Shown here: in pieces, positions 1-64,000 of the stretch
Position numbering within the stretch: the stretch's first letter is position 1
How the letters are laid out: the number at the start of each line of letters is the position of its first letter
Sequence record: ON528729
DNA from: Shigella phage ESh19
DNA length: 64,000 nt
Reading direction: 5' to 3' (one strand)
Notes under the pieces: generated by a model
The model's database searches: none
What the model was told of the DNA's origin: nothing
What the model saw: the letters and a program-made list of their open reading frames with translations, nothing else
Program-made: the position numbers and the translations under genes

Positions 1-216
1 ATCAGAGTACTCTTGAGTTTGCTTATCAATACAAACGTCAATCATAGCTTGGTGCATTTCTTTTGTTGTACAACCTTCATAGACACGCTTCATAGCTTCC
101 ATTACAACTTCTGACCAGATAATTCCTCTCTTGTCAGCCCATGAAGCCCATTTATTTAAACGTTCTGGTTCGAATGGTACAATTGTACCGTCTGATTTGC
201 GAATAGTGGTAATCAT
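1..216 (-). CDS. ribonucleotide reductase large subunit, N-terminal ATP-cone fragment (continues beyond window start)
   Basis: Minus ORF starting ATG at 216-214; translation MITTIRKSDGTIVPFEPERLNKWASWA resembles ATP-cone of class I RNR alpha (E. coli NrdA LLVTKRDGSTERINLDKIHRVLDWA). Confidence 0.5.
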   Translation of the reverse strand, partial: MITTIRKSDGTIVPFEPERLNKWASWADKRGIIWSEVVMEAMKRVYEGCTTKEMHQAMIDVCIDKQTQEYSD

Positions 217-235
217 TATATTAAATCCTACAGGT

Positions 236-260
236 GAAAAAGGGTCTCCGAAGAGACCCC
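236..260 (-). terminator. rho-independent terminator (stem GGGTCTC/GAGACCC, loop TTCG, then U-run on minus strand)
   Basis: Perfect 7-bp inverted repeat 242-259 preceded on plus by AAAAA (U-run on minus); sits after stop of 268..603. Confidence 0.6.
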
Positions 261-267
261 TTAGAGA

Positions 268-603
268 TTAAATGCTAAAAATCTTTTTACTTACCCAGAG
301 TTCAACGAACTTCTGTGATACTTTTGTCAGTGAACCTTTAGACATTGCATTCATGTACCAGTAACGCATACCATCATCGAATGCCATATCAAGTTTTTCA
401 CTAACATCATCTTCAAGTCGTGCAATTGAAAAGTTACCACGTACTTTGCAGACAACTCGTCCAAATTTGATATCACTGCGACCTTTGCAATCTTCAGTGT
501 ACATTACAAAGTCACCATGACGGAGTGTCTCACCAAACTTATCAGTGCCTAGTTCTTCACCAGCTTTGATTTCTTCTTTAGTTAACTTTTTAATTTTAGA
601 CAT
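268..603 (-). CDS. hypothetical protein (111 aa)
   Basis: ORF track; same strand and tight spacing with neighbours. Confidence 0.5.
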   Translation of the reverse strand: MSKIKKLTKEEIKAGEELGTDKFGETLRHGDFVMYTEDCKGRSDIKFGRVVCKVRGNFSIARLEDDVSEKLDMAFDDGMRYWYMNAMSKGSLTKVSQKFVELWVSKKIFSI

Positions 604-922
604 GATATCTATCCAAGTTTCGTTTCAAGTAAATCCACTGGTCATCTGTGCGCTCTACACCCATGAACAGTGGGGCTACAACAACTTTACCAAAAGTATT
701 TCTGTGCTGGCAAATCTCGTAAGAGTACGGTTTATCAATATTTAAGCCATACTTATACAACACTGCTGCTAATACTTGTTCATTATCCAGAATCGTTTCT
801 GGCTTCTCTCCGTACTTGTCTAACAGTGAATCATTCATAAACACTGTCATAGAGAGGTTGTAGTTGGAGAAGTGGCTTTTTGCCACCACTTCTTCACCTT
901 TATTAATGTTCTGTGAATCCAT
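596..922 (-). CDS. hypothetical protein (108 aa)
   Basis: ORF track; overlaps neighbours by a few nt as in phage operons. Confidence 0.5.
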   Translation of the reverse strand: MDSQNINKGEEVVAKSHFSNYNLSMTVFMNDSLLDKYGEKPETILDNEQVLAAVLYKYGLNIDKPYSYEICQHRNTFGKVVVAPLFMGVERTDDQWIYLKRNLDRYHV

Positions 923-1658
923 TATAACCGACTCCTTTCAACCACTGCTTGAGGTTGATTGCATCATAATTCAATTTCGGATATGAGGTTACATGGAACT
1001 TCTCACCATCATAGTACACAATATCCGCAAGCCATAATCCATTCTCACGGCAGAAGTCTTTATCTGCTTTTGAAGAGATTGGTTCAACTTTAGAAAAGTT
1101 TTTAATGCCAAGACTACCAAGACTTCCAATCAGTCCTTGGCAGATAACGCATGTGTCAGATGTTACCACAAATAATTCTTTTGCGTCAACTTCTGCAATA
1201 AAACTTTCAAGTTGAACTTTTGGAAGATTAGACTGTTTCATAATCTTACCATCAGACTTGCGAATAATCGCAAACCACTCTTTACCTTCGATGATTGATT
1301 GACGCAGGTAACATTCATCACCAGTACGTTTCTCAATATCAAACATTCGCTGTAAAGCTTCTTGATAGTCGTCTGTGTATTTGAGGTTGTTGTTTTCACA
1401 AACAGCCTTGATAGCACCATCATGGTCATGTTGTGTCAGGAAAATTAAACCGTCAAGTACATACTGCAAATCAGCTTGAGCATCAAGGGTCTCAACAGGG
1501 TCTTTGGATTCTACTGCTGCGACTAACTCTCTAGCTTCTTCAAGCATACACAGAGATTGACTTTTCAGTGATTCCCAATACTCTGTGCTGTATGGTTCTT
1601 TTGGATTATTGCCACAACGTAGATTCCAATTTTTTACGGATTCTCTGGAATTAAACAT
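903..1658 (-). CDS. hypothetical protein (251 aa); weak MazG-like motif (LEEARELVAAVE ... LQYVLDGLIF)
   Basis: ORF track; motif similarity only. Confidence 0.45.
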   Translation of the reverse strand: MFNSRESVKNWNLRCGNNPKEPYSTEYWESLKSQSLCMLEEARELVAAVESKDPVETLDAQADLQYVLDGLIFLTQHDHDGAIKAVCENNNLKYTDDYQEALQRMFDIEKRTGDECYLRQSIIEGKEWFAIIRKSDGKIMKQSNLPKVQLESFIAEVDAKELFVVTSDTCVICQGLIGSLGSLGIKNFSKVEPISSKADKDFCRENGLWLADIVYYDGEKFHVTSYPKLNYDAINLKQWLKGVGYNGFTEH

Positions 1659-1888
1659 TAAGCCTCCTTATCTTCAAACAACTTTTGTTGAGACTCAATA
1701 TAGTCCATTCGTTCTTTGAGTTCAACACGTTTGCTTAACAGATGTTGAATTTGTGATTCCAGAGCATCCATCTCAGCTTCTGTAGCTGACTTAGCTTTGC
1801 TGATAGTTTCCTTCAGTGCTGCTACGCCACTCTGGATTTTAGAAACATGGTCATTTTTGATTTTATTAAACATTTTAAACTCTCTCAT
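1658..1888 (-). CDS. hypothetical coiled-coil protein (76 aa)
   Basis: ORF track. Confidence 0.4.
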   Translation of the reverse strand: MREFKMFNKIKNDHVSKIQSGVAALKETISKAKSATEAEMDALESQIQHLLSKRVELKERMDYIESQQKLFEDKEA

Positions 1889-2375
1889 TAAGTTTCATGA
1901 TTTTAGTGATTCTCTTCTCAGCTTCATCATAAGTCTCTTTTGTAAGAAACTTGATTGCTGCAATGTTCGCATTGTAGAAGAGTCGAAGCTTAGAGTCAAT
2001 CCTTTTTGTCATGACGTCAAACTTATGTTGTAGGTTAGCTTCGCCATAAACCAAGCCACCTCGCGTATAGTAAGTCTGGATGATGTAGAAGTCAAACTCT
2101 TTTTCACCAAAAGATTCAATATCCTTCTTAATGTATTCAGAAGATGTTTGATAAGTCATCCAATCACTTTCTTTTGTCACGACTTTACGTCTGGTCTTTC
2201 CAGCAACCTTTCTCTTAGTGACGTTATTAAATTGTTTCTTTCCAATATAATATTGTCCAGTTTTCTTACAGTATACTAAATAGACAAAACCAAAATAGTT
2301 AGCGGGGTCAATTTCCCCGCACAGTGAAATCCAATGTCCATAAACAGGGCAATTTCCAAATCCTTTAATCTTCAT
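1875..2375 (-). CDS. GIY-YIG family endonuclease (166 aa)
   Basis: Motif GFVYLVYCKKTGQYYIGKK (GIY ... YIG spacing), downstream conserved R/E/N; RBS GGGAG before ATG. Confidence 0.6.
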   Translation of the reverse strand: MKIKGFGNCPVYGHWISLCGEIDPANYFGFVYLVYCKKTGQYYIGKKQFNNVTKRKVAGKTRRKVVTKESDWMTYQTSSEYIKKDIESFGEKEFDFYIIQTYYTRGGLVYGEANLQHKFDVMTKRIDSKLRLFYNANIAAIKFLTKETYDEAEKRITKIMKLNERV

Positions 2376-3405
2376 TCATAACTGGCTCCCAATTGTATTT
2401 TTTAAACGTAAAATCATCTTTAGGATTTCGTTCTTGATAAGCAATCCAGAAGTGCTGCTCCATTAGTTCTAGTGGAGTTCTTGTCACAATCTGACCATCC
2501 CACGATTCATAAGTATATGACTCTTTCTTAGCATAAAGTTCATAGATTGCGTCTAAGCACTCTTTGTAGGTAGTTTTACCTTCCAGTGCATTCATCACCG
2601 CAACTTTACCAGCACCTTTTAAACCGAAGTAGTTATCTGCATTATCACCTGCTACAGCTTGATAGCAGAGGAATTTAAAACCTACCCCGACTGTCTTCTT
2701 AGCTTTCGGTTTAGATTTGATAGGGCAATCCCAAATCTCACCAACGTTATTATCTGCAATGAAAATTAATGGAGATTTCTCGTAAGTCATATCAATACAG
2801 TAAGTTCCTTCAGCTTGACGAAGGTCTTTATCAATACTCATCAGAGCAGCTTTTTTACCCATCTTCTCAGCTTTTGCAATAACGATAGAGTCTGCTTCGA
2901 AGCCCCCCTTTAGGAGCTTAAACTCTGGTCGTGACAGAAGATACTCACGACAAGCAACTAGGTGTGTAGGTGTTACAGCTTCTTTTCTGTTACCTTGGTA
3001 TTGGTGTTCAAGACCTTTGATATCCTTGTGTTTGTGAACACCTTTCTCAGTAAGGTAACCCATCCATTTGCGTTCTTTACCAACGACTTTCAACCACTCC
3101 TGAAGAACTTGCTGTGTAGCCATAATTGCTTCAGCTTCACTCTTAGCTTCTTTCCAAGTCTGTCTTTCCCATTCATCTTCATCAAAGTCAAGTCCTAACT
3201 CTTCAGTTAAAACTCTTTGGTCAGACAACCATTGTGCTGCCAGTTTTGCACTATCAAAAGCGTCGGATTCTTCAGCAGTGATTTTATTCACATACTTGTA
3301 CTTTGCTTTTTCAACTACACAAGCACCTTTGTAAGCAATGCTATCAGAGTCAATAAAGACGTGTGTAACGCTCTCTGGGAGCTTTGTTAAGGTGTATTGT
3401 TCCAT
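2365..3405 (-). CDS. 5'-3' exonuclease / flap endonuclease (FEN/RNase H-like)
   Basis: VFIDSDSIAYKGA matches N-terminal nuclease motif of 5' nucleases; GDNADNYFGLKGAGKVA matches H3TH motif; start refined to ATG 3405 with RBS GGAGAG (upstream ATGs lie inside terminator hairpin). Confidence 0.6.
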   Translation of the reverse strand: MEQYTLTKLPESVTHVFIDSDSIAYKGACVVEKAKYKYVNKITAEESDAFDSAKLAAQWLSDQRVLTEELGLDFDEDEWERQTWKEAKSEAEAIMATQQVLQEWLKVVGKERKWMGYLTEKGVHKHKDIKGLEHQYQGNRKEAVTPTHLVACREYLLSRPEFKLLKGGFEADSIVIAKAEKMGKKAALMSIDKDLRQAEGTYCIDMTYEKSPLIFIADNNVGEIWDCPIKSKPKAKKTVGVGFKFLCYQAVAGDNADNYFGLKGAGKVAVMNALEGKTTYKECLDAIYELYAKKESYTYESWDGQIVTRTPLELMEQHFWIAYQERNPKDDFTFKKYNWEPVMNED

Positions 3406-3420
3406 TGTACTCTCCATACG

Positions 3421-3450
3421 AAAAAGCCCCATACGTCTGTACAGGGCTTT
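3421..3450 (-). terminator. terminator-like hairpin (AAAGCCC...GGGCTTT, U-run on minus)
   Basis: Inverted repeat between stop of 3468..4328 and start of downstream gene. Confidence 0.4.
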
Positions 3451-3467
3451 GTAGTAGTTACTGACTA

Positions 3468-4328
3468 TTACTCGTCGTCAGTTTCGAAATCATCTTCGTC
3501 GTCATCATCTGGGTTTGGTAGGTCGTCATCATCGTCATCACCACCTTTACCTTCATCACCAGAATCTTTTGCATCTTCTTCAGTGATTTCACCGTTATCT
3601 TCAACACCCGCAAGGCCAAGCATTGCCAGTTCATCTTCATCCAGTTCGGTTTCAGTAGCACCACCAGTACCACCAGTGTAAGGAACCAGAGTATCAATGA
3701 TGAATTGTTCCTGAATTGGCTTGGTCAGAACGTTACCTTCAAAAGTGTAGAAGTGAGTCGCCAGAATCACACTACCAAATGAACCGTTACCGACTGCAAT
3801 ATCTGGATGAATTACATCGTAAGTCTTGTCATCATCATGTTTGTCAGATTTTGCTGCCTTGATTTTCTTCATAGGCTGCTTAACTGCAACACGTTTACCG
3901 TTGATTTCTTCAACCAGCATTACAGGGAAACTCTGTTTTGCTGACCAAACAGCACCATCTTTGTATGCTGCTGAACGGCTAACCTTCAGGATGTGATAGG
4001 TTTCAGCTTCGAATGGAGGCTCACAACCAAACTTCTCTTCGAAGTCATCTGCATCAACAGCCTCTGTAGTAACTTTATCCCAACCTTCAGGATTCTTCTT
4101 AGTCTTGGTGAACTCTTTAAAGAGCTTGTTACCATCTTTTGCCAGAATTGAAACGCTGTAGTTACAATCTTTGCCCGGAAAATGCTTATCCACAGATTTA
4201 CCCTTTTGAGGGCGTGGAATAGTGTTCAGGTAATAGAACCAAACATCTTTCAGCAGGTAACGCAGAGTCTCACGTTCTTGACCATTGTACTTCTCTACCG
4301 GAGCTTTCATTTTAACAACTTTAGACAT
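3468..4328 (-). CDS. putative ssDNA-binding protein (acidic C-terminal tail)
   Basis: C-terminus DDDDDDLPNPDDDDEDDFETDDE typical of phage SSBs; located beside primase-helicase and exonuclease; RBS AAGAGG. Confidence 0.4.
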   Translation of the reverse strand: MSKVVKMKAPVEKYNGQERETLRYLLKDVWFYYLNTIPRPQKGKSVDKHFPGKDCNYSVSILAKDGNKLFKEFTKTKKNPEGWDKVTTEAVDADDFEEKFGCEPPFEAETYHILKVSRSAAYKDGAVWSAKQSFPVMLVEEINGKRVAVKQPMKKIKAAKSDKHDDDKTYDVIHPDIAVGNGSFGSVILATHFYTFEGNVLTKPIQEQFIIDTLVPYTGGTGGATETELDEDELAMLGLAGVEDNGEITEEDAKDSGDEGKGGDDDDDDLPNPDDDDEDDFETDDE

Positions 4329-4379
4329 TTTAATACCTCTTTCTCAAATTAACTTTTAACTCAACTATCAAGGAGTACA

Positions 4380-4408
4380 ATCTTACAGACTTCGTACTCC
4401 CTTGTCAA
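4380..4408 (-). promoter_or_regulatory. sigma70-like promoter (TTGACA-N17-TAAGAT) for SSB-like gene
   Basis: Minus-strand reading of 4380-4408. Confidence 0.5.
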
Positions 4409-4413
4409 ATACT

Positions 4414-4551
4414 TTAAGCAGATTTCTTAGCTGCTTTACGAGCCGTCTTACCTGTACGTACCCGCTTCTGTACATAGTGTTCAGCAGATTTACCAGCAGT
4501 TGCTTTCATGGAATCGCCAAATACTTTCTCGAATGCTTTAGAATGTTTCAT
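4414..4551 (-). CDS. small basic protein (45 aa, Lys/Arg-rich), not in ORF track
   Basis: ATG at 4551 with RBS GGAGAG 5 nt upstream; translation MKHSKAFEKVFGDSMKATAGKSAEHYVQKRVRTGKTARKAAKKSA. Confidence 0.35.
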   Translation of the reverse strand: MKHSKAFEKVFGDSMKATAGKSAEHYVQKRVRTGKTARKAAKKSA

Positions 4552-4829
4552 GAATCTCTCCGATATATTTCATATTCAAAATGTTTATTAGTCAAGGTAA
4601 AGATGTAAACTGTGGACAAATTATCAATTGCTAATGCAAACATCTCAACATTGTCTTTTGATATATGTTCAAACTTTACTTTATGTCCCTTGTTGATGAG
4701 TACTTTACCGAACTGTTCTATCTTAGTCAAGCACTCATTTACAAATTTTTCTCTACTTTCTTCTGAATAGAAGGGTTCAAAACCCTCCTTCAGATAACTA
4801 TCAATCAGTTTCGAACGGACAGTCATCAT
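4548..4829 (-). CDS. hypothetical protein (93 aa)
   Basis: ORF track. Confidence 0.45.
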   Translation of the reverse strand: MMTVRSKLIDSYLKEGFEPFYSEESREKFVNECLTKIEQFGKVLINKGHKVKFEHISKDNVEMFALAIDNLSTVYIFTLTNKHFEYEIYRRDS

Positions 4830-6792
4830 TATCCTCGTTAATCACAGGTGGAATGGTAGAACTTTCACGTTGCTCTTGTGTGTAAATCTCTCCAGATTCA
4901 CGGTCAAAATCAACATCTTCATAGTGTGGCATAGAGTCATCGTAATGGTCTTCAGCCTCACCAATACCAAACTGCTGACGAATATTCTCTGCTGCACCAT
5001 CAATATCAACACCACATCCAGCAGCCTTTACAAGACGACCTGTATCTGGATTATACCAAGTGTGACCAGCAATACCAGTTGATTTACCATGACGACGACA
5101 TTTCGTTAACTTGATTTTTGTCAAGTTCTTTTTAACAGGGTCTGGGTCAACCTTGTTACGCATAAGCAAAATGTTGTTCATGGAAATCTGGAAGTATGCA
5201 CCAGAACCCTTGATATCTTCTTCAGAAATATCACCACCTTCAGAGTTGGCCTTTTGACCACCTGCACTCTTACGAACGTGACACACGTTTACCTGAGCAT
5301 ACTGGTAACGCTTACAGCGACGAAGTAACTCAGACAGAACTTCCTCTTCATCTGTATCAGAGCGTGACAGCGCCAATGTAATAGGGTCAAGGATGATAAT
5401 CTTACAATCAAGACTGTTAACCAGATAGTCAACAAACTCCAGCAGGTTATCTTGGTCAATTGCCCCTTGGTGGTCTACGATGTGAATACGACGACCTTTT
5501 GACAACTCAGCATGTGCAACCTTAATCTCATCCCAATTACGCTCATCGTAAGGAATCTCTGAAATCTGCTTACTAAGATGGATTGCACAGAGCATTTCCA
5601 TAAGTTCTTCGTAAGTATCTTCTACAGGAATTACACCGATGTTGTACTCAGTATCTTTCCATGCTTTGTAAATCATCTCACGAGTATATGCAGATTTACC
5701 TACAGATGAAGGTGCAGCAAGGGTTGTAATCTCACCTAAACCATACCCGCCATAAGTCAGCTTATTCAAATCCCCGAAAGAATCTGGGAAAGGAATTAAA
5801 GGAATCTGACCACGATTCTTCATAGCATCGAAACCATCTGCAAAGTTCTTGATACCAGCAGGGCAGTAACGAGGTGCATTGTAGATTCGTTGTTTAAATC
5901 CTTCTAAGACTGTATCTTTGTCTTTGAAGAACTTAGTCCACCACTCACTAAGGTCTTTAATACCTTCAGGATACTGGAACAGTCTTACTTTCTCAATAGG
6001 TAAGATACCAGCAGCTTCCTTAGTTGCTTTAGCCCCTGCTTCATCATTATCAAAGCATAGGTAAATCTCATCAAAGGAAGTAATATACTGATAGTTCTCT
6101 TTGATAGACTTAACATTAGCACCAGATGGTACAGAAACGTGGCAGTAATTCTTACGTCTAGACTTATCTTTAATTGCTAAAGAAGTCATGTAGATTGCTG
6201 TAGCACATTCCATCTCACCTTCCCAGATGAAAAGACGGTTACCACCTTCTGGAGCAATCCATGAACCGAACATAGCCAGTTCACCTTTAATATCTCCGAC
6301 ACCACCAGAAAAGTCTTTCAACTTCCCACGTAAGTGCTCTTTGTGATAGTCATCTGGATATTTGTGACGAACACGATAACCTACATGTTGCAACTTACCA
6401 TCTTCATCTTTTTTGTATGTTGGATAGAAATGTGCATCAATGTCGCCATTATCGTCAATATCAACTTTAATACCAAGACGCTCAAGGACTTTTGCAGGAA
6501 TCTTCCTGTCTTTTAAATCCATTGCTTCTAGGTTTTCTTTCACATCATCCAAATCCATACCACGAAATGTACGGTTTTTATTCTCTGAACCTGAAGTATG
6601 AGTACTCACAATCTGCCCTTTATCAAAATCCCACTCTGGAAAACCTTTTCCACAACTGAAACATGTCATTGAATATGAACCGTCATCATGACGATATATA
6701 GAACCTGCATCTGAAGATAAACATTGAGGGCGTGGACATGCACAGTGACCTACAAATGTTCCAGCATCTTTCAGTTTTCTCTGTTTAGCCAT
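4801..6792 (-). CDS. DNA primase/helicase (T7 gp4-like fusion)
   Basis: N-terminal Cys cluster (CACPRPQC...CFSC) zinc ribbon, TOPRIM-like region, C-terminal DnaB-like Walker A LAAPSSVGKS and Walker B IIILD; RBS AAGAGGTG. Confidence 0.8.
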   Translation of the reverse strand: MAKQRKLKDAGTFVGHCACPRPQCLSSDAGSIYRHDDGSYSMTCFSCGKGFPEWDFDKGQIVSTHTSGSENKNRTFRGMDLDDVKENLEAMDLKDRKIPAKVLERLGIKVDIDDNGDIDAHFYPTYKKDEDGKLQHVGYRVRHKYPDDYHKEHLRGKLKDFSGGVGDIKGELAMFGSWIAPEGGNRLFIWEGEMECATAIYMTSLAIKDKSRRKNYCHVSVPSGANVKSIKENYQYITSFDEIYLCFDNDEAGAKATKEAAGILPIEKVRLFQYPEGIKDLSEWWTKFFKDKDTVLEGFKQRIYNAPRYCPAGIKNFADGFDAMKNRGQIPLIPFPDSFGDLNKLTYGGYGLGEITTLAAPSSVGKSAYTREMIYKAWKDTEYNIGVIPVEDTYEELMEMLCAIHLSKQISEIPYDERNWDEIKVAHAELSKGRRIHIVDHQGAIDQDNLLEFVDYLVNSLDCKIIILDPITLALSRSDTDEEEVLSELLRRCKRYQYAQVNVCHVRKSAGGQKANSEGGDISEEDIKGSGAYFQISMNNILLMRNKVDPDPVKKNLTKIKLTKCRRHGKSTGIAGHTWYNPDTGRLVKAAGCGVDIDGAAENIRQQFGIGEAEDHYDDSMPHYEDVDFDRESGEIYTQEQRESSTIPPVINEDNDDCPFETD

Positions 6793-6985
6793 TCACACCT
6801 CTTCGTTGTAGTTCTGCCTTAAGACCGTTTTCAATCTTATCAAGCTCATGGATTTCTTCTGCAATCTCTTTCCTTCTTGAAGCGACCCTTTCAAGTCGCT
6901 CCATCATAACTTCTTTGGAAAGAGATGAGAGTTCCACTGTACGGTGGTCAATTACTTTAAAGTTATTCTCTCTCATCTTCAACAC
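6785..6985 (-). CDS. hypothetical protein (66 aa)
   Basis: ORF track; RBS AAGGTG. Confidence 0.45.
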   Translation of the reverse strand: MLKMRENNFKVIDHRTVELSSLSKEVMMERLERVASRRKEIAEEIHELDKIENGLKAELQRRGVNG

Positions 6986-6988
6986 CTT

Positions 6989-7729
6989 TTATAGATTGAT
7001 AATGGTTTTAAGTTTACTCTCTAACTCTTCCATCGTTCCGTTATTCTGGATAATATCACGGGAGAAGTTAGTGGAGATACCACGTTCAGAGCTATGGGAA
7101 GCCACCTGAATAGCATCTTTTCTTGTAATCTCAATTATCTGGCTATCATAGCTTTGAAGGAACTCAGCTTCAATATCAAATCTTAAATCACATACCAGTG
7201 CAATACCTATGTGACTTTTCTTAACGCAATCACCATAGAATTTTTCAATACGTTCTGCCAAATCTGTAATCCAGAAACGCTCTCCAAGAATTTTACGGAT
7301 AACCTCACTACCCCAGACTTGCTGTATTTGTCTTGAGGAAATCATATATTCATTTTTCAAACCAAGCTTTGTAAGCAATGTTGGCTTACCAACTTTCTTT
7401 AACTCTTTGATAAGTCTGTCTGTGATTTCCCCACAAAGTTTTGCATCATCTTGTATACCCTTGCTTTTCATGTTTATATTGAAAGCCCATGCCACACGAG
7501 AGTTAAGGTTGTCAAAATCTAAGCTAAACTTTTTAGGCGTTTCTTTCGTATCACCATATAGGTCGTGCCAGTTTAAGTCAAAGATAAACCCAGCAGTTGC
7601 TTTTAAGTTATCGGCAAACGCAAACACTTTAACAGTGTATCCAGCCTCATTCAATAGATTTTTTACAATGCTGCAAGACGTATCCTTTCCAGAACGAGCT
7701 TTTCCAGTAAATGCAATAACACTTTTCAT
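6989..7729 (-). CDS. deoxynucleoside monophosphate kinase
   Basis: MKSVIAFTGKARSGKDT matches T4 gp1 dNMP kinase P-loop (MKLIFLSGVKRSGKDT); start refined to ATG 7729 with RBS GGAGTGA. Confidence 0.6.
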   Translation of the reverse strand: MKSVIAFTGKARSGKDTSCSIVKNLLNEAGYTVKVFAFADNLKATAGFIFDLNWHDLYGDTKETPKKFSLDFDNLNSRVAWAFNINMKSKGIQDDAKLCGEITDRLIKELKKVGKPTLLTKLGLKNEYMISSRQIQQVWGSEVIRKILGERFWITDLAERIEKFYGDCVKKSHIGIALVCDLRFDIEAEFLQSYDSQIIEITRKDAIQVASHSSERGISTNFSRDIIQNNGTMEELESKLKTIINL

Positions 7730-7786
7730 ATCGTTCACTCCATAATAAAAAGCCCCCAATTAAGGAGGCTGAAGGGTATGCCACAA

Positions 7787-8581
7787 TTATTGTAGTTGAG
7801 AACCAGTGAGTTCACGCTCAGACATTGCTTCTAGCTGCTGAACAAACTCTTCACCGAAGTTGATTGCAATCTTGGTGCTAAGGACTGCTGCACCAGTTTG
7901 GCTAAATACATCCCCTAGTGCTGCTGTATGAGCACCTTGTGAAATGCTCTCTACAAAGCTTGGGTCAGACTCTAACATTTTTGACACTTCAAGTAAAGCA
8001 TGAATACCCATGATACTAAAGATAGCGTTTAACAGTGAAGTTACCTTAACCTGAATAGGGTCTAAAGAGAGACCATTAGTAATCTCTGACAGCTTATTCA
8101 TTGTCTCATCAGCGTACTGAATTGCCTTGTCAGAGACTTCATCAAAGCCCCAATCCAGTTTTGCATAACGTGGTGACTTATCATTCATACGCTTCTCTAG
8201 CGATGCCATTACAGCAGCAACTGGTGTACAAATACCTTTCAGAAGGTCTTCATCACTCATGTTATCAAGCTCTTTAATACCCTTCTCAGTAATCTGGATG
8301 TATCCACCTGAATACATTTCATCAAAGATGTATGTTGCAAAGGCATCAACACCAATGAGGATGGTTTTCAGAGCATCAGTCTTATTAGCCAGCAGGTATT
8401 CAACCTCTTTACGGAAATCTTCGTCATTCTCTACAGCGTTTTCTACAACACGCAGAGATTCAGGGATAAATTTTCCTGACAGTGAGTTGCTACGCATAAT
8501 GATAGCAAGAGTCTCAACAGTGTTCAGCATGAATGCTTCGTCAATACCTTTTTCTTCCAGAATCTCATTTACAGTTTTCAT
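7787..8581 (-). CDS. hypothetical protein (264 aa)
   Basis: ORF track. Confidence 0.5.
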   Translation of the reverse strand: MKTVNEILEEKGIDEAFMLNTVETLAIIMRSNSLSGKFIPESLRVVENAVENDEDFRKEVEYLLANKTDALKTILIGVDAFATYIFDEMYSGGYIQITEKGIKELDNMSDEDLLKGICTPVAAVMASLEKRMNDKSPRYAKLDWGFDEVSDKAIQYADETMNKLSEITNGLSLDPIQVKVTSLLNAIFSIMGIHALLEVSKMLESDPSFVESISQGAHTAALGDVFSQTGAAVLSTKIAINFGEEFVQQLEAMSERELTGSQLQ

Positions 8582-9005
8582 CTTTAATCTCTCTCATTTT
8601 GTTAATAGTAAGTCGTGATAATCTTAAGCTTTCTTGTGAAGAGAAGTCAAGTCCTTTTTCAGACCGTGGGAAGTAATTTCTGTCCCAAGTATTCTCTGCA
8701 TCCTGAAGCAGTTGGGATAGACTATCTAAGTCCGTTCCATTTTGCAACTTATTTTTTAAGGTATCTATCAAAAAGATTGTGTCTTTCGCTTTACGTCTTT
8801 CTGAAGATATCTCTTTCATGTGCTCAAATACCGAGCACTTTAAACCTTCGTCATATCCACTTGATAGTTCTATCTCATGCTGAACATCAACCATTCGACG
8901 ATGTTGATAAGCATACTCCTTCTGAGCCTCAATGTAAAGTGCTTCAACTTTTTCTAAAGCTTGGACAAGGTTATTGATATCTGGGTGAACGTACATCCTC
9001 TGCAT
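8565..9005 (-). CDS. hypothetical protein (146 aa)
   Basis: ORF track; RBS AGAGG. Confidence 0.5.
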   Translation of the reverse strand: MQRMYVHPDINNLVQALEKVEALYIEAQKEYAYQHRRMVDVQHEIELSSGYDEGLKCSVFEHMKEISSERRKAKDTIFLIDTLKNKLQNGTDLDSLSQLLQDAENTWDRNYFPRSEKGLDFSSQESLRLSRLTINKMREIKDENCK

Positions 9006-9264
9006 GATTGCCTCTGTTAAGTATCTATAAAGATTTTAATCTCTTATCTTTATGTATGTTATACATATAACTTTAAAGATTTTTAAAAGCTATTAAAAAT
9101 CTTTTAAGACTTTTAAAGAAACTGTATAGTTAATCTATAAAGGGAGTCTATTAAGATAAAACCCACTTCGAAAAGACTAACACCTTGTCAAGTAGTTTGT
9201 CAACTTGCTTTTTGAAGAAAATTGCTGTAGGGTATTATCCAGAATGATTTGAGAGGGAGTAAAA

Positions 9265-11964
9265 ATGGACAATGTAGATTTCGAAAAATTACATTTGGTT
9301 GGTGATACAGAAACTGATGGGTTGCTCCTTGAGTTTACAAAAGCACACGTAATGGCTTTCGCAGACTATAAAGATGACAGTGATGAACCTGCTGTGTGGG
9401 TTTTCACTGATGAGCCTATTCTTGGTCACAAGTACACAAAATACATCAAAGGTGGTCTGCGTGAAGGTGTTGAGTTTGCACTGAAAGCTAAACGTCTTTG
9501 CATACATAATGGTTTAGGTTATGACTGGTGGGTGTTTAATCACATTGCACCTGACCTGTGGAACTTTGAGAATCCTAAGTGCAAGCCTTGGAGTGACTTC
9601 TTTCAGGATTCACTTATCCAATCTCGCGTACAGTGGATGGATAGACCTACACCAAAAGGTTACAAAGGTGCTCATGGTTTGGCTGCATGGGGTGCTCGTG
9701 TTGGTGTTCGTAAACCAGAGATTGAAGAGTGGGGTGTCTGGAATGCAGAGATTCTTACTCGTGTTGTAGAAGATATTAAGATTAACGCCAAAACTAAACG
9801 TGCTCTTGATAATGAGTACCTCAAGCTTAAGAAGTGTGGTGTTGACACTTATGAAACCTACATGCGAGCTAAAGAAACATCTTTCTGGATGAGTCAGCAA
9901 GCTATCAACGGTTGGAAAGCTGATGTAGAACTTATGCAGTTCCACGTTAAAGAGCTTGACAAGTTAACTAATGAGTTGGCTGCTGAGGTTGAACCACACC
10001 TTCCACCAACTATTAAGACAAAAGGTAAAGTCACAGGTGAAGAATTTGCCAAGTCTTGGAATGAGTATGTAGATACATTTGGTCACGTTGACGGTTTAAA
10101 AAGGATTACCAAGTACCCTAAGACAAAGTATCGTGAACAGATGCGTGAAGGTGAGTTGAAGCAGTACCCTATCAAGCCATATGGTAAGCCAACCACAAAG
10201 ATTTTTAATGTTGAGAAACGCAACTGCTACACTCCAACTAACACGGTCACAAAAGAAGAGTACCCTGAAGGTTTTGTAGCAATGAAAGATGCTCGTGCAG
10301 TTTGTAATGAACTGAATGAGAAGATTGGCAAGAAGTGTAAAGATTGGAAGCCAGTTAAGACTGTGAAAACTGTGAAGTACTACAACGTTCACGTTGTTAA
10401 TCACTTTGAGTTAGAGTCTAGTCGCTACACTGGTTTGATTGATGCACCATTCACACCAATTGAGTTTGAAGTTTCACGAATGACTCAGGTAGCTGTGGTG
10501 AAGGATTACTTAAAATCCGTTGGCTGGATTCCTGATGATTGGAACTATAAAAAAGATTCTGACGGTCGTCCTATCAAGGTTTGCAGGTTCAAAGACAACA
10601 AAAAGATGATTCGCAAACATCCTAAGTGGGATGAGATGGTTGAACGTTGTGGGTTGAACTATATTGAGCATGAAGGTGTCTACTACATCGAGCATAACTG
10701 GTCTGTTAAGAAGTACACAGATGTGCTTGAGCCTTGCTTGATTAGGACTTCACCAAAGCTTACAGAATCTTCTTATGATACAATCGAAGGTGAGCTTGGA
10801 CAGAAGATTGCGAAGTACTATACTTTGATGCACCGACGCAGGACTATCGAGAACTCAAAGGATGATGAGAAAGGTTGGCTGAACCAGATTCGTCCAGATG
10901 GTCGTTTGAGTGCAGGTGCAATGGTGTTTGGTACTTCTACTGGACGTATGACTCAGTATGGTATTGTGAACGTACCTTCTGGTGCTGCTGTGTACGGTGA
11001 GCCAATGAGGGCAGTGTGGATTTGTGAAGAGGGAACCAACGTAGTATCTGTTGATATGAACTCTGCACAGCTTGTACTACTCTGTAACTTCATGGGTGAT
11101 AAAGATTTCACCAAAGCGGTAACAGAGGGTAAAGAAGAGATTGAGTTTGTTCGTCAAGAGGATGGAAGATACTACTGTAAACACTTTGACCAGTATCTGA
11201 ATCCAGAGATTGACAAGTATCTGCGTTACGACTCTGAAAACGATTTGTACGTAGTTTACTCAGGGACTGATGCTCATACCCTGAACAGTATCTACTTCAG
11301 CCTTAATGATGAGCAAGATATCTTGACTTGTCGTGCTACTCAGGATGAGAATCTTCTTCATGAGATTAGCAAGGGACGTAAGAAAGCTAAGAATGGTATC
11401 TATGCCCTGTTGTTCGGTGCAGGTGATGAGAAGTTTGCTAAAACAATTAAAGCAGCAACTACTCAGGAAGGTGCATTGACTAAGCAGACTTACTTTGTGC
11501 GTTTACCGAAGATTAAGAAACTGTTAGACAACTTGGAAGCTGATTTCAAAGCAACTAAGAAAGCACTTGAAGAGGTGTTTGGTAAGACTGCTGCAATAGC
11601 TAAAGGTGGATTTGTTCAGGTTGCTGGGGCGTGGTTGTGGTGTAAATCTCCACACAAACTCTTGAACTATCTGTTGATGGGTTCAGAAGCACAAGTTCAG
11701 AATGAAGCAATCAACCTTGCTTGTCGTCGTATGATTGATGAAGGTTTGATGAAACTAAATGGTCGTAAGCCAGCTATCGGTGCTCGTTTACTTTGTGCTT
11801 ACCACGACGAAACAAGCTGGGAATGCCCAGAAAGCATGACAGCAGAAGTTAAGGCAGTAACTGACTGGTATTATGGTCAAGCTTCTAAAAACTTGGGACT
11901 GAAGAAGGATACTTTGGTAACGGGTACTGGTAAGGTTGGTAAATCGTGGCTTGAAGTCCACTAA
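9265..11964 (+). CDS. DNA polymerase, family A (Pol I-like) with 3'-5' exonuclease domain
   Basis: Exo I DTETDGL; motif A VSVDMNSAQL; motif C YHDE; 899 aa; RBS GAGGGAG. Confidence 0.85.
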   Translation: MDNVDFEKLHLVGDTETDGLLLEFTKAHVMAFADYKDDSDEPAVWVFTDEPILGHKYTKYIKGGLREGVEFALKAKRLCIHNGLGYDWWVFNHIAPDLWNFENPKCKPWSDFFQDSLIQSRVQWMDRPTPKGYKGAHGLAAWGARVGVRKPEIEEWGVWNAEILTRVVEDIKINAKTKRALDNEYLKLKKCGVDTYETYMRAKETSFWMSQQAINGWKADVELMQFHVKELDKLTNELAAEVEPHLPPTIKTKGKVTGEEFAKSWNEYVDTFGHVDGLKRITKYPKTKYREQMREGELKQYPIKPYGKPTTKIFNVEKRNCYTPTNTVTKEEYPEGFVAMKDARAVCNELNEKIGKKCKDWKPVKTVKTVKYYNVHVVNHFELESSRYTGLIDAPFTPIEFEVSRMTQVAVVKDYLKSVGWIPDDWNYKKDSDGRPIKVCRFKDNKKMIRKHPKWDEMVERCGLNYIEHEGVYYIEHNWSVKKYTDVLEPCLIRTSPKLTESSYDTIEGELGQKIAKYYTLMHRRRTIENSKDDEKGWLNQIRPDGRLSAGAMVFGTSTGRMTQYGIVNVPSGAAVYGEPMRAVWICEEGTNVVSVDMNSAQLVLLCNFMGDKDFTKAVTEGKEEIEFVRQEDGRYYCKHFDQYLNPEIDKYLRYDSENDLYVVYSGTDAHTLNSIYFSLNDEQDILTCRATQDENLLHEISKGRKKAKNGIYALLFGAGDEKFAKTIKAATTQEGALTKQTYFVRLPKIKKLLDNLEADFKATKKALEEVFGKTAAIAKGGFVQVAGAWLWCKSPHKLLNYLLMGSEAQVQNEAINLACRRMIDEGLMKLNGRKPAIGARLLCAYHDETSWECPESMTAEVKAVTDWYYGQASKNLGLKKDTLVTGTGKVGKSWLEVH

Positions 11965-12025
11965 TAGTGTTGACAAGGTGCTCATGGAAGAGTACCTTAT
12001 ACTATATATTATATAGGAGACTTGT

Positions 12026-12226
12026 ATGACTATTTCAGAAATTGAAGTTCAACTGCAATGTGCTGGATATTCTCAAAGTGAGATTGAGGCTATGTGCATC
12101 ATCATTTGCAGTAGCCATAAGCACCTCAAGCTTTCTAATGAAAATCTTAGCAAGGTTGATATTTTTATTGCTGGAGGTAAGATTATCAAGGATAAGACAG
12201 GATACCTTAAAGGTGAACGTCTATGA
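12026..12226 (+). CDS. hypothetical protein (66 aa)
   Basis: ORF track; RBS TAGGAGA. Confidence 0.45.
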   Translation: MTISEIEVQLQCAGYSQSEIEAMCIIICSSHKHLKLSNENLSKVDIFIAGGKIIKDKTGYLKGERL

Positions 12227-12432
12227 GCCATCGTGGAAGAACTCATCTCGCTATGATGCAAGGTGCTTCAAAAGAGACTATCAAGAATCGGAAGAAAACT
12301 CTTTTTGACAGAATGAATAGACTCATTGATAATGCGAGCCTACCTAACTCTGAAAAGGTTTTCTTGAAAGGGAATCTGAAGAGTATTGCACAGGAACTTA
12401 TTGACATTGAATTTTGGAGACACCAAAAATGA
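12223..12432 (+). CDS. hypothetical protein (69 aa)
   Basis: ORF track. Confidence 0.45.
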   Translation: MSHRGRTHLAMMQGASKETIKNRKKTLFDRMNRLIDNASLPNSEKVFLKGNLKSIAQELIDIEFWRHQK

Positions 12433-12680
12433 GCAATAAAGAGCAAGAAGCTTTAGCAATCTTCAAGAGCGAAGACAAATCAATAGCTTTTGTCTCAGAG
12501 GCTTGGTGCAGGGATTTGGGGTATGATTGGTATATCTTCTTATGCGCTAAGAAAGATGTTAAACCAGTTGATGAAACCCGATTCAAAGAACTGTATACTA
12601 TCTGCCAAGAGGGTTATGAAGAACATTACGAAGGTTCTTTGAATCCTGTAAATTCAAAAGCTTCAGATTTATTTTATTGA
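12429..12680 (+). CDS. hypothetical protein (83 aa)
   Basis: ORF track; start refined to ATG 12429 (ATGA overlap with previous stop, GGAGA upstream). Confidence 0.45.
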   Translation: MSNKEQEALAIFKSEDKSIAFVSEAWCRDLGYDWYIFLCAKKDVKPVDETRFKELYTICQEGYEEHYEGSLNPVNSKASDLFY

Positions 12681-12690
12681 GAGGTTTAAA

Positions 12691-12936
12691 ATGTTAAAAT
12701 TATTGATACCAGCTTTAGCAGTCCTACTGGTTGGGTGTAACCCTTCTTATGAGAATAAGGATGCTTCTTACAGACTTCCTCCAGAAATGCAAGACTGCAA
12801 GATTTATAAGCTTAATGGTGATGCCATTAGCAGGGATGTTATTGTAGTTCGCTGCCCAAATTCTCAGACGACAACTTCTTACAAGTATGGGAAGAATAGT
12901 CAGTCACACGCCACAGTTTTTGATGAGGGATATTGA
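12691..12936 (+). CDS. small lipoprotein (81 aa)
   Basis: Signal peptide ending in lipobox LLVGC (MLKLLIPALAVLLVGCNPS). Confidence 0.5.
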   Translation: MLKLLIPALAVLLVGCNPSYENKDASYRLPPEMQDCKIYKLNGDAISRDVIVVRCPNSQTTTSYKYGKNSQSHATVFDEGY

Positions 12937-12937
12937 T

Positions 12938-13144
12938 ATGCAGGTTCTGGTAAACTTTATCTATAAGTATGAAAACATCTTCAGCACTATGACTGTAGCT
13001 CAACGCAATCCAGTTATTCCCCGAGAAGGGGAGACTGTTGAGATTAATGATTGGAACTACAGAGTTGAAGAGGTCAAGCATAAACTTAAAGATGGTTATG
13101 ACCACCAAGTTGTAAATGTGTATTTAAAAGGTAAGTGGCAATGA
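12938..13144 (+). CDS. hypothetical protein (68 aa)
   Basis: ATG at 12938 immediately after previous stop. Confidence 0.4.
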   Translation: MQVLVNFIYKYENIFSTMTVAQRNPVIPREGETVEINDWNYRVEEVKHKLKDGYDHQVVNVYLKGKWQ

Positions 13145-13383
13145 GTAGAGAAGACCAGTTAATTGATATGCAAAATGACAAAAATGAGGCAATATCCATA
13201 ATCCCAATATTGTGGGGGCATGACTGCACATATGGTAACTATCTGTGTGTTTGTGAAGACCGAAACATTGAACCCGTAAGCCGTGATGAGTATCAAAAAC
13301 ACTTAAAGGCTCTTGACAATTACTTCACAGATAATAAATGCTCTCAGATTTCAAGTGAGGTCTTGCATGAAGATTTTTATTAA
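13141..13383 (+). CDS. hypothetical Cys-rich protein (80 aa)
   Basis: ORF track (start refined to ATG). Confidence 0.4.
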   Translation: MSREDQLIDMQNDKNEAISIIPILWGHDCTYGNYLCVCEDRNIEPVSRDEYQKHLKALDNYFTDNKCSQISSEVLHEDFY

Positions 13384-13464
13384 AGTTATTGATGAAGATT
13401 TTGGAGGGTGCTCTTGGCACTCATTTTTCACAAAAGGTTGTCTAGCTTGTGAGGCACGTAATAA

Positions 13465-14565
13465 ATGACAATTCTGTACAAACAAAACAAAGATGGTTCT
13501 TTCAACGTCTGGTCATGTGTTGCTGTAGGTGATAAAGTCGTCACAACTTATGGTAAAGAAAATGGCAAGATGATGTTTGAAGAGTACACAGCAGAACCTA
13601 AGAACATCGGTAAAAAGAATGAGCGTAATGCTGAACAGCAAGCTCTCTTTGAAGTTGCTGCTAAGTACAAGAAGCAGGTTGACCGTAAAGGATATGCTTA
13701 CACAAAATCTGAAGCAGAGAATGTTGAGAAGGTTGGTGTACAGCTTGCTCAGGATGCTTCCAAGATAAGTCACAAGAAGTATCTGGTATTCCCTGCCGAT
13801 GCTCAACCTAAACTTGATGGTGTTCGTTGCAGGATTTCAAGAGATGCTGACTCAGAAAGTTTTACGGCATATTCTCGTGAGAACACGGTATACAACATTC
13901 CTGTAGAGTTGATTCCTGATGTTCTTCTTATGCTGAAACTGCACAAAGATGTTGAGGATTTCGACGGGGAGATTTATGCTCATGGTTGGGACTTGGAAGA
14001 TATTGTATCTATGATTAAGAATGCTGACAATCCAGACCGTCACCTTCTTAAATTCTACTGGTATGATATCTGTGACAAGACTAAATCTTGGCCTGAGCGT
14101 CGTGAAGTTATTGATAATTCACCAATCGTTGAACTCGGTGATGCTTGCAGGGTTGTACCTGTTCAGACAATCCGTGTTAACTCTTGGGAAGAATTTGATA
14201 ATGCTCATGACAACTGGGTTAAACTCAAGTTTGAAGGGGCAATGTATCGGTCAATCTCACCAGATTCGTTCTATGAGTGTGGTCATCGCTCTTACTTCCT
14301 GATTAAGCACAAGAAGATGCACACACAGGAATTTAAAGTAACTGGTGTAAAGACTGATAAACGTGGTCATGGTAAGTTCGTTGTAGAGACTCTTCCTAAC
14401 GTCTTTGTAGATGTTTCATGGAAAACTACACACGAGAAGAAAAAGTATCTTGCTGAACATCCTGAAGAGTTTATCGGGAAGCCTTTAACGGTTCAGTTCC
14501 AGAAGATGACTCGTAAGGGTTCTTTACAGTTCCCTGTTGGGCTAGTAATTCGAGATTATGAATAG
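13465..14565 (+). CDS. ATP-dependent DNA ligase (T7-like size)
   Basis: Motif I PKLDGVRC (KxDGxR), motif IV EGAMYRS, motif V FLIKHKK; 366 aa. Confidence 0.7.
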   Translation: MTILYKQNKDGSFNVWSCVAVGDKVVTTYGKENGKMMFEEYTAEPKNIGKKNERNAEQQALFEVAAKYKKQVDRKGYAYTKSEAENVEKVGVQLAQDASKISHKKYLVFPADAQPKLDGVRCRISRDADSESFTAYSRENTVYNIPVELIPDVLLMLKLHKDVEDFDGEIYAHGWDLEDIVSMIKNADNPDRHLLKFYWYDICDKTKSWPERREVIDNSPIVELGDACRVVPVQTIRVNSWEEFDNAHDNWVKLKFEGAMYRSISPDSFYECGHRSYFLIKHKKMHTQEFKVTGVKTDKRGHGKFVVETLPNVFVDVSWKTTHEKKKYLAEHPEEFIGKPLTVQFQKMTRKGSLQFPVGLVIRDYE

Positions 14566-14573
14566 AGGTTAGT

Positions 14574-14723
14574 ATGTTTAGCACAATTATCCTGTTTGTT
14601 TTTGTTGTTTTATCATTATCTTACTTCATAAGTAAACTTTTAAGCATAACATACAAAGCAGCCTTAGCCCTTACTCTGTTGTCATTTGCAGTAAATGCAG
14701 CAGTTAGAATGTATTTAGTATAA
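14574..14723 (+). CDS. small hydrophobic membrane peptide (49 aa), not in ORF track
   Basis: ATG 14574 preceded by AGAGGT; translation MFSTIILFVFVVLSLSYFISKLL... Confidence 0.3.
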   Translation: MFSTIILFVFVVLSLSYFISKLLSITYKAALALTLLSFAVNAAVRMYLV

Positions 14724-14728
14724 AATTG

Positions 14729-14756
14729 TTGACATGAGTAACCTGACGGGTATACT
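14729..14756 (+). promoter_or_regulatory. sigma70-like promoter TTGACA-N16-TATACT
   Basis: Consensus -35 and near-consensus -10 upstream of 14807 gene. Confidence 0.55.
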
Positions 14757-14806
14757 ACCTATATAGAAAATTATATAGGAACCCGTCAGAAACCTCGGAG
14801 GTGTTT

Positions 14807-15187
14807 ATGAAAAAGTTACTTGTTGGTGTCATTGCTATTGGTATGAGTTTTAGTGCAGCAGCTATGAAGATGCCTGAAGCAAACTTTAATGGTGTTGCTT
14901 TAGAATCTTGTAAGATTGTACAGAAAATCGCTTCAAATGCTGGAGAGTTGACTAAACCGTTGTCTGCTCAGACTGTTCAAGAAATGACTGATAAGATGGT
15001 TGACTACAACTACCATTTTATGGGAGATTACTATGACAGATTAGCAGATGAGATGGTCACTCAGAACGTTGACCTTCTTGATAGCAAAGGTATTGAGACT
15101 GTAGAAGATGTGAAAGACAACTTTATGCGTGAGTCTTTCAAAGGTGTTCAATACTTTATTGAAAATCGTCACTGCATGGGTTTATAA
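14807..15187 (+). CDS. secreted/periplasmic protein with signal peptide (126 aa)
   Basis: MKKLLVGVIAIGMSFSAAAM signal peptide; RBS GGAGG 5 nt upstream of ATG 14807. Confidence 0.5.
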   Translation: MKKLLVGVIAIGMSFSAAAMKMPEANFNGVALESCKIVQKIASNAGELTKPLSAQTVQEMTDKMVDYNYHFMGDYYDRLADEMVTQNVDLLDSKGIETVEDVKDNFMRESFKGVQYFIENRHCMGL

Positions 15188-15189
15188 TC

Positions 15190-15393
15190 ATGAAGAAGAA
15201 CATCTGTAGAACAGACTATGGTGAAGTGGTCGATGATGACGGAGTAGTTATTTACAGAGTTTGGGCTAATGATTTTGCAACCGTTGTAGAGTCTTTAGAT
15301 AACTACATCAATGGGACTCGTGAAAACGTCAGAGCAACTAATCTTGATTCGTTAATAGACACTTCTCGAAAACGGAGAAAGAAAGATGAATGA
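15190..15393 (+). CDS. hypothetical protein (67 aa)
   Basis: ORF track. Confidence 0.4.
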   Translation: MKKNICRTDYGEVVDDDGVVIYRVWANDFATVVESLDNYINGTRENVRATNLDSLIDTSRKRRKKDE

Positions 15394-15685
15394 AGTCTTT
15401 GACCCATATGCACCTCAAGATTCTTGGGAGGCTGATAGAGAGGCTGAAATGGAGAGTTATGTCTGTCCAATGGATATAGAAGAGATGAAAGACTTTGTAT
15501 CTTTCAGATTCTCTAAAGAGATTGAGAAGCTAAAACTTTCTCAGGCTCAAGTAGCAACTGTTTGTGAAATCTCACAGAGTCGTGTGTCAAATATCATTAA
15601 CGACCCTCAAAAGATTTCTTTAGAGTACATGCTTAATGCTTGTACAAAACTTGGTGTAAATTTTAACTTAAGGCTGGCAGATTAA
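15386..15685 (+). CDS. helix-turn-helix (XRE-like) DNA-binding protein
   Basis: C-terminal LSQAQVATVCEISQSRVSNIIN resembles HTH_XRE. Confidence 0.4.
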   Translation: MNEVFDPYAPQDSWEADREAEMESYVCPMDIEEMKDFVSFRFSKEIEKLKLSQAQVATVCEISQSRVSNIINDPQKISLEYMLNACTKLGVNFNLRLAD

Positions 15686-15686
15686 T

Positions 15687-16046
15687 ATGAAACGTGAAAA
15701 TGCAATCTTTAACGATAACTTTGCAATTGGCTTCTATGGTAAACCAACTCCAGCAGAGAAACTTTATGGTAATGCAATTCTGGAGACCTTGAAAGAGGTT
15801 TACACAACTGGTGGTATGAAGCATACTGAAGCAAACCGTGTAAGAGGTTATATGGCAATTGGCTCTGCAATCTCTAACATCAAACTTGAAACTACAAGTG
15901 CTAAAAAGGTGCGAGACCACTTCATCAAAGAGTTGTCAGAGAACCTAGATGGTGTTGAAGTCAAGGCTGTCTGGTTAGATGTTGATGGTCACAACTACAC
16001 AACTTTTGTGTTTAAAAATGAGGATATCAAATGTCTCTTCCCTTAA
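15687..16046 (+). CDS. hypothetical protein (119 aa)
   Basis: ORF track. Confidence 0.45.
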   Translation: MKRENAIFNDNFAIGFYGKPTPAEKLYGNAILETLKEVYTTGGMKHTEANRVRGYMAIGSAISNIKLETTSAKKVRDHFIKELSENLDGVEVKAVWLDVDGHNYTTFVFKNEDIKCLFP

Positions 16047-16534
16047 AACTTGATTTATACTTTGGTTACAGTGTATTACAGGGTAGCATACTTTCACTAC
16101 CAAAGTCAGATTACCGTTGTGATTTAGGTTCTGTGAAACGTGCATCACACTTCAATAACAACATTTTAGGCTTGCAGACACTTCACAGGTGGCTTGAGGA
16201 AGATGGACGGTTGAATGAGTATCTTCACCAACTCGAACTAGCCAAAGAAGAAGGTCATATGGGCTATGAGATGCTTCCACATCTTTACAAACCTGTAAGC
16301 CCAAATGAGATTCGTTGGAATGAGCAAGCTGTTGAGAGCTATAATAAATTTAATATAACTATTGGCTCCAGAGCTTGGAAGGAGTATATGAAACTCCGTG
16401 AAATCATCATACAGACTATTGGAAAGCGTGTAGCAAAAGGTCTTGTTTATGATGAAAAGGTTGACTGGAATACACAAAAGTGTATAAAATTCTTCAAGTA
16501 CGATAATGACAAGGATACTTTTGTAGAGGTTTAA
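16031..16534 (+). CDS. hypothetical protein (167 aa)
   Basis: ORF track. Confidence 0.45.
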   Translation: MSLPLKLDLYFGYSVLQGSILSLPKSDYRCDLGSVKRASHFNNNILGLQTLHRWLEEDGRLNEYLHQLELAKEEGHMGYEMLPHLYKPVSPNEIRWNEQAVESYNKFNITIGSRAWKEYMKLREIIIQTIGKRVAKGLVYDEKVDWNTQKCIKFFKYDNDKDTFVEV

Positions 16535-16535
16535 C

Positions 16536-17051
16536 ATGAAAATTGGAATTACCCTTTGCCAGCCTGAAGCAGAGTTCTTGAAATCAATGTTGTCTGAGCA
16601 TATGAAAGCTACAAATCATACTGAGAAGGCATTCTTGATTGATACCAACTATGATGCAGGAACTATTGAGTTCATCGATGAAGACACTGCTGACTCTCTG
16701 TGTGTTCTCCCTGCTCATCTGTTCACTCCAGAATTACGTGATAGTCGCTCTATTGAAGTTAATATGGAGCCAAGTATTGAACTGTACTCAGATACACAGT
16801 ATCCAAGAAGTTTTAAAGCATTGCTAAACATCTTCATAGCTGATATTGTAGAAATTGTTAAACAAACTGAAGGTGGTCATGTAGTGACTGCTGAGTACGA
16901 ACAAGGTACTATTAAGTTGACAGGTGATTTTGGTTCTATGAGTTTCTTAGACTTTGTTCCAAAACACTTCGAAGATTTCTTGTCAAGTGAAGTTGATGAC
17001 CTTGACTTCATACTCAAATTTGAACGCACTTTTAAGGTAAACAAAAAATGA
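16536..17051 (+). CDS. hypothetical protein (171 aa)
   Basis: ORF track. Confidence 0.45.
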   Translation: MKIGITLCQPEAEFLKSMLSEHMKATNHTEKAFLIDTNYDAGTIEFIDEDTADSLCVLPAHLFTPELRDSRSIEVNMEPSIELYSDTQYPRSFKALLNIFIADIVEIVKQTEGGHVVTAEYEQGTIKLTGDFGSMSFLDFVPKHFEDFLSSEVDDLDFILKFERTFKVNKK

Positions 17052-17320
17052 AAATCTTAAGCGGAGTATCACAGTGTTACATGAATGATGGTGAGCCAGT
17101 TAAATGCTGCCATTGTGGAGGTGAGAACTTCCAAGGTGAAGTTTCAGAGATTGTCTCTGGCAATATCGCTGAAGAGTACACCCGTTGCTGTGGATGTGGA
17201 AAGATTTTATCTTTTTGGGCTTATGGAAGTTATGAACCACAACCTCACCTTATTTACCATCCAAACAGGATTGTGAAGCGTGTTCTGAATTGGTTCATTA
17301 TCAAAGGATTTACAAAATGA
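17048..17320 (+). CDS. zinc-ribbon protein (90 aa)
   Basis: CCHCGG ... CCGCGK Cys pairs. Confidence 0.45.
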   Translation: MKILSGVSQCYMNDGEPVKCCHCGGENFQGEVSEIVSGNIAEEYTRCCGCGKILSFWAYGSYEPQPHLIYHPNRIVKRVLNWFIIKGFTK

Positions 17321-17862
17321 TTAAGTTAATTTTTGCAAGTGGTATTAACGGGGAGTTTGGCACAGCTACTGGAATGCCTTGGCCTCGTAATAAACAAGAT
17401 ATGGCAGAGTTTAAGAAGCAGACTATTAACCAGTTAGTCTTGATGGGTAGCGAAACTTGGAAGACTCTTGGGAGCAAGCCTTTGCCAAACCGTGATAATA
17501 TTGTCTTGACAAACTCTCTTGACTTTTATGGTCTGGATTTTAAAGATGACTCTCATTGTAAAGCAAGAGTTAAGCCTGAAGCTTTTGGGGCTTTCCTGAA
17601 GTATATTGATAGTTCTATTGATGAAGATGTTTTAGTAATCGGTGGAGCCAATATCTTAATCTCAGCTTTGCCGTATGCTGACGTAGTTTTCCACAGTGTT
17701 ATTAAGGAAGTTACTGAAGAGGCTACTGTCAAGCTACCTTATGAGGGTTTCTTCCAGTACTTGTATGACACAGAGTTATTTGCTAAAGTACAGTCCAAAC
17801 CTTCAGAAGATAAGTCTGTGGTTTTTGATACCTATGTTCCACAAGTAAGAGGACGTTTCTAA
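17317..17862 (+). CDS. folA: dihydrofolate reductase
   Basis: DHFR signature (GMPWPRNKQDMAEFKKQT ... LVLMGSETWKTLGSKPLPNRDNIVLT); start refined to ATG 17317. Confidence 0.8.
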   Translation: MIKLIFASGINGEFGTATGMPWPRNKQDMAEFKKQTINQLVLMGSETWKTLGSKPLPNRDNIVLTNSLDFYGLDFKDDSHCKARVKPEAFGAFLKYIDSSIDEDVLVIGGANILISALPYADVVFHSVIKEVTEEATVKLPYEGFFQYLYDTELFAKVQSKPSEDKSVVFDTYVPQVRGRF

Positions 17863-17863
17863 T

Positions 17864-18763
17864 ATGTCACAAGCAGATGTAAGCTACAAAGCTATTTTAA
17901 ACCACGTTTTATCAGTTGGTGAGTTGCGTAATACCCGAACTGGCTCAGTGATTTCAACATTTGCTCCACCTGAGTTTCGTTTTGATATGCGTAGTGGATT
18001 TCCATTAATCACCTCAAAACAAACATTTATGCGTCAAGTTCTCGGTGAAGCATTATGGTTTATGAACGGAGAAAATCAACTAGGGCATTTGCGTTACAGA
18101 ACTTGGGGAGAGAACGACGGAGAGCGTTGGACTATCTGGACAGATGATTTTAAACGTTGGTTGAAAACAACCTATGCTACAGAGAATGATTGGCTGGAGG
18201 ACGCTGGAGGAAGAATCTACGGAGTCCAATGGAGAGCCTACGAAGGTCATGGTGGCGTTGTTGTAGACCAGTTGAGTAATCTTGTAGAGAAGATGAGAAA
18301 GTCTCCTACAGACCGTTACATGCTCGTTAACGCATGGAATGCAGCAGATATCTCAAGTAACTCTATGGCATTAGCACCTTGTCATGTACTTTTTCAGATT
18401 TATATCTCGAACACTAATGAGGTTGATTTGAAATGGTATCAGCGCTCTTGTGATACATTCTTAGGGTTACCGTTTAACATTGCTTCCTATGCCTTTATCT
18501 TGGAAGTGTTGTGTAAACTGACGGGATATACACCGCGATATCTGATAGGGACTTACGGTGATACTCAAATCTATCAGAACCATATGTCGCAGGTTTTTCA
18601 GCTTCTTGGCAATGAAGAGTTTCCAGCACCTAAGTTTGAAATTCATCAAGATTTGAAGTCTCTTGAAGACTTGAGACATATGACAGCAGATGACTTCCTA
18701 GGTGGGTTGAAAGGGTATAAACATGCTGGTAAGATTGAAGCTCCCTTGTCAGTAGGTAAGTAG
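17864..18763 (+). CDS. thyA: thymidylate synthase
   Basis: TS motifs RIYGVQWRAY, ALAPCH (catalytic Cys), LGLPFNIASYAF. Confidence 0.85.
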   Translation: MSQADVSYKAILNHVLSVGELRNTRTGSVISTFAPPEFRFDMRSGFPLITSKQTFMRQVLGEALWFMNGENQLGHLRYRTWGENDGERWTIWTDDFKRWLKTTYATENDWLEDAGGRIYGVQWRAYEGHGGVVVDQLSNLVEKMRKSPTDRYMLVNAWNAADISSNSMALAPCHVLFQIYISNTNEVDLKWYQRSCDTFLGLPFNIASYAFILEVLCKLTGYTPRYLIGTYGDTQIYQNHMSQVFQLLGNEEFPAPKFEIHQDLKSLEDLRHMTADDFLGGLKGYKHAGKIEAPLSVGK

Positions 18764-18766
18764 ATA

Positions 18767-18800
18767 CAAAAAAAGGCTCCTTTTTACGGGAGCCTTAGCA
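18767..18800. terminator. terminator hairpin between convergent genes (AAGGCTCC/GGAGCCTT, A/T runs both sides)
   Basis: 8-bp inverted repeat 18773-18796 flanked by A-run upstream and T-rich loop/downstream. Confidence 0.5.
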
Positions 18801-19175
18801 TTATTTCTTTTTAGCATTCTGTGTATTTTGTTCGGTAATTGCTTGTAAAGCTGATACAGACTGTGCTAAGTTGTTCACACTATCTGAGAATTTATCAAGG
18901 GTTTTGGTCAACTTAGCGTTCTCCCCTTTAACGTTCTCTAACTGCACTTTCTGGTTTTCCATCCCTAACTGAAGGAGTTTCATATCAGACTGTAAATCAC
19001 GAATAGCTGAATAGTTACCTTTTGAGTAACCATCCAACTGTTGTAACTTTGTGTTGATAGAAACTTCTTGCTTTCCATCAGAGACCTGCATCGTAGTGTA
19101 CATACCAATTACACTGAAAATACCTACAACGATTGCACCAATATTATTCTTAAAAGCATCTTCAAGCCACTTCAT
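18801..19175 (-). CDS. membrane-anchored coiled-coil protein (i-spanin-like?)
   Basis: N-terminal TM (IGAIVVGIFSVIGMY) followed by coiled-coil; adjacent to holin-like gene. Confidence 0.35.
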   Translation of the reverse strand: MKWLEDAFKNNIGAIVVGIFSVIGMYTTMQVSDGKQEVSINTKLQQLDGYSKGNYSAIRDLQSDMKLLQLGMENQKVQLENVKGENAKLTKTLDKFSDSVNNLAQSVSALQAITEQNTQNAKKK

Positions 19176-19369
19176 TATTTCTCACCTTTAAAAGCCTTTT
19201 CCAAGGTATCTACAAATTCATCATCAATAGGTGTATCTGTTTTACTCGCAAGGTATCTTGCAAGCTTAAAGAACACTTTTTCAATCATGTATTCACTGAG
19301 AAGAGAAAAAAGAAGCTTCCAAAAGAATGCCCCAAGGTTTTTCATGAAGATTGCTAGAATGGTTGGCAT
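19175..19369 (-). CDS. small membrane protein (holin-like?, 64 aa)
   Basis: Single hydrophobic segment plus charged C-terminus; RBS AAGGTGA. Confidence 0.35.
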   Translation of the reverse strand: MPTILAIFMKNLGAFFWKLLFSLLSEYMIEKVFFKLARYLASKTDTPIDDEFVDTLEKAFKGEK

Positions 19370-19418
19370 TTAATCACCTTACTTCTTGAGCCAAGATGGT
19401 GAGAATACCTACTAAGAA

Positions 19419-19447
19419 ATATTAACACCATCTTGACAGTTAGTCAA
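19419..19447 (-). promoter_or_regulatory. sigma70-like promoter TTGACT-N17-TAATAT
   Basis: Minus-strand reading upstream of 19369 gene. Confidence 0.5.
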
Positions 19448-19455
19448 CAAGGTAA

Positions 19456-21831
19456 TTATGCAGTTCTTACCCAAGCCATTAATTTAATGTAAGTGTTAAG
19501 AACACTGAATGCTGCACCAGAACCAGTTGCACCAGTGTTACCACTGAATGTGTGGTTGTGAGCACCAATACCTACACCGTGACCGTGAGCACCTACCCAA
19601 CTTGTTCTCCCTGTCCAAGTTCTGGAAGCATAGAAGTTAACTGGCGCACCATAAGTGAAGTGAGAACCTGTCCAGCTATGCCCACCTTGGCTACCACTCA
19701 TTGCAAAAGCACCGTCTGCAACGTAGAACGAGTTATTATCACTTCTAAACCATCCAAAGTTACCAGAGATTTCCATATTACCTCTGTCATGGTCGTGAGC
19801 ACCTTGAGCGTCTGTGTACTTAGTGCCATAATCAAATGTACTTGTTGTTCCAGAGAAGCTATGAGTGTGCGCAGGAATATGACCAACACTTAGAGCCACC
19901 GTATCAGAACCACCAAGACCTTTCACATCGGAACCATTTGCAGAACCAATTCTAATAGTTCTGTTTGCACCCTCTGTCAAGTAAGTCCAAGTAGTGCCTG
20001 GGAAAGCTGTATTTGGGTTGACATTAGAAGCAAAGAACGTCACAATACCAACTGGATACACTTTTTTAAGGTCTGTAGCATCAGTTACAGCGGAAGCAAT
20101 ACGTTGGTCTACTTCAGCCTTGGTGTAAGCACCAAGTTCAGAGGGTGTAGGTTTGTCTTGGTCTGTGTAGATTTTAGCCCAAACCTCTTCAAAACCAAAT
20201 CCATCCCTTGCTGTTCTATAATAGATTCCAGTATTCTTGTAGTTAAATTTAAACTGTGCAGTCGGTGTAGATGCACCAACTCCAAGGTACATTTGGTAAA
20301 CTAAGTGAGTAGACCCACCAGTTGAATTTGTAACACTGTACAAACCTGTTTTTGAATTCCAAGCAATACCTGTTGCATCACCAACTTCTGTTCCCGTTCC
20401 AGATACACCAGACAACATATATCTTGAGTTTGAAGCAGATTGTGTGTAGTATCTTGAGTCAAAGTTTGACCAATCGCTTGGTCTTACTTGTCCAACAATA
20501 TTCACATGTGTATTCACATCTAAATCAGTACCAATATTGATTGCCTTTCCTGTTACATCATTGTTAAGTACCACATTGTTTTGACCAGCATCACCAATAC
20601 CCAACCACCATCTCCTGCTCCCATTAGCATTATGTGCAGACATGTAGATTCCAGAGTCTTGTACTGTTGCCTGTAGTCTAAAAGGATTGTCGCTGTCAGT
20701 ATTGATAGTCTGTGGACTAGTAAAAACGTTTGCAGCATTAGTTCTTGCAAGAACATTCGTTAAAGAGCTTGGAACGTATCTTGTATCAAAGTTTGCAAAG
20801 TCACTTGGTTTTACCTGACCAGTTACATTGATAGCTTTATTAAATGAAAACTCTGTAGCAATTTTCAAGTTAACATTTGTCATCTGATTTGCTAAAACAA
20901 TCTCAGACTGCGTACCATCTGGTTGACCTACATACCAAGTTCCTGTCCCAGCACTGTTATAACCACGCATAAATAATGCAGCATTCTCTGTAACCGCTCT
21001 TAAGTTAAGTGCATTACTATCTGCAATAACATAAGTCTTACCATTGAAGTTGTTAACCCCAACAAAGTTATTACTTGCATTAAGTTTTGCAAATCTCTGG
21101 TCAGCAGCAGTCTGTGTAAAGAATCTTGCATCAAGGTTATTCCAGTTATTAGGCTGAACCTGTCCATTGATTTCAAAATTCTTATCAACACTAACAGAGT
21201 TTGTGCCAAGAGTCAACGTAGCACCCTTACTATTAACTAATGTAACATCAGTACCAGAAGTCAAGTTACCAACTGTGAATCTCAAAGCATTATTTGAATC
21301 CCTTGCTTCAATATATGCTCCACCATCTGGTAAGATACTTTTAAGTGTTAAACCAACACCGTTGATATTAATGATTTGTCTTGCCAAGAAGGTATTTTCA
21401 GTTTCCTTCATAGCGTATCTTGCATCATTTTCAGTATTAGTTCTCATACCTAATTCATTAGGAGATGGTTTATTAAGTGTGTGATAAACTGTTGCAGACC
21501 TTGTGGCATCATTTACAGTTAATCTTAAAGCACTTGCATTAATTCTAAAGGTCTTGGCAGTGTCACCGAGAATAACCTCAGAAGAACCTGTTGGGTCTAA
21601 TAAGTCTTTTCCACCGTATCTTAATTTGACGATGCCAAGATTCCCTGTCATATCCCCACCAGTTAGTTGTAAGAATCTTTCTAGTTTGAAAGAGGCAAGG
21701 AAATTTGCATAGGTCATTTTACGGTCTTCATCACCTAGCATATCAGACCTTTTGATAATTCTTAGGTGAAGTAAATCTTCTGAGCGAACTGTATCAATAC
21801 TGTTTAGCTCACTTAGCTTATATTCAGCCAT
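19456..21831 (-). CDS. tail fiber protein (791 aa) with C-terminal His-x-His repeats
   Basis: Size, position distal to baseplate genes, HTHSFSG ... GAHDHD ... GAHGHGVGIGAHNHTFSG motifs; RBS AAGAGGA. Confidence 0.65.
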   Translation of the reverse strand: MAEYKLSELNSIDTVRSEDLLHLRIIKRSDMLGDEDRKMTYANFLASFKLERFLQLTGGDMTGNLGIVKLRYGGKDLLDPTGSSEVILGDTAKTFRINASALRLTVNDATRSATVYHTLNKPSPNELGMRTNTENDARYAMKETENTFLARQIININGVGLTLKSILPDGGAYIEARDSNNALRFTVGNLTSGTDVTLVNSKGATLTLGTNSVSVDKNFEINGQVQPNNWNNLDARFFTQTAADQRFAKLNASNNFVGVNNFNGKTYVIADSNALNLRAVTENAALFMRGYNSAGTGTWYVGQPDGTQSEIVLANQMTNVNLKIATEFSFNKAINVTGQVKPSDFANFDTRYVPSSLTNVLARTNAANVFTSPQTINTDSDNPFRLQATVQDSGIYMSAHNANGSRRWWLGIGDAGQNNVVLNNDVTGKAINIGTDLDVNTHVNIVGQVRPSDWSNFDSRYYTQSASNSRYMLSGVSGTGTEVGDATGIAWNSKTGLYSVTNSTGGSTHLVYQMYLGVGASTPTAQFKFNYKNTGIYYRTARDGFGFEEVWAKIYTDQDKPTPSELGAYTKAEVDQRIASAVTDATDLKKVYPVGIVTFFASNVNPNTAFPGTTWTYLTEGANRTIRIGSANGSDVKGLGGSDTVALSVGHIPAHTHSFSGTTSTFDYGTKYTDAQGAHDHDRGNMEISGNFGWFRSDNNSFYVADGAFAMSGSQGGHSWTGSHFTYGAPVNFYASRTWTGRTSWVGAHGHGVGIGAHNHTFSGNTGATGSGAAFSVLNTYIKLMAWVRTA

Positions 21832-21876
21832 TTATAAATCCTCTTTCTAGGGGCTGTGTAGCCCCTTATAAAATAA

Positions 21877-23052
21877 TTACGCAGTTCTCTTCCAAACATA
21901 TACAACATAAGAAGGTTGCTCAATATTAAATGCTTGTCCAGCACCAAATGCACCAGTTGTACCTGAGTGAGTGTGCTCAGAAGATTGAACTGTCACAGTA
22001 CCTGAGTGTCCATGTGAACCAATTGCAACGCTGTGTCCATGTGCTCCAATATACACACTGTGAGAGTGGTTACCACCAACTGAAGAGTTAACGTTGAAGG
22101 TATGTGTGTGAACCCCATCAAAGTCTGTATATGACGCATTACCAACACCTGCATCAGCCGTTGCCGTAATAGCGTTTACACCACCCCTGTCGGAACCCCT
22201 CAATGGAATCCTGTGGCTGTGACTACCAGCACTGCTTACAGAACCATTAACGTTATGAGCGTGGCTTCCAGAGTCGTTTGTGGCCTTAGAACCATAATCA
22301 AAACTTGATGTGCTCTTAGTCCCATAGTCAAAGCTAGAAATTACTACTGTTGCATTATGGGAGTGTCCACCACCAGTTAGTAATACAGAGTGTGTGTGAC
22401 TTGGAATGTTATTTTGTGTAAGTGTTACAGTAGCAGAACCAAATACTGATTCTACAGGTCTTGTATCTGTGTCATAACCAACAAGAGACCTTCCTTTAGA
22501 AACTAACTCCCAAGTACCACCACAAAGTAAATATGTAGATGGGTTTGCAGGGTTAACTGACAAATGAATAGTACCAATTGGATAGCTATTCTGGATAGCT
22601 CTGTATAAAGCATTCACAGCTTTTGCAGTAGCGTACTTATCAGCATCTTCAGAGTAAGAGTTTGAGTATGTCCAGTTTTGAATATTAGACAAACCTACTT
22701 GAATCTTGTTAGTGTTGTGAGGGTTATTCTTGTCATTAATGTGATTTTGAATAAGGGCATTAACTTCATCACTTGATAGAATATTAAGGTTCTGTCTAGC
22801 CTCTTCAACACTAACCACGTCTGACAAGTTATTAGCAGCCACTAATTGGAGTGCGTTAACAACATTACCAAGTTCTACGTGAACCTTTGTAACACCGTGT
22901 GGGTTATTTCTTAAAGATGCGTGTGGAGCAAGTAATTGCTCAAGTGTGCATCGTTTATCCTCAATACCTTGCTTCAGGTGAAAGATATCACTTAAATCAA
23001 TCGGTAATGAGGCTTGAGGCAATGCACTAATTTGAATTTCACCGACTGCCAT
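21877..23052 (-). CDS. tail fiber / receptor-binding protein (391 aa), His-x-His rich
   Basis: HTHSV, GGGHSHN, GSHAHN, GSHSHR, GGNHSHS, GAHGHS, GSHGHS repeats; C-terminus similar to that of 19456..21831. Confidence 0.6.
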   Translation of the reverse strand: MAVGEIQISALPQASLPIDLSDIFHLKQGIEDKRCTLEQLLAPHASLRNNPHGVTKVHVELGNVVNALQLVAANNLSDVVSVEEARQNLNILSSDEVNALIQNHINDKNNPHNTNKIQVGLSNIQNWTYSNSYSEDADKYATAKAVNALYRAIQNSYPIGTIHLSVNPANPSTYLLCGGTWELVSKGRSLVGYDTDTRPVESVFGSATVTLTQNNIPSHTHSVLLTGGGHSHNATVVISSFDYGTKSTSSFDYGSKATNDSGSHAHNVNGSVSSAGSHSHRIPLRGSDRGGVNAITATADAGVGNASYTDFDGVHTHTFNVNSSVGGNHSHSVYIGAHGHSVAIGSHGHSGTVTVQSSEHTHSGTTGAFGAGQAFNIEQPSYVVYVWKRTA

Positions 23053-23054
23053 TA

Positions 23055-23354
23055 TTAGCTCCCTTTATATTCGTATGTGTAAAGGTTAGTCGTGCTGGTG
23101 TGTGCAGTTCCTGTTACTGTGTCAATTAATTCCCAACCATTGGAAACTAAATCAGGTTGCTCCGTAGCAAATGAACGAACCTCTCCAACCGTACCATTTA
23201 CTTTGTTAAGCAAATAGTTGATAATATAGTTAAACCACTGACGACCCATAGGTTCACCCCTTAATAGGCCAGTGGCTTGAATTTCTGGAGGTGGTAAAAC
23301 TTTAAGCTGGTTACCATCAGCATCAACTGTATCTGTAGACCATGAAAGAGACAT
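23055..23354 (-). CDS. hypothetical tail-associated protein (99 aa)
   Basis: ORF track; position. Confidence 0.45.
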
Positions 23355-24211
23355 TATGAACTTCCTTCTTGTTGAGATTTATCTTTTCTGCCTTTGACGA
23401 TTTGGGCGACTTCTGCCATAATCCCATAATCACCACCTGCTACTGTTTCTTTACCAGCAATGAAATAGTCGTTGCTATTGTTTGTTTTGCTGACTTTTAA
23501 ATAATCTTTACTGGTACTTCCACCAGTTTTATCCACTCTTACATAACCATCTCTTACACCTGCATCTGCAAAACTACCTAATTTGTTTGCTTCTAGAGAG
23601 CCACCTGTGTTATTCGTAATAAGACCCTTGTTAGTGTTTGTTACAAACCAGTTATTGTTCTCATCAGTGATTGCCAGAGATGAATCAGCAACCTCTACAG
23701 GAGTCCAAGCAGTACCATTTAAGGTAACATCTCTAAGGATAACTGCCGAACCAATAGTTGTTGCAGCAATCTTAGAAAGTGTGTATGCTGTATCTAACAC
23801 GTTATTACGAGTGTTTACACGGACAACGATTCCACCAGTCATTGGTGTAATGTGCTCAAAAATCTGACTGAATGATGCGTTGTAAAGGGTCATAACAGCC
23901 CTTTGTAAGAAGTTTGGTGTGGTGTCAGAACGTCTTAAGAAAATTTGAATGTAGAGGATAGCTCTGTAAGTGTCATCATCAGCACCAATAGGTCTAGGGA
24001 CTTTAATCAAAGCCCCAATGTTATCAAGTTGTGTGCCAACACCTACACGAATATTTCTTTCAGTATATAACTGGTTACTGATATCCTCTAATAATTGTAA
24101 CTCATCTGTGATAGATTTCAATAGACTTGTGTAAATAAACTTATCTTTGAATTGAGTTACAGTTCTTTCGTCCAATGTTTTCTCATAAAAGTTTTCAATC
24201 TTTTTAAACAT
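23354..24211 (-). CDS. baseplate/tail protein (285 aa)
   Basis: Start refined to ATG 24211 (RBS GGAGTAACA) directly after upstream stop. Confidence 0.45.
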
Positions 24212-24213
24212 TG

Positions 24214-25683
24214 TTACTCCTTGGTAATTGTATACTGTGAGCTTTCCCAAACAGTGTACTGGTCACCATCAATAGTGATTCTTGAAGTTGTGTACTGCCC
24301 CTCAGCAGGTGGAATTGCTTGGTTATTTGAAAGTGCAACCTTAATCTCGTTAATCTCGATACCTTGAATCACATCATAGATATGTCCATAGATTCTGTTA
24401 GGGATTACATCGTTACCAACTTTCAACGTTCTACCATAGGCATTAATACCTTGAACAATTCTGTCATGAATATCCTGTTCAGGGATGTTAAGAGTTTCTT
24501 CATCGTAAAGAGAGTAAGTAACCTTGACAAAAACATATTTAGGCATTGGTCTGCTAAAGTAAACATCATGAGGGAGAGAACCTAAGTCATATGCAGTCCC
24601 AAAGATTGAACCATATGGGCGAATACCAGCAGGTTTCGTGTCCCAGATTGCCTGTGCAATATTATCATTCTGACCACCAACTACAACAATCTTAAAAGAC
24701 TTCGGAGGAAGACCATCAGCGTTTGTTGTCTCAGTATCATTTTCTACACCAGAAGCATCAGACACACCTTGCACTCTCTTGACAGCAGCTACAATAGCAT
24801 CCAGAGTACCTACACCAGTAACAGCCAGAGATTCTAAGTAACGCTGTCTCAGTTCTGTGTCAGTTTCCTCATCACGACCTGTTGTCAAGTCATATCTGTT
24901 GAAAACACTATCAAGACCATCTACAGTTGTTTCAATCTCAATCAAGGTTCCTGCAAGAGTCTGGATAGCTCCAGTTTCATCTGCTACAACGTCACTGATT
25001 GAAGTAATCTTTGTAAATGTTAAGAATGTCGTTGCAGTAACAACCATAGGGTTAGTTCTGGCAATGATATCTCCAGTGTCTTTATAGATTCTTAGAACTG
25101 AGCCATCATTAATAACTTCAGCCTTTGCAATAATACCACCATTGATAGCATCTGCAAGTTTCTGTAGCAATGTTGTAATGGTATCAGAGCTAGTCGGATG
25201 ATATGAATACTCAATGTTGTCAATGATAATAACATAGTTTGCATCTGTTCGTAAAGAGTTAACTTCTAAGTTTGCCTCTACACAGTAAGATGGAGTCAGC
25301 GTGAAAGTTGACACAGGGTAAAAGATATTACCTGCTGTGCTTCTTAACCTTGTAGTGGCTGGTACAGGAGCACCAGAATTACCAGTGAACTCAGCTTGAC
25401 CTCTTGTAGCCTGTGCCACATATCTGTATACAGCGTTCAAAGCTGTTACATCATCTAAACTGAATCCTTCAGCTTTGTCAATAGTACCACCGTCATAGAT
25501 TTCTGACAAGATTTCATGAACGTCTGCAAGACCTCGGCAAACAGAAGCTAAGAATAACCCAAGTTCGCTATCTTCAGAAACATCAAGGTTTGGTGAGATA
25601 TCTCTATACAGACTTGCTTTAACATCATCCAAGATTTCTTGATATCTTTTTGTTTGTAAACCTGTAGTTGTTAATCCAGCCAT
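24214..25683 (-). CDS. baseplate protein (J-like, 489 aa)
   Basis: Size and position within baseplate block; inference from synteny. Confidence 0.45.
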
Positions 25684-26098
25684 TAAATGTTTACCTCTGT
25701 ATTAATTTCAACATCGTCAGCAGTTGTCGTTGCATTAAATCTTACTGACACTTTTCTCATTGCATTATCCATTGTTGAAGAGTAGTTGTAGATGTTTGTT
25801 ACATCTCTCGTTTCAACAAGGTAACCTTTCATATAATTATCAAAAATAGAGGTCTTCTGCTTGAACTTAGCAAGCTGTAAATAAGGGAATCCAGCAGATG
25901 TATTAAAGAATACCTCTCCAGCCCTTAGAAGACACCTAATATGTAATCTTTGAGCTACCTGAGTAGCTTTATCGTCTTCTGGGATAATTCTAATCTGATT
26001 ACCCGTAATTTTTAAATCTCCGTGAGCAACGTATACAGAATCATTTCCTAATTTAGCTACGTAGTCACCACCAAGATTAATTGCAAAATCTGTTTTCA

Positions 26099-26099
<1 letters not shown>
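25683..26099 (-). CDS. baseplate protein (138 aa)
   Basis: Synteny. Confidence 0.4.
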
Positions 26100-28860
<2,761 letters not shown>

Positions 28861-28861
<1 letters not shown>

Positions 28862-31098
28862 TATTCATCCTCTGGGTAGCTAGAGTTTAACAGAATATCT
28901 TCCTGACTCTTATCAGTGATATCCACCATCTTAGTAGCAATCTGCTTACCATCCAGATTAAAGGAAACGTTAAGCGTCTGCTTAGTTTGCAATGGTAGTC
29001 CAGAGGGAGTCATCATCATAGGTGTCTGGTTAAACTTGTTTGCAAAGTTATTTAGAGACTCAGACAGGTTGTTCATGATAATATCCCAATTTGACAAACC
29101 ATTATCAACCCTCTGAATATTTCCAGAAGTGTCTGTGGTATATTGTGCAAACTGAAGTTGTCCATTCTGGTCAAAGAACATTGGACGTTTTGGATTAGTG
29201 ATTCCTGAGATAGCTTCATTGAAAGGATTAGGTGTGTTAACCTCGTTAAATCTCTTTCCAGCATTCTTGTCAACTGAACCAGATAACATTAATGCAGAAC
29301 CACCTACACCAAGAGCCATTCTGGTTGCTGATACACCAGCCGTTGTAGCTGCTGTTTCTGCTGCTGTAGTTAACCCAAACTTCTGTGCAATCTTAGCTAA
29401 GATACCTTCTTCAAAAATACTCTTGACAAATGCTACAGTACCACCAAAGATTTTAGCAACTTTTGTAATAGCTGCAATTGAAACACCGATAGCGGTGAAC
29501 GTAGCAACTAACTCAGCAGAGTCCTTGATTAGTTTCTGTTGACTAGCATCTAATTCCTTGAAATAACCCATTGAGGTGTAGTACAATGAAGAAATGCGGT
29601 ACATGATATCTGTCACGAAATCTAGGAGGTTACTAGCACCTTTTAAGAGGTAACCAATACCTGTACCAAGTGCTTCAGATGTACCAAGGGAACCTTGCAA
29701 GAACATTGCAACTGAGTTAGAGAGTTGTGAAATACCTTCGCTAGAGTTGTTAAACAAAGCTACAAGGGTGTTATCCCACATTGCCTTTGCTTGACCCATA
29801 GAGGTAGCTGTCTGCTTAGAAACTGCATTCATACCACCTGCTGCTTCAACAAGCTCTCTCATTTTTTCTGAGACTTTTGGTAGAACGTCTTTTGCAAGAA
29901 GCTGACCATCTTTCATCATCTTGTCAAGTTCTTGTGGAGTTTTACCAATAGCATCAGCAAATAACTGAACAGCACCTGCCAAACGGTCACCTAACTGTCC
30001 ACGAAGTTCTTCAGCCTGAATCTTACCTTTAGATGCCATTTGCTGGAAAGCAACCATGATACCTTTCAAGTCTTCATCAGAAGCACCACGAATACGTGAG
30101 AACATAGCAGCATTCTTATAGAACTCTTGAGTTCCTTTAAAACCTAACTCTGGTTGAGCACCAGCAGCGAAGTTTGAGTACTGCTTCATAGTGTCTGTGT
30201 AGTTCTGACCAATCTGGTGAGAGAACGTAGCAGCGAACATTCTAGCTTGCTGTGTATCCCCTCCAAAGATAGCTGTTGAGGCTAACTGTGCAGACTGTCT
30301 CTTTACACCTGCATCAATAGTCTTCTGAGCTAATTCCAGCATAGCATACGCTGAAACAAAACCACCTACAAGCTGTCTTAGTGAAGAGTTTGCTCTGTCT
30401 TGTAACCAAGCTGACTCTCTGACTGCCTTAAGTCTAGCATTTTCTGCAATAACCCAACGTTTGGTAGTGTCAATGAGTTTCTTGACTTCCATCTCATACT
30501 CACCAACTTTACCACTACCTTTGTACTTATTATAGATTCCTTGTAAGCTTCCTCTGAAGGAAGTAGCCATTTGGTTACCTTGTCCACCAATTGTTTCAAG
30601 ACGACGAGTCAAACCAGAGTAGAAGTTGTTATTAAACATTCTTTCCATTTGTCTTTGAGCAATATCAGGTCTAACTCTAGGTGAACCACCACCTCCAACC
30701 GGAGGGATAGTATTACCACGGCCTCTACCAACTCCACCACGAACATTAACTTTACCTTCAACATTCATAGCTTGTCTTAGAGCCTTATTAATCTCTTTGG
30801 CTGTTTTCTTACCCTGTGTTTCTAATCTACGAAGTGATTTTACACCTTGTGAATCTAAATTCATAGCATTGTTTAGGGATTTATTGATTCTGCCTGAAGC
30901 AGTCTGAGCGTTTTTTACAAGTCTGTTTAGAGCGTCTTGTGAACTTCTATTAGGCTTCACATCAAAGGCTTTATTGATATTGCGTTCAATACGTTGAGCA
31001 GACTGCATAGCCATTTTCTCAACTCTTTGCAAACCCTTAATAACCTTTTCACTGAATCCAAGTTCAACAATAAAACTATCAACTGTATATTGTGCCAT
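28861..31098 (-). CDS. tail tape measure protein (745 aa)
   Basis: Long helical/Gly-rich protein between chaperone genes and baseplate genes. Confidence 0.7.
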
Positions 31099-31325
31099 TA
31101 AATTTTACCTGCTTTTCTGAGTTCGTTGTAAGCCATTTCTTCTTTATATGACTTCTGGATTTCTAAATATTGACGTAGAGATAATAAATCAACGAAGGTC
31201 ATATCAAAAAGTTGGTTGAGTGTTTCTTTACACCCATCCATACCATAAATAGCAAGCACAAATTTCATCTCATCTGCTTCATCATAAGTTGCCTTTACAG
31301 CCCCGTCAGTCAGCGGGGTCTGCAT
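31098..31325 (-). CDS. tail assembly chaperone (75 aa)
   Basis: Small gene immediately upstream of tape measure. Confidence 0.4.
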   Translation of the reverse strand: MQTPLTDGAVKATYDEADEMKFVLAIYGMDGCKETLNQLFDMTFVDLLSLRQYLEIQKSYKEEMAYNELRKAGKI

Positions 31326-31333
31326 AGAATAAC

Positions 31334-31735
31334 TTAAGCTTCCTGTTGAGAAGTTAGGCTTTTGAAAATGCTTGCCTCGAAAAAACTTCCGAAGTTTGCC
31401 TCCAAAGCAAAAGCTAAAAAGTCAATAAATTCACCGTAGTTCGCTTGGAAGTAACTATCAATTTTCAGTGGGAAGTCATTAACTGTTGCCCCCTGAAATA
31501 GTGTCTCTGCCATTGCATCAATATCCAGTTCATCAACCTTTTCAAAGCAAGCTTCTACAAGCTCTTTAAAGGGAACTTTCACCTCTCCATCTTTTGAGGT
31601 TAGTCCAGAGAACATCTGTGCAAATGCTGGTACAACTGCTTTACCAAGCTTCATAGAGATACGGATACCATCTCTAGCTCCAAGAAGAATAATAGTTACC
31701 TTCTTGCCATTAATCATTTTAGTTTCAGTTTTCAT
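31334..31735 (-). CDS. tail assembly chaperone (133 aa)
   Basis: Position between tube and tape measure. Confidence 0.4.
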   Translation of the reverse strand: MKTETKMINGKKVTIILLGARDGIRISMKLGKAVVPAFAQMFSGLTSKDGEVKVPFKELVEACFEKVDELDIDAMAETLFQGATVNDFPLKIDSYFQANYGEFIDFLAFALEANFGSFFEASIFKSLTSQQEA

Positions 31736-31811
31736 TGTGATTCCTTAAAAGTTCTGGTATAAAAACACAAAAGGGGAAGACCTTTTACAGTCTCCCCCTT
31801 ATTAGGATTTG

Positions 31812-32258
31812 TTAAACGCTTGACGCAGGGATTGTTGAAGCGTAGTCTAACTTCTCACAACCGAAAATCCAAGTTTTAGAGTTCTGGTAACGTCCAAGTT
31901 CAATCTGTGGAAGCTCTTGCAACCAAGCATTGATACCTGTAGCCAGTACTGAACCGGATGGGTCATAAATTACGAAGTTAGATGAAATGTCTTCTTCAAG
32001 TTCCATGTCATCTTGTTTAGCTTGAATTGCAGAAAGCATCTGGTTAGATAGAGAAGTCTGCATTAGCTCAATCTCAATCGTACCTGTCTTGTCTGCATTT
32101 CTTGTCAGAGCTACTTGACCACCTGCACCTACAACTGGCGTAACAAGTGGAGAAGTTCTCTGAAGACGCAAGAATGAGTCTGGTGCAAAACCTTCAATGG
32201 CAATGCCATTCCAGCTACAAACTACATCTTTAGGGGAATATTGCTGATACATAGCCAT
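31812..32258 (-). CDS. tail tube protein (148 aa)
   Basis: Synteny after 450-aa sheath-like gene. Confidence 0.45.
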   Translation of the reverse strand: MAMYQQYSPKDVVCSWNGIAIEGFAPDSFLRLQRTSPLVTPVVGAGGQVALTRNADKTGTIEIELMQTSLSNQMLSAIQAKQDDMELEEDISSNFVIYDPSGSVLATGINAWLQELPQIELGRYQNSKTWIFGCEKLDYASTIPASSV

Positions 32259-32272
32259 TCCTAATTACTCCT

Positions 32273-33625
32273 TTATTCGTAAGCCACTGTGCCTTTCAAG
32301 TCAACATCCAAGATAGCCCCTGCAAGAATACCGTGGAAGGTAACGTCTTTCAGGATACGTGCTTTCTTATCTGCCAATGCAACTTGTGAGGCTTTAGGAA
32401 CAGTAACGGTGTAAGTTGACAAAAAGTTTCTGTTAACTGCTCGCTGAAGAGATGTTTCAATGACCTGACGAATACGGGTAATACCAGTATCATCATAAGT
32501 AATCTTACCACCCTTCTGATTAATTAGCAAGTCTCTCAGAGATGTTTTCAAATCAGATTCAAGCCAATCAACACCACGTACAATGTCAATCCATTCACCA
32601 CCAGAAGTGATACCTCTGCGCACTACAGGAACCCCACCATCGAGGTCAATGAAGTTACAGCTACGAGTGTCTAAAGCTGACTTCTGAATGCTTGTCAGTG
32701 GTCTCTGGTTAGCGGGTTGTAGAGATGCTGCAACACCAGTTAATTGAGCGTTACCCCAAGCAATTGAACCTGCATCGTATGGAGCGCCATATGCGATGTA
32801 AGCCATTTCTGGGTAGTCATACTCGGCTGTGTGATGCCACAAGCAAACTGTACGAGTGTACTTGCTCTTAGCTAACTGTGCCGGAACATCTGTTGCAGAG
32901 GTCAAATCAGTGCCTTGCAGAGCCTTAACATCAGCATTAGCTGTGAAGAAAATCTTCTTACGAGCCTGAATCTCTGAAGCCATTGCCAAGACAAACTGTT
33001 GAGTTCTGTCTTCTGCTGAGATGAAGTACCAATCTGTTGAATATGTTTCAATGGATGCCAGAGCAGCAGAAGCCGTGTCAGCAGTTGTTGCTGCAATAGA
33101 TGTTGTAGGTGTAATAGACGTTACTTTTACGAAGTCATTATCACCAGCTTTAGTAATAATCATCGTCGCAGAAGCACCAGTACCTGTTACACTAACATTA
33201 ACACCATCTTTAATTGTTGGGCTTGCTTCAATCTGTGATTTAAACTCATTCAAGACAATAAGTGCTGTGTCGCTTTCTTTTGCAGTGTACTGGAATGGCT
33301 GAGAAACACCACCACCAATAGCAACTGTCAATGAATATTCACTTCCTTCAGCCACTGTGTCGGGAATAGAAACAGTATATTGCATAGTTCTTCTACCAAT
33401 ATACAGTTGAGTTACTTTTGGAGTTTGGCTCCATAGCTGTTTTGCAGCTTTATACGCAGCAGTACTTTCATCAAAGTCTTCAGCTACTTCTGTTAATGAA
33501 GTGTAACCACGGATTCTTTCTTCAAAGTTATCTGTTGAAGCAAGGAATAATGGTAAACCAAAACCTTCTCTTGTAGTTCCTGCTGTGTTCAATGTAATAT
33601 CTACATTAACAATTGGATTCCACAT
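32273..33625 (-). CDS. tail sheath protein (450 aa)
   Basis: Size and position; implies contractile tail. Confidence 0.45.
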   Translation of the reverse strand: MWNPIVNVDITLNTAGTTREGFGLPLFLASTDNFEERIRGYTSLTEVAEDFDESTAAYKAAKQLWSQTPKVTQLYIGRRTMQYTVSIPDTVAEGSEYSLTVAIGGGVSQPFQYTAKESDTALIVLNEFKSQIEASPTIKDGVNVSVTGTGASATMIITKAGDNDFVKVTSITPTTSIAATTADTASAALASIETYSTDWYFISAEDRTQQFVLAMASEIQARKKIFFTANADVKALQGTDLTSATDVPAQLAKSKYTRTVCLWHHTAEYDYPEMAYIAYGAPYDAGSIAWGNAQLTGVAASLQPANQRPLTSIQKSALDTRSCNFIDLDGGVPVVRRGITSGGEWIDIVRGVDWLESDLKTSLRDLLINQKGGKITYDDTGITRIRQVIETSLQRAVNRNFLSTYTVTVPKASQVALADKKARILKDVTFHGILAGAILDVDLKGTVAYE

Positions 33626-34225
33626 TTATTTTACCCCTTTGGAGTCTACATCTAGATGGATAGTATATTCTGGTGGCTCCTGTCCTTCCTCGTAAACCAA
33701 TTCACCATCCACAATGATGCGCTCAATAATACTCCCACGCTCATCTTTTAATACTGAATTTTTTACAAGGGTTACAACAAGAGGTGCAGAATTTTCAAAA
33801 TCTGTGTTGAGATAAGTATAATCATTTGGGATAGCCCCTGTATCAAGTACTGAAGCACCTGTCATGTCAGCTAGATAATCTCTTGTAGTACTCATCTCTA
33901 ATCTTTGTTTTAGCTCAAGCATAATACTGTGAGCACCTTTACCATTTACAGTAATAAGTACAGGAATCTGAAAAGCAATTCTATAACAAACTACATCATC
34001 TTCCACGAACTTATCAAGAACCCAACCATAAGGTGTGGTAGCATCTTGACAGTATACTGTAATAAAAGGCTGGTCTGGTTTTAGACCTTTATCATTGGAA
34101 TTATCTGAAGGGTAAGCCCTAATAACGTTTGGTCTGTTATTCTTGTCTCTCGCTAAACGGTGACCAATAACATCAACCAAAACTCGGACAATACCTTTCT
34201 CAAGTTCTGCTGTTTCTAACTGCAT
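33626..34225 (-). CDS. tail completion/connector protein (199 aa)
   Basis: Synteny. Confidence 0.4.
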   Translation of the reverse strand: MQLETAELEKGIVRVLVDVIGHRLARDKNNRPNVIRAYPSDNSNDKGLKPDQPFITVYCQDATTPYGWVLDKFVEDDVVCYRIAFQIPVLITVNGKGAHSIMLELKQRLEMSTTRDYLADMTGASVLDTGAIPNDYTYLNTDFENSAPLVVTLVKNSVLKDERGSIIERIIVDGELVYEEGQEPPEYTIHLDVDSKGVK

Positions 34226-34601
34226 TCATCTTATTCCTTCTAATAATGATATACTCATAATGGGATGTGTGAGCTAATTGTTCAGACCAATCCATTGTCA
34301 TAAAGACTTCGTATTCGTGTCCCTTAATCATGACAATATCAGCTTCAGTCCAATCAACATCATCAGACGTTCTTAACTCAGCTACAGTGAAAAGGATTCT
34401 TGTATCTGTCAGTCTGATACCTTCAGGTAAAACAATCTGTGTACCATTCTTTACAGAACCCTTAATATAAGGTTGAATATTACCTTTACAGTTAATTGAT
34501 ACAATATCCTGTGAAGCTACCCAATCACCATCTTCATTGTAATAACCATCTTCAGATACCTTTCTTTTAACTACAAAGCTGTGTCTATTTAAGAGTCTCA
34601 T
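34200..34601 (-). CDS. head-tail connector protein (133 aa)
   Basis: Synteny. Confidence 0.4.
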   Translation of the reverse strand: MRLLNRHSFVVKRKVSEDGYYNEDGDWVASQDIVSINCKGNIQPYIKGSVKNGTQIVLPEGIRLTDTRILFTVAELRTSDDVDWTEADIVMIKGHEYEVFMTMDWSEQLAHTSHYEYIIIRRNKMNAVRNSRT

Positions 34602-35080
34602 TTTTTAATACCTTTCTTAGTAGAGATTTTATAAGCAAGGTTATCTCGTAAATCTCCAGTTTCCACAAGAGGGGCATTGAAGCCTTTCTTTTTAACTGTA
34701 GATGGAGCGTTAGGAGGCAATATAGCCGTATTACCAAAACCTCTTTTAATTGCTTTCTGAGCACTCTTTGCAAATGCTTCTAAAGTATCTGAGGGGTCAG
34801 TATTAAGACTGTTTAATTGCTTATAGAGATTCTTCTTAGTCTGCTCTAACAAGGTCTGTCTGTGTAACATCATAGTAATTTCAAACAACCTACGATATAC
34901 TTTACCTGAAGCTGCTGGTACACCAATAACTTCATGCAAGTACATTAAAGCAGAGTAAGAAAAACCAGAGCTATGTTGACCTTGTTCCTGAAAATACCCA
35001 ACTTGAGCATTAGCCGTATGCAAGTTCTTCATAGCCCCGACTAATTTAGCTCTAGCGGGGTGAATAACCCTTTTAACCAT
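34598..35080 (-). CDS. head-tail connector protein (160 aa)
   Basis: Synteny. Confidence 0.4.
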   Translation of the reverse strand: MVKRVIHPARAKLVGAMKNLHTANAQVGYFQEQGQHSSGFSYSALMYLHEVIGVPAASGKVYRRLFEITMMLHRQTLLEQTKKNLYKQLNSLNTDPSDTLEAFAKSAQKAIKRGFGNTAILPPNAPSTVKKKGFNAPLVETGDLRDNLAYKISTKKGIKK

Positions 35081-35529
35081 TATTCATCTCGCTCGATAAT
35101 AAATACACCATTGACACGTTCACAGTAATCTCTACCGTAGTATCTAACAGCATCGCCATATTCAGTATATTTCTTGACAGAGCAAGGATTTTGACGACGC
35201 ATGTCAATATCACACTGGTTAATACCACCCGCATAAGGGAGGCCACTAACAGAGCTTTTAACTAGGTCGTCATAGACAGCTTTCAGAGATTTGAATCTGG
35301 AAGAGTTTCGTAAATAAACACCACCAACTTTCTCATCTCCCATCTTGGCTACTTGAAAGAGTAAATATTTAAGAGCTTTGATGGCTGCTTTCTTTTCATC
35401 CTTTCCAGATTCTTGGTAGAACCACTCTAGAACCGATTGGTCAATGAGGATTTCATTGTTGTCAGTATCGGTGCAGAGGATTCGAACTCTATCAAGAGGG
35501 TTATTAGCGGGGTCGCCTGTATAACACAT
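35080..35529 (-). CDS. head completion protein (149 aa)
   Basis: Synteny. Confidence 0.4.
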   Translation of the reverse strand: MCYTGDPANNPLDRVRILCTDTDNNEILIDQSVLEWFYQESGKDEKKAAIKALKYLLFQVAKMGDEKVGGVYLRNSSRFKSLKAVYDDLVKSSVSGLPYAGGINQCDIDMRRQNPCSVKKYTEYGDAVRYYGRDYCERVNGVFIIERDE

Positions 35530-35551
35530 TTATAACCCTCCTTTCAAGTTA

Positions 35552-36655
35552 TTACTCAGCGTCTGAACGAACGTCAACAAGCAGTTGAGGACGTGTGCAG
35601 TATGGCAGCATGTAAGAGTGGGCTTCGAAGTCAATACCTTCGTCACGGTCTTTCTCATATTCGAACACATACAGTTCCTGACCCAGAGTGTTTGCATAAC
35701 CCATCTTAGGACATGGAGCGTAAGCAACTTCGAAGATGTTGTTAGCTTCACCCAACATTGCTACGTTAGGGAATGCGTGACCTACACCAACATTAGTGTC
35801 AGATACACCGTCAATGCTAACCAGCGTATGAGTCTTACCACGCTTGTCTTTGAACTTACCGTTGTACTGTACGAATACAACACCACCGTAGTAGAAGCGG
35901 TTCATGTGAGCCTGAACACCATCAGTACCACCAGTTCTTAGAGAACCAGTAATCTGTTGCCAAGCCAGCGGAGTCTGCTGTGCAAGGTATGCGTCACGAA
36001 TCTTAGGATGCTTGATAAGCTTGCTGAAGAAAGTTCTGTCAACAACGATGTGAATTTCTTCACCGTTAATTACAGTACCTGTCTTAGCTTCATCTTCCAT
36101 GTGCATACGCAGGTCTTCAATGTGCGCATCGATATCAGAGTTCGGGTTGTCCAAGTCGAAGTAGATAGTCTTCTTAGTTACATCAAACTGCTTGTACAGG
36201 TCTGCGTACAGAACACCGTTAGCGTCGATAACTTTACCCTTCAGAGCTTGCATAAACAAGAACTCACGAGTAATATCAAACTTGGTACGAATCTTCATCA
36301 GCTTCTTAGCACGTACAACTGCTTCAGTAGTCAGTTCATTTGCAGTGCCTGGCTGACGAACACCCTGAATCTCATCAGGAGTGATGCTTTCAACTTCCTT
36401 GAAGTACATCATCGGGAAGCTAATCTGACGAACACGCTCAGGAGCGCTAGTCTCAGCTTTACGGCTGGTACGGTCTACCGCATCCAGTAAGCTGATATCC
36501 CAATCAGTCAAGTCCATCAGGAAAGTAGTCTGTGTTTGTGGAGCAGAACGGAACAGTCCCAGACCAGAGATATATCCGTAAGTATTTGGAATAGACTGGA
36601 CTTCACCAGTTAAGTCAGCAAGGAAAAATCTGCTTTTTTCAGAATTAGTCAACAT
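35552..36655 (-). CDS. major capsid protein (367 aa)
   Basis: Size, position downstream of protease/scaffold, strong RBS GGAGAA. Confidence 0.6.
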   Translation of the reverse strand: MLTNSEKSRFFLADLTGEVQSIPNTYGYISGLGLFRSAPQTQTTFLMDLTDWDISLLDAVDRTSRKAETSAPERVRQISFPMMYFKEVESITPDEIQGVRQPGTANELTTEAVVRAKKLMKIRTKFDITREFLFMQALKGKVIDANGVLYADLYKQFDVTKKTIYFDLDNPNSDIDAHIEDLRMHMEDEAKTGTVINGEEIHIVVDRTFFSKLIKHPKIRDAYLAQQTPLAWQQITGSLRTGGTDGVQAHMNRFYYGGVVFVQYNGKFKDKRGKTHTLVSIDGVSDTNVGVGHAFPNVAMLGEANNIFEVAYAPCPKMGYANTLGQELYVFEYEKDRDEGIDFEAHSYMLPYCTRPQLLVDVRSDAE

Positions 36656-36686
36656 TGTAAAATTCTCCAGAATGTCTTATTATTAA

Positions 36687-37064
36687 TTACAGGCCAGTTG
36701 GGACGAAATCAATACCTTTCGCCTTAAGAGCAGACTTGACAGCAGCAGCATCAACACTATCTGCCAGAGTTAGCATGTCTTTCAGTTCAGCGTCACGGTA
36801 AATACCAACAACTTTTAACTGACCGTGGTAAGACAGTTGTAGGTCTGCGTAGAAGTTAACGATACATACAGAATCTGCCTGAGCTTCTTCACCTGCTGCA
36901 ACTTTAGTACCATCAGCTTTCAGAACTTCACCTACACGATACTCAGTGCTGGCTACTGGAGCGTACTCTTTACGAGAGTGACCAGTTGGTGTAATCTGTT
37001 CCCAAAGGATGATATCGTTCAGAGGTTCTCTGTTACCTAATTTAGTAAAACCTTGATATGCCAT
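36687..37064 (-). CDS. hypothetical head protein (125 aa, decoration?)
   Basis: Between protease and capsid genes. Confidence 0.4.
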   Translation of the reverse strand: MAYQGFTKLGNREPLNDIILWEQITPTGHSRKEYAPVASTEYRVGEVLKADGTKVAAGEEAQADSVCIVNFYADLQLSYHGQLKVVGIYRDAELKDMLTLADSVDAAAVKSALKAKGIDFVPTGL

Positions 37065-37076
37065 TATTTGTGTTCC

Positions 37077-38423
37077 TTATTTGATAAGAGTTTTCAAAGC
37101 ATTCTGGAGAGCCAGTTTGCGTTGGTCAGCGTTAGCATTAGCATTTGCTTCTGGAGCGGTGTCTTTACCGTCATCCACTTCTGCTTCGCCGTCATTGCCA
37201 AGTTCTTCCATAGCGTTTGAGTGTTCCAGAACAGCACCAGCAGTTTCTTTCAGCTTAGTGATTTCAGAATCCTTCTCAGACATGGCAGAAGCGTGGGACG
37301 CGATAGTTTCATTAAGTTTCTGGTTAGCACCTTCCATAGCATTCATAAACAGAACACTCAGAGGGTTGTCAAGACCAGCACCTAAAATAGCTGTTGCAGC
37401 TTCTTTTGCATCAAACCCAAAAGTTTCAGCAGATGCAGAAATCTTACCAGTTAAATCTGTAAGAACTGCTTCCTGTTCCTTAGCTTTCATTTGAGCAACC
37501 TGAAGACGCAGAGCTTCTAGTTCTTGCTTTTCTTGTTCAGTCATTTCTTCACCTGAATTGTTTGTGTTTAAACTTACAGGAGCTTCTTCAGAACCTTGTA
37601 AGTAATTTAAGAAATCATCTTGAGACATGATAGAGTTAATTAAACCAAGTTCAAGAGCTTCCTGAGCAGAATAAACATTCGCCTCAGTATTCTTTACAGC
37701 TTCTTCAGAGATATTACGTGAGTCTGCAACAAAACTAGTAAAAGTCTTGTAAGTGTCATCAATTCTCTTTTGAAGTCTATTCTTGCTTTCTTCTGATAAT
37801 GCTTGGAATGGGGAACCCATACCTTTAAATTCACCAGCTTTAATAACGTTAATAGTTACGCCATTCTTTTCAAATGCTTTAGTTAATTCTTGGTGAACCA
37901 TAATCACACCAATTGAACCAACATCTGCATCTGGTGATGCAATAATTTCTTCAGCGGAAGATGCAAGAGCATATGCAGCAGAGCAAGCAAACTCATCTAC
38001 ATAAGCAATAATTTTCTTTTGGCCTCTTGAAGCCATGATGTGTCGTGCCAACTCAAAACAACCTGACGCTTCACCACCACCTGAATCAACGTGCAGCACG
38101 ATAGTCTTAATAGACTCATCTGCTAGGGCTTCGTCAAAGCCTCTGCGTAAACCTTCATAAGAACTTAGTCCACCAGTACACATTGCATCCATGAAGGTCA
38201 TACGATGTGTTAGGCCACCCATAATAGGGATAATAGCAATATCATCTTTAACTTTTAAAAGACTTCTTGCCTCACCTTTTGGTTTATCAAAGTTTACTGC
38301 TGCTTGTACCTCACCTAACAAGCGGTTATTAACATAAGTCGCTGCTGAGTGGGCTAATGATTCTGTAGCTAGTAAAGGTTGGTTGAATAATCTGTCAGCA
38401 AGTCTGAAGATATTCGAACTCAT
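37077..38423 (-). CDS. prohead protease (S49/ClpP-like) with C-terminal scaffold-like coiled-coil
   Basis: IVLHVDSGGGEASG matches S49 peptidase core; C-terminal half is helical/acidic. Confidence 0.55.
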   Translation of the reverse strand: MSSNIFRLADRLFNQPLLATESLAHSAATYVNNRLLGEVQAAVNFDKPKGEARSLLKVKDDIAIIPIMGGLTHRMTFMDAMCTGGLSSYEGLRRGFDEALADESIKTIVLHVDSGGGEASGCFELARHIMASRGQKKIIAYVDEFACSAAYALASSAEEIIASPDADVGSIGVIMVHQELTKAFEKNGVTINVIKAGEFKGMGSPFQALSEESKNRLQKRIDDTYKTFTSFVADSRNISEEAVKNTEANVYSAQEALELGLINSIMSQDDFLNYLQGSEEAPVSLNTNNSGEEMTEQEKQELEALRLQVAQMKAKEQEAVLTDLTGKISASAETFGFDAKEAATAILGAGLDNPLSVLFMNAMEGANQKLNETIASHASAMSEKDSEITKLKETAGAVLEHSNAMEELGNDGEAEVDDGKDTAPEANANANADQRKLALQNALKTLIK

Positions 38424-38434
38424 TTTTACTCACC

Positions 38435-38767
38435 CTATTTATTTAAGTCAATGGATACTGAAGAGATAACATAAATTCCTTCTTCAGCAAAGAACTGAGG
38501 GCTACTTAGAGCACCTGTTGCCACGCACTTAGAGTTGTCATCCCATAAACTAAAATGAGAAACTGTAGCAGAAGCTGGAACAGTAATATTAACTGTGTCT
38601 TCTGAGGCAATTAATCCATTATTAGGTTCTGAGAAGAAGATAGCCACTGGCTGAGTAACCTTGTTTGCTGTAGGGTCTGCCGTTGGGTCTACATTGTGTA
38701 ATACAATAGTTGTCGGGGTTAGTGTGGCTAGGATTTTATTCTTACCATCAATCGTTAATGTTCCCAT
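38435..38767 (-). CDS. hypothetical protein (110 aa)
   Basis: ORF track. Confidence 0.45.
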   Translation of the reverse strand: MGTLTIDGKNKILATLTPTTIVLHNVDPTADPTANKVTQPVAIFFSEPNNGLIASEDTVNITVPASATVSHFSLWDDNSKCVATGALSSPQFFAEEGIYVISSVSIDLNK

Positions 38768-39267
38768 TAATTAAACCTTACTTTTTGTTTAAGGATTGTT
38801 GAATGGTTACCAGATTCATCTACCACATTTACAATCATATCATAAACTTTACCTTTGACAAGTACTTTGTAATCATTTTGTGAAAAAATGTACTCAAGTC
38901 TGTTAGACTCTTTGTTTACTGTCATTGGAGATTGAAATGCTGTATCAATGGTAATGAACGCAGCTTCAACACTATTAACGTTAACACGTTTATTCTCACA
39001 GTTATATAACTTTACACCCAAAAGGCATGAACTGTCAAATGGAATTTTAACAATTTCGTTACAATTGTTTGAAATAAACTGTTTTCCGCTCATTGGAGCA
39101 TCAAGTAACCTGCAAATAGTGAAAACGTCAGAGGTTCCACCATCACTAACATACCCTGAAAGGCTGACCCTTGAGCCAGCCTCTACAGTTAATTCATCAG
39201 TGATAATTAAGACACCTCTATAAGAATGCACTCGCGTAGCATTGGAAATAGAGATAACTTCTGCCAT
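38767..39267 (-). CDS. hypothetical protein (166 aa)
   Basis: ORF track. Confidence 0.45.
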   Translation of the reverse strand: MAEVISISNATRVHSYRGVLIITDELTVEAGSRVSLSGYVSDGGTSDVFTICRLLDAPMSGKQFISNNCNEIVKIPFDSSCLLGVKLYNCENKRVNVNSVEAAFITIDTAFQSPMTVNKESNRLEYIFSQNDYKVLVKGKVYDMIVNVVDESGNHSTILKQKVRFN

Positions 39268-40733
39268 TATTTGTTTGCCTTATTAGCTGTGCTTGGGTCT
39301 TTAGCTGAAGGAGTTTTAGCAGTCCCTTCTCCAGCAGTTTGATAACCATCACCAGAACGACTTTGAGTGTTTGGGGATAGTTTCTCAGATACTGGTTTAG
39401 ACTCATCAGCAGGTTCAAGGTCAAGATATTCTCTAAGCTTGTCAGACAATGGCTTATCAACTTCCAGAGCACCAACTGCAACTGTCTTCTGAATGAATGA
39501 TGCAATAGCTTCAAGGTCTGGTGTCTCAATATCATCATACACAATTTCTACGTGTTCTTCATCATCCCACATATTTAGTGCATAAGTCTGAGCAACCAAA
39601 TCACGGTTAATTACATTCTTCACTTGCTTCAGAAGAATATCAACTGACATTGCCAGTAAGCTTGTCTTAGAATCTGCCAGAGAGAATGAACCATATTTTG
39701 ACTGTCCCATAGCAAGAACATCAGACATAAACGCCATCATAATTTGCTTAGAGTATCTATCAATGATAGAACCTGTATCATAAGCTTTAGCACCCTGTCG
39801 AGAAACTAATGAGAACTCAAAGATATCTTCTTTAGTTTCTGGGTCGATAAATCTAGGCCAAATTAAACCTGCTCTGTCATTAGCAATTAAATCATTTACT
39901 ACTTCTTGGCAGTATTTAACAAAAGCTTTCTTTTCAGGCTCTGCATCTTCACCTAAGTAATCAGGTGGAAGACCAATCTTTGGCATACCTACTAAGTCTC
40001 TGGAAACACCAACTGCTTCAAACTCTTCAATTTGAACTTTGTATTTCCAAGGAACATAAGCATTAAGTAATGGTGAACGTCCCTCTGGGTTACCGTATTC
40101 ATCGTCATACTTGAACAATAAGAATTTACTTCTAGGAAGCTTTCTTGTCAATGGTTGTTCACCAAGATTAATTGCTCCTGCAATATGGGAAACATTACGC
40201 AGGTTCTGTCTAACACCAATAACTTTTCTATAGTCAGAGTCAAAGTACCATTTATCTAATGTAGTCTGATTACGGATTGGTAATTTAGCCCAACCAATTA
40301 AACCATCATTATATTTTGAAGGGTACTTACCTTTCTTGCCTTGACGTTTCTTATAAACTTTCTCGTTTACACAGAAACCGTAAGTACAGAATGACATTAC
40401 AGAGTTAATAAAGTCAGCCCAATCGTGCTCCATGTCATTCATTAGTGAGTTAAAGAAATTAGCCCTTTCAATCATCTTGGCATCTTTCTCTTTTCCCTTC
40501 GGTGGTACGAATCTCCAGTTAACCTTTCTGACAAACATCTTAATAATATTTACAGAGGCTGCTACTGAAGGGTCTCTCATCATAAGTTGGAAAGTCTTAA
40601 TACTTTCTGGGAATCTTAAAGCCTGTCTAGGTTCTTCATAGATTCTTCCTGAGCGAACTTTAAGGCCAAGACTCCCAACCTCACCCATTCTGAATGGAGG
40701 AAGGCTTTCTTGTGTTTCTGTGATATCTGCCAT
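39267..40733 (-). CDS. portal protein (488 aa)
   Basis: Immediately downstream of large terminase; size. Confidence 0.6.
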   Translation of the reverse strand: MADITETQESLPPFRMGEVGSLGLKVRSGRIYEEPRQALRFPESIKTFQLMMRDPSVAASVNIIKMFVRKVNWRFVPPKGKEKDAKMIERANFFNSLMNDMEHDWADFINSVMSFCTYGFCVNEKVYKKRQGKKGKYPSKYNDGLIGWAKLPIRNQTTLDKWYFDSDYRKVIGVRQNLRNVSHIAGAINLGEQPLTRKLPRSKFLLFKYDDEYGNPEGRSPLLNAYVPWKYKVQIEEFEAVGVSRDLVGMPKIGLPPDYLGEDAEPEKKAFVKYCQEVVNDLIANDRAGLIWPRFIDPETKEDIFEFSLVSRQGAKAYDTGSIIDRYSKQIMMAFMSDVLAMGQSKYGSFSLADSKTSLLAMSVDILLKQVKNVINRDLVAQTYALNMWDDEEHVEIVYDDIETPDLEAIASFIQKTVAVGALEVDKPLSDKLREYLDLEPADESKPVSEKLSPNTQSRSGDGYQTAGEGTAKTPSAKDPSTANKANK

Positions 40734-40745
40734 TCTTTCTACCTA

Positions 40746-42347
40746 TTATCGTCTTAGCCCCTGATATGGATTACTCTTCATAATATCTGTATGAGCACCC
40801 ATTGAAGGTGGCTTGAATAGTTTAACTTCGTTTAGACTGTTGAAAGCATCACTGGTAGCATCCACTTGGTCATCCTTGGTACGACCATCACCACAAAAAC
40901 CTTCTAGTTCTTGGAAATATGCTTCATTCCAAGAGCCTCTAACAATTTTGACAAGTCCTGCCTCAGAAGCAGCAGAGAAACCCGCAAAACGGGTGACTTT
41001 ATCTTTATTTGTTGGTTTAGCTCTTGCTCGGAAACCTTTCTCAGCAAGTTTTCTAATAAGGGAGGTTGCGTAGGATTTACCAGCAGCGCCGGGGTCTTGA
41101 GGGATAAAAATACCTGTGCGCTTACCGTCACCTTCAGCAGTTTGGTTAATTTGTGTTTCAACTCCAGAAGGTCTATCTCTAAATCTTACTACGTTAATCA
41201 CATAATAGCAACCATCTTTTTTAGATTTACCCATTTTAACACCTGCTGTCCAGTCAGGGTTAGGGTTAACCTCAGAAGGTAATGTTGCTGCTAAGTCCCA
41301 TGCTCTTACGTCAAATACATCTGCTGGAACACTATCAACAATTTCACACCATTGTCTTTGCCAGTAGTTTGAACCTTCAGCACGAGCTTTCCAGTTACCA
41401 AAACGTAAACGTGCAACGTTAACTGGTGTGTTGTTTTCTAATTTACCACGATACTTAGGTTCAAGGAAATCTAGAATAGGGTTGTCATCAATTGTACCAG
41501 AAATAAAGGTATATGTTTGAGGAATCTCAAGAGGGAACATTTCAAGAATTTTATCTCTATCCCAATCAGAAACCATGACACCATCATTCATAACATACCA
41601 ACGAATCCTACCGCACTTCTCTGGGTCTGGATATCCAGCATCATCTAGGAAAGGTTCTACCCAATCATAAATAAAGTGGTCTCTATCTGGGTTCATTGAG
41701 ATTTTCATATATGAGTCACCTTCAGCACCAGAACGTAAACGTGTCTGAAGATATGAAATCTGTGAAGCCGAGAAGTGTGTACCTTCGTCGAAGTAAATAG
41801 CTGAGTATTCGATACCTTGGTGACCTTCTGAGTGTTTTTCAAGTTCCAAATAAGTAAACTTAATAGTCGCCCCTGAAGGGAAAGTGATAGTCATTTTCTG
41901 TTCGTGTGGGATTCCACCAAACTTACCAAATAGCTTTTTAGCTGCTGGCCATAAACCACCTTGTAACTGTGTAGTATTTCGACGGAAATATACAGCGTTA
42001 TAGTTAGGGTCATCAATGAATCTCAAAGAGTCCATTAATAGGGCAGCAGTCTTACCAGCACCAGCAGCACCACCATATAGTACCAAGTCAGCATTAGTGT
42101 TCAAGAATACCTCTTGAGAGCCAGGCTGTGGAGCTACATAGTTCTTGTCAGTCATCAATTTAAAGATGAGTCTTACTTGGTCTGGGGTGTACCTTAATAA
42201 AGTCAGAATTTGAGTTGGAAGGAATTTAGAGGGGTCTTTACCAAAGGATTTGATAATATCTTTTACTTCTTCAGAAAGCCCCAACTCACCTGCTAGGACT
42301 TTCCTTACATCTTCCACTCGCTTCTGCTTAATAACATTTAAGTCCAT
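40746..42347 (-). CDS. terminase large subunit
   Basis: Walker A VLYGGAAGAGKTAAL; start refined to ATG 42347 with RBS AGAGGTG. Confidence 0.75.
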   Translation of the reverse strand: MDLNVIKQKRVEDVRKVLAGELGLSEEVKDIIKSFGKDPSKFLPTQILTLLRYTPDQVRLIFKLMTDKNYVAPQPGSQEVFLNTNADLVLYGGAAGAGKTAALLMDSLRFIDDPNYNAVYFRRNTTQLQGGLWPAAKKLFGKFGGIPHEQKMTITFPSGATIKFTYLELEKHSEGHQGIEYSAIYFDEGTHFSASQISYLQTRLRSGAEGDSYMKISMNPDRDHFIYDWVEPFLDDAGYPDPEKCGRIRWYVMNDGVMVSDWDRDKILEMFPLEIPQTYTFISGTIDDNPILDFLEPKYRGKLENNTPVNVARLRFGNWKARAEGSNYWQRQWCEIVDSVPADVFDVRAWDLAATLPSEVNPNPDWTAGVKMGKSKKDGCYYVINVVRFRDRPSGVETQINQTAEGDGKRTGIFIPQDPGAAGKSYATSLIRKLAEKGFRARAKPTNKDKVTRFAGFSAASEAGLVKIVRGSWNEAYFQELEGFCGDGRTKDDQVDATSDAFNSLNEVKLFKPPSMGAHTDIMKSNPYQGLRR

Positions 42348-42368
42348 TAAGCACCTCTGCAAATAGAA

Positions 42369-42575
42369 TTATTCAGAAACTTCTTCAGATTCCTGTTTAG
42401 GTTCTACACCAAACTTTTCATCTACTAAATTAAGAAGTTTATCCATCGTTGCTTCTTGTGGATTAATACCAGTTGCAACAATTAAACGTTCAGCCACAGC
42501 CATTACAGTTGCTTGAAGCATCTGAGCCTGTTTCTGAGTTTCATATAGTTCTTTGTAAACATTAGTCTCGTTCAT
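42369..42575 (-). CDS. hypothetical protein (68 aa)
   Basis: ORF track. Confidence 0.4.
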   Translation of the reverse strand: MNETNVYKELYETQKQAQMLQATVMAVAERLIVATGINPQEATMDKLLNLVDEKFGVEPKQESEEVSE

Positions 42576-42612
42576 TGTATTTCTCCAAAATTAAAGTTAT
42601 AGTGATTCTCCT

Positions 42613-42636
42613 GAAAAAAGACGGTGCAGAGACCGT
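42613..42636 (-). terminator. rho-independent terminator (GACGGT-GCAGAG-ACCGTC then UUUUUU on minus)
   Basis: 6-bp stem, A6 run upstream on plus; downstream of tRNA island on minus strand. Confidence 0.55.
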
Positions 42637-42702
42637 CAAGGAGAAACCACAATGTATGCCAGAGACATACTGTATAGGTCTGCCCATAAAGTATAACTCT
42701 AT

Positions 42703-42761
42703 AAAAAAGCCCTGTCTAAAAATACTCTCCGGTAGCGAAAGGGAGAATACTCATAGCAGGG
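42703..42761 (-). terminator. terminator-like long hairpin (GCCCTG...CAGGGC, U-run)
   Basis: Inverted repeat with nested hairpin and A6 run on plus. Confidence 0.3.
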
Positions 42762-42794
42762 CATAATAACTTTGAGAGAGATATTAATATAAAT

Positions 42795-42870
42795 TGGAGT
42801 ATCGGAAGGGACTCGAACCCTCATAAACCTGTTTTGCAGACAGGCACATAACCATTTCTGACACCGACAC
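42795..42870 (-). tRNA. tRNA-Cys (GCA)
   Basis: T-arm GAGGG-TTCGAGT-CCCTT, anticodon stem CCTGT/ACAGG loop CTGCAAA, acceptor GTGTCGG/CCGATAC, U73, CCA encoded. Confidence 0.7.
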
Positions 42871-42876
42871 ATAATT

Positions 42877-42969
42877 TGGAGGAAGATACCAGACTTGAAC
42901 TGGTACGCCGATTTCTCGGTTACTGGCAGTTTAGCAAACTGCTCCCTTACCTTTTAGGGTTAATCTTCC
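42877..42969 (-). tRNA. tRNA-Ser (GCT), type II
   Basis: Acceptor GGAAGAT/ATCTTCC perfect, anticodon loop TTGCTAA, long variable arm, T-arm ACCAG-TTCAAGT-CTGGT. Confidence 0.7.
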
Positions 42970-42970
42970 A

Positions 42971-43704
42971 TTATTTGTTCAGAGCTTCTTTCATCTCTGG
43001 AGTTGCAATAGTATCAATCACACCAGTTTTACATGAATCATCAAACCAGCTTGGTAGAACATTTGCAAGGAAACCATTAATATTTGTTTTCAGGTATTCT
43101 GCAATCAGTGCTGCTTCATCTGCAATCATCTGAGTTACTTCATTAGCATATGCAGTAATCTTTGCAATACCCTCATTAATCGCTGTAACGGCCTGTGTAG
43201 CGAGTTCAGAGATTGTATCTAGTCCTTGGTCGATTGCATCTTGCAAATCGCTTAGAACGCTATTTACAGCGTCTATGGAGGTATTAATCAAATCCATCGC
43301 TTTATTACCGTACTCGGTAGCTACGCCCATGATACCACTAAACGGTGTACATCCAACCTGTTCACCTGCTGCTCCCATAACGTTAGAGTAACCCTTAGCT
43401 ACTTGCATACGTTGTGAAAACTCATCTACAGACTTTTGCCCATACTCAGTGAGTGTACTTGTCGTTGAAGTTGTACTTCCAAGGCTTGTTGTGAAGCTTC
43501 CTAATAGGGCTGTTGTCAGTCCAGCAGCAACTAAAATCTGTTGTGTAGCTGGGTCTGTTACAGAACTAATTGAGTTAACTAATGATTGAGAGGCAGCTAC
43601 AGTACCACCAAGAACTGCTGCACCAGTAATAAGAGGGTTTGAGAAACCATTACCGGTTTTAAGGAGATTAAAAATCTCTTTACTTTGTTCTGTCATCTCT
43701 TTCA
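42971..43704 (-). CDS. hypothetical Gly/Ala/Ser/Thr-rich protein (244 aa) inside tRNA island
   Basis: ORF track (start refined to ATG 43704; upstream extension overlaps tRNA-Phe). Confidence 0.45.
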
Positions 43705-43721
43705 TTATGCACCTATAAAGT

Positions 43722-43797
43722 TGGTAGCCCATCGGGATTTGAACCCTGTTCTCATGTTTTTCAGACACGCGCTTTAACCATATAAGCTAATTGAGCT
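43722..43797 (-). tRNA. tRNA-Phe (GAA)
   Basis: Anticodon stem CGTGT/ACATG loop CTGAAAA; T-loop TTCAAAT; acceptor AGCTCAA/ATGGGCT (one mismatch); CCA encoded. Confidence 0.55.
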
Positions 43798-43804
43798 ATT
43801 AAAT

Positions 43805-43881
43805 TGGGGTGACCTACGGGAATCGAACCCGTATAGACCATGTTCACAGCATGGGTCATTATCCATTTATGATAAGGCCAC
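43805..43881 (-). tRNA. tRNA-His (GTG)
   Basis: Anticodon stem CCATG/CATGG loop CTGTGAA, C73, T-arm ACGGG-TTCGATT-CCCGT. Confidence 0.7.
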
Positions 43882-43912
43882 ATTTAAGGACTCTCGTAAG
43901 AATCCTTAGAAG

Positions 43913-43988
43913 TGGCAGCAGTATAAGGATTTGAACCTTAATCTTTCAGCTTCAGAGGCTGGAGCATTCCCAGTTATGCTATACTGCT
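43913..43988 (-). tRNA. tRNA-Gln (CTG)
   Basis: Acceptor AGCAGTA/TACTGCT perfect, D-stem GCAT/ATGC, anticodon loop CTCTGAA, T-arm TAAGG-TTCAAAT-CCTTA. Confidence 0.6.
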
Positions 43989-43994
43989 AATATT

Positions 43995-51162: not shown

Positions 51163-51531
51163 ATGAAGGCAAAGAGTGGAAAAGACTTTTATTGCTTCCT
51201 ACAATCTTATGTCCAAAGTGTTCAAGAAGGTGACAGGTATAATCTTGATGATGTACTTCCGACACCCTTAACATGGCGTGATAGCAAATGGCCTGAGAAG
51301 GATATCAACCCTACCGAAACATATTCAGAATACACACCTAAAATTCCTCTACCAGATACTGAAGAACTTCTATATCCGATGTTCCATATTGTGGGTCTTG
51401 GTACATTTTTGATGGATATTCAATATGTGATGGGTAAAGGCTATAAGATTGACGGAGTTGTTGTAGGTGATGTTTCACCGCAGCACAAAGGTTATTTTAG
51501 ACTAAATGCAAGATTAGAGGCTAAGAAATGA
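51163..51531 (+). CDS. hypothetical protein (122 aa), paralog of N-terminal domain of next gene
   Basis: Shared pattern K.YPDFKEF..F...V..G.RY......LP.T.....WPE.DI...T...YTP....P..EELLY with 51528..52412. Confidence 0.5.
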   Translation: MKAKSGKDFYCFLQSYVQSVQEGDRYNLDDVLPTPLTWRDSKWPEKDINPTETYSEYTPKIPLPDTEELLYPMFHIVGLGTFLMDIQYVMGKGYKIDGVVVGDVSPQHKGYFRLNARLEAKK

Positions 51532-52412
51532 TTAAAGCAAAGACATATCCAGATTTTAAAGAGTTCGTTAAAGACTTTGTAGCGAATGTTAAAGCTGGCA
51601 AAAGATACGACTTCAGAAAGTATCAAGAGGCCGTTCTGCCTCTGACATATAGCTCACCGTGGCCTGAGTCTGATATTCCAGAAGTTACTGACTTCAATTA
51701 CACACCAGACTACACAGTTCCATTTAGCGAAGAACTTTTATATTCAGTTGGTGCTCAGATGAGGACTGCTGACTTCTTCATGGACTTGCAGTATGCAATC
51801 ATCAATGGGAAGGATGTTGACACAGTTTATTGTGAATGGTTGGCAAGGGTTAAACCTTTCTCCATGCTTAATGCAAAGTTGAAGGATGCAATCACACCTC
51901 CAGTTATTACACAGCAGCCAACTGACCAAACTGTTAACGAGGGTGGAACACTTACACTTTCAGTTGTTGCTACTGGTGCAACTGGTTATCAGTGGAAGAA
52001 AGGTGCATCAAACATCTCTGGAGCAACCTCTGCAACATATACTAAGAATGGCGTAGTCCCTACTGATGCTGGCGCATACACCTGTGTAGTTTCTGGTGAA
52101 GGTGGCTCAAGTGTTAATTCCAACGCTGCCACAGTAACTGTGAATGCACTGCCTGTGATTACACAGCAACCTACTAACCAAGAGATTACAGAGGGAGGTA
52201 CACTCACCCTTAGCATCGTAGCCACTGGTGCAACTGGTTATCAGTGGAAGAAAGATGATGTAGATATCCCTTCAGCAACATCTGCAACATATGAAAAGAC
52301 ACCGACTTCTAAAGCTGATGATGAAGGTACTTACTCTTGTGTTGTAACTGGTGTAGGTGGCTCAATCACATCCCAATCTGCCAAGGTGGTTATTAACGCA
52401 GTAGGAGGTTGA
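51528..52412 (+). CDS. protein with two Ig-like repeats (294 aa)
   Basis: Tandem repeats PVITQQPT.Q...EGGTLTLS.VATGATGYQWKK ... TSATY ... Y.CVV.G.GGS typical of Ig-like domains. Confidence 0.55.
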   Translation: MIKAKTYPDFKEFVKDFVANVKAGKRYDFRKYQEAVLPLTYSSPWPESDIPEVTDFNYTPDYTVPFSEELLYSVGAQMRTADFFMDLQYAIINGKDVDTVYCEWLARVKPFSMLNAKLKDAITPPVITQQPTDQTVNEGGTLTLSVVATGATGYQWKKGASNISGATSATYTKNGVVPTDAGAYTCVVSGEGGSSVNSNAATVTVNALPVITQQPTNQEITEGGTLTLSIVATGATGYQWKKDDVDIPSATSATYEKTPTSKADDEGTYSCVVTGVGGSITSQSAKVVINAVGG

Positions 52413-52879
52413 TAATGCAACTCTCAAGTAAAGGCTTAGAAGCCATTAAGTTCTTTGAAGGGCTTCGCTTAGAAGCCTATAAAGACTCTGCTGGAATCCC
52501 TACAATTGGTTATGGAACAATCCGTATCAACGGAAGACCTGTAACAATGGGGATGAAGATTACTGCTGAACAAGCTGTTCAATATCTCCTTGCAGATGTT
52601 GAAAGTTATGTAGGTGCAGTAAACAGAGCAATTAAGGTTCCGACTACGCAGAACGAATTTGACGCACTTGTTGTAGAGACTTACAACATTGGTATTGGTG
52701 CTATGCAGGATTCAACTTTTATCAAGCGTCACAATGCTGGTAACAAAGCTGGTTGTGCAGAAGCTATGCAGTGGTGGAACAAGATTACAGTGAATGGTCA
52801 AAAAGTAACTTCCAAGGGTCTACAAAATAGACGTAGTTTGGAAGCCAAGATTTACCTTGACGCTGTTTATCCAAAATAG
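52409..52879 (+). CDS. endolysin, GH24 (T4 lysozyme-like) muramidase
   Basis: LEAIKFFEGLRLEAYKDSAGIPTIGYGT matches catalytic region of phage lysozymes; 156 aa. Confidence 0.75.
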   Translation: MIMQLSSKGLEAIKFFEGLRLEAYKDSAGIPTIGYGTIRINGRPVTMGMKITAEQAVQYLLADVESYVGAVNRAIKVPTTQNEFDALVVETYNIGIGAMQDSTFIKRHNAGNKAGCAEAMQWWNKITVNGQKVTSKGLQNRRSLEAKIYLDAVYPK

Positions 52880-52917
52880 TAGATTAAGAGGCTCCTTCGG
52901 GAGCCTTTTTTATTTCT

Positions 52918-53328
52918 ATGGAGAAAACTATGAAGCTTTGGGCAAATGATAATGGTACTTTCAAGTACACAAGAAGTGGTATGAAGGTTCGTATTGCAGG
53001 AACCAAGTTGATTACGATGGGTGATAAGGTGTTCACAAAGTTTGTTGTTGAGGTCATTGAACGTTCACCTATCACAATGGCTAACAAAGGTTTCTTTGCT
53101 GGTGAACTGTACAACGTGGATGACAATGGTATGTTCTCACCTTTAGGTGAAAGTTCTCTTGATATTATTTCAGAGCACCCCTTGACAAGATGGCAGTTAT
53201 CAGGTTACTATAAATTTCTACTTGAGCAGAAGAAGAAGTTACACCAGAGTGAGGCTACATACCATAACAATGAGTGTATCAAACTTCTGGATAAAATTGA
53301 GAAAGCTGAGAGAGGTTATTATGAATAA
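52918..53328 (+). CDS. hypothetical protein (136 aa)
   Basis: ORF track. Confidence 0.5.
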   Translation: MEKTMKLWANDNGTFKYTRSGMKVRIAGTKLITMGDKVFTKFVVEVIERSPITMANKGFFAGELYNVDDNGMFSPLGESSLDIISEHPLTRWQLSGYYKFLLEQKKKLHQSEATYHNNECIKLLDKIEKAERGYYE

Positions 53329-53704
53329 AGAGATTCAAGTCAAAGTTGACACTTCGCGTCATGGTGTTCAAGATTTGGAATTAGTTGATGCTTCCATCTA
53401 TGAACGTGATGGGGAGCTTTTCCTTCATTTTACAAAGGCTGATAATGAGCTTCGCCGTGTACGTGATGATGAAGATGGTTGCCCTGTTTTTGGTTGGTAT
53501 GGTGTTGATTTCCCGTTATATGCTTACCACTACCCAGATGGTCAGGAAGATTGGACTACACAGGCTATCTTTGATGAACTGAATGGTGTACCTCTGGAAG
53601 ATGAGGTTTCAGAACCAACTCTTCTAACTTTCACCTTCATCAAAGAAGAAAAAGTAGGTGATATCTCCGTAACAGAAGCGTTGCAAGTTACACAGGTACT
53701 TTGA
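53321..53704 (+). CDS. hypothetical protein (127 aa)
   Basis: Start refined to ATG 53321 (RBS GAGAGG). Confidence 0.45.
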   Translation: MNKEIQVKVDTSRHGVQDLELVDASIYERDGELFLHFTKADNELRRVRDDEDGCPVFGWYGVDFPLYAYHYPDGQEDWTTQAIFDELNGVPLEDEVSEPTLLTFTFIKEEKVGDISVTEALQVTQVL

Positions 53705-53705
53705 T

Positions 53706-53999
53706 ATGAGTAAAGTACAGGTTATATTTCCAATTAATGACTTCAGCTATGAAGCTGAGTTTGACCTGTACGAAGAACTCACTGATGATGTTATCTGGAG
53801 TGTGGTGACAAAGGCCATTAAGAAACTTTATGGTGGCCTTTTAAACCCTAATAACCCAAAAGTGTCAACAAAGCAAGTTTCTGAGCCATACACTAGCTAT
53901 GATGCTGAAAAGAGTAAGTTCGAGATTACTTGCTATGACCTTATGGTATCTGATAACAAAATCAACTACTTCTTCGTCAGAGAATACACAGATGCTTAA
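53706..53999 (+). CDS. hypothetical protein (97 aa)
   Basis: ORF track. Confidence 0.45.
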   Translation: MSKVQVIFPINDFSYEAEFDLYEELTDDVIWSVVTKAIKKLYGGLLNPNNPKVSTKQVSEPYTSYDAEKSKFEITCYDLMVSDNKINYFFVREYTDA

Positions 54000-54336
54000 G
54001 CTCCACATCGTTGTTTATAAGAATTTTGCAGATATACAAGAAGCCCTGTCATCAAGGCTGGACAAATGTCAGCAAAGACTATTTCTGATGTTTGATATGC
54101 TTGACTATAAACAACCTGATAAGCTTGTGTATAAAGATGGTACAGTAATCTTTAAAAGTGAAGATTCAGTGACCATCTTTGTTAAGCATGATATGCCAGC
54201 TAAAAATATAGGGATGCTTGAGTTCTACATCTACCAATCCACAGGTATGCGTGGTGAGGGTATTAAAATAGATTCTATTGAGGTCTTTGAAAAACCGAAG
54301 ACACCACTTAAAAAGTATTTAGTGAGGAAGTTATAG
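53992..54336 (+). CDS. hypothetical protein (114 aa)
   Basis: Start refined to ATG 53992 overlapping previous stop. Confidence 0.45.
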   Translation: MLKLHIVVYKNFADIQEALSSRLDKCQQRLFLMFDMLDYKQPDKLVYKDGTVIFKSEDSVTIFVKHDMPAKNIGMLEFYIYQSTGMRGEGIKIDSIEVFEKPKTPLKKYLVRKL

Positions 54337-54337
54337 T

Positions 54338-54931
54338 ATGAGTGTAAACATTAAAGAAAATGGTGGAGTTGATTCTCCACAAGTTGCATTAGTTCAACAC
54401 TACGGCAATGTTCAGGGTGTGCTTGCTGCGTTCCAGCCAAACATTAACTCACCAGCAAAAATTGCCAAATTGACTATGGATGTGAACAACATCTCTGCAT
54501 GTACCATTGAAGATGTGCAGTACTTTAAGTTCTCATCTAAAGAAGTTGATGAAGCACTTCTGAAGTACCGTTTAGACCTTGAGAAAGACATTAACCACCA
54601 AGAGGTTGTGAAACTGTTTGGTGACCTGCATGATATGCTTGATAAAGTTCACAAGCGTACATATTATATGAATGGTGGTTCTATTATCACTACGTACACT
54701 TCTCCATTCACTAAAGAGGTCATCTTAACAGATGATGAGCAGTTCTTTGTTATGACTGCCTCAAGTTCAGATTGGTGGATGAAGAACACAGGTATGAAGA
54801 CGATTATTGAAGCTATTCGTCAGCATATCCCGAACTTCAGCCCTTGGAAGGGTGCTTCTGATGACTTCATAGCTATCCTTGAAGATGTTCGAAGCAGAAA
54901 AAGTAAATTACTGCCTAGAAAATATACTTGA
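54338..54931 (+). CDS. hypothetical protein (197 aa)
   Basis: ORF track. Confidence 0.5.
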   Translation: MSVNIKENGGVDSPQVALVQHYGNVQGVLAAFQPNINSPAKIAKLTMDVNNISACTIEDVQYFKFSSKEVDEALLKYRLDLEKDINHQEVVKLFGDLHDMLDKVHKRTYYMNGGSIITTYTSPFTKEVILTDDEQFFVMTASSSDWWMKNTGMKTIIEAIRQHIPNFSPWKGASDDFIAILEDVRSRKSKLLPRKYT

Positions 54932-55001
54932 CAGTGATATCTAGAATTTTGTATGATGGGAGCTATCGAAAGGTGGTTCCCTTTTTTATTGGAGAGATAA
55001 A

Positions 55002-55742
55002 ATGAACAAAGTTAATGAATCAGATACAATTTTTATATATGTCAAGGAAAACCCATTGCGTAGAGTTGCAGCTACTGTCACACATGTCTCTGATAGTGGT
55101 GTGGTGTACTTCAGACCTTTGAAAAATATACACTTCAAGTTGTACCCAGATTCTCAAAACCTTGCAGAAGGGCATTTGTGGGCTGGTAAGGTTTATTCGA
55201 CTGCTGATATAGAAAATCTGGTATTCACAGGAAGCTTTAAAGACCTCCTTGGTATTGCTTTGGCAGATACTGGAATTATTAAAGATGAAGAGTCTGAAAA
55301 GGCAACTTTTGAGGCAACTCCGACTCTGAAGAAAGAGGTAACTCCAAAGGTTAGAACGATTGATGTTACTATTGAGGCTCCTACACACAGACTCACAGAT
55401 GTACCTGAGCAAGAGTCTAGATATCAAACTAAAGAAAACGGTCATCAAACTCTGGTCGTAGATAATGTCAGAGATTACTTCAAGTATTTCTGTGATGCGA
55501 ATCCACATAGCCATGCTTGGACTACACCACAAAAGAAATTTGACTCCATGTTGACCAATGCTTGTGAAGATGCTAAAAAGAAAGCTGAAGAGTTAAAAGA
55601 AGCAATCAGTGTCACAGACCATGTGGTTAATAAGAATGACATTGAGTACACAGTAAGGATGATGTTAAAAGCTGGTTTAACACCTTATCAGATTGCTGAA
55701 GAGATTCAAAGGCAATTCTACAATGCAATGGTGAAAGAATGA
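55002..55742 (+). CDS. hypothetical protein (246 aa)
   Basis: ORF track. Confidence 0.5.
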   Translation: MNKVNESDTIFIYVKENPLRRVAATVTHVSDSGVVYFRPLKNIHFKLYPDSQNLAEGHLWAGKVYSTADIENLVFTGSFKDLLGIALADTGIIKDEESEKATFEATPTLKKEVTPKVRTIDVTIEAPTHRLTDVPEQESRYQTKENGHQTLVVDNVRDYFKYFCDANPHSHAWTTPQKKFDSMLTNACEDAKKKAEELKEAISVTDHVVNKNDIEYTVRMMLKAGLTPYQIAEEIQRQFYNAMVKE

Positions 55743-55957
55743 AAAAGTTTACAACTCTAGGTGAATACTGGAAGCTCTCTGTTTCTGAGCAGTACAGACG
55801 AGCTAAGAAGACTAAACAGTGCTATGGCAAGTTTGCCAGAGGTGATATTCTGGTATGTACTGAAGAGTCACTTAAGAATGTTACTCCAAGAGGTAAGACA
55901 TTCCAGAGAATGATTGACAGAGAGTGGAATGCACGATTAAAGAGGATTGAACAATGA
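55739..55957 (+). CDS. hypothetical protein (72 aa)
   Basis: ORF track. Confidence 0.45.
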   Translation: MKKFTTLGEYWKLSVSEQYRRAKKTKQCYGKFARGDILVCTEESLKNVTPRGKTFQRMIDREWNARLKRIEQ

Positions 55958-56460
55958 TTTATGAAGATTCAAGAGACCAGATTTCTTATGAGAAGTCAAG
56001 ACACCATGTATCTTTCAAGATTGTGAAAGCAAACGGTGAAGAAGGAACTATTTCACACTTTGGAGGTGAAAATTGGTTTGGTACAGGATGTTTTGAAGGT
56101 TACAGCAGAGAGTACTTGAAAGCTTTCTACAGAGACTTCTCAGCAGACTACAACGAACTTATCAATCTTGAAAATAAGCGTAGAAATGCTGAACATAATA
56201 CCAGAGGGTGGGCAGGAATAGCAATCATGTTATCTGTATTCCTTGCTATGATTTGTGTAATCTCCTTCGGTGGCATGTACATGCAGGATTTAACGTTTAA
56301 CCAAGCTGAGAAGAAAATTTCTGAGATTTGGTTCTTGTATGTGATTCCAATAGTTGGTATCATCCTCTCATGTTTGAGAATGACAACTTACAAGAAGAAG
56401 ATTGTAGAGTTTGAGAGTAAGTTTGAAGAGGTAAGTAAAGAATGCAACCTAAAATTTTAG
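55954..56460 (+). CDS. membrane protein (168 aa, two TM segments)
   Basis: Hydrophobic stretches GWAGIAIMLSVFLAMICVISFGG and IWFLYVIPIVGIILSCL. Confidence 0.5.
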   Translation: MIYEDSRDQISYEKSRHHVSFKIVKANGEEGTISHFGGENWFGTGCFEGYSREYLKAFYRDFSADYNELINLENKRRNAEHNTRGWAGIAIMLSVFLAMICVISFGGMYMQDLTFNQAEKKISEIWFLYVIPIVGIILSCLRMTTYKKKIVEFESKFEEVSKECNLKF

Positions 56461-56530
56461 TAGTTTGTATCCGCTATGCTATTGCGGAAATGATTAACCA
56501 GAAAATCTTAAAAGATATCTCGGAGGGTAA

Positions 56531-56740
56531 ATGATTAGAACACCTGTCAAGCCTTTTGGCTTTAACACTCTGGAAGAGTTCAAAGAGTACCTTGAGAAAG
56601 GTTTCTACAACGAACAACCAGTAACAGTGATTAAATCTGACTTAGCACAGCTTGTTGACATTGCTATTGCAGCAACTGAGACTAAGAAGAAAGATAAAAA
56701 GATTTCTTCAAAGAAAGATAAAGAATCTGCTGAAGAGTAA
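56531..56740 (+). CDS. hypothetical protein (69 aa)
   Basis: ORF track. Confidence 0.45.
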   Translation: MIRTPVKPFGFNTLEEFKEYLEKGFYNEQPVTVIKSDLAQLVDIAIAATETKKKDKKISSKKDKESAEE

Positions 56741-56781
56741 TCTGTCAAGGGGTGTAAAAGCCCCTGTTTAGAGGAAAAGCT

Positions 56782-57078
56782 ATGACTCCACAATCCAGAG
56801 GCGTTAAAGGTATCCATCCTCCAAAGGGTGGCTGGAAAGATAACACTTTCTATATCGTTGAAGTTGCTTACAAGCCACTTAACATGATTCATAAAGCGAT
56901 GTTCTACACAGGGTTCTGTGATGATAATGGTGTACCTGCTGGTTACAACTGGCTTATGAATGGTGGTTATGAAGAACTTTGCAACATTCAAGAAGCTTAT
57001 TACTTGAAAGCTATTGCAGAGTTACCTGACGAGTTTCAGATTGAGAGAGATGAGGATTGGAAAGATGAAGAATGTTAA
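56782..57078 (+). CDS. hypothetical protein (98 aa)
   Basis: ORF track. Confidence 0.45.
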   Translation: MTPQSRGVKGIHPPKGGWKDNTFYIVEVAYKPLNMIHKAMFYTGFCDDNGVPAGYNWLMNGGYEELCNIQEAYYLKAIAELPDEFQIERDEDWKDEEC

Positions 57079-57499
57079 AGAGGTAGTGCGTAAAGCTTTG
57101 CTTAACAACGGGACTAAAGACGATATGTATAAAGATATCGTTGCAGAATTTGGTTGTTCAAGACATGCTGCAAAGGTTCTTCTACATAGCTTTATCTGGG
57201 AGTGTTCAGAAGCTTACATGCAATCTGTAATAACTGAAGGGCTTGATATGTCTCTACCTGAACGCTTCAAAGAAGAGACTGAAGATAGCTCCATAAAGCT
57301 AAACACACTCTATATTGTAGAAACCATTGGTACAGGTGAACCAGTAGGTACAATACTTATTGAAAGTGGGTGTAATGGTAAGTTTATTGGTTATGGTGAA
57401 GCAAACGCATATAGTGCATTCTCAACCGCACACTGGATAGTTGAAAATGATGGGTATATTCAGGTCAATGGTAAAAATACTTTCAAACTTAAGATGTGA
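57065..57499 (+). CDS. hypothetical protein (144 aa)
   Basis: ORF track, start refined to in-frame ATG 57065. Confidence 0.45.
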   Translation: MKNVKEVVRKALLNNGTKDDMYKDIVAEFGCSRHAAKVLLHSFIWECSEAYMQSVITEGLDMSLPERFKEETEDSSIKLNTLYIVETIGTGEPVGTILIESGCNGKFIGYGEANAYSAFSTAHWIVENDGYIQVNGKNTFKLKM

Positions 57500-58167
57500 T
57501 TATGGGACACCTACTGAAGAAGAGTTGGAAGAACTTAACAGATATGGTTCCCCATCTGAAGAGGAAGCGGAAGAACTCCGAAGAATGGGAAGCAATTACT
57601 AAGAAATGTTTTAAGGATTTGATAGAGATGAAAAAGTTTGAACTTGAAAGAAAGTATCTGGTACTGAGTCTAGATGATATTAACACTTATCTGTCAGAGG
57701 ATGAGCAAGAGTATCTTAACAATATTGTTGACACACTCTACAATGCACGTATAGAGGATTGTAAAGACCAACTTGAAGGTATCTTTATCAAGAAGTCTTA
57801 TCCGTTCTATGAAGATACTTTGAAGAAACTTGAGATGTATGTTAAGCAGCAGAACCGTAAAGAGTTCTCTATGATTTCTCTTGGTGGACAACAAATGCTG
57901 GTTATGGAAGATATAAACCCTAAGAGAACCAACAAAGGTGTTTGTATCAAGGTCACAGGTAAAGAGGAATTTGTTGAATATGACATACTCAGACACATTA
58001 TAGATGGTTTGGGTGCTGTACTGAACATGAATGAATACCATATTAGTTCACACCCGATTAAGGGTGACCAGATAATGATTCAGGTAAGAGAACGTCATAA
58101 TGGGTTCACACACTTCTTCCAGACTTCTAAAACTTCATTGCAAACTATGCTTAGTGAAGTGATGTAA
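57496..58167 (+). CDS. hypothetical protein (223 aa)
   Basis: ORF track. Confidence 0.5.
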   Translation: MIMGHLLKKSWKNLTDMVPHLKRKRKNSEEWEAITKKCFKDLIEMKKFELERKYLVLSLDDINTYLSEDEQEYLNNIVDTLYNARIEDCKDQLEGIFIKKSYPFYEDTLKKLEMYVKQQNRKEFSMISLGGQQMLVMEDINPKRTNKGVCIKVTGKEEFVEYDILRHIIDGLGAVLNMNEYHISSHPIKGDQIMIQVRERHNGFTHFFQTSKTSLQTMLSEVM

Positions 58168-58175
58168 AACTATAC

Positions 58176-58223
58176 AGCCCCTTAAAATGGATTCGATAGA
58201 ATCTATCTCATAGGGGCTTTTTA
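58176..58223 (+). terminator. terminator-like hairpin (CAGCCCCT...AGGGGCT then TTTTT) ending plus-strand cluster
   Basis: Stem with nested GATTC/GAATC hairpin followed by T5. Confidence 0.45.
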
Positions 58224-58339
58224 TTGAGTAAATTTACGAAATTTATAATTTTTATAAAATTTGGGATTCACTCCGTTCATCTTGGGTCACCATGATATGT
58301 GATAAAATATCTATACCCTTCTAAACACCCTCTCTAAGC

Positions 58340-58590
58340 ATCATCTCTATATAGTATTATATAGTATCTATATAGCCTCTTAGTCTCTAAATAGTGCTCT
58401 CTATATAGCCCTCTATAAAGCCTTCTAAGCCTACCATTAATCAACCCTATACAATCACCTTCCTAACCTCTTTCTAGCCCCTTAGAAGCCCCTATACCCA
58501 TCTTAATCTCTATGTCCAAGATAGTACCCTATATAGCAGAATCACTAGGTATTACTAAGCCTCTATATAGACTGTTATATAGCACTAAAC
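58340..58590. repeat. cluster of CTATATAG / TATAGCC short motifs on pyrimidine-rich plus strand
   Basis: ctatatagtattatatagtatctatatagcc ... ctctatatagccc ... cctatatagcag ... ctctatatagactgttatatagc. Confidence 0.5.
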
Positions 58591-58799
58591 AGGTATTCCC
58601 TTCTAAGGCTTATTCTACAAGGTCTAACACGGTACTAACAAGGTCTCTTATAAACCTGTTAATTCCTGTTTTATATAAGATAGTGTATAGATAGTTATTC
58701 AGAATTATAAAATTTTTATAAAATAGACTAGGTAGTGTTTATTTAGGGGTCTTTGGAGAATCTGAAAAATATCTACTTAGGGTGTATATCTGCTTGGTA

Positions 58800-59310
58800 G
58801 CCCTTAACAGCCCTGTAACATCCCCTTTGCAAAATCTTAAAATATCATTAACAATCTCTTAACAACTCTCCCAAGCTCTTAACATCTCTTCAAAGGTCTT
58901 AACAGTTTCTTAACAGAACTAACAAGGGTGTAACAAGAGTTTAATAGTACTTACAAGAATCTAACAAGTTGCTTATAAGTTGCTAAATAGTTAAATCTTA
59001 AGAGTTATTTTGTTAAGATAATTAACAAGATACTAACAAGTTCTAAACCTTTTTAACAAGCTATTAACATGGTCACTATCTCTTCTCTTATCGTTCCCTA
59101 TCCCTCTCAGTGATTCTCTAAACATACCTCTTAAAAGCCCTGTATAGCTCTGTGTGGCCTCTTCTAAGATTCTTACTAGTATCTATAGCCCAACTGACTA
59201 TATAGCTCTTTATAGCCCTTTATAGGGACTTATACAGGGACTTCAAAGTGTCTAACAAGCTTTTAACATACATCTAACAAGGATTTAACAAGGGGCTAAC
59301 AAGTCTCTAA
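58800..59310. repeat. array of degenerate about 10-11 bp tandem repeats (CTTAACAAG / CTAACAAG-like units)
   Basis: More than 20 units such as tcttaacaac, tcttaacatc, gtcttaacag, aactaacaag, aatctaacaag, gctaacaag, with roughly helical-turn periodicity. Confidence 0.6.
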
Positions 59311-59368
59311 TAAGCATAACTATGTTGCATTTGTTAAGATTTTGTTAAGAGAATGTAAAGGGGGCTAA

Positions 59369-59409
59369 CTTTTACGTTACTTTTAAGGTTCTTTTACGTT
59401 ACTTTTAAG
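59369..59409 (+). repeat. 19-bp perfect direct repeat CTTTTACGTTACTTTTAAG x2 (22-bp period)
   Basis: Copies at 59369-59387 and 59391-59409. Confidence 0.6.
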
Positions 59410-59771
59410 CTCTTTTTAGTCTCCATAACACATTATTAAGTAACTTTCAAGCACCTGTTTAACCATTCACAAGATACTAACGAGATAATAAAGCTTATAC
59501 CCCTTATAAGATTCTTTTAAGGCTCTAGAAAGCTCTATAAAGGGCTTTTAAGAAGTGGTTAATATGATTGCTTAAGATGAGATGATAAGCCCGTATAGAG
59601 CGTTATAGAGCGTTTTAGAGATTGCCCTTCCCTTTCGGGTTATGGGCTTATATTTAAGGGAAAGATTAGTTGACTTGATAAGATGATATAGAGTAAGCTA
59701 TAGAGTTATTGTTCTAAAGGTCTGGTAAGATTCTAGGAAGGGTTCTGTATAGAGTCCTATCTCATAGACGT

Positions 59772-59795
59772 AAAAAAGCCCCATCTAAGGGGCTG
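59772..59795 (-). terminator. rho-independent terminator (AGCCCC-ATCTAA-GGGGCT then UUUUUU on minus)
   Basis: 6-bp stem preceded on plus by A6; lies 3' of the minus-strand early gene array. Confidence 0.55.
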
Positions 59796-59835
59796 TAAAG
59801 GTGTCTGGGGCTATTTGCCCCGTTGCGGCGTCTTG

Positions 59836-60084
59836 TTAGTTCCTGCCAACCTTATCATAGTAAATAGAGATTATAGCATCTTCCCAATAGTGGTATGAGT
59901 AACCATCATTAATGGCCTCATTGACGGCAAAGTTCCAATAATCCTTTTCAGGGTTATAATCACTAATTACTGCAATGACAAGAGATTTCAGTAGTTTTTC
60001 TGGTAATTCAGAATTAGCAAGGTCTAATTTTGCATCAAGGATATAAGCACCAAAGTTGTTTACAGTAACACGTAAAGTAGCCAT
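59836..60084 (-). CDS. early protein, hypothetical (82 aa)
   Basis: ORF track; own promoter/leader cassette upstream. Confidence 0.55.
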   Translation of the reverse strand: MATLRVTVNNFGAYILDAKLDLANSELPEKLLKSLVIAVISDYNPEKDYWNFAVNEAINDGYSYHYWEDAIISIYYDKVGRN

Positions 60085-60147
60085 TTTCAGATTCTCCAGT
60101 TTAGGAATTTTAGGTTAGTGGGGAAGTTTCCCTCCCCGTTGAAAGTA

Positions 60148-60176
60148 ATATTAATTCATTGCTGCATAAGTTGCAA
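60148..60176 (-). promoter_or_regulatory. early promoter TTGCAA-N17-TAATAT with conserved leader (hairpin GGGGAGGGAAACTTCCCC, RBS AACTGGAGAATC)
   Basis: Minus-strand reading; overlaps 3' end of upstream gene 60151..60414. Confidence 0.55.
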
Positions 60177-60414
60177 GTCTTTTTTCATTGTATTTTGTAA
60201 GAATCTCACAAGATAAAACGTCATACTTTGCAACGGCTTCAGATTTAGTTAAACCGAAATGGCTTACAATTTCACCATTCATGTATCCAACTACTTCATA
60301 AGATTCTGCGACGATTTCACCGTTGAACCAATCACTTTCAATACGTTTGCAAAGTTGGATATCTTCTTTGTCAGTACCGATTTGTAACAGGATAGTGATT
60401 TCTTGATTATTCAT
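60151..60414 (-). CDS. early protein, hypothetical (87 aa)
   Basis: ORF track; cassette upstream. Confidence 0.55.
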   Translation of the reverse strand: MNNQEITILLQIGTDKEDIQLCKRIESDWFNGEIVAESYEVVGYMNGEIVSHFGLTKSEAVAKYDVLSCEILTKYNEKRLATYAAMN

Positions 60415-60473
60415 TTTCTAGTCTCCAGTTTAGGATTGTTGGGGAAGGTCATTCCCTCCCCGTTGATAAGTAC

Positions 60474-60500
60474 TTTATAGATTTACGATGATTTCGTCAA
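60474..60500 (-). promoter_or_regulatory. early promoter TTGACG-N15-TATAAA with conserved leader
   Basis: Minus-strand reading; spacer shorter than optimal. Confidence 0.4.
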
Positions 60501-61002
60501 GCTCTTTTTGCATATCTTTTACGGATTTTTCGTGTAATTTAATCATATCATTTAATGCTTGCCCTAACTGTAAATTGAAATCAATATCTTTTGTCTCACT
60601 AAGGTAAATACTTTCTACATCGTAAAGGTGGCAAGGATGACAACCTGTTCCCATTGCCTGAGTACCAAAAGCCAATGGCATGATATACATGTTATGAGAC
60701 TTGATAGAGCGTTCATAAGCCATTTTAAAGCGGTTTAATTCTGCCTTTGATGATTTGATGCAGTGTTCACAAAGTTCGGCTACCAGTTCCATAAAATCCG
60801 GTAGAATTGTTGCAACAGCTTTCATAAAGTTGTCTGCTGTTACTGCCTTAACGTTTTGGCGATGTACATAATACTTTTTATCTTCCCCTTTCGTAATGAC
60901 TGCAAACAACTTGTCATTGCAGCGAAATTCGAAGGTGTCTTTTACTGGCTTGCTCATCACTGCATTGGAACGGATATGGTTGATTGCTTGGAACTTATTC
61001 AT
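60475..61002 (-). CDS. early protein, hypothetical (175 aa, CHPCH motif)
   Basis: ORF track; cassette upstream. Confidence 0.55.
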   Translation of the reverse strand: MNKFQAINHIRSNAVMSKPVKDTFEFRCNDKLFAVITKGEDKKYYVHRQNVKAVTADNFMKAVATILPDFMELVAELCEHCIKSSKAELNRFKMAYERSIKSHNMYIMPLAFGTQAMGTGCHPCHLYDVESIYLSETKDIDFNLQLGQALNDMIKLHEKSVKDMQKELDEIIVNL

Positions 61003-61063
61003 TCTAGATTCTCCAGTTTAGGAATTTTGTTTAGTGGGGAAGTTTCCCTCCCCGTTGATGAAT

Positions 61064-61092
61064 ACTTTACTTGTTTTGATTCTGCATTGCAA
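61064..61092 (-). promoter_or_regulatory. early promoter TTGCAA-N17-TAAAGT with conserved leader
   Basis: Minus-strand reading of gattctgcattgcaag...acttta. Confidence 0.55.
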
Positions 61093-61207
61093 GTAGTTTT
61101 TTATCAAAAACTTTATCTGAGATTTCACCAATGATAAGCATTGCTAATGGCAACACAACAGAAACAATCATACCGCAAAGGATAGGGTTTTTAATGATAT
61201 CTAACAT
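61067..61207 (-). CDS. small hydrophobic early peptide (46 aa), not in ORF track
   Basis: ATG 61207 preceded by the conserved RBS cassette; translation MLDIIKNPILCGMIVSVVLPLAMLIIGEISDKVFDKKLLAMQNQNK. Confidence 0.5.
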   Translation of the reverse strand: MLDIIKNPILCGMIVSVVLPLAMLIIGEISDKVFDKKLLAMQNQNK

Positions 61208-61245
61208 TTAGTGATTCTCCAGTTTAGGAAGTTGCCTTTTGAAGA

Positions 61246-61274
61246 TACTATATAGATATGATTAGACCTTTGCA
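61246..61274 (-). promoter_or_regulatory. early promoter TTGCAA-N17-TATAGT
   Basis: Minus-strand reading. Confidence 0.5.
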
Positions 61275-61402
61275 AGTACTTTTACGCTTATCTATAAAGA
61301 ATCTATTAAGTTAATCCCTTTTAGATAAACCCCCTCGAACAAAGTTACACTTGTCAAGGGGCATTGTCAATAGTTTTTCAAAAGATTTTTATAAGTTGTT
61401 GA

Positions 61403-61744
61403 TTAGCTTATAAAGATTTTTTCTGGCTTAATATAGGTTAATGACTGTTTTTTAAGCAAATCAGACCAAATGAGCGCGGCAATGTGACTATATCCCTTTT
61501 CTCTTAACTCCTGCATAGCTGATTTGCGAGTCTCGAAACGTGTAGCATAGTATTCAGTGTTAAGGGTAGTTTTATTCCCTTCATTGTCAACATGTACAAC
61601 CTGCATCACTTGAAAGGGGCTTACATCTTCTCCCCTGTTCCACTGCTCAAAGTATTTGAGACACTGCATAGGTGTCATTTTGTCGTTAACTTGGGTAGAC
61701 CATGACGAATTTTCTTTATCGGTGATAATTGTTACATAGGCCAT
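61403..61744 (-). CDS. early protein, hypothetical (113 aa)
   Basis: ORF track; cassette upstream. Confidence 0.55.
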   Translation of the reverse strand: MAYVTIITDKENSSWSTQVNDKMTPMQCLKYFEQWNRGEDVSPFQVMQVVHVDNEGNKTTLNTEYYATRFETRKSAMQELREKGYSHIAALIWSDLLKKQSLTYIKPEKIFIS

Positions 61745-61806
61745 TTTTTGAATCTCCAGTTTAGGAATTTTGTTTAGTGGGGAAGTCTCCCTCCCCGTTG
61801 ATGAAT

Positions 61807-61835
61807 ACTTTACTTGTTTGCGTTTTCAGTGTCAA
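61807..61835 (-). promoter_or_regulatory. early promoter TTGACA-N17-TAAAGT with conserved leader
   Basis: Minus-strand reading; consensus -35. Confidence 0.6.
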
Positions 61836-62066
61836 CTACTTTTCTATAAGAATTTCATAATCACCATTCACACTGTCAAAGTAAATACCTTCATCATCTT
61901 CTGATTTATAGTAACATTGGATATCATCTGATGCAGGGTAGTCTTGCCTTGCTATCTGACAGGCAACAATAGCATTATTTTCACTACCTGTAAACTCTTC
62001 TAAACCTTTAAAGTCACATTGTGAACCATTGCAGATAGATAGGATAAGATAGATTGTAGTAAGCAT
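61836..62066 (-). CDS. early secreted protein with signal peptide (76 aa)
   Basis: MLTTIYLILSICNGSQC hydrophobic N-terminus. Confidence 0.5.
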   Translation of the reverse strand: MLTTIYLILSICNGSQCDFKGLEEFTGSENNAIVACQIARQDYPASDDIQCYYKSEDDEGIYFDSVNGDYEILIEK

Positions 62067-62129
62067 CTTTTAAGCCTCTTGTAAGCCCCTGTGCGGGGCT
62101 TTTATAGTGAACTGGTATGATTCTATGAT

Positions 62130-62687
62130 TTATGCTGTTAAGTCGTTTATAGCCGTTTCTACTACGTTGCTTTGCATTGTGTCAAAGATATCACAATATA
62201 CATTGCTCATCTCATCACTACGTTGGACTATTGCCGCAATGTTGCGTAATTCATCCGGTATATAGCCCAAGTTCCTATTATTCAGGTTAGGGACAAAGAA
62301 AGGCGCATACATAGCATTAAATTCAGTTGTGTAAATCTTTTTAATCCATTCTTTATCGAAATATTCTGTAAAGCTTGCTACGTCGCTCATGTTCTCACAG
62401 CTCCAGTCATCTTGTAAATCATCTTCTGGAATATCCAGTTCCAAGATAACAAGTTTTTGTGACTTCATTTGATAGGCTGCTGTAATGCTTGCGCTATCAA
62501 GCGCGTTTCTAATACCTTCATCTGTGATTTGTTCGTCATCCAGATTCTCTACATCATAGAACTTGTTAACAGGGTAGACGTAAAAACATCCATCCATATC
62601 AGAGCAATTCCAGACTCCTGATGGTTTATCACCGCCATTGATAAGGTTTACGAAGTTTTCTTGTGTAGTACCGTGGAAGCATTTCAT
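62130..62687 (-). CDS. putative ADP-ribosyltransferase (H-Y-E / diphtheria-toxin-PARP-like motif), acidic early protein (185 aa)
   Basis: N-terminal FHGTTQENFVNLINGG resembles YHGT of diphtheria toxin and WHGSRTTNFAGILSQG of PARP; candidate Tyr (GCFYVY) and Glu (ILELD) downstream. Confidence 0.4.
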   Translation of the reverse strand: MKCFHGTTQENFVNLINGGDKPSGVWNCSDMDGCFYVYPVNKFYDVENLDDEQITDEGIRNALDSASITAAYQMKSQKLVILELDIPEDDLQDDWSCENMSDVASFTEYFDKEWIKKIYTTEFNAMYAPFFVPNLNNRNLGYIPDELRNIAAIVQRSDEMSNVYCDIFDTMQSNVVETAINDLTA

Positions 62688-62737
62688 TTTTGATTCTCCA
62701 GTTTAGGATTGTTGGTAAAGCTCTTTATCTGGGGCTT

Positions 62738-62766
62738 AAGATACTAGCTTTTAAACCCCATGTAAA
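62738..62766 (-). promoter_or_regulatory. early promoter TTTACA-N17-TATCTT (class B leader with GGGG...CCCC)
   Basis: Minus-strand reading. Confidence 0.5.
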
Positions 62767-62771
62767 GCACT

Positions 62772-63020
62772 TTATTTAGTTTTCTTTGTAAAGATTAGTT
62801 TAACGGCAACAGTTGGTAACTCTTCAATACTTGTGAACAAAGTCACTTTTTGAGTCTTGACATTATAGCCATACTTTGAACCATAAGCTGTAAAACGGTT
62901 TACAATGTAACTGTAAGTTTTTGCAGTGTTATCTGGCATATGATATAAAAACGGCTTGCCAAGGTTATCAAGTTGTGTTAAGAGTCGGCAGGTATCAGGG
63001 ATATTCAGCATATTAAACAT
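62772..63020 (-). CDS. early protein, hypothetical (82 aa)
   Basis: ORF track; cassette upstream. Confidence 0.55.
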   Translation of the reverse strand: MFNMLNIPDTCRLLTQLDNLGKPFLYHMPDNTAKTYSYIVNRFTAYGSKYGYNVKTQKVTLFTSIEELPTVAVKLIFTKKTK

Positions 63021-63078
63021 TTTCAGATTCTCCAGTTTAGGATTGTTGGGGGCTTCTAACTTGCCCCGTTGATGAGTA

Positions 63079-63107
63079 CTCTACTACTATGTTTTTGCAA
63101 TGTCAAT
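63079..63107 (-). promoter_or_regulatory. early promoter TTGACA-N17-TAGAGT with conserved leader
   Basis: Minus-strand reading. Confidence 0.55.
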
Positions 63108-63514
63108 CAAATCTCTGAATAAATCGCATCGCAGATTTCACGGAAAACTTCGACCGGTAAGTTACGCTGTAACCATGTTGCAAAGAAATCAGCAATTGCA
63201 AAGTTTGCATCAAAATCAACACATAGCCACACTTTAACAGCAAATCGAAACATTTTCAAGTCAAGTTCTTTATTCATTACTTTTGACTTTGACAGCATTT
63301 CCTTCATCTCATATTGAGCACCATCAATTATAGCCCCTGCTGCTACATCTTGCAAGGACTCTTTAAGCTGTTTTGTGTCTACTACTACGCCCTGAATTTT
63401 GCCGATGATATTATGCAGTGTTTCGTCTGGCGCTGCTGATGTTACAATGTTGATGCGGTTAATGGTCAAACGTGCTTTCAAAATTGCAACTTCTTTGTGA
63501 TTAACATTAGTCAT
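63107..63514 (-). CDS. early protein, hypothetical (135 aa)
   Basis: ORF track; cassette upstream. Confidence 0.55.
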   Translation of the reverse strand: MTNVNHKEVAILKARLTINRINIVTSAAPDETLHNIIGKIQGVVVDTKQLKESLQDVAAGAIIDGAQYEMKEMLSKSKVMNKELDLKMFRFAVKVWLCVDFDANFAIADFFATWLQRNLPVEVFREICDAIYSEI

Positions 63515-63566
63515 TTTCTAGTCTCCAGTTTAGGTTAGTTTTAGATAAATCTCTTTATCTGGGGCT

Positions 63567-63595
63567 ATCTTATCAACTTGATAACCCCATGTAAA
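63567..63595 (-). promoter_or_regulatory. early promoter TTTACA-N17-TAAGAT (class B leader)
   Basis: Minus-strand reading. Confidence 0.5.
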
Positions 63596-63603
63596 GCAAT
63601 TTA

Positions 63604-63876
63604 TTAGACTAAATACAACTTTTTACCACTAACAATAATGTAACTTACACCGCTATTACTATAAACATCTTGATAAATTCTGCGTAACTTTCCAAGGTAT
63701 CGAACTTTCCAAGATGTAGGAATTTTCTTTCCATATCCTGTAGCGGTTTTTTGTAACCCTGCTACTTGCCAATCTAATAGGTGCTGTTCTGCTCTTAACT
63801 CTTCAAAGTTTAATACACCGTCTACATAGTGTTTTAAAGTTACGTTCAAAGTGCGACCGTCATTAGTAGTATACAT
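63604..63876 (-). CDS. early protein, hypothetical (90 aa)
   Basis: ORF track; cassette upstream. Confidence 0.55.
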   Translation of the reverse strand: MYTTNDGRTLNVTLKHYVDGVLNFEELRAEQHLLDWQVAGLQKTATGYGKKIPTSWKVRYLGKLRRIYQDVYSNSGVSYIIVSGKKLYLV

Positions 63877-63931
63877 TTTAGATTCTCCAGTTTAGGATTG
63901 TTGGGGGCTTCTAACTTGCCCCGTTGATGAA

Positions 63932-63961
63932 TACTTTACTTGTTTTGATTCTGCATTGCAA
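63932..63961 (-). promoter_or_regulatory. early promoter TTGCAA-N18-TAAAGT with conserved leader
   Basis: Same sequence as copy at 61064-61092. Confidence 0.5.
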
Positions 63962-64000
63962 GCTCTTTTTTATTAATTTCTTGAGCTATTACAATATAAT

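What the first reader, a model, noticed from the sequence alone, without database searches (positions are those of the whole stretch)
1875..2375. Free-standing GIY-YIG endonuclease among replication genes
Clear GIY-YIG core (VYLVYCKKTGQYYIGKK) in a 166-aa protein wedged between the FEN-like exonuclease and upstream genes. It could be a homing endonuclease or a T4 endonuclease II-like host-DNA nuclease.
Basis: seen in the sequence. Interest (0 to 1): 0.35.

Follow-up and report, generated by a model that had tools for sequence, protein, structure and literature searches.

The report
Fixed stand-alone GIY-YIG nuclease beside exonuclease
The 166-residue gene is a real GIY-YIG nuclease, but it is a permanently fixed, strongly conserved part of the replication gene block of all Felix O1-like phages rather than a mobile homing endonuclease, and it probably works with the neighbouring exonuclease.

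Summary
Window 1875-2375 (-) encodes a 166-aa protein with the quoted motif. It matches Pfam SegE_GIY-YIG (E=9e-28) and gives a confident GIY-YIG fold (pLDDT 96.5; best solved match is the I-TevI catalytic domain).

The window is a Felix O1-like (Ounavirinae) phage, about 94-98% identical to Shigella phage Sf13.

- The gene is in 305 phage records, against 303 for the adjacent exonuclease, with identical organism counts.
- It always sits in the same slot.
- Its identity tracks its neighbours, and dN/dS is 0.03-0.05.
- It has only the catalytic domain. Its long relatives carry NUMOD3 or HTH DNA-binding tails.

The polymorphic mobile element at this spot is an HNH gene that some relatives carry between the exonuclease and this gene. 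The window has the empty site.

It is not T4 EndoII-like by profile comparison (probability 0.3%). Its closest characterised relative is T4 SegE (96%). SUSP1 and SUSP2 carry a 93%-identical orthologue, and published work shows they leave host and plasmid DNA intact.

In several unrelated T7-like replication modules, the short form again overlaps the end of a 5'-3' exonuclease, which is FEN-type in some and Cas4-type in others. The best reading is a domesticated endonuclease partnered with the exonuclease. That mechanism is inferred, not shown.

The parts
1875..2375 (-). 166-aa stand-alone SegE-type GIY-YIG nuclease (catalytic domain only)
   Evidence: ORF; Pfam PF19835 E=9e-28; AF2 pLDDT 96.5; I-TevI catalytic domain is the best PDB fold match; hhalign to T4 SegE probability 96.3%
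2235..2291 (-). GIY...YIG motif block (G29 F30 V31 Y32 ... Y43 I44 G45 K46 K47), strands beta1-beta2 of the core
   Evidence: G29, Y32, Y43, G45 and K47 are invariant in the 82-sequence family alignment A2; strands at 29-36 and 42-48 in the model
2169..2228 (-). Lys/Arg-rich beta-hairpin insertion (residues 50-69, NNVTKRKVAGKTRRKVVTKE). It is absent from T4 SegE and I-TevI and is inferred to be the DNA-contacting arm
   Evidence: Strands 50-55 and 64-69; a 16-19-residue gap opposite this stretch in the SegE and I-TevI alignments; the family consensus keeps G..RRK. DNA contact is an inference
2040..2042 (-). Codon of E112, the candidate metal-binding glutamate
   Evidence: Invariant in A1 and A2; lies in helix 105-118; aligned to a Glu of T4 SegE
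1971..1973 (-). Codon of N135, the conserved Asn of the GIY-YIG core (Y134-N135)
   Evidence: Invariant in A1 and A2; aligned to the YYN of T4 SegE
2365..3432 (-). 5'-3' exonuclease (FEN/T7 gp6-like, phrog_107). Its stop overlaps the GIY-YIG start by 11 nt. Proposed functional partner
   Evidence: tblastn finds 303 records; homologous to the exonuclease that precedes a short GIY-YIG gene in metagenomic locus L022
2373..2390 (-). Junction: GGGAG (2390-2386) Shine-Dalgarno-like element, 10 nt, then ATG (2375-2373). The empty insertion site of the HNH_3/AP2 homing endonuclease gene carried by relatives lies at about 2389/2390
   Evidence: Sequence; alignment of empty and occupied alleles; HNH genes in FO1a gp105 and Moogle gp26
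1658..1888 (-). Small coiled-coil ORF (phrog_4442), always downstream. The start is probably the ATG at 1873, 1 nt after the GIY-YIG stop; the alternative ATG at 1888 would overlap by 14 nt
   Evidence: the PHROG match starts at residue 6; the Sf13 annotation starts at the equivalent of 1873
903..1658 (-). MazG-like pyrophosphatase, same transcription direction and same conserved block
   Evidence: Pfam PRA-PH E=1e-6; phrog_2144 E=7e-96
3468..4328 (-). phrog_3877 protein with a long acidic C-terminal tail, in the position that a gp2.5-like SSB occupies in related modules (an inference, not shown)
   Evidence: no PDB sequence hit; only a 26-residue local match to a phrog_112 protein, E=0.003
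4801..6792 (-). T7 gp4-like primase/helicase, which heads the same gene block
   Evidence: Toprim_2 and DnaB_C hits; phrog_239 E=4e-181

Best explanation
This is a vertically inherited, fixed core gene of Felix O1-like phages (Ounavirinae). It encodes only the catalytic domain of a SegE/I-TevI-type GIY-YIG endonuclease, so it is a domesticated relative of Seg-like homing endonucleases that lacks their sequence-reading DNA-binding tail.

Shown:
- It has the GIY-YIG fold.
- The motif residues Y32, Y43, G45, K47, Y75, E112 and N135 are invariant.
- It is universally present in one genomic slot.
- It is under strong purifying selection.
- It is tightly coupled (11-nt stop/start overlap) to the upstream 5'-3' exonuclease, inside a T7-like replication and nucleotide-metabolism block.

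Inferred:
- It is a Mg2+-dependent DNA endonuclease of low sequence specificity or of structure specificity.
- The conserved Lys/Arg-rich beta-hairpin (residues 50-69) supplies the DNA contacts that a separate domain supplies in homing enzymes.
- It nicks or cuts replication/recombination intermediates (nicks, flaps, branches), creating or clearing substrates for the co-expressed exonuclease. Functionally this parallels the T7 endonuclease I + gene 6 exonuclease pair, but without wholesale destruction of host DNA.

My probabilities: about 0.9 that it is a fixed, functional, non-homing nuclease; about 0.4 for the specific exonuclease-partner, phage-DNA-processing mechanism.
For: Nuclease identity.

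Catalytic residues: invariant in 9 Ounavirinae-like sequences and in 82 diverse family members.

Fixation: tblastn at E<=1e-20 finds the gene in 305 records, 302 of them with >=80% coverage, against 303 records for the exonuclease. The top-ten organism counts are identical: Escherichia 120, Salmonella 80, Erwinia 29, Shigella 22, Felixounavirus 14, Citrobacter 11, Enterobacteria 9, Pectobacterium 4, Phage 3, Hafnia 3.

Same slot in Felixounavirus, Mooglevirus, Suspvirus, Kolesnikvirus, and the Hafnia and Pectobacterium phages.

Co-divergence and selection: amino-acid identity to Moogle/Silverhawkium/SUSP1/FO1a/Hafnia phage/phiEa21-4/Arno162 is 98/93/93/84/61/60/51% for this gene and 93/95/93/89/60/53/52% for the exonuclease. 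Omega is 0.025-0.05, like the primase-helicase.

Domain-only architecture: long relatives carry NUMOD3 or HTH tails and this protein does not.

The real mobile element at this junction is an HNH_3/AP2 gene that is present in some relatives and absent in others.

Exonuclease linkage outside the subfamily: short GIY-YIG genes overlap the 3' end of a FEN-type exonuclease (L022) or of a non-homologous Cas4-domain exonuclease (L019, L023, L029; L026 has the same gene order with a 283-aa upstream gene I did not scan) in T7-like modules with primase-helicase, PolA, gp2.5-like SSB and RNR.

No resolvase or other structure-specific endonuclease is annotated in the closest genome, Sf13, and none was recognised among 10 further replication-block and flanking ORFs of the window.
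Against: No biochemical or genetic data exist for this protein or for any close relative. The mechanism rests on gene neighbourhood and analogy.

The adjacency is not universal for the short form. In cyanomyoviruses, Menderavirus and several metagenomic contigs it is solitary, on the opposite strand, or next to other homing-endonuclease genes. In roseophage CRP-7 the exonuclease is 3 kb away.

The exonuclease-adjacent contigs carry the closest relatives of the window protein (47-52% identity for P0010, P0193 and P0198; 41-44% for P0207 and P0218). The adjacency may therefore partly reflect shared ancestry of one module rather than repeated selection.

The canonical Arg of the GIY-YIG site (I-TevI R27) has no identified counterpart.

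A hidden resolvase among the many hypothetical proteins cannot be excluded.

The isolated catalytic domain of I-TevI is a poor enzyme by itself (my own knowledge), so a domain-only protein might need an unidentified partner.
Confidence: 0.55

Rival explanations
1. It is an active free-standing (Seg-type) homing endonuclease. It cuts a cognate site in genomes that lack it and is copied in by repair.
For: It belongs to the same Pfam family as T4 SegE, with hhalign probability 96% to SegE. Many family members are classic long forms with NUMOD3/HTH tails in homing-endonuclease-like positions. GenBank records often call it 'GIY-YIG homing endonuclease'. Felix O1-like genomes are rich in homing endonuclease genes (PMC3185647).
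Against: There is no presence/absence polymorphism in about 300 genomes. Divergence is ancient and parallel to the neighbours, with omega 0.03-0.05. There is no DNA-binding domain. The gene overlaps or abuts both neighbours in one operon. No gene-less allele exists for it to home into. The polymorphic element at this junction is a different gene, an HNH.
Confidence: 0.05
2. It is a T4 endonuclease II-like host-DNA nuclease. It nicks or cuts the bacterial chromosome early in infection so that exonucleases can recycle it into nucleotides.
For: Like T4 DenA it is small and domain-only. It lies in a block with the exonuclease, MazG, dNMP kinase and ribonucleotide reductases, as denA lies next to nrdB in T4. 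The exonuclease adjacency would also fit host-DNA salvage as in T7 (gp3 + gp6; my own knowledge).
Against: It is not a member of the EndoII family: hhalign probability 0.3%, with only 24 columns aligned over the motif, and EndoII is not among the best 50 fold matches. SUSP1/SUSP2, whose orthologue is 93% identical, release intact transformable plasmids, and SUSP2 lysates held >30-fold more chromosomal rpoS copies than T4 lysates (PMC5241400). I know of no DNA modification that would spare the phage's own DNA. The phage carries a full de novo dNTP supply (aerobic and anaerobic RNR, ThyA, DHFR).
Confidence: 0.12
3. It is a conflict nuclease. It destroys nucleic acids of host defence systems (for example retron msDNA) or DNA of co-infecting competitor phages or satellites, as a domesticated homing-endonuclease derivative.
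For: There are precedents for domesticated homing-endonuclease-like nucleases in phage conflicts (ICP1 Odn, PMC8263062; PLE CapR, PMC8096241; listed, abstracts only). A Bas63 screen reports that a gene described as having a GIY-YIG domain ('gene 77') counters retron Ec67 (PMC11482910). NAD-salvage counter-defence genes are also conserved across this subfamily.
Against: By locus tag, Bas63 gene 77 is a different protein with no detectable GIY-YIG domain and an HNH-like motif. The orthologue of the window gene is bas63_0057, and the paper's text does not mention it. Universal presence, a fixed position inside the replication operon and omega as low as the replisome genes are unusual for counter-defence genes.
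Confidence: 0.15
4. It is catalytically dead, or it is not a nuclease at all: either a DNA-binding or regulatory relic, or the 'NAD synthetase' named in RefSeq and PHROG annotation.
For: The label 'NAD synthetase' appears on phrog_447 and on many RefSeq records. The canonical Arg of the GIY-YIG site is not identifiable.
Against: No NAD-synthase or any other Pfam domain is found up to E=1; only SegE_GIY-YIG. The GIY-YIG fold is confidently predicted. Tyr/Tyr/Glu/Asn are invariant across 82 diverse homologues, including clear homing-endonuclease forms. A relic would not keep omega at about 0.03 on exactly these residues.
Confidence: 0.03

Closest known systems
Phage T4 SegE (and other Seg free-standing GIY-YIG homing endonucleases)
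   Same: Same Pfam family (PF19835). hhalign probability 96.3%, E=1.6e-9, over the whole catalytic domain (residues 28-142 against SegE 2-90). Shared Y...YIGK, Y.GS(S/G), E and YYN positions.
   Different: SegE is 205 aa with a C-terminal DNA-binding region and is optional among T-even phages (my own knowledge). The window protein has no such region. It has an extra 27-residue N-terminal extension (invariant H14-W15) and a 16-19-residue basic beta-hairpin that SegE lacks. It is fixed in its lineage. Pairwise BLASTP similarity is marginal (E=0.045).
I-TevI catalytic domain (PDB 1ln0/1mk0)
   Same: It is the best solved-structure match to the model (Foldseek probability 0.97, TM 0.67 on target length). 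The GIY/YIG strands and the following helix align.
   Different: Sequence identity is only 11-13%. The I-TevI helix carrying R27/H31 is replaced here by the basic hairpin and a W72..Y75..S78 loop. I-TevI is intron-encoded and tethered to a zinc-finger/minor-groove/HTH DNA-binding region (my own knowledge).
Phage T4 endonuclease II (DenA)
   Same: A small, single-domain GIY-YIG protein encoded among nucleotide-metabolism genes.
   Different: No family-level similarity (hhalign probability 0.3%). Not retrieved by fold search. Phages carrying the orthologue do not destroy host or plasmid DNA (PMC5241400).
Phage T7 endonuclease I (gp3) + exonuclease (gp6) pair (functional analogy only)
   Same: An endonuclease and a 5'-3' exonuclease encoded together in a gp4-type primase-helicase / PolA / gp2.5-type SSB replication module.
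   Different: T7 endonuclease I has a different fold (not GIY-YIG; my own knowledge). The T7 pair degrades host DNA, which the SUSP phages do not appear to do. Any junction-resolving activity of the window protein is untested.
Short 'NAD synthetase' proteins of T4-like cyanophages (Kyanoviridae) and Menderavirus
   Same: Same domain-only architecture (146-156 aa) and same Pfam family (E=1e-55 and 2e-45). They are 33-37% identical to the window protein. They are widely conserved: 406 cyanophage records, mostly at 58-100% identity to one another.
   Different: They are solitary genes that are not next to an exonuclease or replication genes. Their function is equally unknown.
Domesticated homing-endonuclease derivatives (ICP1 Odn, PLE CapR)
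   Same: They are a precedent that homing-endonuclease-derived proteins become fixed and take on functions for their carrier (PMC8263062, PMC8096241; seen).
   Different: They are different families with different functions (anti-satellite nuclease; transcriptional repressor), and I did not read them in detail here.

Membership tests
GIY-YIG nuclease superfamily | Three-stranded sheet flanked by helices (beta-beta-alpha-beta-alpha core) | tested here: met
   AF2 model pLDDT 96.5 with strands 29-36, 42-48 and 94-102 and helices 80-89 and 105-118. The best PDB match is the I-TevI catalytic domain, probability 0.97.
GIY-YIG nuclease superfamily | 'GIY' and 'YIG' motifs about 10 residues apart on the first two strands | tested here: met
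   G29-F30-V31-Y32 and Y43-I44-G45. G29, Y32, Y43 and G45 are invariant in 82 homologues.
GIY-YIG nuclease superfamily | Conserved Arg after the YIG motif (I-TevI R27) | tested here: inconclusive
   The helix that carries it in I-TevI is replaced by a basic hairpin. The alignments leave it unassigned. Invariant K47 or a hairpin Arg could substitute.
GIY-YIG nuclease superfamily | Metal-binding Glu and conserved Asn (I-TevI E75, N90) | tested here: met
   E112 and N135 are invariant and align with the Glu and the YYN of T4 SegE.
Pfam PF19835 SegE_GIY-YIG | Score above the curated gathering threshold | tested here: met
   97.4 bits against 25; E=9.3e-28.
Free-standing homing endonuclease (Seg type) | Nuclease domain joined to a sequence-reading DNA-binding module (NUMOD/HTH) | tested here: not met
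   The single Pfam domain fills the protein, and the family profile matches residues ~8-164. Long relatives P0012, P0025 and P0035 have NUMOD3 and P0019 has an HTH.
Free-standing homing endonuclease (Seg type) | Sporadic presence among otherwise collinear close relatives | tested here: not met
   305 records with the gene against 303 with the neighbouring exonuclease, with identical organism counts. Same slot in every genome inspected.
Free-standing homing endonuclease (Seg type) | Evolutionary history decoupled from flanking genes, or decay after fixation | tested here: not met
   Identity tracks the exonuclease across all seven comparisons, and omega is 0.025-0.05.
Free-standing homing endonuclease (Seg type) | Cleaves the gene-less allele near the insertion point | not testable with these tools
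   No gene-less allele was found. It needs enzyme assays.
T4 endonuclease II (DenA) family | Sequence/profile membership | tested here: not met
   hhalign of the family alignment against T4 DenA gives probability 0.3%, with 24 columns aligned over the motif only. EndoII is not among the top 50 fold matches.
T4 endonuclease II (DenA) family | Initiates breakdown of host DNA during infection | not testable with these tools
   Published data on SUSP1/SUSP2 (93%-identical orthologue) point the other way: intact plasmids, and >30x more host rpoS copies in SUSP2 lysates than in T4 lysates (PMC5241400).
NAD synthetase (label on phrog_447 and RefSeq records) | NAD-synthase (ATP pyrophosphatase) domain | tested here: not met
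   There are no Pfam hits other than SegE_GIY-YIG up to E=1. The same holds for the cyanophage and Mendera proteins with this label.
Structure-specific or junction-resolving endonuclease (functional class: T7 endo I, T4 endo VII, Slx1) | Preferential cleavage of branched, flap or junction DNA | not testable with these tools
   Only indirect evidence: no recognisable resolvase in the Sf13 annotation or in 10 ORFs scanned, and the exonuclease adjacency.

The most novel reading that the evidence does not exclude
The short SegE-type GIY-YIG protein is the so far unrecognised structure-specific endonuclease of a large class of T7-like replication modules: Ounavirinae plus many uncultivated phages. 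It acts as an obligate partner of whichever 5'-3' exonuclease (FEN-type or Cas4-type) the module carries, processing branches, flaps or nicks in replicating phage DNA. Related domain-only copies fixed in cyanomyoviruses, and mislabelled there as an 'NAD synthetase' auxiliary metabolic gene, would be a parallel domestication of a homing-endonuclease nuclease domain.
Probability: 0.3. Interest if true: 0.6.

Novelty: new variant of a known kind. Interest (0 to 1): 0.4.

Why it matters
The gene is already in databases. It is 100% identical to an annotated Sf13 protein, and it is labelled variously as 'GIY-YIG homing endonuclease', 'NAD synthetase', 'HNH endonuclease' or hypothetical. What is new is the reading.

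It is a catalytic-domain-only homing-endonuclease relative that has become a strictly conserved core gene of about 300 Felix O1-like phages. Many of these phages are used or proposed for Salmonella and E. coli biocontrol. It is physically coupled to a 5'-3' exonuclease, and that arrangement recurs with a non-homologous exonuclease in other phage replication modules.

If the partner model holds, three things follow:
- It would identify a missing DNA-processing enzyme of these replisomes.
- It would give a clear case of domestication of a selfish nuclease.
- It bears on the 'superspreader' argument that SUSP-type phages encode no hydrolytic endonucleases (PMC5241400). They do encode at least this nuclease-fold protein.

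It also flags an annotation error. 'NAD synthetase' for this family has entered the cyanophage auxiliary-metabolic-gene literature (PMC7238727, PMC10452541).

Tried and rejected
- Sequence searches of the PDB found nothing useful. I tried the single protein and the 82-sequence profile. I-TevI scored E=1.5 over the motif only, and the other weak hits (1ia9, 4r6i) are chance.
- NCBIfam gave only a sub-threshold group I intron endonuclease hit, and PADLOC gave nothing.
- Literature searches for 'GIY-YIG' with 'Felix O1', and for the gene in Felixounavirus comparative papers and the Felix O1 genome paper, found no discussion of it.
- I suspected that the 'fractured genes' paper might describe this family. 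It does not.
- I looked for evidence that cyanophages lack a resolvase in the F-CphI paper. It was not informative.
- I followed the Bas63 'gene 77 GIY-YIG anti-retron' lead and rejected it as evidence for this gene. By locus tag it is another, HNH-like protein. The per-gene fitness of the true orthologue (bas63_0057) is not in the text, and the supplements are not held.
- I tested whether the distant relative Nitrincola phage 1M3-16 keeps the gene. It has a NADAR-domain gene in that slot instead.
- Promoter and terminator scans were no better than shuffled sequence.
- I tried to show that the phrog_3877 neighbour is a gp2.5-like SSB. There was no PDB hit and only a 26-residue local match, so this remains an inference.
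- I could not inspect the active-site geometry, because model coordinates are not exposed to the scripting tool.
Full report
OBSERVATION

It matches Pfam PF19835 (SegE_GIY-YIG) at E=9.3e-28, 97 bits against a cut-off of 25, over residues 22-138. It matches phrog_447 end to end at E=7e-48. That family carries the label 'NAD synthetase', for which I found no support: no other Pfam domain appears up to E=1.

All neighbours lie on the same strand. In transcription order they are:
- a gp4-like primase-helicase (4801-6792);
- two small ORFs;
- a phrog_3877 protein with an acidic tail (3468-4328);
- a 5'-3' exonuclease (2365-3432, phrog_107);
- the GIY-YIG gene;
- a small coiled-coil ORF (1658-1888);
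- a MazG-like gene (903-1658).

The exonuclease stop overlaps the GIY-YIG start by 11 nt, with GGGAG 10 nt upstream of the ATG. The GIY-YIG stop is 1 nt from the likely start of the next ORF (ATG 1873), or overlaps it by 14 nt if ATG 1888 is used.

WHAT THE WINDOW IS

The first 8 kb is 98% identical to Shigella phages ESh20, KPS64 and Sf13 and to other Mooglevirus members. It is 82-92% identical to other Felix O1-like phages (subfamily Ounavirinae). The protein is 100% identical to the Sf13 protein, which GenBank calls 'GIY-YIG homing endonuclease' and RefSeq calls 'NAD synthetase'.

- **Counts.** At E<=1e-20, tblastn finds the GIY-YIG protein in 305 phage records, 302 of them with >=80% coverage in one piece. 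The adjacent exonuclease is found in 303. The ten commonest organism names have identical counts in both searches: Escherichia 120, Salmonella 80, Erwinia 29, Shigella 22, Felixounavirus 14, Citrobacter 11, Enterobacteria 9, Pectobacterium 4, Phage 3, Hafnia 3.
- **Synteny.** The order exonuclease - GIY-YIG - small ORF - MazG-like holds in Felix O1/FO1a, phiEa21-4 (Kolesnikvirus), Pectobacterium phage Arno162, Hafnia phage SarahDanielle, Moogle, Silverhawkium, SUSP1 and Bas63.
- **Co-divergence.** Amino-acid identity to these relatives falls in step with the exonuclease: 98/93/93/84/61/60/51% against 93/95/93/89/60/53/52%.
- **Selection.** Nei-Gojobori omega is 0.025-0.05 in the four comparisons where dS can be estimated and identity is at least 84% (dS is already 1.7-4 in two of them). 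This equals the primase-helicase (0.02-0.06) and is lower than MazG.
- **Limit of the lineage.** A more distant phage with a similar module, Nitrincola 1M3-16, has a NADAR-domain gene in this slot. The gene therefore characterises Ounavirinae proper.

There is no presence/absence polymorphism. The gene is old, vertically inherited and under strong purifying selection.

THE TRUE MOBILE ELEMENT AT THIS JUNCTION

FO1a, Moogle, wV8 and many others carry a roughly 0.5-kb insert with a 112-171-aa HNH_3/AP2 endonuclease gene between the exonuclease and the GIY-YIG gene. The window, Sf13, SUSP1, Silverhawkium, Bas63 and phiEa21-4 do not. Alignment of occupied and empty alleles places the insertion within the last few codons of the exonuclease, just before the GIY-YIG ribosome-binding site, at about window 2389/2390. 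This is what a homing endonuclease gene looks like in these genomes, and the GIY-YIG gene does not behave that way.

ANATOMY OF THE PROTEIN

A profile search of 1.84 billion representative proteins finds 2,271 relatives (E<=1e-3). The match spans almost the whole protein, positions about 8-164. Lengths among the best 150 are bimodal. About 50 are 130-170 aa, that is the domain only. About 80 are 210-390 aa. The long forms tested carry NUMOD3 repeats or an HTH at the C-terminus, which is the classic bipartite homing-endonuclease design. The window protein is the short kind.

In an alignment of 82 diverse members, G29, Y32, Y43, G45, K47, W72, Y75, S78, E112 and N135 are invariant.

With that alignment AlphaFold2 gives pLDDT 96.5 and pTM 0.90. 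The model has:
- an N-terminal strand region (invariant H14-W15 within Ounavirinae);
- beta1 (29-36, GIY) and beta2 (42-48, YIG);
- a beta-hairpin at 50-55/64-69 that carries KRKVAGKTRRK;
- helix 80-89, strand 94-102 and helix 105-118 (with E112);
- a long loop containing N135;
- a terminal helix 150-164.

Foldseek against the PDB returns only the I-TevI catalytic domain as a credible match: probability 0.97, TM 0.67 on target length. Against predicted viral structures it returns SegE-like proteins, both short and long.

Profile-profile comparison gives T4 SegE probability 96.3% (E=1.6e-9, whole domain), I-TevI 8% and T4 endonuclease II 0.3%. SegE and I-TevI both lack the basic hairpin. The canonical Arg of the active site could not be assigned. 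I could not inspect coordinates.

EVIDENCE BEARING ON FUNCTION

(a) Against bulk host-DNA degradation. Keen et al. 2017 (PMC5241400) showed that SUSP1 and SUSP2 release intact, transformable plasmids. SUSP2 lysates held more than 30-fold more chromosomal rpoS copies than T4 lysates. The authors believed these phages encode no homologues of known hydrolytic endonucleases. SUSP1 carries an orthologue 93% identical to the window protein, in the same slot.

(b) For a link with the exonuclease. I looked up the genomic context of ten short family members from metagenomes and one roseophage.
- Five contigs have T7-like modules, with PolA and RNR in all five, a primase-helicase in three, and a gp2.5-like SSB identified in two. 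In these the short GIY-YIG gene starts inside the end of the upstream gene.
- That upstream gene is a phrog_107 (FEN-type) exonuclease in L022 (52-nt overlap).
- It is a non-homologous Cas4-domain (PD-(D/E)XK) exonuclease in L019, L023 and L029 (4-23-nt overlaps). L026 has the same gene order with a 283-aa upstream gene that I did not scan.
- Three of these carry the closest non-Ounavirinae relatives of the window protein (47-52% identity); the L023 and L026 proteins are 41-44% identical.

Keeping the adjacency while the exonuclease type is swapped argues for a functional pair.

(c) Counter-examples. In cyanomyoviruses, Menderavirus and five other contigs the short gene is solitary, often on the opposite strand, or next to another homing-endonuclease gene. 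In roseophage CRP-7 it is in the replication block but 3 kb from the exonuclease. Short forms are therefore not all alike, and some may be homing-endonuclease fragments.

(d) No competing enzyme seen. The closest fully annotated genome, Sf13, lists no Holliday-junction resolvase or recombination endonuclease. Ten further ORFs of the window gave no such hit in PHROGs. This is weak negative evidence.

(e) A rejected lead. A Bas63 knockout screen (PMC11482910) reports a 'GIY-YIG' gene 77 that counters retron Ec67. By locus tag, gene 77 is a different protein without a detectable GIY-YIG domain and with an HNH-like motif. The true orthologue is bas63_0057, for which the text gives no score.

INTERPRETATION

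Shown:
- The gene encodes a real GIY-YIG-fold protein with the conserved Tyr/Tyr/Glu/Asn set.
- It has only the catalytic domain.
- It is fixed, syntenic, co-diverging and strongly constrained in about 300 genomes.
- It is tightly coupled to a 5'-3' exonuclease.
- It is related to Seg-type homing endonucleases and not to T4 EndoII.

Inferred:
- It is an active endonuclease of low sequence specificity or of structure specificity.
- Its basic hairpin replaces the missing DNA-binding domain.
- It works with the exonuclease on replicating or recombining phage DNA rather than on the host chromosome.

I put about 0.9 on 'fixed functional nuclease, not a homing element' and about 0.4 on the exonuclease-partner mechanism. 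The rivals are an active homing endonuclease (0.05), an EndoII-like host-DNA nuclease (0.12), a conflict or counter-defence nuclease (0.15), and an inactive protein or NAD synthetase (0.03).

NOVELTY AND SCORE

The gene and its family are already catalogued, so the sequence feature itself is not new. The reading is a modest new variant of a known kind: a domesticated, domain-only Seg-type nuclease that is a core replication-block gene, with recurrent exonuclease coupling across non-homologous exonucleases. It rests on comparative evidence only. Interest 0.4.

CAVEATS

- Counts refer to one phage collection (release of August 2025).
- About 1% of records have broken or partial copies.
- dS is saturated in the distant comparisons.
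- The neighbourhood sample is small (11 loci) and partly phylogenetically linked.

Noticed in passing
window ~2389/2390 (between the exonuclease 3' end and the GIY-YIG RBS); occupied alleles L001:4486-5001 and L009:2872-3210: This is the empty site of a genuinely polymorphic HNH_3/AP2 homing endonuclease gene. FO1a, Moogle, wV8 and many others carry a roughly 0.5-kb insert here. The window, Sf13, SUSP1, Silverhawkium, Bas63 and phiEa21-4 lack it. The insertion rewrites the last few exonuclease codons and keeps the GIY-YIG ribosome-binding site.
   Followed up: yes
window ~11965-11975 (just after the DNA polymerase gene 9265-11964): The window lacks a ~525-bp segment that in Sf13 encodes an HNH endonuclease (gp104) directly downstream of the DNA polymerase. 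This is a second homing-endonuclease presence/absence difference from the closest relative.
   Followed up: partly
window 4801-4830 (primase-helicase C-terminus ...DDCPFETD) and 3468-3500 (phrog_3877 C-terminus ...DDFETDDE): Both proteins end in acidic tails that share an F-E-T-D motif. This resembles the acidic, aromatic-ended C-termini by which T7 gp4 and gp2.5 bind the polymerase (my own knowledge). It would fit phrog_3877 being the SSB. Direct similarity to gp2.5-like proteins was only marginal.
   Followed up: partly
window 2302-2320, minus strand, inside the GIY-YIG ORF (codons 19-25): A terminator-like hairpin GCGGGG-AAATTGA-CCCCGC followed by a T-rich stretch lies within the coding sequence. 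It is conserved in Mooglevirus and Suspvirus alleles but not in FO1a or phiEa21-4, so it is probably incidental or lineage-specific.
   Followed up: partly
L004:4941-5381 (Synechococcus phage ACG-2014d), L005:4917-5387 (Stenotrophomonas phage Mendera), L018:3944-4429 (roseophage CRP-7): Domain-only SegE_GIY-YIG proteins (Pfam E=1e-55 and 2e-45 for the first two) are annotated 'NAD synthetase'. They occur in 406 cyanophage records. Two papers count 'NAD synthetase' as a cyanophage auxiliary metabolic gene (PMC7238727, PMC10452541), which looks like a propagated misannotation.
   Followed up: partly
L007:6020-6454 (Nitrincola phage 1M3-16): In a distantly related phage with the same primase-helicase / PolA / exonuclease / MazG / RNR layout, the slot after the exonuclease holds a NADAR-domain protein (Pfam E=2e-20) instead of the GIY-YIG gene.
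   Followed up: yes
L017:2449-2964 (Bas63 bas63_0077): A preprint (PMC11482910) describes Bas63 'gene 77' as a GIY-YIG-domain protein that counters retron Ec67. The protein with that locus tag has no detectable GIY-YIG domain. It has a weak HNH PHROG hit and an HNH-like motif (HHKPVTKGGEHHCANW). Either the domain call or the numbering in the preprint needs checking.
   Followed up: partly
L021:3181-4495: A short GIY-YIG gene (164 aa) is preceded by, and overlaps, a 277-aa ORF matching a homing-endonuclease PHROG with a weak NUMOD3 hit. Both lie on the opposite strand to their neighbours. This may be a split or tandem homing endonuclease, in which case some short forms could get their DNA-binding part in trans.
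   Followed up: no
public records GU169904 (Staphylococcus phage SA1) and MG065668 (Campylobacter phage A126): Records named for Gram-positive and Campylobacter hosts contain Felix O1-like GIY-YIG genes at ~87% protein identity to the window, and SA1 also the exonuclease at 91%. These are probably contaminated or mis-assigned assemblies.
   Followed up: no
BFVD entries K4IC63 and K4I3J2 (Escherichia phage EC6); proteins P0007 and P0008: In a few Felixounavirus records the gene appears as two half-length ORFs (87 + 91 aa) or as ~95-aa fragments. These are either frameshift sequencing errors or rare pseudogenes. About 3 of 305 records lack a full-length copy in one piece.
   Followed up: no
window 31140-31387: The two ends of the Sf13 record (1-248 and 87323-87570) both align to this single 248-bp stretch of the window. 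Sf13 is therefore deposited with a short terminal direct repeat, and the window comes from a differently permuted or opened genome.
   Followed up: no

What the first reader, a model, noticed from the sequence alone, without database searches (positions are those of the whole stretch)
9170..9210. Tandem TTGACA boxes and a recurring TTGACAAGG(TG) motif at strand-switch regions
The minus-strand reading of 9181-9205 gives TTGACAAACTACTTGACAAGGTG. The same TTGACAAGGTG core is at 11970 on plus, TTGACAAGG at 4401 on minus, and doubled TTGACA boxes recur at 50043-50060 and 61335-61355 on minus. Some copies lack a properly spaced -10, so these may be binding sites for a regulator or sigma-appropriating factor rather than plain promoters.
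Basis: seen in the sequence. Interest (0 to 1): 0.4.

Follow-up and report, generated by a model that had tools for sequence, protein, structure and literature searches.

The report
Phage promoters with doubled -35 boxes
Three promoters of this Felix O1-like phage carry a second, strictly conserved copy of the host RNA polymerase "-35" recognition hexamer inside the promoter spacer, a layout that recurs in unrelated T4-like phages and whose purpose is unknown.

Summary
The window is from a Felix O1-like virulent phage (Ounavirinae, Mooglevirus; 97-98% identical to Escherichia phage 3HA14). The tandem TTGACA boxes are real. They occur three times, all on the minus strand: 9203/9191, 50060/50048 and 61370/61357.

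In every case the upstream box is followed after 17-18 bp by a TAnnnT hexamer. Across relatives only the three middle bases of that hexamer vary, which is the signature of a host sigma-70 promoter. The downstream box lies in the spacer and never has a -10 of its own. Even so, it is a perfect TTGACA in essentially all orthologues, while the bases between the boxes drift.

The same layout (TTGACA-N5/6-TTGACA-N5/6-TAnnnT, total spacer 17) is conserved upstream of the late sigma factor gene of T4-like aquatic phages: 56 of 66 distinct sequences. There the two gaps compensate each other.

The extension "TTGACAAGG(TG)" is neither above chance nor conserved. Only two of the five cited sites lie at strand switches. 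I found no sigma-appropriation genes.

Best reading: these are ordinary early promoters that carry a selected second sigma-region-4-type site. That site may be re-engaged at promoter escape, but this role is inferred, not shown.

The parts
9198..9203 (-). Site A, box 1: TTGACA, the -35 hexamer of the promoter for the minus-strand replication and nucleotide-metabolism unit (orthologue of the Felix O1 gene 97 side)
   Evidence: Perfect in 7/7 orthologous loci and in Felix O1.
9186..9191 (-). Site A, box 2: second TTGACA inside the spacer (about -24 to -19)
   Evidence: Invariant in relatives while the 6 nt between the boxes vary (aactac, aatcac, aagcac, aataac, attcac, atgcac). No TAnnnT at 16-18 bp.
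9174..9179 (-). Site A, -10 hexamer TAGTCT, 18 bp after box 1 and preceded by TGt. Predicted start near 9167.
   Evidence: TAGTCT or TAATCT in all relatives; T, A and T are invariant. The start site is inferred.
9006..9167 (-). Site A leader of about 160 nt, conserved (89% mean identity). It starts with GGGTTTTATCTTAAT and is dense in CTTNNNAG words.
9205..9233 (+). Back-to-back DNA polymerase promoter: TTGCTT (9205-9210), 17 bp spacer, TAGGGT (9228-9233). Its -35 lies 1 bp from box 1.
   Evidence: Read. Relatives keep TTGCTT-N17-TAnnnT (TAATGT, TAGTGT). Inferred, no mapping of the start site.
50055..50060 (-). Site B, box 1 (-35) of the promoter heading the gene-41-like, tRNA and morphogenesis unit
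   Evidence: Perfect in 27/27 full-length orthologous loci.
50043..50048 (-). Site B, box 2 in the spacer
   Evidence: Invariant, while the bases between the boxes vary (ttcctc, aagtac, aaggac, agggga, agcctc, aatgac, aagcac).
50032..50037 (-). Site B, -10 hexamer TAGCCT, 17 bp after box 1
   Evidence: Relatives have TAGGCT, TAGTGT, TAAGTT or TAGCCT. This corrects the N15 TATAGG assignment made for Felix O1 P41 (PMC3185647).
61365..61370 (-). Site C, box 1 (-35), inside the early small-gene block
   Evidence: 11 of 12 orthologues are perfect and one reads TTGACG.
61352..61357 (-). Site C, box 2, 13 bp after box 1
   Evidence: Perfect in all orthologues.
61342..61347 (-). Site C, -10 hexamer TAACTT, 17 bp after box 1. 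The extra base between the boxes is offset by a 4-nt gap before the -10.
   Evidence: Relatives have TAACTT, TAGATT, TAATGT or TACATT.
61208..61335 (-). Site C leader, paralogous to the site A leader (GGGGGTTTATCTAAAAGGGATTAACTTAATAGATTCTTTATAGA)
4380..4408 (-).
   Evidence: Felix O1 has TTGACA-N17-TAGAAT at the same place, with a different extension.
11970..11998 (+).
   Evidence: Conserved in Felix O1 and, as TTGACA-N17-TATCTT, in Erwinia phage Pistou.

Best explanation
SHOWN OR STRONGLY SUPPORTED. The three doubled boxes are host sigma-70 (housekeeping) promoters of a Felix O1-like phage. The upstream TTGACA is the -35 element. A TAnnnT hexamer 17-18 bp downstream is the -10. An A-rich tract lies upstream. 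The promoters head the replication and nucleotide-metabolism unit (site A), the gene-41, tRNA and structural unit (site B) and an early small-gene unit (site C). The second TTGACA lies mid-spacer, about -24 to -17. It is not a promoter of its own, but it is kept by selection. The layout recurs independently in T4-like phages.

INFERRED. Box 2 has exactly the specificity of sigma region 4, including the preferred C before it. Its position floats by one base pair relative to both box 1 and the -10. It is therefore most likely read by RNA polymerase itself. After 11-13 bp of forward movement, which is the point of promoter escape, sigma region 4 would sit over box 2. Docking there would modulate clearance, or cause a promoter-proximal hold or retention of sigma. 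What that hold serves is unknown.
For: Identity of the phage.

Box 1 with a -10: TAnnnT lies 16-18 bp after box 1 in 33/33 distinct Ounavirinae sequences and 56/56 T4-like sequences. It lies after box 2 in 0/89. Only the nnn bases vary.

Same frame as the phage's single-box promoters.

Conservation found by orthology, not by pattern search: site A 7/7 loci, site B 27/27, site C 11/12 with both boxes perfect. Felix O1 keeps all three sites. Box columns are invariant in 36/36 cases against 5/19 for the columns between the boxes. That set was collected with perfect boxes; including L046 gives 35/36.

Spacer compensation: the gaps (box 1 to box 2, box 2 to -10) are (6,6), (6,5) and (7,4) here. In T4-like phages they are (6,5) 27 times and (5,6) 27 times, always summing to a 17 bp spacer.

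Independent lineage: 56 of 66 distinct regions upstream of a gp55-like gene carry the double box. In a pattern scan of viral contigs, total spacers of 17 bp are over-represented: 15:49:27:7 for 16:17:18:19 bp, against 1:2:2:1 expected.

Precedent: sigma-70 region 4 binding a -35-like element causes an extra pause at +14/+15 at phage 82 PR', possible only before RNA longer than 15 nt displaces region 4 (PMC3326312).
Against: No transcription start site, footprint or activity data exist for any of these promoters; three literature searches found none.

There is no -10-like pause element 17 bp after box 2, so the analogy with lambdoid PR' pauses is incomplete.

A second -35 hexamer might simply compete with the productive register.

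The orthologue of site A in Erwinia phage Pistou works with a single box (TTGACA-N17-TACATT), so box 2 is not essential for a promoter at that position.

The pattern-scan hits are not fully independent, because one large family dominates them.
Confidence: 0.6

Rival explanations
1. The two hexamers form an operator. A phage or host DNA-binding protein binds the tandem TTGACA repeats, overlapping the -35 and the spacer, and switches these three head-of-unit promoters off or on during infection.
For: Box 2 is conserved without a -10. Only three promoters of about fifteen carry it, and they head major units. The phage encodes an HTH_3 regulator at 15386-15685. How transcription is timed in Felix O1 is unknown (PMC3185647).
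Against: The box 1 to box 2 distance varies from 11 to 13 bp, with compensation elsewhere, which is unusual for cooperative dimer sites. The conserved bases are exactly the sigma-70 consensus and nothing beyond it. XRE/HTH_3 proteins normally bind inverted repeats, not direct repeats (established knowledge). The same layout occurs in unrelated T4-like phages with different hosts, which argues for a reader common to all of them, namely RNA polymerase. No AsiA, MotA or sigma-like protein was found.
Confidence: 0.2
2. The whole cassette (double-box promoter plus the conserved AT-rich leader) is a transcription-primed replication origin or an RNA-based processivity element. The promoter serves to make a non-coding primer or regulatory RNA, as at T4 oriF/oriG or at the T7 primary origin.
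For: The leaders are more conserved than typical intergenic DNA (89% identity) and are AT-rich with dense short repeats. Site A lies between the DNA polymerase gene and the replication genes. In Erwinia phage Pistou the only double box fires into a gene-less repeat region. In T4-like phages the double-box promoter is antisense, with no obvious gene to express, and lies next to a helicase gene.
Against: There are three copies per genome. All three window copies sit directly upstream of genes that have ribosome-binding sites. The leader fold shows no net covariation signal (covariation term +0.61). No Rfam family matches. Nothing here explains why a second -35 hexamer would help priming.
Confidence: 0.1
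3. These are two overlapping promoters 12-13 bp apart, each box being the -35 of its own promoter.
For: Both hexamers match the consensus perfectly. Tandem promoters are common in phages (established knowledge).
Against: 0 of 89 sequences have TAnnnT 16-18 bp after box 2. The hexamers at that position are AAGTGG, GGGGGT and TACTTA/ACACTT, and they are not conserved as -10 elements.
Confidence: 0.04
4. These are sigma-appropriation sites of the T4 MotA/AsiA type, or a chance or relic duplication without function.
For: The phage shares several T4-like genes such as rIIA/B.
Against: There is no MotA-box-like motif at -30, and an intact -35 is retained. No AsiA or MotA domains were found. Chance or relic is excluded by perfect conservation across genera and by recurrence in another lineage.
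Confidence: 0.03

Closest known systems
Strong sigma-70 early promoters of virulent coliphages (T5 and T7 A-class; consensus -35, A-rich upstream tract)
   Same: A perfect TTGACA -35, a 17-18 bp spacer, a TAnnnT -10, an A-tract upstream, placement at the head of early units, and reliance on host RNA polymerase.
   Different: A second perfect -35 hexamer is embedded in the spacer and conserved. The -10 elements are minimal (3 of 6 matches). The initial transcribed sequence (GGGTTTTATCTTAAT) is conserved.
Lambdoid late promoters PR' (lambda and phage 82), which have an extra -35-like element used by sigma region 4 during early elongation
   Same: A phage promoter with a second -35-type hexamer downstream of the true -35. 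There is experimental precedent that region 4 binds such an element early in elongation and causes a pause at +14/+15 in phage 82 (PMC3326312). The 11-13 bp offset here predicts engagement at about +12 to +14.
   Different: No -10-like pause element was found at the matching distance. No Q-like antiterminator was identified. The position of the lambda and phage 82 elements relative to their spacers could not be checked, because the primary papers are not held.
T4 middle promoters (MotA box at -30 plus AsiA; sigma appropriation)
   Same: A phage-specific element upstream of a TAnnnT -10 in a virulent myovirus.
   Different: The -35 is intact and matches the consensus. The extra element is itself a -35 consensus centred near -21, not (a/t)(a/t)(a/t)TGCTTtA at -30. 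No AsiA or MotA homologues were found.
Direct-repeat activator sites that overlap the -35 (lambda CII TTGC-N6-TTGC; PhoB pho box)
   Same: Short direct repeats with a period of about one helical turn, overlapping the -35 region.
   Different: Those have a fixed period of 10 or 11 bp and replace or flank a poor -35. Here the period varies from 11 to 13 bp, the repeats are the -35 consensus itself, and the promoter looks constitutive.
Felix O1 'P41' (Whichard et al. 2010, PMC3185647)
   Same: It is the orthologue of site B and was already listed as a putative promoter beginning at the same TTGACA (21515).
   Different: The paper assigned TTGACA-N15-TATAGG and did not note the doubled box. It reported no comparable sequence in the 96-97 intergenic region, where the orthologue of site A lies at 63532. 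Comparison with relatives supports N17-TAGGCT instead.

Membership tests
Bacterial sigma-70 (housekeeping) promoter | -35 hexamer close to TTGACA | tested here: met
   Perfect TTGACA at 9203, 50060 and 61370 (minus strand).
Bacterial sigma-70 (housekeeping) promoter | -10 hexamer with T-12, A-11 and T-7, placed 17 +/- 1 bp downstream of the -35 | tested here: met
   TAGTCT (18 bp), TAGCCT (17 bp) and TAACTT (17 bp). TAnnnT is kept in 33/33 relatives, with variation only at the nnn positions.
Bacterial sigma-70 (housekeeping) promoter | Intergenic, oriented toward downstream genes | tested here: met
   All three are intergenic and co-oriented with the downstream genes.
Bacterial sigma-70 (housekeeping) promoter | Transcription starts about 7 nt after the -10 and depends on E-sigma-70 | not testable with these tools
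   No transcription start data for Ounavirinae were found in the held literature.
T4-type middle promoter / sigma appropriation | MotA-box-like element centred at -30 that replaces the -35 | tested here: not met
   The -35 is an intact consensus. The extra element is centred near -21 and is TTGACA.
T4-type middle promoter / sigma appropriation | Phage-encoded AsiA-like and MotA-like proteins | tested here: not met
   A Pfam scan of 44 small ORFs plus 10 others found none. This covers only the 64 kb window, and divergent analogues could be missed.
Lambdoid PR'-type promoter with sigma-dependent promoter-proximal pause | Second -35-like element available to sigma region 4 after initiation | tested here: met
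   Box 2 lies 11-13 bp downstream of box 1.
Lambdoid PR'-type promoter with sigma-dependent promoter-proximal pause | -10-like pause-inducing element in the initial transcribed region | tested here: not met
   No TAnnnT lies 16-18 bp after box 2 in 0/89 sequences. TATCTT-like hexamers at about +8 to +13 are variable.
Lambdoid PR'-type promoter with sigma-dependent promoter-proximal pause | Q-type antiterminator gene and a Q-binding element | not tested
   No Q-like domain appeared among the Pfam hits, but no dedicated search was made.
Tandem (overlapping) promoters | Each -35 has its own -10 at 16-18 bp | tested here: not met
   0/89 for box 2.
Direct-repeat transcription-factor site (PhoB or CII type) | Fixed repeat period (10-11 bp) and a family-specific consensus | tested here: not met
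   The period is 11, 12 or 13 bp with compensating gaps. The consensus is TTGACA, not CTGTCAT or TTGC.

The most novel reading that the evidence does not exclude
Promoters with a second -35 hexamer in mid-spacer form a widespread, undescribed class of phage promoter. It is present in Felix O1-like and T4-like myoviruses and probably in others. In this class the extra hexamer would act as a docking point for sigma region 4 at the moment of promoter escape. That would set clearance, pausing or sigma retention, perhaps to load a processivity factor or to prime replication from the conserved leaders.
Probability: 0.25. Interest if true: 0.7.

Novelty: new variant of a known kind. Interest (0 to 1): 0.45.

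Why it matters
How Felix O1-like phages, which are widely used for Salmonella typing and biocontrol, control transcription is unknown. The 2010 genome paper found no promoters in one of the two divergent control regions. This analysis places conserved host-type promoters at the heads of three transcription units and corrects one earlier -10 assignment.

It also shows that a second -35 hexamer in the spacer is under selection in two unrelated phage lineages. If RNA polymerase itself reads that hexamer, it would be a new, simple cis-element that tunes promoter escape or pausing. That can be tested directly with standard in vitro transcription, and such an element could be used in synthetic promoters.

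Tried and rejected
1. TTGACAAGG(TG) as an extended motif: rejected. It is not above chance and is not conserved in Felix O1 or Pistou.

2. A -10 for box 2: searched at 16-18 bp in 89 sequences and none found.

3. Known RNA families in the leaders: Rfam at gathering thresholds found only tRNAs.

4. A conserved RNA structure in the site A leader: RNAalifold gave a weak fold with no net covariation. One helix (CUUUAY paired with RUAAAG) shows two compensatory changes, but the leader is built from low-complexity words, so I did not rely on it.

5. Sigma-appropriation or other regulators: Pfam and PHROGs found only an HTH_3 protein.

6. Literature on transcription start sites or transcriptomes of Ounavirinae: none found in the held library. 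One search was badly posed and returned only irrelevant papers.

7. The primary papers on the lambda and phage 82 -35-like elements are not held.

I therefore could not compute an enrichment over a control pattern and used only the spacer-length distribution.

9. PhoB, CII and other direct-repeat factor sites: considered from memory and rejected on period and consensus.

10. L117, a 24-mer identical to a Felix-type site in a 6.9 kb contig: it lies inside an ORF, and I did not pursue it.

Full report
WHAT THE WINDOW IS. A 4 kb stretch around the finding is 97-98% identical to Escherichia phage vB_EcoM_3HA14 and to Shigella phages Sf14-Sf18. It is 80-90% identical to more than 200 Felix O1-like phages. 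The window therefore comes from a virulent myovirus of the Ounavirinae (genus Mooglevirus), in reverse orientation relative to Felix O1. Genes run on the minus strand from 1 to 9005. They run on the plus strand from 9265 (DNA polymerase) to 18763. They run on the minus strand from 18801 to 49911 (structural genes and 25 tRNAs). They run on the plus strand from 50302 to 58167, and on the minus strand from 59836 onward. The flagged site lies in the divergent region 9006-9264.

CHECKING THE OBSERVATION. The sequence is as described. TTGACAAGG occurs three times (4400-, 9183-, 11970+) against 0.96 expected, and 12 of 100 shuffles do as well, so the extended motif is not significant. Doubled TTGACA boxes occur three times: 9203/9191, 50060/50048 and 61370/61357. 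All are on the minus strand, with spacings of 12, 12 and 13 bp. A first-order Markov simulation expects 0.55 same-strand pairs within 20 bp, and 1% of simulations reach three. Only sites A (9203) and B (50060) are at strand switches.

THE BOXES ARE PROMOTERS. TTGACA is about 3-fold enriched in intergenic DNA and mostly co-oriented with the genes. About twelve single-box intergenic copies have TAnnnT exactly 16-18 bp downstream (TAAGAT, TACCTT, TATACT, TAAGCT, TATAGT, TAATAT, TAGAGT, TAAAGT), often with an A-tract upstream. This is the phage's standard promoter, and it is of the host sigma-70 type.

The doubled sites fit the same frame when read from the upstream box:
- Site A: TTGACA-aactac-TTGACA-aggtgt-TAGTCT (18 bp spacer).
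- Site B: TTGACA-ttcctc-TTGACA-acgtg-TAGCCT (17 bp spacer).
- Site C: TTGACA-atgcccc-TTGACA-agtg-TAACTT (17 bp spacer).

Both are conserved as promoters in Felix O1, and 11970 also in an Erwinia phage, but with different bases after the hexamer.

COMPARATIVE EVIDENCE. Felix O1, which is about 80% identical overall, keeps all three doubled sites at the orthologous positions (63532, 21515 and 11269). I retrieved orthologous loci through the downstream proteins, so the sample does not depend on the motif. Both boxes were perfect in 7/7 loci for site A and in 27/27 full-length loci for site B. For site C 11/12 loci were perfect, and the exception reads TTGACG in box 1. The bases between the boxes drift freely: 5 of 19 of those columns are invariant, against 36 of 36 box columns, or 35 of 36 counting the exception. 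The -10 varies only at its three middle bases (A: TAGTCT, TAATCT; B: TAGCCT, TAGGCT, TAGTGT, TAAGTT; C: TAACTT, TAGATT, TAATGT, TACATT). This is the expected footprint of sigma region 2. It also argues against the N15-TATAGG assignment given for Felix O1 P41 in 2010. TAnnnT follows box 1 at 16-18 bp in 33/33 sequences and follows box 2 in 0/33. At site A the invariant AAAAAGCAAG upstream of box 1 is also the reverse complement of a TTGCTT -35. That -35 belongs to a back-to-back DNA polymerase promoter (TTGCTT-N17-TAGGGT, 9205-9233), whose TAnnnT is likewise kept in relatives.

BOX 2. Box 2 is conserved and has no -10. Its position floats: the gaps (box 1 to box 2, box 2 to -10) are (6,6), (6,5) and (7,4). 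In site C the extra base between the boxes is offset so that the spacer from box 1 to the -10 stays at 17 bp.

In the more distant Erwinia phage Pistou (genus Kolesnikvirus) the orthologue of site A has a single box (TTGACA-N17-TACATT). One double box does exist there (TTGACA-ttctac-TTGACA-ggggc-TAAAGT), at the entry to a gene-less repeat region. It is followed by the same leader start (GGGTTTTCTCTTAAT) as sites A and C. The double box and this leader therefore travel together in three of four families.

THE LAYOUT RECURS IN AN UNRELATED LINEAGE. Its hits nevertheless favour a total spacer of 17 bp: 15:49:27:7 for 16:17:18:19 bp after clustering, against 1:2:2:1 expected from the pattern. The hits are not fully independent.

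One recurrent family comes from T4-like aquatic myoviruses and lies just upstream of the gp55-like late sigma factor gene. I retrieved 66 distinct upstream regions through the gp55 protein. Of these, 56 carry two perfect TTGACA boxes, 5 carry one and 5 carry none. All 56 have TAnnnT at a total spacer of 17 bp (54 cases) or 18 bp (2 cases), with compensating gaps of (6,5) 27 times and (5,6) 27 times. None has a -10 for box 2. The base before box 2 is nearly always C in both lineages.

So box 1 is the -35, TAnnnT is the -10, and a second hexamer of exactly sigma-region-4 specificity sits mid-spacer with a tolerance of one base pair. This holds in two unrelated phage groups with different hosts.

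MECHANISM. The promoter assignment rests on sequence and comparison with relatives, not on experiment.

They argue against a lineage-specific dimeric regulator. An offset of 11-13 bp means that sigma region 4 would lie over box 2 once the enzyme has advanced 11-13 bp, which is at promoter escape. There is experimental precedent: region 4 binding to a -35-like element causes an extra pause at +14/+15 at phage 82 PR', and this is possible only before RNA longer than 15 nt displaces region 4 (PMC3326312). I therefore favour re-docking of region 4, with effects on clearance, pausing or sigma retention. My confidence in that specific step is about 0.3.

Weaknesses of this view: there is no -10-like pause element at the matching distance, and there are no data.

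The main rival is an operator for a regulator. The phage encodes an HTH_3 protein. It is disfavoured by the variable period and by the recurrence across lineages.

Sigma appropriation of the T4 type is not supported. The -35 is intact, there is no element at -30, and no AsiA or MotA domains were found.

An origin or RNA function for the promoter-plus-leader cassette cannot be excluded.

NOVELTY. Site B's orthologue was listed as a putative promoter in 2010. The doubled architecture, the site A promoter, the conservation and the recurrence in T4-like phages were not described there, nor in the papers I could search. I rate the finding as a new variant of a known kind, of moderate interest.

Noticed in passing
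window 58168-59835 (minus-strand reading): A stretch of about 1.65 kb at the convergent junction has no credible ORF. It corresponds to Felix O1 12305-13928. It is packed with short repeated words: CTTGTTAG/CTTGTTAA/CTGTTAAG, GCTATATAG, CTTAAAAG and ACGTAAAAG. CTTNNNAG occurs 30 times against 1.7 expected. The homologous gene-less region in Erwinia phage Pistou (81700-83106) has similar repeats and is entered by a double-box promoter. It might be a genome end, a replication origin or a non-coding RNA region.
   Followed up: partly
window 9006-9167, 49912-50025, 61208-61334 (minus strand): The leaders downstream of the double-box promoters are built from CTTNNNAG words such as CTTAAAAG, CTTTAAAG, CTTAATAG and CTTTATAG. 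Counts are 6, 5 and 2 against about 0.1 expected per leader. The outer bases (CTT..AG) are kept in relatives while the inner bases vary. This might be a binding vocabulary for a phage protein, or an RNA-level signal.
   Followed up: partly
window 9006-9167 (minus strand); alignment A3 columns 31-36 and 121-126: A predicted long-range helix pairs CUUUAY with RUAAAG. It shows two compensatory changes among 7 sequences: CUUUAU/AUAAAG, CUUUAC/GUAAAG and CUUAAC/GUUAAG. The same G/A column also co-varies within a local hairpin (ATGTAT-AAC-ATACAT against ACGTAT-AGA-ATACGT).
   Followed up: partly
L178-L257 (T4-like aquatic phage contigs), 20-60 nt upstream of the gp55-like gene: The conserved double-box promoter points away from the late sigma factor gene. 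It is antisense to the co-directional gene upstream of it. It would therefore oppose read-through transcription into g55, or produce a non-coding RNA. This could be a timing device for late transcription, or an origin promoter.
   Followed up: partly
window 9205-9233 (+): The predicted DNA polymerase promoter (TTGCTT-N17-TAGGGT) lies back to back with the site A promoter, with the two -35 hexamers 1 bp apart. A similar back-to-back partner (TTGACT-N17-TACCAT, plus strand, about 50083-50111) lies opposite site B.
   Followed up: partly
window 61255-61285 (minus strand): A second promoter-like site (TTGCAA-N17-TATAGT) lies about 80 nt downstream of the site C double box, within its leader and upstream of a 46-aa ORF (61067-61207).
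   Followed up: no
window 60000-64000: The early small-gene block has repeated intergenic cassettes. Each consists of a hairpin (GGGGAGGGAAnnTTCCCC) followed by the ribosome-binding region CCTAAACTGGAGAATC (repeat families D1, D5 and D9).
   Followed up: no
window 47238-47271 and 46903-46977 (minus strand): A tRNA-like 3' half at 47238-47271 (repeat family D2) lies where 3HA14 annotates tRNA-Tyr, but neither ARAGORN nor Rfam calls it in the window. Conversely, Rfam calls a marginal tRNA at 46903-46977 (29.6 bits) that ARAGORN does not.
   Followed up: no
window 4370-4400 (minus strand): The -10 of the 4408 promoter is embedded in an inverted repeat: GGAGTAC, then a loop containing TAAGAT, then GTACTCC. 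The repeat is not kept in Felix O1.
   Followed up: no

What the first reader, a model, noticed from the sequence alone, without database searches (positions are those of the whole stretch)
12691..12936. Early small lipoprotein - candidate superinfection-exclusion factor
The 81-aa protein has a classic lipoprotein signal (LLVGC lipobox) and is expressed from the early plus-strand cluster. Small phage lipoproteins such as T5 Llp and the Cor family block the phage's own receptor.
Basis: partly seen in the sequence, partly recalled or inferred. Interest (0 to 1): 0.4.

Follow-up and report, generated by a model that had tools for sequence, protein, structure and literature searches.

The report
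Conserved phage lipoprotein of unknown function
This is a real, strongly conserved small membrane-anchored protein made by a Felix O1-like phage; it belongs to a large unstudied family in lytic phages and is unrelated to the known receptor-blocking lipoproteins, so a receptor-blocking role is unlikely.

Summary
Window 12691..12936 (+) is an 81-codon gene with a ribosome-binding site, a lipoprotein signal peptide and the lipobox L-V-G-C16. It lies between the DNA polymerase and DNA ligase genes of a Mooglevirus (Ounavirinae, Felix O1-like).

The mature domain is under strong purifying selection (dN/dS 0.04-0.11). The signal peptide has been replaced between genera, but the lipobox is kept.

The protein belongs to a large uncharacterised family (phrog_902; precomputed label DUF4884). 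The family has 630 clusters at 50% identity. Three Cys are invariant or nearly so (C16 and C36 158/158, C55 157/158), and there is a V-V-R-C-P-N-S-x-T-x-T motif. It occurs in many unrelated virulent phages of Enterobacterales, Vibrio, Aeromonas and Acinetobacter, and almost never in bacterial genomes.

The Llp/Cor-type interpretation is disfavoured:
- There is no sequence or fold similarity to Llp or Cor, and the disulfide pattern differs.
- The gene is not next to the tail-fibre genes and does not co-vary with them.
- Ounavirinae bind LPS, not a protein receptor.

It is not the o-spanin either, because a spanin pair is conserved elsewhere in this phage group.

Superinfection exclusion in a broader, receptor-independent sense remains plausible but is untested. 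Function is inferred only. Interest is moderate.

The parts
12679..12684 (+). Shine-Dalgarno sequence GAGAGG, 6 nt upstream of the ATG; it overlaps the TGA stop (12678..12680) of the upstream gene
   Evidence: Read directly from the sequence. The same GAGAGG is present upstream of the Mordin orthologue, where the depositors annotated an RBS.
12691..12936 (+). Complete gene for the 81-aa prolipoprotein (stop codon included), a member of phrog_902 / precomputed DUF4884
   Evidence: ORF list. phrog_902 match at E=8.1e-17. Annotated as a hypothetical protein in more than 180 Ounavirinae genomes. dN/dS of 0.04-0.11 for the mature part.
12691..12735 (+). Signal peptide, residues 1-15 (MLKLLIPALAVLLVG). 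The lipobox L13-V14-G15-C16 spans 12727..12738.
   Evidence: Pattern matches and hydropathy. The lipobox is conserved family-wide. The signal peptide sequence is replaced between genera while the lipobox is kept.
12736..12738 (+). Codon of Cys16, the predicted diacylglyceryl/N-acyl attachment site. The next residue is Asn (+2), which by the E. coli rule gives Lol sorting to the outer membrane.
   Evidence: C16 is invariant in 158/158 members. The +2 distribution is. The sorting rule is established knowledge and was not tested here.
12739..12933 (+). Mature periplasmic domain, 66 aa including C16, pI 6.75, predicted small five-stranded beta domain (strands 19-22, 37-42, 49-54, 60-66, 69-75)
   Evidence: AlphaFold2 model from 94 sequences, mean pLDDT 75.4. 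Composition.
12796..12798 (+). Codon of Cys36 (in the motif L-P-x-E-L-x-D-C-K-x-Y), one half of the inferred disulfide
   Evidence: Invariant in 158/158 members. It lies just before strand 37-42 in the model.
12853..12855 (+). Codon of Cys55, the other half of the inferred disulfide at the base of the 37-42/49-54 hairpin
   Evidence: Present in 157/158 members. It lies just after strand 49-54. The disulfide itself is an inference.
12844..12876 (+). Family signature V52-V-R-C-P-N-S-Q-T-T-T62
   Evidence: Column counts are V128, V112, R135, C157, P150, N121, S133, T145 and T126 of 158. A DNA pattern built from it found the relatives.

Best explanation
**Shown or directly supported.** The gene encodes a small lipoprotein.
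- The precursor carries a Sec-type signal peptide ending in the lipobox LVG-C16.
- The 66-residue mature protein is a compact beta domain that begins only a few residues after the lipidated Cys.
- It contains two further family-invariant Cys (C36, C55). These flank the base of one beta hairpin and probably form a disulfide.
- It is co-transcribed with the replication genes, so it is made early to mid infection, well before lysis.

**Inferred mechanism.** It is most likely a receptor-independent envelope factor.
- It binds a conserved, periplasm-exposed partner. That partner could be a universal host envelope component, or a part of the penetration apparatus of an incoming phage.
- This would make the already infected cell refractory to a second attack on its envelope (superinfection or lysis from without).
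- It does not act by masking this phage's own receptor.

The identity of the partner is unknown.
For: - **Real, selected gene with a lipoprotein signal:**
- **Predicted beta domain:** pLDDT 75.
- **Large family with near-invariant residues:** these include Y27, L29, P30, D35, C36, K37, R54, C55, P56, N57, S58, T60, T62, G67 and K68. Such conservation fits a fixed binding surface or fold. There are 630 clusters at 50% identity with E<=1e-3.
- **Wide phage distribution:** Ounavirinae, Vequintavirinae (4MG), Certrevirus (CR3, phiTE), T4-like phages of Aeromonas and Acinetobacter (Aeh1, phiAS5, Acj61), jumbo Asteriusvirus, Erwinia jumbo phages, Obolenskvirus and 114-kb Vibrio phages. The partner must therefore be common to these hosts or phages.
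- **Virtually confined to virulent phages:** no match in 5,426 complete E. coli genomes. A motif scan of 185,579 species genomes gave one true hit.
- **No link to the receptor-binding proteins:** it evolves like a conserved early gene and is uncoupled from the tail fibres.
- **Genomic neighbourhood:** it usually lies among small membrane or secreted proteins in early regions. In Acinetobacter phage QH4 a T4 Imm-type 'immunity to superinfection' gene (phrog_1039, E=3.9e-27) lies about 400 bp downstream.
- **Anchoring membrane not conserved:** 22 of 158 members have Asp at +2, including the member from an E. coli jumbo phage (C-D-A). By the E. coli +2 rule these would stay in the inner membrane. 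This fits a target that crosses or floats in the periplasm better than an outer-membrane receptor.
- **Precedent:** the characterised small lipoproteins that virulent coliphages make before lysis (T5 Llp and relatives) are exclusion factors.
Against: - No experiment exists on any family member. PHROGs, Pfam (DUF) and every GenBank record examined give no function, apart from two similarity-based labels that I could not substantiate.
- T4-like members coexist with the Imm/Sp systems expected in T4-like phages (their presence was not checked here). A further exclusion factor would be partly redundant there.
- The Imm neighbourhood was seen in only one lineage.
- Large phages pack many small membrane proteins into their early regions, so that context is weak evidence.
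- About 12-15% of Ounavirinae records lack an intact copy by tblastn (222 versus 251-260 records). The gene is therefore dispensable for growth.
- The very short tether argues for a membrane-proximal partner. This sits awkwardly with a soluble or transiting target.
Confidence: 0.35

Rival explanations
1. Host-envelope takeover or counter-defence unrelated to exclusion. The lipoprotein binds and inhibits (or stabilises) a universal envelope machine or enzyme at the membrane surface. Candidates include outer-membrane biogenesis (Bam, Lpt, Lol), Tol-Pal, lytic transglycosylases and an envelope-stress sensor. The effect would be to keep the infected cell intact and silent until programmed lysis.
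For: - The same facts that argue for a conserved partner: near-invariant motifs across phages of several bacterial orders.
- The first beta strand starts 3 residues after the lipid Cys, so the domain sits at the membrane surface.
- The gene is expressed with the replication genes.
- It coexists with dedicated exclusion genes in at least one lineage.
Against: - No similarity to any known inhibitor: PDB sequence and fold searches were empty, and PADLOC was empty.
- Asp at +2 in 14% of members implies that different membranes are used. This is odd for a partner fixed in one membrane.
- Nothing points to a particular target.
Confidence: 0.3
2. It is an Llp/Cor-type superinfection-exclusion lipoprotein that binds the periplasmic face of the phage's own outer-membrane receptor and blocks it.
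For: - It is a small, probably outer-membrane lipoprotein made before lysis, like T5 Llp.
- Two GenBank records label relatives 'Cor superinfection exclusion protein' and 'lytic conversion lipoprotein'.
Against: - The 'Cor superinfection exclusion protein' label rests on a weak match confined to the signal peptide: phrog_1119 at E=9e-4 over residues 1-49, against phrog_902 at E=5e-13. The basis of the 'lytic conversion lipoprotein' label was not examined.
- hhalign against HK022 Cor aligns only 20 signal-peptide columns.
- No fold match to Llp or Cor in the PDB or BFVD.
- The Cys pattern differs.
- The gene is not adjacent to the RBP genes.
- There is no co-variation with the tail fibres: 95% versus 57% identity to Mordin.
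- Ounavirinae use LPS, not protein receptors.
- The domain is conserved across phages with different receptors.
Confidence: 0.07
3. Lysis accessory. It is a second o-spanin-like outer-membrane lipoprotein, or a periplasmic regulator of lysis timing.
For: - It is a small outer-membrane lipoprotein with periplasmic Cys residues, as o-spanins are.
- In phage 4MG the upstream gene hits phrog_6073 'Rz-like spanin' (E=1.6e-22).
Against: - A curated overlapped i-/o-spanin pair is conserved elsewhere in 251 Ounavirinae records (PMC6139136).
- In 4MG the curated spanins are at 57.9-58.6 kb, not at 133 kb.
- No transmembrane partner gene flanks the gene in the window.
- The gene lies in the replication operon, not beside the holin or endolysin.
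- The mature domain is predicted beta-structured with only 6% Pro, unlike o-spanins.
- There is no BLAST similarity to the Mordin o-spanin.
Confidence: 0.08
4. Not a functional gene: a chance ORF or a decaying remnant.
For: - It is short.
- It is missing or disrupted in a minority of relatives. GE_vB_7A is frameshifted in an unverified record, and finno is not annotated.
Against: - dN/dS of 0.04-0.11.
- A good RBS.
- A family of 630 clusters with invariant residues.
- Conserved position in the operon across genera.
Confidence: 0.01

Closest known systems
T5 Llp and the Cor proteins (phi80, HK022, T1, N15): FhuA-binding superinfection-exclusion lipoproteins
   Same: - Size (about 60-66 residue mature protein).
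- A lipoprotein signal and probable anchoring in the inner leaflet of the outer membrane.
- A beta-rich domain held by one disulfide.
- Like Llp, it is made by a virulent phage before lysis.
   Different: - No detectable sequence or fold relationship.
- The disulfide joins the base of one hairpin (C36-C55) rather than the N and C termini (C11-C58).
- The gene is in the replication operon rather than beside the receptor-binding protein gene.
- It does not track tail-fibre divergence.
- The host phage binds LPS.
- The family spans phages with many different receptors.
o-spanins (lambda Rz1 and equivalents; the Ounavirinae 'JH2' o-spanin family)
   Same: A small outer-membrane lipoprotein with periplasmic cysteines, encoded by a phage of Gram-negative hosts.
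   Different: - No adjacent, overlapping or embedding i-spanin gene.
- Not in a lysis cassette.
- The phage group already has a conserved spanin pair elsewhere.
- The mature part is predicted to be a folded beta domain, not proline-rich or extended.
T4 Spackle (Sp) and Imm: receptor-independent exclusion acting in the periplasm or inner membrane
   Same: - Early-expressed, envelope-located small proteins of a virulent myovirus.
- They act independently of the receptor.
- This is the functional model I consider closest to what the distribution suggests.
- An Imm homologue is a near neighbour in one lineage.
   Different: - No sequence similarity (only phrog_902 is matched).
- By established knowledge (not tested here), Sp is a soluble periplasmic protein and Imm an integral membrane protein; this is a lipoprotein.
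- The function of this protein is untested.
phrog_902 / Pfam DUF4884 (uncharacterised)
   Same: - Direct HMM match to phrog_902 (E=8.1e-17).
- The precomputed Pfam label on all close homologues is PF16225, DUF4884.
   Different: - Neither entry carries any functional information.
- The DUF4884 match could not be reproduced with the Pfam copy available here.

Membership tests
Bacterial-type lipoprotein (Lgt/LspA/Lnt substrate) | N-terminal signal peptide with a basic n-region, a hydrophobic h-region and a lipobox [LVI][ASTVI][GAS]C within the first ~35 residues | tested here: met
   The N-terminus is MLK / LLIPALAVL / LVG-C16. It matches the PS51257-style and G+LPPv2 patterns.
Bacterial-type lipoprotein (Lgt/LspA/Lnt substrate) | The lipobox Cys is conserved in homologues even where the signal peptide sequence diverges | tested here: met
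   Cys is present in 158/158 aligned members, and -1 is G, A or S in 158/158. Signal peptide dN is 0.66-0.98 with the lipobox retained.
Bacterial-type lipoprotein (Lgt/LspA/Lnt substrate) | Actual lipid modification and globomycin-sensitive processing; membrane localisation | not testable with these tools
   This needs palmitate labelling, globomycin treatment and membrane fractionation. Outer-membrane sorting is inferred from Asn at +2.
Llp/Cor superinfection-exclusion lipoproteins | Sequence homology to Cor or Llp families | tested here: not met
   The only PHROG hit is phrog_902. hhalign of the family profile against HK022 Cor aligns only the signal peptide, 20 columns. A direct comparison with the T5 Llp sequence was not made.
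Llp/Cor superinfection-exclusion lipoproteins | Shared fold with an N-terminus-to-C-terminus disulfide (Llp C11-C58) | tested here: not met
- Foldseek against the PDB gave a best E of 0.35.
- BFVD hits were only members of this family.
- The conserved Cys are C36 and C55, about 17 residues apart.
- The model has pLDDT of only 75, so the fold test is not absolute.
Llp/Cor superinfection-exclusion lipoproteins | Gene located next to the receptor-binding protein gene (downstream of gpJ, or beside pb5) | tested here: not met
   The gene lies between the DNA polymerase and DNA ligase genes. The tail-fibre genes are at 19456..23052 on the other strand (criterion from PMC9586334).
Llp/Cor superinfection-exclusion lipoproteins | Co-variation with the receptor-binding protein, and a cognate outer-membrane protein receptor | tested here: not met
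   Identity to Mordin is 95% for the lipoprotein and 57% for the distal fibre. Ounavirinae are reported to use LPS, not protein receptors.
Llp/Cor superinfection-exclusion lipoproteins | Expression confers resistance to the cognate phage | not testable with these tools
   This needs a plating or adsorption assay.
o-spanin (two-component spanin, outer-membrane subunit) | Gene embedded in, overlapping or adjacent to an i-spanin gene (N-terminal TM helix plus a coiled-coil periplasmic domain) | tested here: not met
   The flanking genes at 12429..12680 and 12938..13144 have no hydrophobic segment in their translations and hit unrelated PHROGs.
o-spanin (two-component spanin, outer-membrane subunit) | It is the phage's spanin, i.e. 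no other spanin pair is present | tested here: not met
   The overlapped i-/o-spanin pair (Mordin_134/133) is conserved in 251 Ounavirinae records. It is listed as the 'JH2' family by Kongari et al.. That locus lies outside this window.
o-spanin (two-component spanin, outer-membrane subunit) | Largely unstructured, often proline-rich mature domain | tested here: not met
   Pro content is 6%, and five beta strands are predicted.
phrog_902 / DUF4884 family of phage lipoproteins | Significant profile match over the whole mature domain, with the family signature (C16, Y-x-L-P-x-E-L-x-D-C-K, V-V-R-C-P-N-S-x-T-x-T, G-K) | tested here: met
   phrog_902 at E=8.1e-17 over residues 1-76. All signature residues are present.
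phrog_902 / DUF4884 family of phage lipoproteins | Match to Pfam PF16225 (DUF4884) | tested here: inconclusive
   A precomputed, unmarked (E<=1e-5) label is attached to all close homologues. hmmscan here gives no such hit even at E<=10.

The most novel reading that the evidence does not exclude
The family is a previously unrecognised class of virulent-phage envelope effectors. A lipid-anchored, disulfide-stapled 60-residue domain recognises one universal periplasm-exposed target. That target could be a core outer-membrane biogenesis or tethering machine, or a conserved element of incoming phage penetration devices. The result would be receptor-independent, cross-phage exclusion or host envelope shut-down in phages from Felix O1 to jumbo phages and Vibrio phages.
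Probability: 0.25. Interest if true: 0.7.

Novelty: new variant of a known kind. Interest (0 to 1): 0.42.

Why it matters
- Phage-encoded lipoproteins with known roles fall into a few classes: Llp/Cor receptor blockers, o-spanins, and Bor- or TraT-like conversion factors.
- This gene represents a much larger family. It has 630 clusters at 50% identity and occurs in hundreds of sequenced virulent phages, including Felix O1-type phages used in diagnostics and biocontrol. It fits none of the known classes and has never been studied.
- Its invariant residues across phages of Enterobacterales, Vibrio, Aeromonas and Acinetobacter imply a single conserved partner in the cell envelope.
- Identifying that partner would reveal either a generic exclusion mechanism, which matters for designing phage cocktails, or a conserved weak point of the Gram-negative envelope that many phages target.
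- The gene is short, dispensable and easy to express, so the question can be tested directly.

Tried and rejected
1. **Pfam-A, NCBIfam and PADLOC scans** of the protein, its mature part and 94 relatives. Nothing was found beyond the generic lipid-attachment signature (LPAM_1 in 19 members) and noise such as Zn_ribbon_InsA at E~0.1.
2. **PDB sequence searches** with two profiles. Only signal-peptide-level noise was found.
3. **First AlphaFold model** from 12 close homologues. It was too poor to use (pLDDT 58). The second model, from 94 sequences, was used instead.
I replaced it with a degenerate DNA pattern for V-V-R-C-P-N-S-x-T-x-T. That pattern catches only part of the family (probably a minority; the fraction was not computed), so the counts are lower bounds.
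6. **o-spanin hypothesis.** It was revived briefly by the 'Rz-like spanin' PHROG hit on the 4MG neighbour. It was rejected after checking the curated spanin coordinates.
7. **DUF4884 gene in T1-like phages.** I looked for a DUF4884 gene coexisting with a Cor-type gene, following a mention for phage Henu8. The related pSf-1 genome has no family member by my HMM, and two further tblastn searches found no Drexlerviridae. The lead was dropped.
8. **Literature searches** for the family, for PF16225/DUF4884 and for Felix O1 lipoproteins found no functional study.
9. **Felix O1 RT-PCR table and supplement.** The orthologue is not listed.
10. **Promoter and terminator scan.** Counts were at or below shuffled expectation, so no promoter was assigned.

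Full report
**What is in the sequence.** Window 12691..12936 (+) is an 81-codon ORF with an ATG start and a TGA stop.
- A GAGAGG Shine-Dalgarno sequence (12679..12684) lies 6 nt upstream and overlaps the stop codon of the preceding gene. The next gene starts 2 nt after the stop. The gene is therefore tightly packed in an operon.
- The product begins MLK-LLIPALAVL-LVG-C16: one basic residue, an 11-residue hydrophobic core and a canonical lipobox. It matches a PS51257-style pattern and the G+LPPv2 pattern.
- It is the only credible lipoprotein among all ORFs of at least 40 aa in the 64-kb window.
- The mature protein has 66 residues, a pI of 6.75, is hydrophilic (GRAVY -0.92), and has Asn at +2.

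**Genome context.**
- The window is a Mooglevirus (Ounavirinae, Felix O1-like). It is 98.8% identical over 2.7 kb to Citrobacter phage BSwM KMM4, and 92-98% identical to Shigella phages Sf13-Sf19 and to Citrobacter phages Mordin, Moogle and Michonne.
- The gene lies in a co-directional run: DNA polymerase (9265..11964), six small ORFs, DNA ligase (13465..14565), an HTH regulator, DHFR and thymidylate synthase. This run converges on the late tail-fibre/holin operon.
- For Felix O1, RT-PCR detected transcripts of the polymerase ORF of this unit within 5 min. The polymerase and the neighbouring ORFs peak at 25 min. The orthologue itself is not in the table (PMC3185647). 'Early to middle' is therefore a reasonable inference, not a measurement.
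- A sigma-70-like match (TTGACA-17-GATAAT, 12305..12333) exists upstream. Such matches are no more frequent here than in shuffled sequence.

**It is a real gene under selection.**
- Across Ounavirinae the mature part is 70-100% identical. Its dN/dS relative to the window copy is 0.04-0.11.
- The signal peptide is almost completely replaced (MLKLLIPALAVLLVGC versus MWKxxIxLGVIFLxGC; dN 0.66-0.98), yet the lipobox is kept.
- This pattern is expected if export and lipidation are required but the leader sequence is free to change.
- An intact copy is found by tblastn in 222 phage records at >=80% query coverage (taken to be Ounavirinae). By comparison, 251-260 records carry the neighbouring genes or the spanin locus. 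The gene is thus widespread but dispensable.

**The family.**
- The protein hits phrog_902 (unknown function, E=8.1e-17).
- A profile search of 1.84 billion cluster representatives found 630 representatives at E<=1e-3 and 85 at E<=1e-10. Nearly all are 75-110 residues long.
- In an alignment of 158 members the lipid Cys and C36 are invariant, and C55 is present in 157.
- The alignment gives the signature Y27-x-L-P-x-E-L/M-x-D-C36-K-x-Y ... V-V-R-C55-P-N-S-x-T-x-T ... G67-K68.
- Spacing is tight: 17-25 residues between C16 and C36, and 13-22 between C36 and C55.
- C-terminal tails are variable. They often carry one or two [VI]-x-[VI]-[DN]-G-x-x-Y repeats.
- Twenty-six members carry an extra Cys pair.
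- Close homologues carry the precomputed Pfam label PF16225 (DUF4884). I could not reproduce it with the Pfam copy available here. Either way the label carries no function.
- NCBIfam and PADLOC gave nothing.

**Who has it.**
- tblastn and BFVD find members in Ounavirinae, Seunavirus 4MG and other 145-150-kb myoviruses, Certrevirus (CR3, phiTE) and T4-like phages of Aeromonas and Acinetobacter (Aeh1, phiAS5, Acj61).
- They also find members in Yersinia phage fHe-Yen9-03, Acinetobacter Obolenskvirus and ME3, jumbo Asteriusvirus (121Q, UB, vB_Ec-M-J) and Erwinia jumbo phages.
- About 290 near-identical 114-kb Vibrio phages also carry it.
- In every case examined the gene sits in an early or replication region among small ORFs. 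Many of these encode membrane or secreted proteins.
- The family is almost absent from bacteria. There is no DNA match in 5,426 complete E. coli genomes.
- A degenerate pattern for the VVRCPNSxTxT motif hit 9 sites in 185,579 species genomes. Eight were out-of-context chance matches. One was a true member, in Hylemonella gracilis next to a truncated comM-like gene.
- It is therefore a gene of virulent phages, not a prophage 'moron' like cor.

**Structure.**
- With 94 diverse sequences, AlphaFold2 gives a mean pLDDT of 75. The model has a signal helix followed by five strands (19-22, 37-42, 49-54, 60-66, 69-75).
- C36 precedes strand 37-42 and C55 follows strand 49-54. The two Cys therefore flank the base of one hairpin. 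A disulfide is likely but inferred.
- The first strand begins 3 residues after the lipid Cys, so the domain should sit against the membrane.
- BFVD returned only unannotated relatives of this family. There is no structural lead to function.

**Testing the Llp/Cor reading.** According to the T5 papers, Llp and Cor share a fold whose N and C termini are tied by a C11-C58 disulfide. They bind the periplasmic face of FhuA, and their genes lie beside the receptor-binding protein gene. Here:
- Profile-profile alignment with HK022 Cor covers only the signal peptide.
- The one relative annotated 'Cor' matches phrog_902 at E=5e-13. It matches the Cor PHROG only at E=9e-4, over residues 1-49.
- The Cys topology differs.
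- The gene is about 6.5 kb from the fibre genes and on the opposite strand.
- Against Mordin the lipoprotein is 95% identical while the distal fibre is 57% identical. Against Felix O1-type phages the figures are 66-74% (76-85% for the mature part in most, 70% in the unverified GE_vB_7A record) and 43-55%.
- Ounavirinae are described as using LPS and no protein receptor (PMC8594841).
- A domain conserved across phages with unrelated receptors cannot be tuned to one receptor.

I therefore reject family membership and rate the receptor-masking mechanism at about 7%.

**Testing the o-spanin reading.**
- Mordin and 250 other Ounavirinae records carry an overlapped i-/o-spanin pair next to rIIA/rIIB. 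This is the 'JH2' family of Kongari et al.. That locus lies outside this window.
- The gene here has no transmembrane partner beside it, is not near the holin, and encodes a folded, proline-poor domain.
- In 4MG the neighbour of the family member carries a 'Rz-like spanin' PHROG label. The curated 4MG spanins are 75 kb away.
- I rate this reading at about 8%, which includes any other role in lysis.

**What it most likely does.**
- The invariant polar and aromatic residues, the distribution across hosts of several orders, the restriction to virulent phages, the timing before lysis and the independence from receptor-binding proteins all point the same way. The protein is a binding module for one conserved, periplasm-exposed partner.
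- A further clue is that the anchoring membrane is not conserved. The +2 residue is Asp in 22 of 158 members, including an E. coli jumbo-phage member (C-D-A). By the E. coli +2 rule (established knowledge) this means inner-membrane retention.
- A partner that can be met from either membrane fits something that crosses or floats in the periplasm. An incoming phage's penetration apparatus or its wall-degrading enzyme is one example. It fits less well with a fixed outer-membrane receptor.
- In one lineage a T4 Imm-type gene is a close neighbour.
- On this basis I favour a receptor-independent 'envelope guard' (exclusion or lysis from without) at about 0.35.
- A host-envelope takeover or counter-defence role unrelated to exclusion follows closely at about 0.30.
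- Neither is demonstrated, and the remainder is unassigned.

**Verdict.**
- The feature is real and correctly described.
- The Sie-by-receptor-masking interpretation is not supported.
- The gene is a member of a large, uncharacterised family of virulent-phage lipoproteins, distinct from Llp/Cor and from spanins.
- It is a good, cheap experimental target, but in the genome itself it is an ordinary conserved 'hypothetical protein'.
- Interest is 0.42.

Noticed in passing
window 14574..14723 (+) and 14807..15187 (+): Two more envelope-targeted products lie in the same operon, just after the DNA ligase gene.
- One is a 49-aa protein with two hydrophobic segments (phrog_22006, unknown function).
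- The other is a 126-aa protein with a Sec signal peptide (MKKLLVGVIAIGMSFSAAA|MK; phrog_4332, unknown function).
- The 126-aa protein is only 32-34% identical between Mooglevirus and Felixounavirus, while its neighbours are 70-92% identical. It is therefore evolving fast, more like a host- or receptor-specific factor than the lipoprotein is.
   Followed up: partly
window 12429..12680 (+) and 13141..13383 (+): Two genes either side of the lipoprotein gene (the second is separated from it by 12938..13144) both match phrog_9065, at E=6.7e-49 and E=2.2e-07. They are diverged paralogues of unknown function.
   Followed up: no
window 12934..12936, compared with L018, L019 and L020: In the other Ounavirinae compared the protein ends at ...TVFD or ...TVIE (78 aa). 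In the window, and in a few close relatives, that stop codon is a sense codon (E), and the ORF runs three codons further (EGY).
   Followed up: yes
L007 3699..3944 (phage 4MG, gene 4MG_237): The 81-aa single-TM protein immediately upstream of the 4MG family member matches phrog_6073 'Rz-like spanin' (E=1.6e-22). The curated 4MG spanin pair is at 57951..58643 of the genome, so the PHROG label looks wrong or the protein has another role.
   Followed up: partly
L006 4612..4824 (Acinetobacter phage vB_Aba_QH4): A T4 Imm-type gene (phrog_1039 'immunity to superinfection', E=3.9e-27) lies about 400 bp downstream of the family member in this Obolenskvirus.
   Followed up: partly
L010 4568..4846 (Hylemonella gracilis ATCC 19624 contig): This is the only true family member found in 185,579 species genomes by the motif scan. 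It encodes a 92-aa lipoprotein beside an XRE-type regulator, and the locus also carries a truncated comM-like gene. It is probably part of an integrated element.
   Followed up: partly
window 9265..11964 versus L021, L022 and L001: The DNA polymerase gene is intact here (899 aa). In phages REP7 and JH2 it is annotated as two CDSs, with an intervening endonuclease VII gene in JH2. In BSwM KMM4 the annotation breaks it into three hypothetical proteins.
   Followed up: no
window 19456..21831 (-): The distal tail-fibre protein (791 aa) is only 43-57% identical to that of every relative compared, including Mooglevirus phages that are 94-99% identical in their replication genes. This indicates recent exchange of the receptor-binding region.
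   Followed up: no
family-wide (proteins P0026, P0032, P0095; P0070, P0123, P0156): Some family members carry C-terminal extensions. One type has a conserved L-K-L-x-E-A-L-x-K-L-[TS]-x-E-E-[RK]-x-x-L-G-L tail. Another has one or two [VI]-x-[VI]-[DN]-G-x-x-Y repeats. The window protein has neither.
   Followed up: no
The precomputed Pfam label PF16225 (DUF4884) on all close homologues is not reproduced by hmmscan against the session's Pfam-A copy, even at E<=10. The model may be missing from that copy.
   Followed up: partly

What the first reader, a model, noticed from the sequence alone, without database searches (positions are those of the whole stretch)
18801..19369. Holin/spanin-like membrane protein pair located 33 kb from the endolysin
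A 64-aa single-TM protein and a 124-aa TM plus coiled-coil protein lie between thyA and the tail fibers with their own promoter. The endolysin is at 52409, and the membrane protein nearest to it (55954..56460) is 3 kb away. The lysis functions appear split.
Basis: inference. Interest (0 to 1): 0.35.

Follow-up and report, generated by a model that had tools for sequence, protein, structure and literature searches.

The report
Split lysis genes of a Felix O1-like phage
Two small conserved genes after the tail-fibre genes of this Felix O1-like phage are most likely part of its cell-bursting machinery, encoded far from the wall-degrading enzyme, an arrangement already described for this phage group and for phage T4.

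Summary
The window is a Mooglevirus (Felix O1-like myophage, about 97% identical to known isolates). Both ORFs are real, conserved genes under strong purifying selection. They overlap by one base (TAATG) and sit between a hairpin and promoter-like site and a two-way terminator.

The 124-aa protein has one transmembrane helix and one long helix. Relatives already annotate it as "putative (class III) holin". The scattering of lysis genes in this group was published in 2010 and 2015. No experiment supports the holin call, and I found no similarity to the T4 T holin or to the PM2 holin gp k.

It is not the spanin. Relatives carry a canonical inner/outer spanin pair beside polynucleotide kinase, outside this window, and no lipoprotein partner exists here.

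The 64-aa protein is annotated "hypothetical" everywhere. It belongs to Pfam PF26925 (Phage_PM2_Gpl), the family of PM2 P18, which is needed for outer-membrane disruption. Elsewhere its relatives lie directly after endolysins of three unrelated enzyme families and directly before the T holin in RB49-like phages.

One caveat: mass spectrometry detected the 124-aa homologue in a Shigella phage Sf14 particle preparation.

Verdict: an ordinary lysis module, already known in outline, with one useful new assignment. Interest is low to moderate.

The parts
19175..19369 (-). Gene for a 64-aa three-helix protein of family PF26925 (Phage_PM2_Gpl; phrog_402). Relatives share the motif T44-x-T46-x-x-D49-D50, a basic N-terminal half and an acidic C-terminal helix.
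   Evidence: ORF and SD. phrog_402, E 1.7e-21. PF26925 precomputed on all homologues, with its name given. hhalign to PM2 gp l: 92.7%, E 4e-7. HMM of 39 members against gp l: 22.5 bits. AlphaFold2 with alignment: helices 2-23, 26-42, 47-63, pLDDT 85. dN/dS 0.03-0.05.
18801..19175 (-). Gene for a 124-aa single-pass membrane protein with a long C-terminal helix (phrog_4038). Relatives annotate it as 'putative holin'. The C-terminal motif LDK-x-[ST]-[DE]-S-[VI]-N-x-L is conserved.
   Evidence: ORF. phrog_4038, E 3e-70. Annotated holin or putative holin in 3HA14, Michonne and Sf14. TM segment 11-29. AlphaFold2 helices 3-29 and 40-122. Family alignment. Only about three true clusters among 1.84 billion representative proteins.
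19419..19447 (-). Sigma-70-like promoter candidate, TTGACT-17-TAATAT with an extended -10 TG, upstream of the 64-aa gene.
   Evidence: Consensus scan. Hexamers conserved in Michonne and Bas63. Felix O1 RT-PCR gives ORF78 and ORF79 different timing from fibre ORFs 76 and 77. Function not shown.
19374..19455 (-). Stable RNA hairpin that would form in read-through transcripts from the fibre gene. Its outer stem pairs with the AAGGUG Shine-Dalgarno sequence of the 64-aa gene (19380..19375). The promoter candidate lies inside it.
   Evidence: RNA fold -30.5 kcal/mol, z = -5.5, 0 of 200 shuffles as stable. Bas63 gives an equivalent fold, -28.2 kcal/mol, z = -5.1; Hena2 and L012 have a true terminator at this position.
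18773..18796 (.). Two-way intrinsic terminator shared by the lysis pair and convergent thyA. It corresponds to Felix O1 terminators t79 and t80.
   Evidence: Terminator scan on both strands. The same hairpin sequence is listed as t79/t80 in Felix O1.
52415..52879 (+). Soluble endolysin (T4-lysozyme-type, 154 aa from the probable ATG; the mechanical ORF starts at TTG 52409). It has no signal or SAR sequence, so it needs a holin.
   Evidence: PF00959, E 9.9e-39. Sequence and start context. Annotated endolysin in Michonne and Bas63.

Best explanation
The two genes form a small, separately transcribed lysis module at the end of the late structural gene block. It is physically separate from the soluble endolysin (33 kb away) and from the canonical spanin pair (outside this window). 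This is the same three-locus layout as in phage T4.

The 124-aa protein is the probable holin. It is a single-pass inner-membrane protein with a long helical domain that would accumulate in the membrane and then permeabilise it, letting the soluble lysozyme reach the wall. This role is inferred and has not been shown.

The 64-aa protein, translationally coupled to it, is a homologue of PM2 P18 (gp l). It is a small three-helix protein, basic at the N-terminus and acidic at the C-terminus, that acts in lysis with the holin. In PM2 it is needed for the last step, breaking the outer membrane.

What is shown: the homology to gp l and the repeated linkage of the family to lysis genes. What is inferred: the biochemical action, the topology and the timing.
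For: 1. The 64-aa protein belongs to PF26925 (Phage_PM2_Gpl). Profile comparison with PM2 gp l gives 92.7% probability, E 4e-7, 38% identity over 42 columns. An HMM built from 39 members scores gp l at 22.5 bits. PM2 P17 perforates the cytoplasmic membrane and P18 helps break the outer membrane (review citing Krupovic 2007).

2. Linkage to lysis genes is repeated and independent. PF26925 genes lie directly downstream of endolysins of three unrelated families: GH108, Phage_lysozyme and Amidase_3. They lie directly upstream of the T holin (PF11031) in RB49-like phages.

3. In every Ounavirinae-like lineage examined, the PF26925 gene is immediately followed by a homologue of the 124-aa protein: Mooglevirus, Felixounavirus, Kolesnikvirus and metagenomic contigs. 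That is the slot the T holin occupies in RB49. PM2 gp k likewise combines an N-terminal TM helix with a short helix.

4. The endolysin is soluble, so a holin is required.

5. The pair persists downstream of unrelated fibre types. The Hena2 1157-aa protein shows no similarity to the fibre here. L012-14 have fibres with their own S74 chaperone domain plus gp38-like proteins.

6. Canonical spanins lie elsewhere, next to polynucleotide kinase as in T4.

7. Published annotations reach the same general reading.
Against: 1. No experiment on either protein was found in the searchable literature. The Mooglevirus HP1 paper says verification is still needed, and the Bas63 record annotates no holin at all.

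2. The 124-aa family shows no similarity to the T holin or to PM2 gp k (hhalign probability below 1%), nor to any Pfam or NCBIfam holin model.

3. Its topology is not settled. Charges flanking the TM helix are balanced, 2+/2- on each side.

4. Felix O1 end-point RT-PCR puts ORF79 at maximum 5 min after infection, which is early for a holin. That table also lists the major capsid gene at 5 min, so it is weak evidence.

5. The Sf14 homologue (gp55) was detected by MS in particle preparations.

6. In SU10-like podophages the PF26925 gene sits inside the structural module, between the tail needle knob (or another protein) and the adaptor.

7. This phage group already has spanins, so an outer-membrane role for the 64-aa protein would be redundant.
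Confidence: 0.55

Rival explanations
1. The roles are the other way round. The 64-aa Gp l-like protein is the membrane-permeabilising element (the holin), and the 124-aa protein is its regulator, antiholin or accessory.
For: In several phages the PF26925 gene and an endolysin form a tight two-gene unit with no other hydrophobic gene beside it: L015 (Shewanella), L024 (Amidase_3, overlapping), L010 (Vibrio) and L027 (inserted between topoisomerase genes). The protein has the classic small size, a hydrophobic N-terminus and a charged C-terminus.
Against: In PM2 the holin is gp k, not gp l. The hydrophobic segment is marginal and carries two lysines. The Vibrio homologue is not flagged as a TM protein although other genes in that record are. 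In RB49-like phages a true T holin lies next to it. L018 has a separate 31-aa TM peptide upstream of its endolysin.
Confidence: 0.2
2. The pair, or at least the 124-aa protein, is virion-associated or helps assemble or attach the tail fibres. It would be encoded after the fibre genes as fibre chaperones usually are.
For: The genes lie directly after two fibre genes that carry T4 gp37/gp10-like tips. Sf14 gp55, the 124-aa homologue, was detected by MS in particles. PF26925 sits in the structural module of SU10-like podophages. A long coiled coil recalls T4 gp57A or fibritin (my own knowledge; not tested).
Against: The pair is kept after unrelated fibres, and after fibres that already have an intramolecular chaperone and gp38-like proteins. 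The 124-aa protein has a TM helix. Neither was detected in CsCl-banded Felix O1 virions and neither is mentioned in the Bas63 cryo-EM study. The Sf14 sample was pelleted, not gradient-purified, so membrane debris could explain the detection. There is no significant hit to any chaperone family. PF26925 is linked to endolysins elsewhere.
Confidence: 0.12
3. The pair encodes early membrane proteins that modify the infected cell envelope, for example in superinfection exclusion or lysis inhibition, rather than executing lysis.
For: A host-type sigma-70 promoter candidate is conserved upstream. Felix O1 ORF79 is scored as maximal at 5 min. The phage group carries rIIA and rIIB.
Against: The RT-PCR table is crude: the capsid gene is also scored at 5 min. 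The 64-aa family is linked to endolysins and holins, not to early regions. PADLOC gives only one weak hit, E 0.0054, in the coiled-coil region.
Confidence: 0.08
4. The 124-aa protein is an i-spanin-like component that bridges the periplasm.
For: It has an N-terminal TM helix plus a long periplasmic-type helix. It gives weak hits to Rz-like PHROGs, E 0.02-0.15.
Against: There is no o-spanin partner: no cysteine in either protein, no lipobox ORF embedded or adjacent, and a terminator directly downstream. Canonical i-/o-spanins exist elsewhere in relatives; the o-spanin lipobox LMSGC is seen. The PHROG hits are at coiled-coil noise level.
Confidence: 0.05

Closest known systems
Putative class III holin of Felix O1-like phages (Felix O1 gp79, Michonne gp57, Sf14 gp55/FDI99_gp102, Moogle, Mushroom)
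   Same: It is the same gene: 90-97% amino-acid identity and the same position between the fibre genes and thyA. The dispersal of holin, endolysin and spanins is already described.
   Different: Nothing differs. The annotation rests only on a predicted TM helix and has no experimental support.
PM2 lysis pair gp k (P17, holin) and gp l (P18, outer-membrane disruption); Pfam PF26925 Phage_PM2_Gpl
   Same: The 64-aa protein is a sequence homologue of gp l. In both phages the gene is paired and overlapping with a gene for a single-TM protein with a helical tail, at the end of the late operon.
   Different: The gene order is reversed: here the l-like gene comes first. The TM partner is 124 aa rather than 53 aa and shows no detectable similarity to gp k. 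This phage also has an endolysin and spanins, which PM2 is reported to lack. The T-x-T-x-x-D-D motif of the tailed-phage members reads S-x-N-x-x-D-N in PM2.
T4-type dispersed lysis system: gene t after g37/g38, gene e elsewhere, spanins pseT.3/pseT.2 beside pseT
   Same: The layout has three loci: a holin candidate after the distal tail-fibre gene, a soluble lysozyme elsewhere, and spanins beside polynucleotide kinase. rIIA and rIIB are present. In RB49 the order is gp37, then the Gp l-like gene, then t. The T4 gene positions are from established knowledge (Summer et al. 2007; Young laboratory reviews).
   Different: The 124-aa protein is not a member of the T holin family: no PF11031 hit and hhalign probability 0.4%. 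It is about half the size and has no cysteines, and its C-terminal part is one long helix rather than a globular domain.
Two-component spanins (lambda Rz/Rz1)
   Same: The 124-aa protein shares the i-spanin outline: an N-terminal TM helix plus a helical periplasmic-type domain.
   Different: It has no lipoprotein partner, no cysteines and no significant sequence match. The genuine spanin pair lies elsewhere in the genome.
T7 gp17.5 holin, encoded directly after tail-fibre gene 17 (own knowledge)
   Same: It is a small lysis gene placed immediately after the fibre gene and far from the endolysin.
   Different: No sequence relationship was tested or is claimed. This is a positional analogy only.

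Membership tests
Holins (functional class; class III / T4 T-type, PF11031) | Small phage-encoded protein with at least one transmembrane helix | tested here: met
   124 aa. Hydrophobic segment 11-29, Kyte-Doolittle 1.62. AlphaFold2 helix 3-29.
Holins (functional class; class III / T4 T-type, PF11031) | N-in/C-out topology with the large domain in the periplasm (class III) | tested here: inconclusive
   Flanking charges are balanced, 2+/2- on both sides, in most family members. No topology predictor or experiment was available. N-in/C-out is asserted for the homologue in phage Mushroom.
Holins (functional class; class III / T4 T-type, PF11031) | Sequence or profile similarity to the T holin family | tested here: not met
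   No PF11031 hit at E<=1. hhalign of the family against RB49 T gives probability 0.4%, whereas RB49 T itself scores 4.5e-61 against PF11031.
Holins (functional class; class III / T4 T-type, PF11031) | Genetic linkage to other lysis genes | tested here: met
   It is translationally coupled to a PF26925 (PM2 gp l family) gene. It occupies the same slot as t in RB49. It is not adjacent to the endolysin or the spanins.
Holins (functional class; class III / T4 T-type, PF11031) | Lethal, timed permeabilisation of the inner membrane that releases endolysin; premature triggering by energy poisons | not testable with these tools
   This needs expression and complementation experiments. None were found in the literature searched.
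Holins (functional class; class III / T4 T-type, PF11031) | Late expression | tested here: inconclusive
   Felix O1 RT-PCR scores ORF79 as maximal at 5 min and ORF78 at 25 min, but the table is crude. A sigma-70-like promoter candidate lies upstream.
PM2 Gp l / P18 family (PF26925) | Sequence similarity to PM2 gp l | tested here: met
   PF26925 is precomputed on all homologues. hhalign: 92.7%, E 4e-7. hmmsearch: 22.5 bits. Pairwise BLASTP finds nothing, and the local Pfam copy lacks the model.
PM2 Gp l / P18 family (PF26925) | Very small all-helical protein without a canonical transmembrane domain | tested here: met
   64 aa. Three helices, pLDDT 85. Best 19-mer hydropathy 1.45, with two lysines inside. 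That PM2 gp l has no TM domain is from my recollection of Krupovic 2007.
PM2 Gp l / P18 family (PF26925) | Encoded next to the holin or endolysin | tested here: met
   It is next to the putative holin here. Family members lie next to the T holin, next to endolysins and next to gp k in PM2. The exception is SU10-like podophages.
PM2 Gp l / P18 family (PF26925) | Required for outer-membrane disruption at lysis | not testable with these tools
   This is known only for PM2. It needs a deletion mutant and microscopy in the presence of divalent cations.
Two-component spanin (Rz/Rz1 type) | i-spanin: N-terminal TM helix plus periplasmic coiled-coil domain | tested here: met
   The architecture of the 124-aa protein fits.
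Two-component spanin (Rz/Rz1 type) | Partner o-spanin: small lipoprotein with a lipobox cysteine, embedded in, overlapping or adjacent to the i-spanin gene | tested here: not met
   Neither protein has a cysteine. The only same-strand internal ORF (18980..19108, 42 aa) has no lipobox. A terminator lies directly downstream.
Two-component spanin (Rz/Rz1 type) | Sequence similarity to known spanin families | tested here: not met
   The only matches are weak coiled-coil-level PHROG hits, E 0.022 and 0.15. The group's real spanins (Michonne 86438..86948; Bas63 gp89/gp90) have no homologue in the window.
Tail-fibre assembly chaperones (gp38, Tfa, gp57A types) | Encoded immediately downstream of the fibre gene | tested here: met
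Tail-fibre assembly chaperones (gp38, Tfa, gp57A types) | Co-varies with the fibre's distal domain; sequence similarity to a chaperone family | tested here: not met
   The pair is retained after unrelated fibres and after fibres that already have an S74 chaperone domain plus gp38-like genes. The only chaperone-family match is phrog_15939 at E 0.048. gp57A itself was not compared.

The most novel reading that the evidence does not exclude
PM2 Gp l-like proteins (PF26925) may be a widespread, functionally unrecognised class of lysis effector in tailed phages of enterobacteria, Vibrio, Aeromonas and Shewanella. They could be the permeabilising partner in minimal 'endolysin + Gp l' cassettes, or a spanin-independent outer-membrane disruptor or holin cofactor. 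In Felix O1-like and RB49-like myophages they would work with a single-pass holin. Here their translation might additionally be gated by a hairpin that hides the ribosome-binding site in read-through fibre transcripts.
Probability: 0.3. Interest if true: 0.55.

Novelty: already known. Interest (0 to 1): 0.28.

Why it matters
The layout itself changes nothing. Scattered, T4-like lysis genes in Felix O1-like phages were reported in 2010 and 2015, and the 124-aa gene is already labelled "putative holin".

Two points have practical value.

1. That label is unverified, has spread by copying between records, and sits beside one report of the protein in particle preparations. It should be treated as a hypothesis.

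2. The neighbouring "hypothetical" 64-aa gene can now be tied to the one experimentally studied member of its family, PM2 P18, and to a consistent lysis-gene neighbourhood across unrelated phages. This gives lysis researchers a tractable E. coli/Shigella system (Bas63, Sf14) for finding out what this family does.

Felix O1-like phages are used in Salmonella diagnostics and biocontrol, so knowing their true holin and lysis timing control has some applied value.

Tried and rejected
1. Pfam, NCBIfam and PADLOC scans of both proteins gave only coiled-coil noise for the 124-aa protein and nothing for the 64-aa protein. The local Pfam copy lacks PF26925.

2. An exhaustive phmmer search of the 124-aa protein against 1.84 billion representatives found about three true clusters. 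The other hits were long coiled-coil proteins.

3. hhalign of the 124-aa family against PM2 gp k and RB49 T showed no relationship.

4. A profile search of the 124-aa family against PDB sequences returned only generic coiled coils; hemolysin E at E about 0.015 is not significant.

5. Foldseek searches with the 64-aa model against BFVD and PDB returned only family members and insignificant helical bundles. I did not run a fold search on the 124-aa model, because a single long helix gives meaningless matches.

6. Pairwise BLASTP of the 64-aa protein against PM2 gp l found nothing. The relationship appears only with profiles.

7. The PhageMaP paper (Bas63 knock-out fitness map) has no supplementary tables held, and its text does not mention gp28 or gp29.

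8. The fibre-specific chaperone idea was rejected because the fibres do not co-vary with the pair.

9. A heuristic lipobox scan of Vibrio phage 1.016.O found no o-spanin candidate. The scan is too crude to conclude that Gp l-like proteins replace spanins.

10. Other membrane proteins in the window were considered as rival holins and could not be excluded: a 49-aa two-TM ORF at 14574..14723, a 168-aa two-TM protein at 55954..56460 and a 46-aa one-TM ORF at 61067..61207.
Full report
**What the window is.** A 7-kb stretch around the finding is 96-98% identical to Mooglevirus genomes: Citrobacter phage BSwM KMM2, Shigella phages Sf13-Sf19 and E. coli phage 3HA14. It is 60-90% identical to about 230 other Felix O1-like phages. 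The window is therefore part of a Felix O1-like myophage of the subfamily Ounavirinae.

**The observation.**
- Both ORFs are at the stated coordinates on the minus strand: 19369..19175 (64 aa) and 19175..18801 (124 aa).
- The stop of the first overlaps the start of the second (TAATG), and each has a Shine-Dalgarno sequence.
- They follow two tail-fibre genes (23052..21877 and 21831..19456). They converge on thyA (17864..18763) across a two-way terminator hairpin at 18773..18796. That hairpin is the same sequence as Felix O1 terminators t79/t80.
- tblastn finds the 124-aa protein in 296 phage records and the 64-aa protein in 394.
- dN/dS against Michonne and Bas63 is 0.03-0.05 for both genes. 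They are real genes.
- The endolysin is confirmed at 52409/52415..52879: PF00959, E 1e-38, with no signal or SAR sequence. The 168-aa protein at 55954..56460 has two strong hydrophobic segments.

**The 124-aa protein.**
- It has one hydrophobic segment, residues 11-29.
- AlphaFold2 without an alignment predicts helix 3-29, a short linker, and one continuous helix 40-122. Confidence is high only in the C-terminal half.
- It matches phrog_4038 (unknown function, E 3e-70). Otherwise it gives only coiled-coil noise in Pfam, NCBIfam, PADLOC and PDB sequence searches.
- The family is very narrow. An exhaustive search of 1.84 billion representative proteins returns about three true clusters: the Felix O1 type and two clusters at about 28% identity of 114 and 128 aa. 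The divergent members come from Erwinia/Hafnia Kolesnikvirus and related metagenomic contigs.
- What is conserved: the TM helix, an N-N-[IV] motif just before it, and a C-terminal motif LDK-x-[ST]-[DE]-S-[VI]-N-x-L.
- Charges on the two sides of the TM helix are balanced, so the N-in/C-out topology asserted in genome announcements is not secured by the sequence.

**What is already published about it.**
- The 2010 Felix O1 genome paper noted that, "as with coliphage T4", no holin gene lies next to the lysin. It listed gp79, the last gene before terminator t79 and so this gene, among five candidates.
[quoted passage not shown] - GenBank records label this gene "holin" or "putative holin".
- A 2022 Mooglevirus paper states that the assignment "remains to be verified". 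The carefully annotated Bas63 record names no holin at all.
- The split arrangement is therefore known, and the holin call is an unverified inference.

**Why it is not the spanin.**
- In Michonne an overlapped i-spanin/o-spanin pair lies at 86438..86948. It is two genes from polynucleotide kinase and near rIIB. Bas63 has the same arrangement.
- The o-spanin has a canonical lipobox, LMSGC.
- The window holds no homologue of either spanin (tblastn E>0.1), so the spanin locus lies outside it.
- Neither protein of the pair contains a cysteine. The only same-strand internal ORF has no lipobox, and a terminator follows directly.
- The i-spanin resemblance is architectural only.

**The 64-aa protein.**
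- It is annotated "hypothetical" everywhere.
- Its homologues all carry the precomputed Pfam family PF26925, whose name, Phage_PM2_Gpl, is given. The local Pfam copy lacks this model, which explains the empty result.
- I checked the link directly. PM2 gp l is the 51-aa product of 9922..10077 in NC_000867.
  - Profile comparison of ten family members with it gives 92.7% probability, E 4e-7, 38% identity over 42 columns.
  - An HMM of 39 tailed-phage members scores it at 22.5 bits.
  - Pairwise BLASTP sees nothing.
- According to a review citing Krupovic et al. [quoted passage not shown]
- AlphaFold2 with the alignment predicts three helices (2-23, 26-42, 47-63) at pLDDT 85. Fold searches add nothing.
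- The N-terminal half is hydrophobic and basic, and the C-terminal helix is acidic. The tailed-phage members share an invariant T-x-T-x-x-D-D motif.
- The hydrophobic segment is marginal for a membrane span: 1.45 on a 19-residue window, with two lysines inside.

**Neighbourhoods of the 64-aa family.** This is the strongest functional evidence.
- PF26925 genes lie directly after endolysins of three unrelated enzyme families:
  - GH108 plus a PG-binding domain in Vibrio phage 1.016.O.
  - Phage_lysozyme in a Shewanella baltica genome, two metagenomic phage contigs, and a large phage where the two-gene unit sits between gyrase/topoisomerase genes.
  - Amidase_3, with overlapping genes.
- In RB49 and other Krischvirus genomes the order is gp37 (distal tail fibre), then the PF26925 gene (ORF251w/Dc5), then t, a true T holin scoring 4.5e-61 against PF11031.
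- In every Ounavirinae-like lineage the order is fibre, then the PF26925 gene, then a homologue of the 124-aa protein, followed by convergent thyA.
- In PM2, gp l overlaps the holin gene k at the end of the late operon.
- The exception is SU10-like podophages, where the gene lies between the tail needle knob (or another protein) and the adaptor.

**The fibre-chaperone alternative.** The position after the fibre genes invites this idea, but the pair does not track the fibre.
- Hena2 keeps the pair after a 1157-aa protein with no similarity to the fibre here.
- The RB49 gp37 tip is unrelated to the fibre here.
- Contigs L012-14 keep the pair after a fibre with its own S74 chaperone domain and one or two gp38-like genes.

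**Virion evidence is mixed.**
- Stringent MS of twice CsCl-banded Felix O1 did not find gp78 or gp79.
- The Bas63 cryo-EM paper does not mention gp28 or gp29.
- Table 1 of the Sf14 structure paper lists gp55 (FDI99_gp102), "Holin or lysozyme", as detected by MS. FDI99_gp102 is the 124-aa gene.
- That sample was pelleted at 13,000 x g and TCA-precipitated, not gradient-purified. Membrane debris carrying an abundant late membrane protein is a plausible source, but a virion association is not excluded.

**Transcription.**
- A sigma-70-like site (TTGACT-17-TAATAT, with TG) lies at 19447..19419 (-) and is conserved in Michonne and Bas63. The scan as a whole is not above chance.
- The 84-nt intergenic RNA would fold into a long hairpin: -30.5 kcal/mol, z = -5.5. 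Its outer stem pairs with the Shine-Dalgarno sequence of the 64-aa gene.
- Bas63 folds equivalently despite sequence differences. Hena2 and L012 have a canonical terminator at this position.
- By inference, a transcript starting at the internal promoter (around 19412) would lack the 5' arms and leave the ribosome-binding site free. Read-through fibre mRNA would hide it.
- Felix O1 end-point RT-PCR scores ORF79 as maximal at 5 min, ORF78 at 25 min and the fibre ORFs 76 and 77 at 60 min. This fits separate control, but the table also lists capsid genes at 5 min, so it carries little weight.

**Most likely explanation.** The pair is a separately controlled lysis module. The 124-aa protein is the probable holin for the soluble lysozyme. 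This rests on its slot, its architecture, its coupling to a lysis-family gene and the fact that a holin is needed. The 64-aa protein is a PM2 P18-like lysis factor acting with it. I put this at about 0.55.
- Main rival (0.2): the small protein is the permeabilising element and the 124-aa protein is its regulator. The minimal "endolysin + Gp l" units, which have no other hydrophobic gene beside them, support this.
- Virion or fibre-assembly role: 0.12.
- Early envelope-modifying role: 0.08.
- i-spanin role: 0.05.

**Comparison and novelty.**
- The layout matches T4's three loci: a holin after the distal fibre gene, a lysozyme elsewhere, and spanins beside polynucleotide kinase (established knowledge for T4; for the relatives).
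- The 124-aa protein fails the membership test for the T holin family and for PM2 gp k. It may work like a class III holin but is not a member of that family.
- The 64-aa protein passes the sequence test for the PM2 Gp l family.
- The finding as written is already known. The added value is the assignment of the 64-aa gene, the evidence against the spanin and chaperone readings, and the note that the "holin" label is unproven and coexists with one report of the protein in particle preparations.

Noticed in passing
window 19374..19455 (-): The 84-nt spacer between the fibre gene and the 64-aa gene folds into a very stable hairpin (-30.5 kcal/mol, z = -5.5). Its outer stem pairs with the Shine-Dalgarno sequence of the 64-aa gene, and the sigma-70-like promoter lies inside it. 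Bas63 has an equivalent fold. Hena2 and L012 have a plain terminator at this position. This could restrict translation to promoter-initiated transcripts.
   Followed up: partly
relatives: L005 8439..8949 (Michonne 86438..86948); L026 21778..22288 (Bas63): The canonical overlapped i-/o-spanin pair of this phage group lies beside polynucleotide kinase and near rIIB, as T4's pseT.3/pseT.2 lie beside pseT. The locus is outside this window.
   Followed up: yes
PMC11821841 Table 1; L034 1800..2174: Sf14 gp55 (FDI99_gp102), the 124-aa 'putative holin', is listed as detected by mass spectrometry in Sf14 particles, under the label 'Holin or lysozyme'. The sample was pelleted, not gradient-purified.
   Followed up: partly
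window 14574..14723 (+) and 14801..15187 (+): Just after the DNA ligase gene lie a 49-aa ORF with two strong hydrophobic segments and a 128-aa ORF with a signal-peptide-like N-terminus. Either could be a further membrane or periplasmic factor. The 49-aa ORF is an unexcluded holin candidate.
   Followed up: no
window 55954..56460 (+): This 168-aa protein has two strong TM segments in its C-terminal half. It appears to correspond, by position and size only (no alignment was run), to Bas63 gp116, which the PhageMaP study reports as conditionally essential on E. coli S17-1.
   Followed up: partly
L027 2553..3192: A two-gene 'Phage_lysozyme + PF26925' unit is inserted between gyrase B-like and topoisomerase IV-like genes of a large phage contig. 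This suggests the pair moves as a unit.
   Followed up: no
window 19456..21831 (-) and 21877..23052 (-): Both tail-fibre proteins end in a T4 gp10/gp37-like His-x-His tip domain and in the same W-[VK]-R-T-A tail. The longer fibre also carries gp37_trimer and gp37_C domains.
   Followed up: partly
window 42795..47882 (-): A cluster of 25 tRNA genes lies on the minus strand, as in other Felix O1-like phages.
   Followed up: yes
window 52409..52879 (+): The mechanical endolysin ORF starts at TTG 52409. The likely true start is ATG 52415, preceded by GGAGG, which gives 154 aa as in Michonne.
   Followed up: yes
L033 10452..10661 (Vibrio phage 1.016.O, NVP1016O_17): This 69-aa protein has an N-terminal TM helix and a charged helical tail. 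It resembles PM2 gp k and the 124-aa protein in outline but is not adjacent to the phage's endolysin-Gp l unit. My crude scan found no lipobox ORF in this genome.
   Followed up: partly
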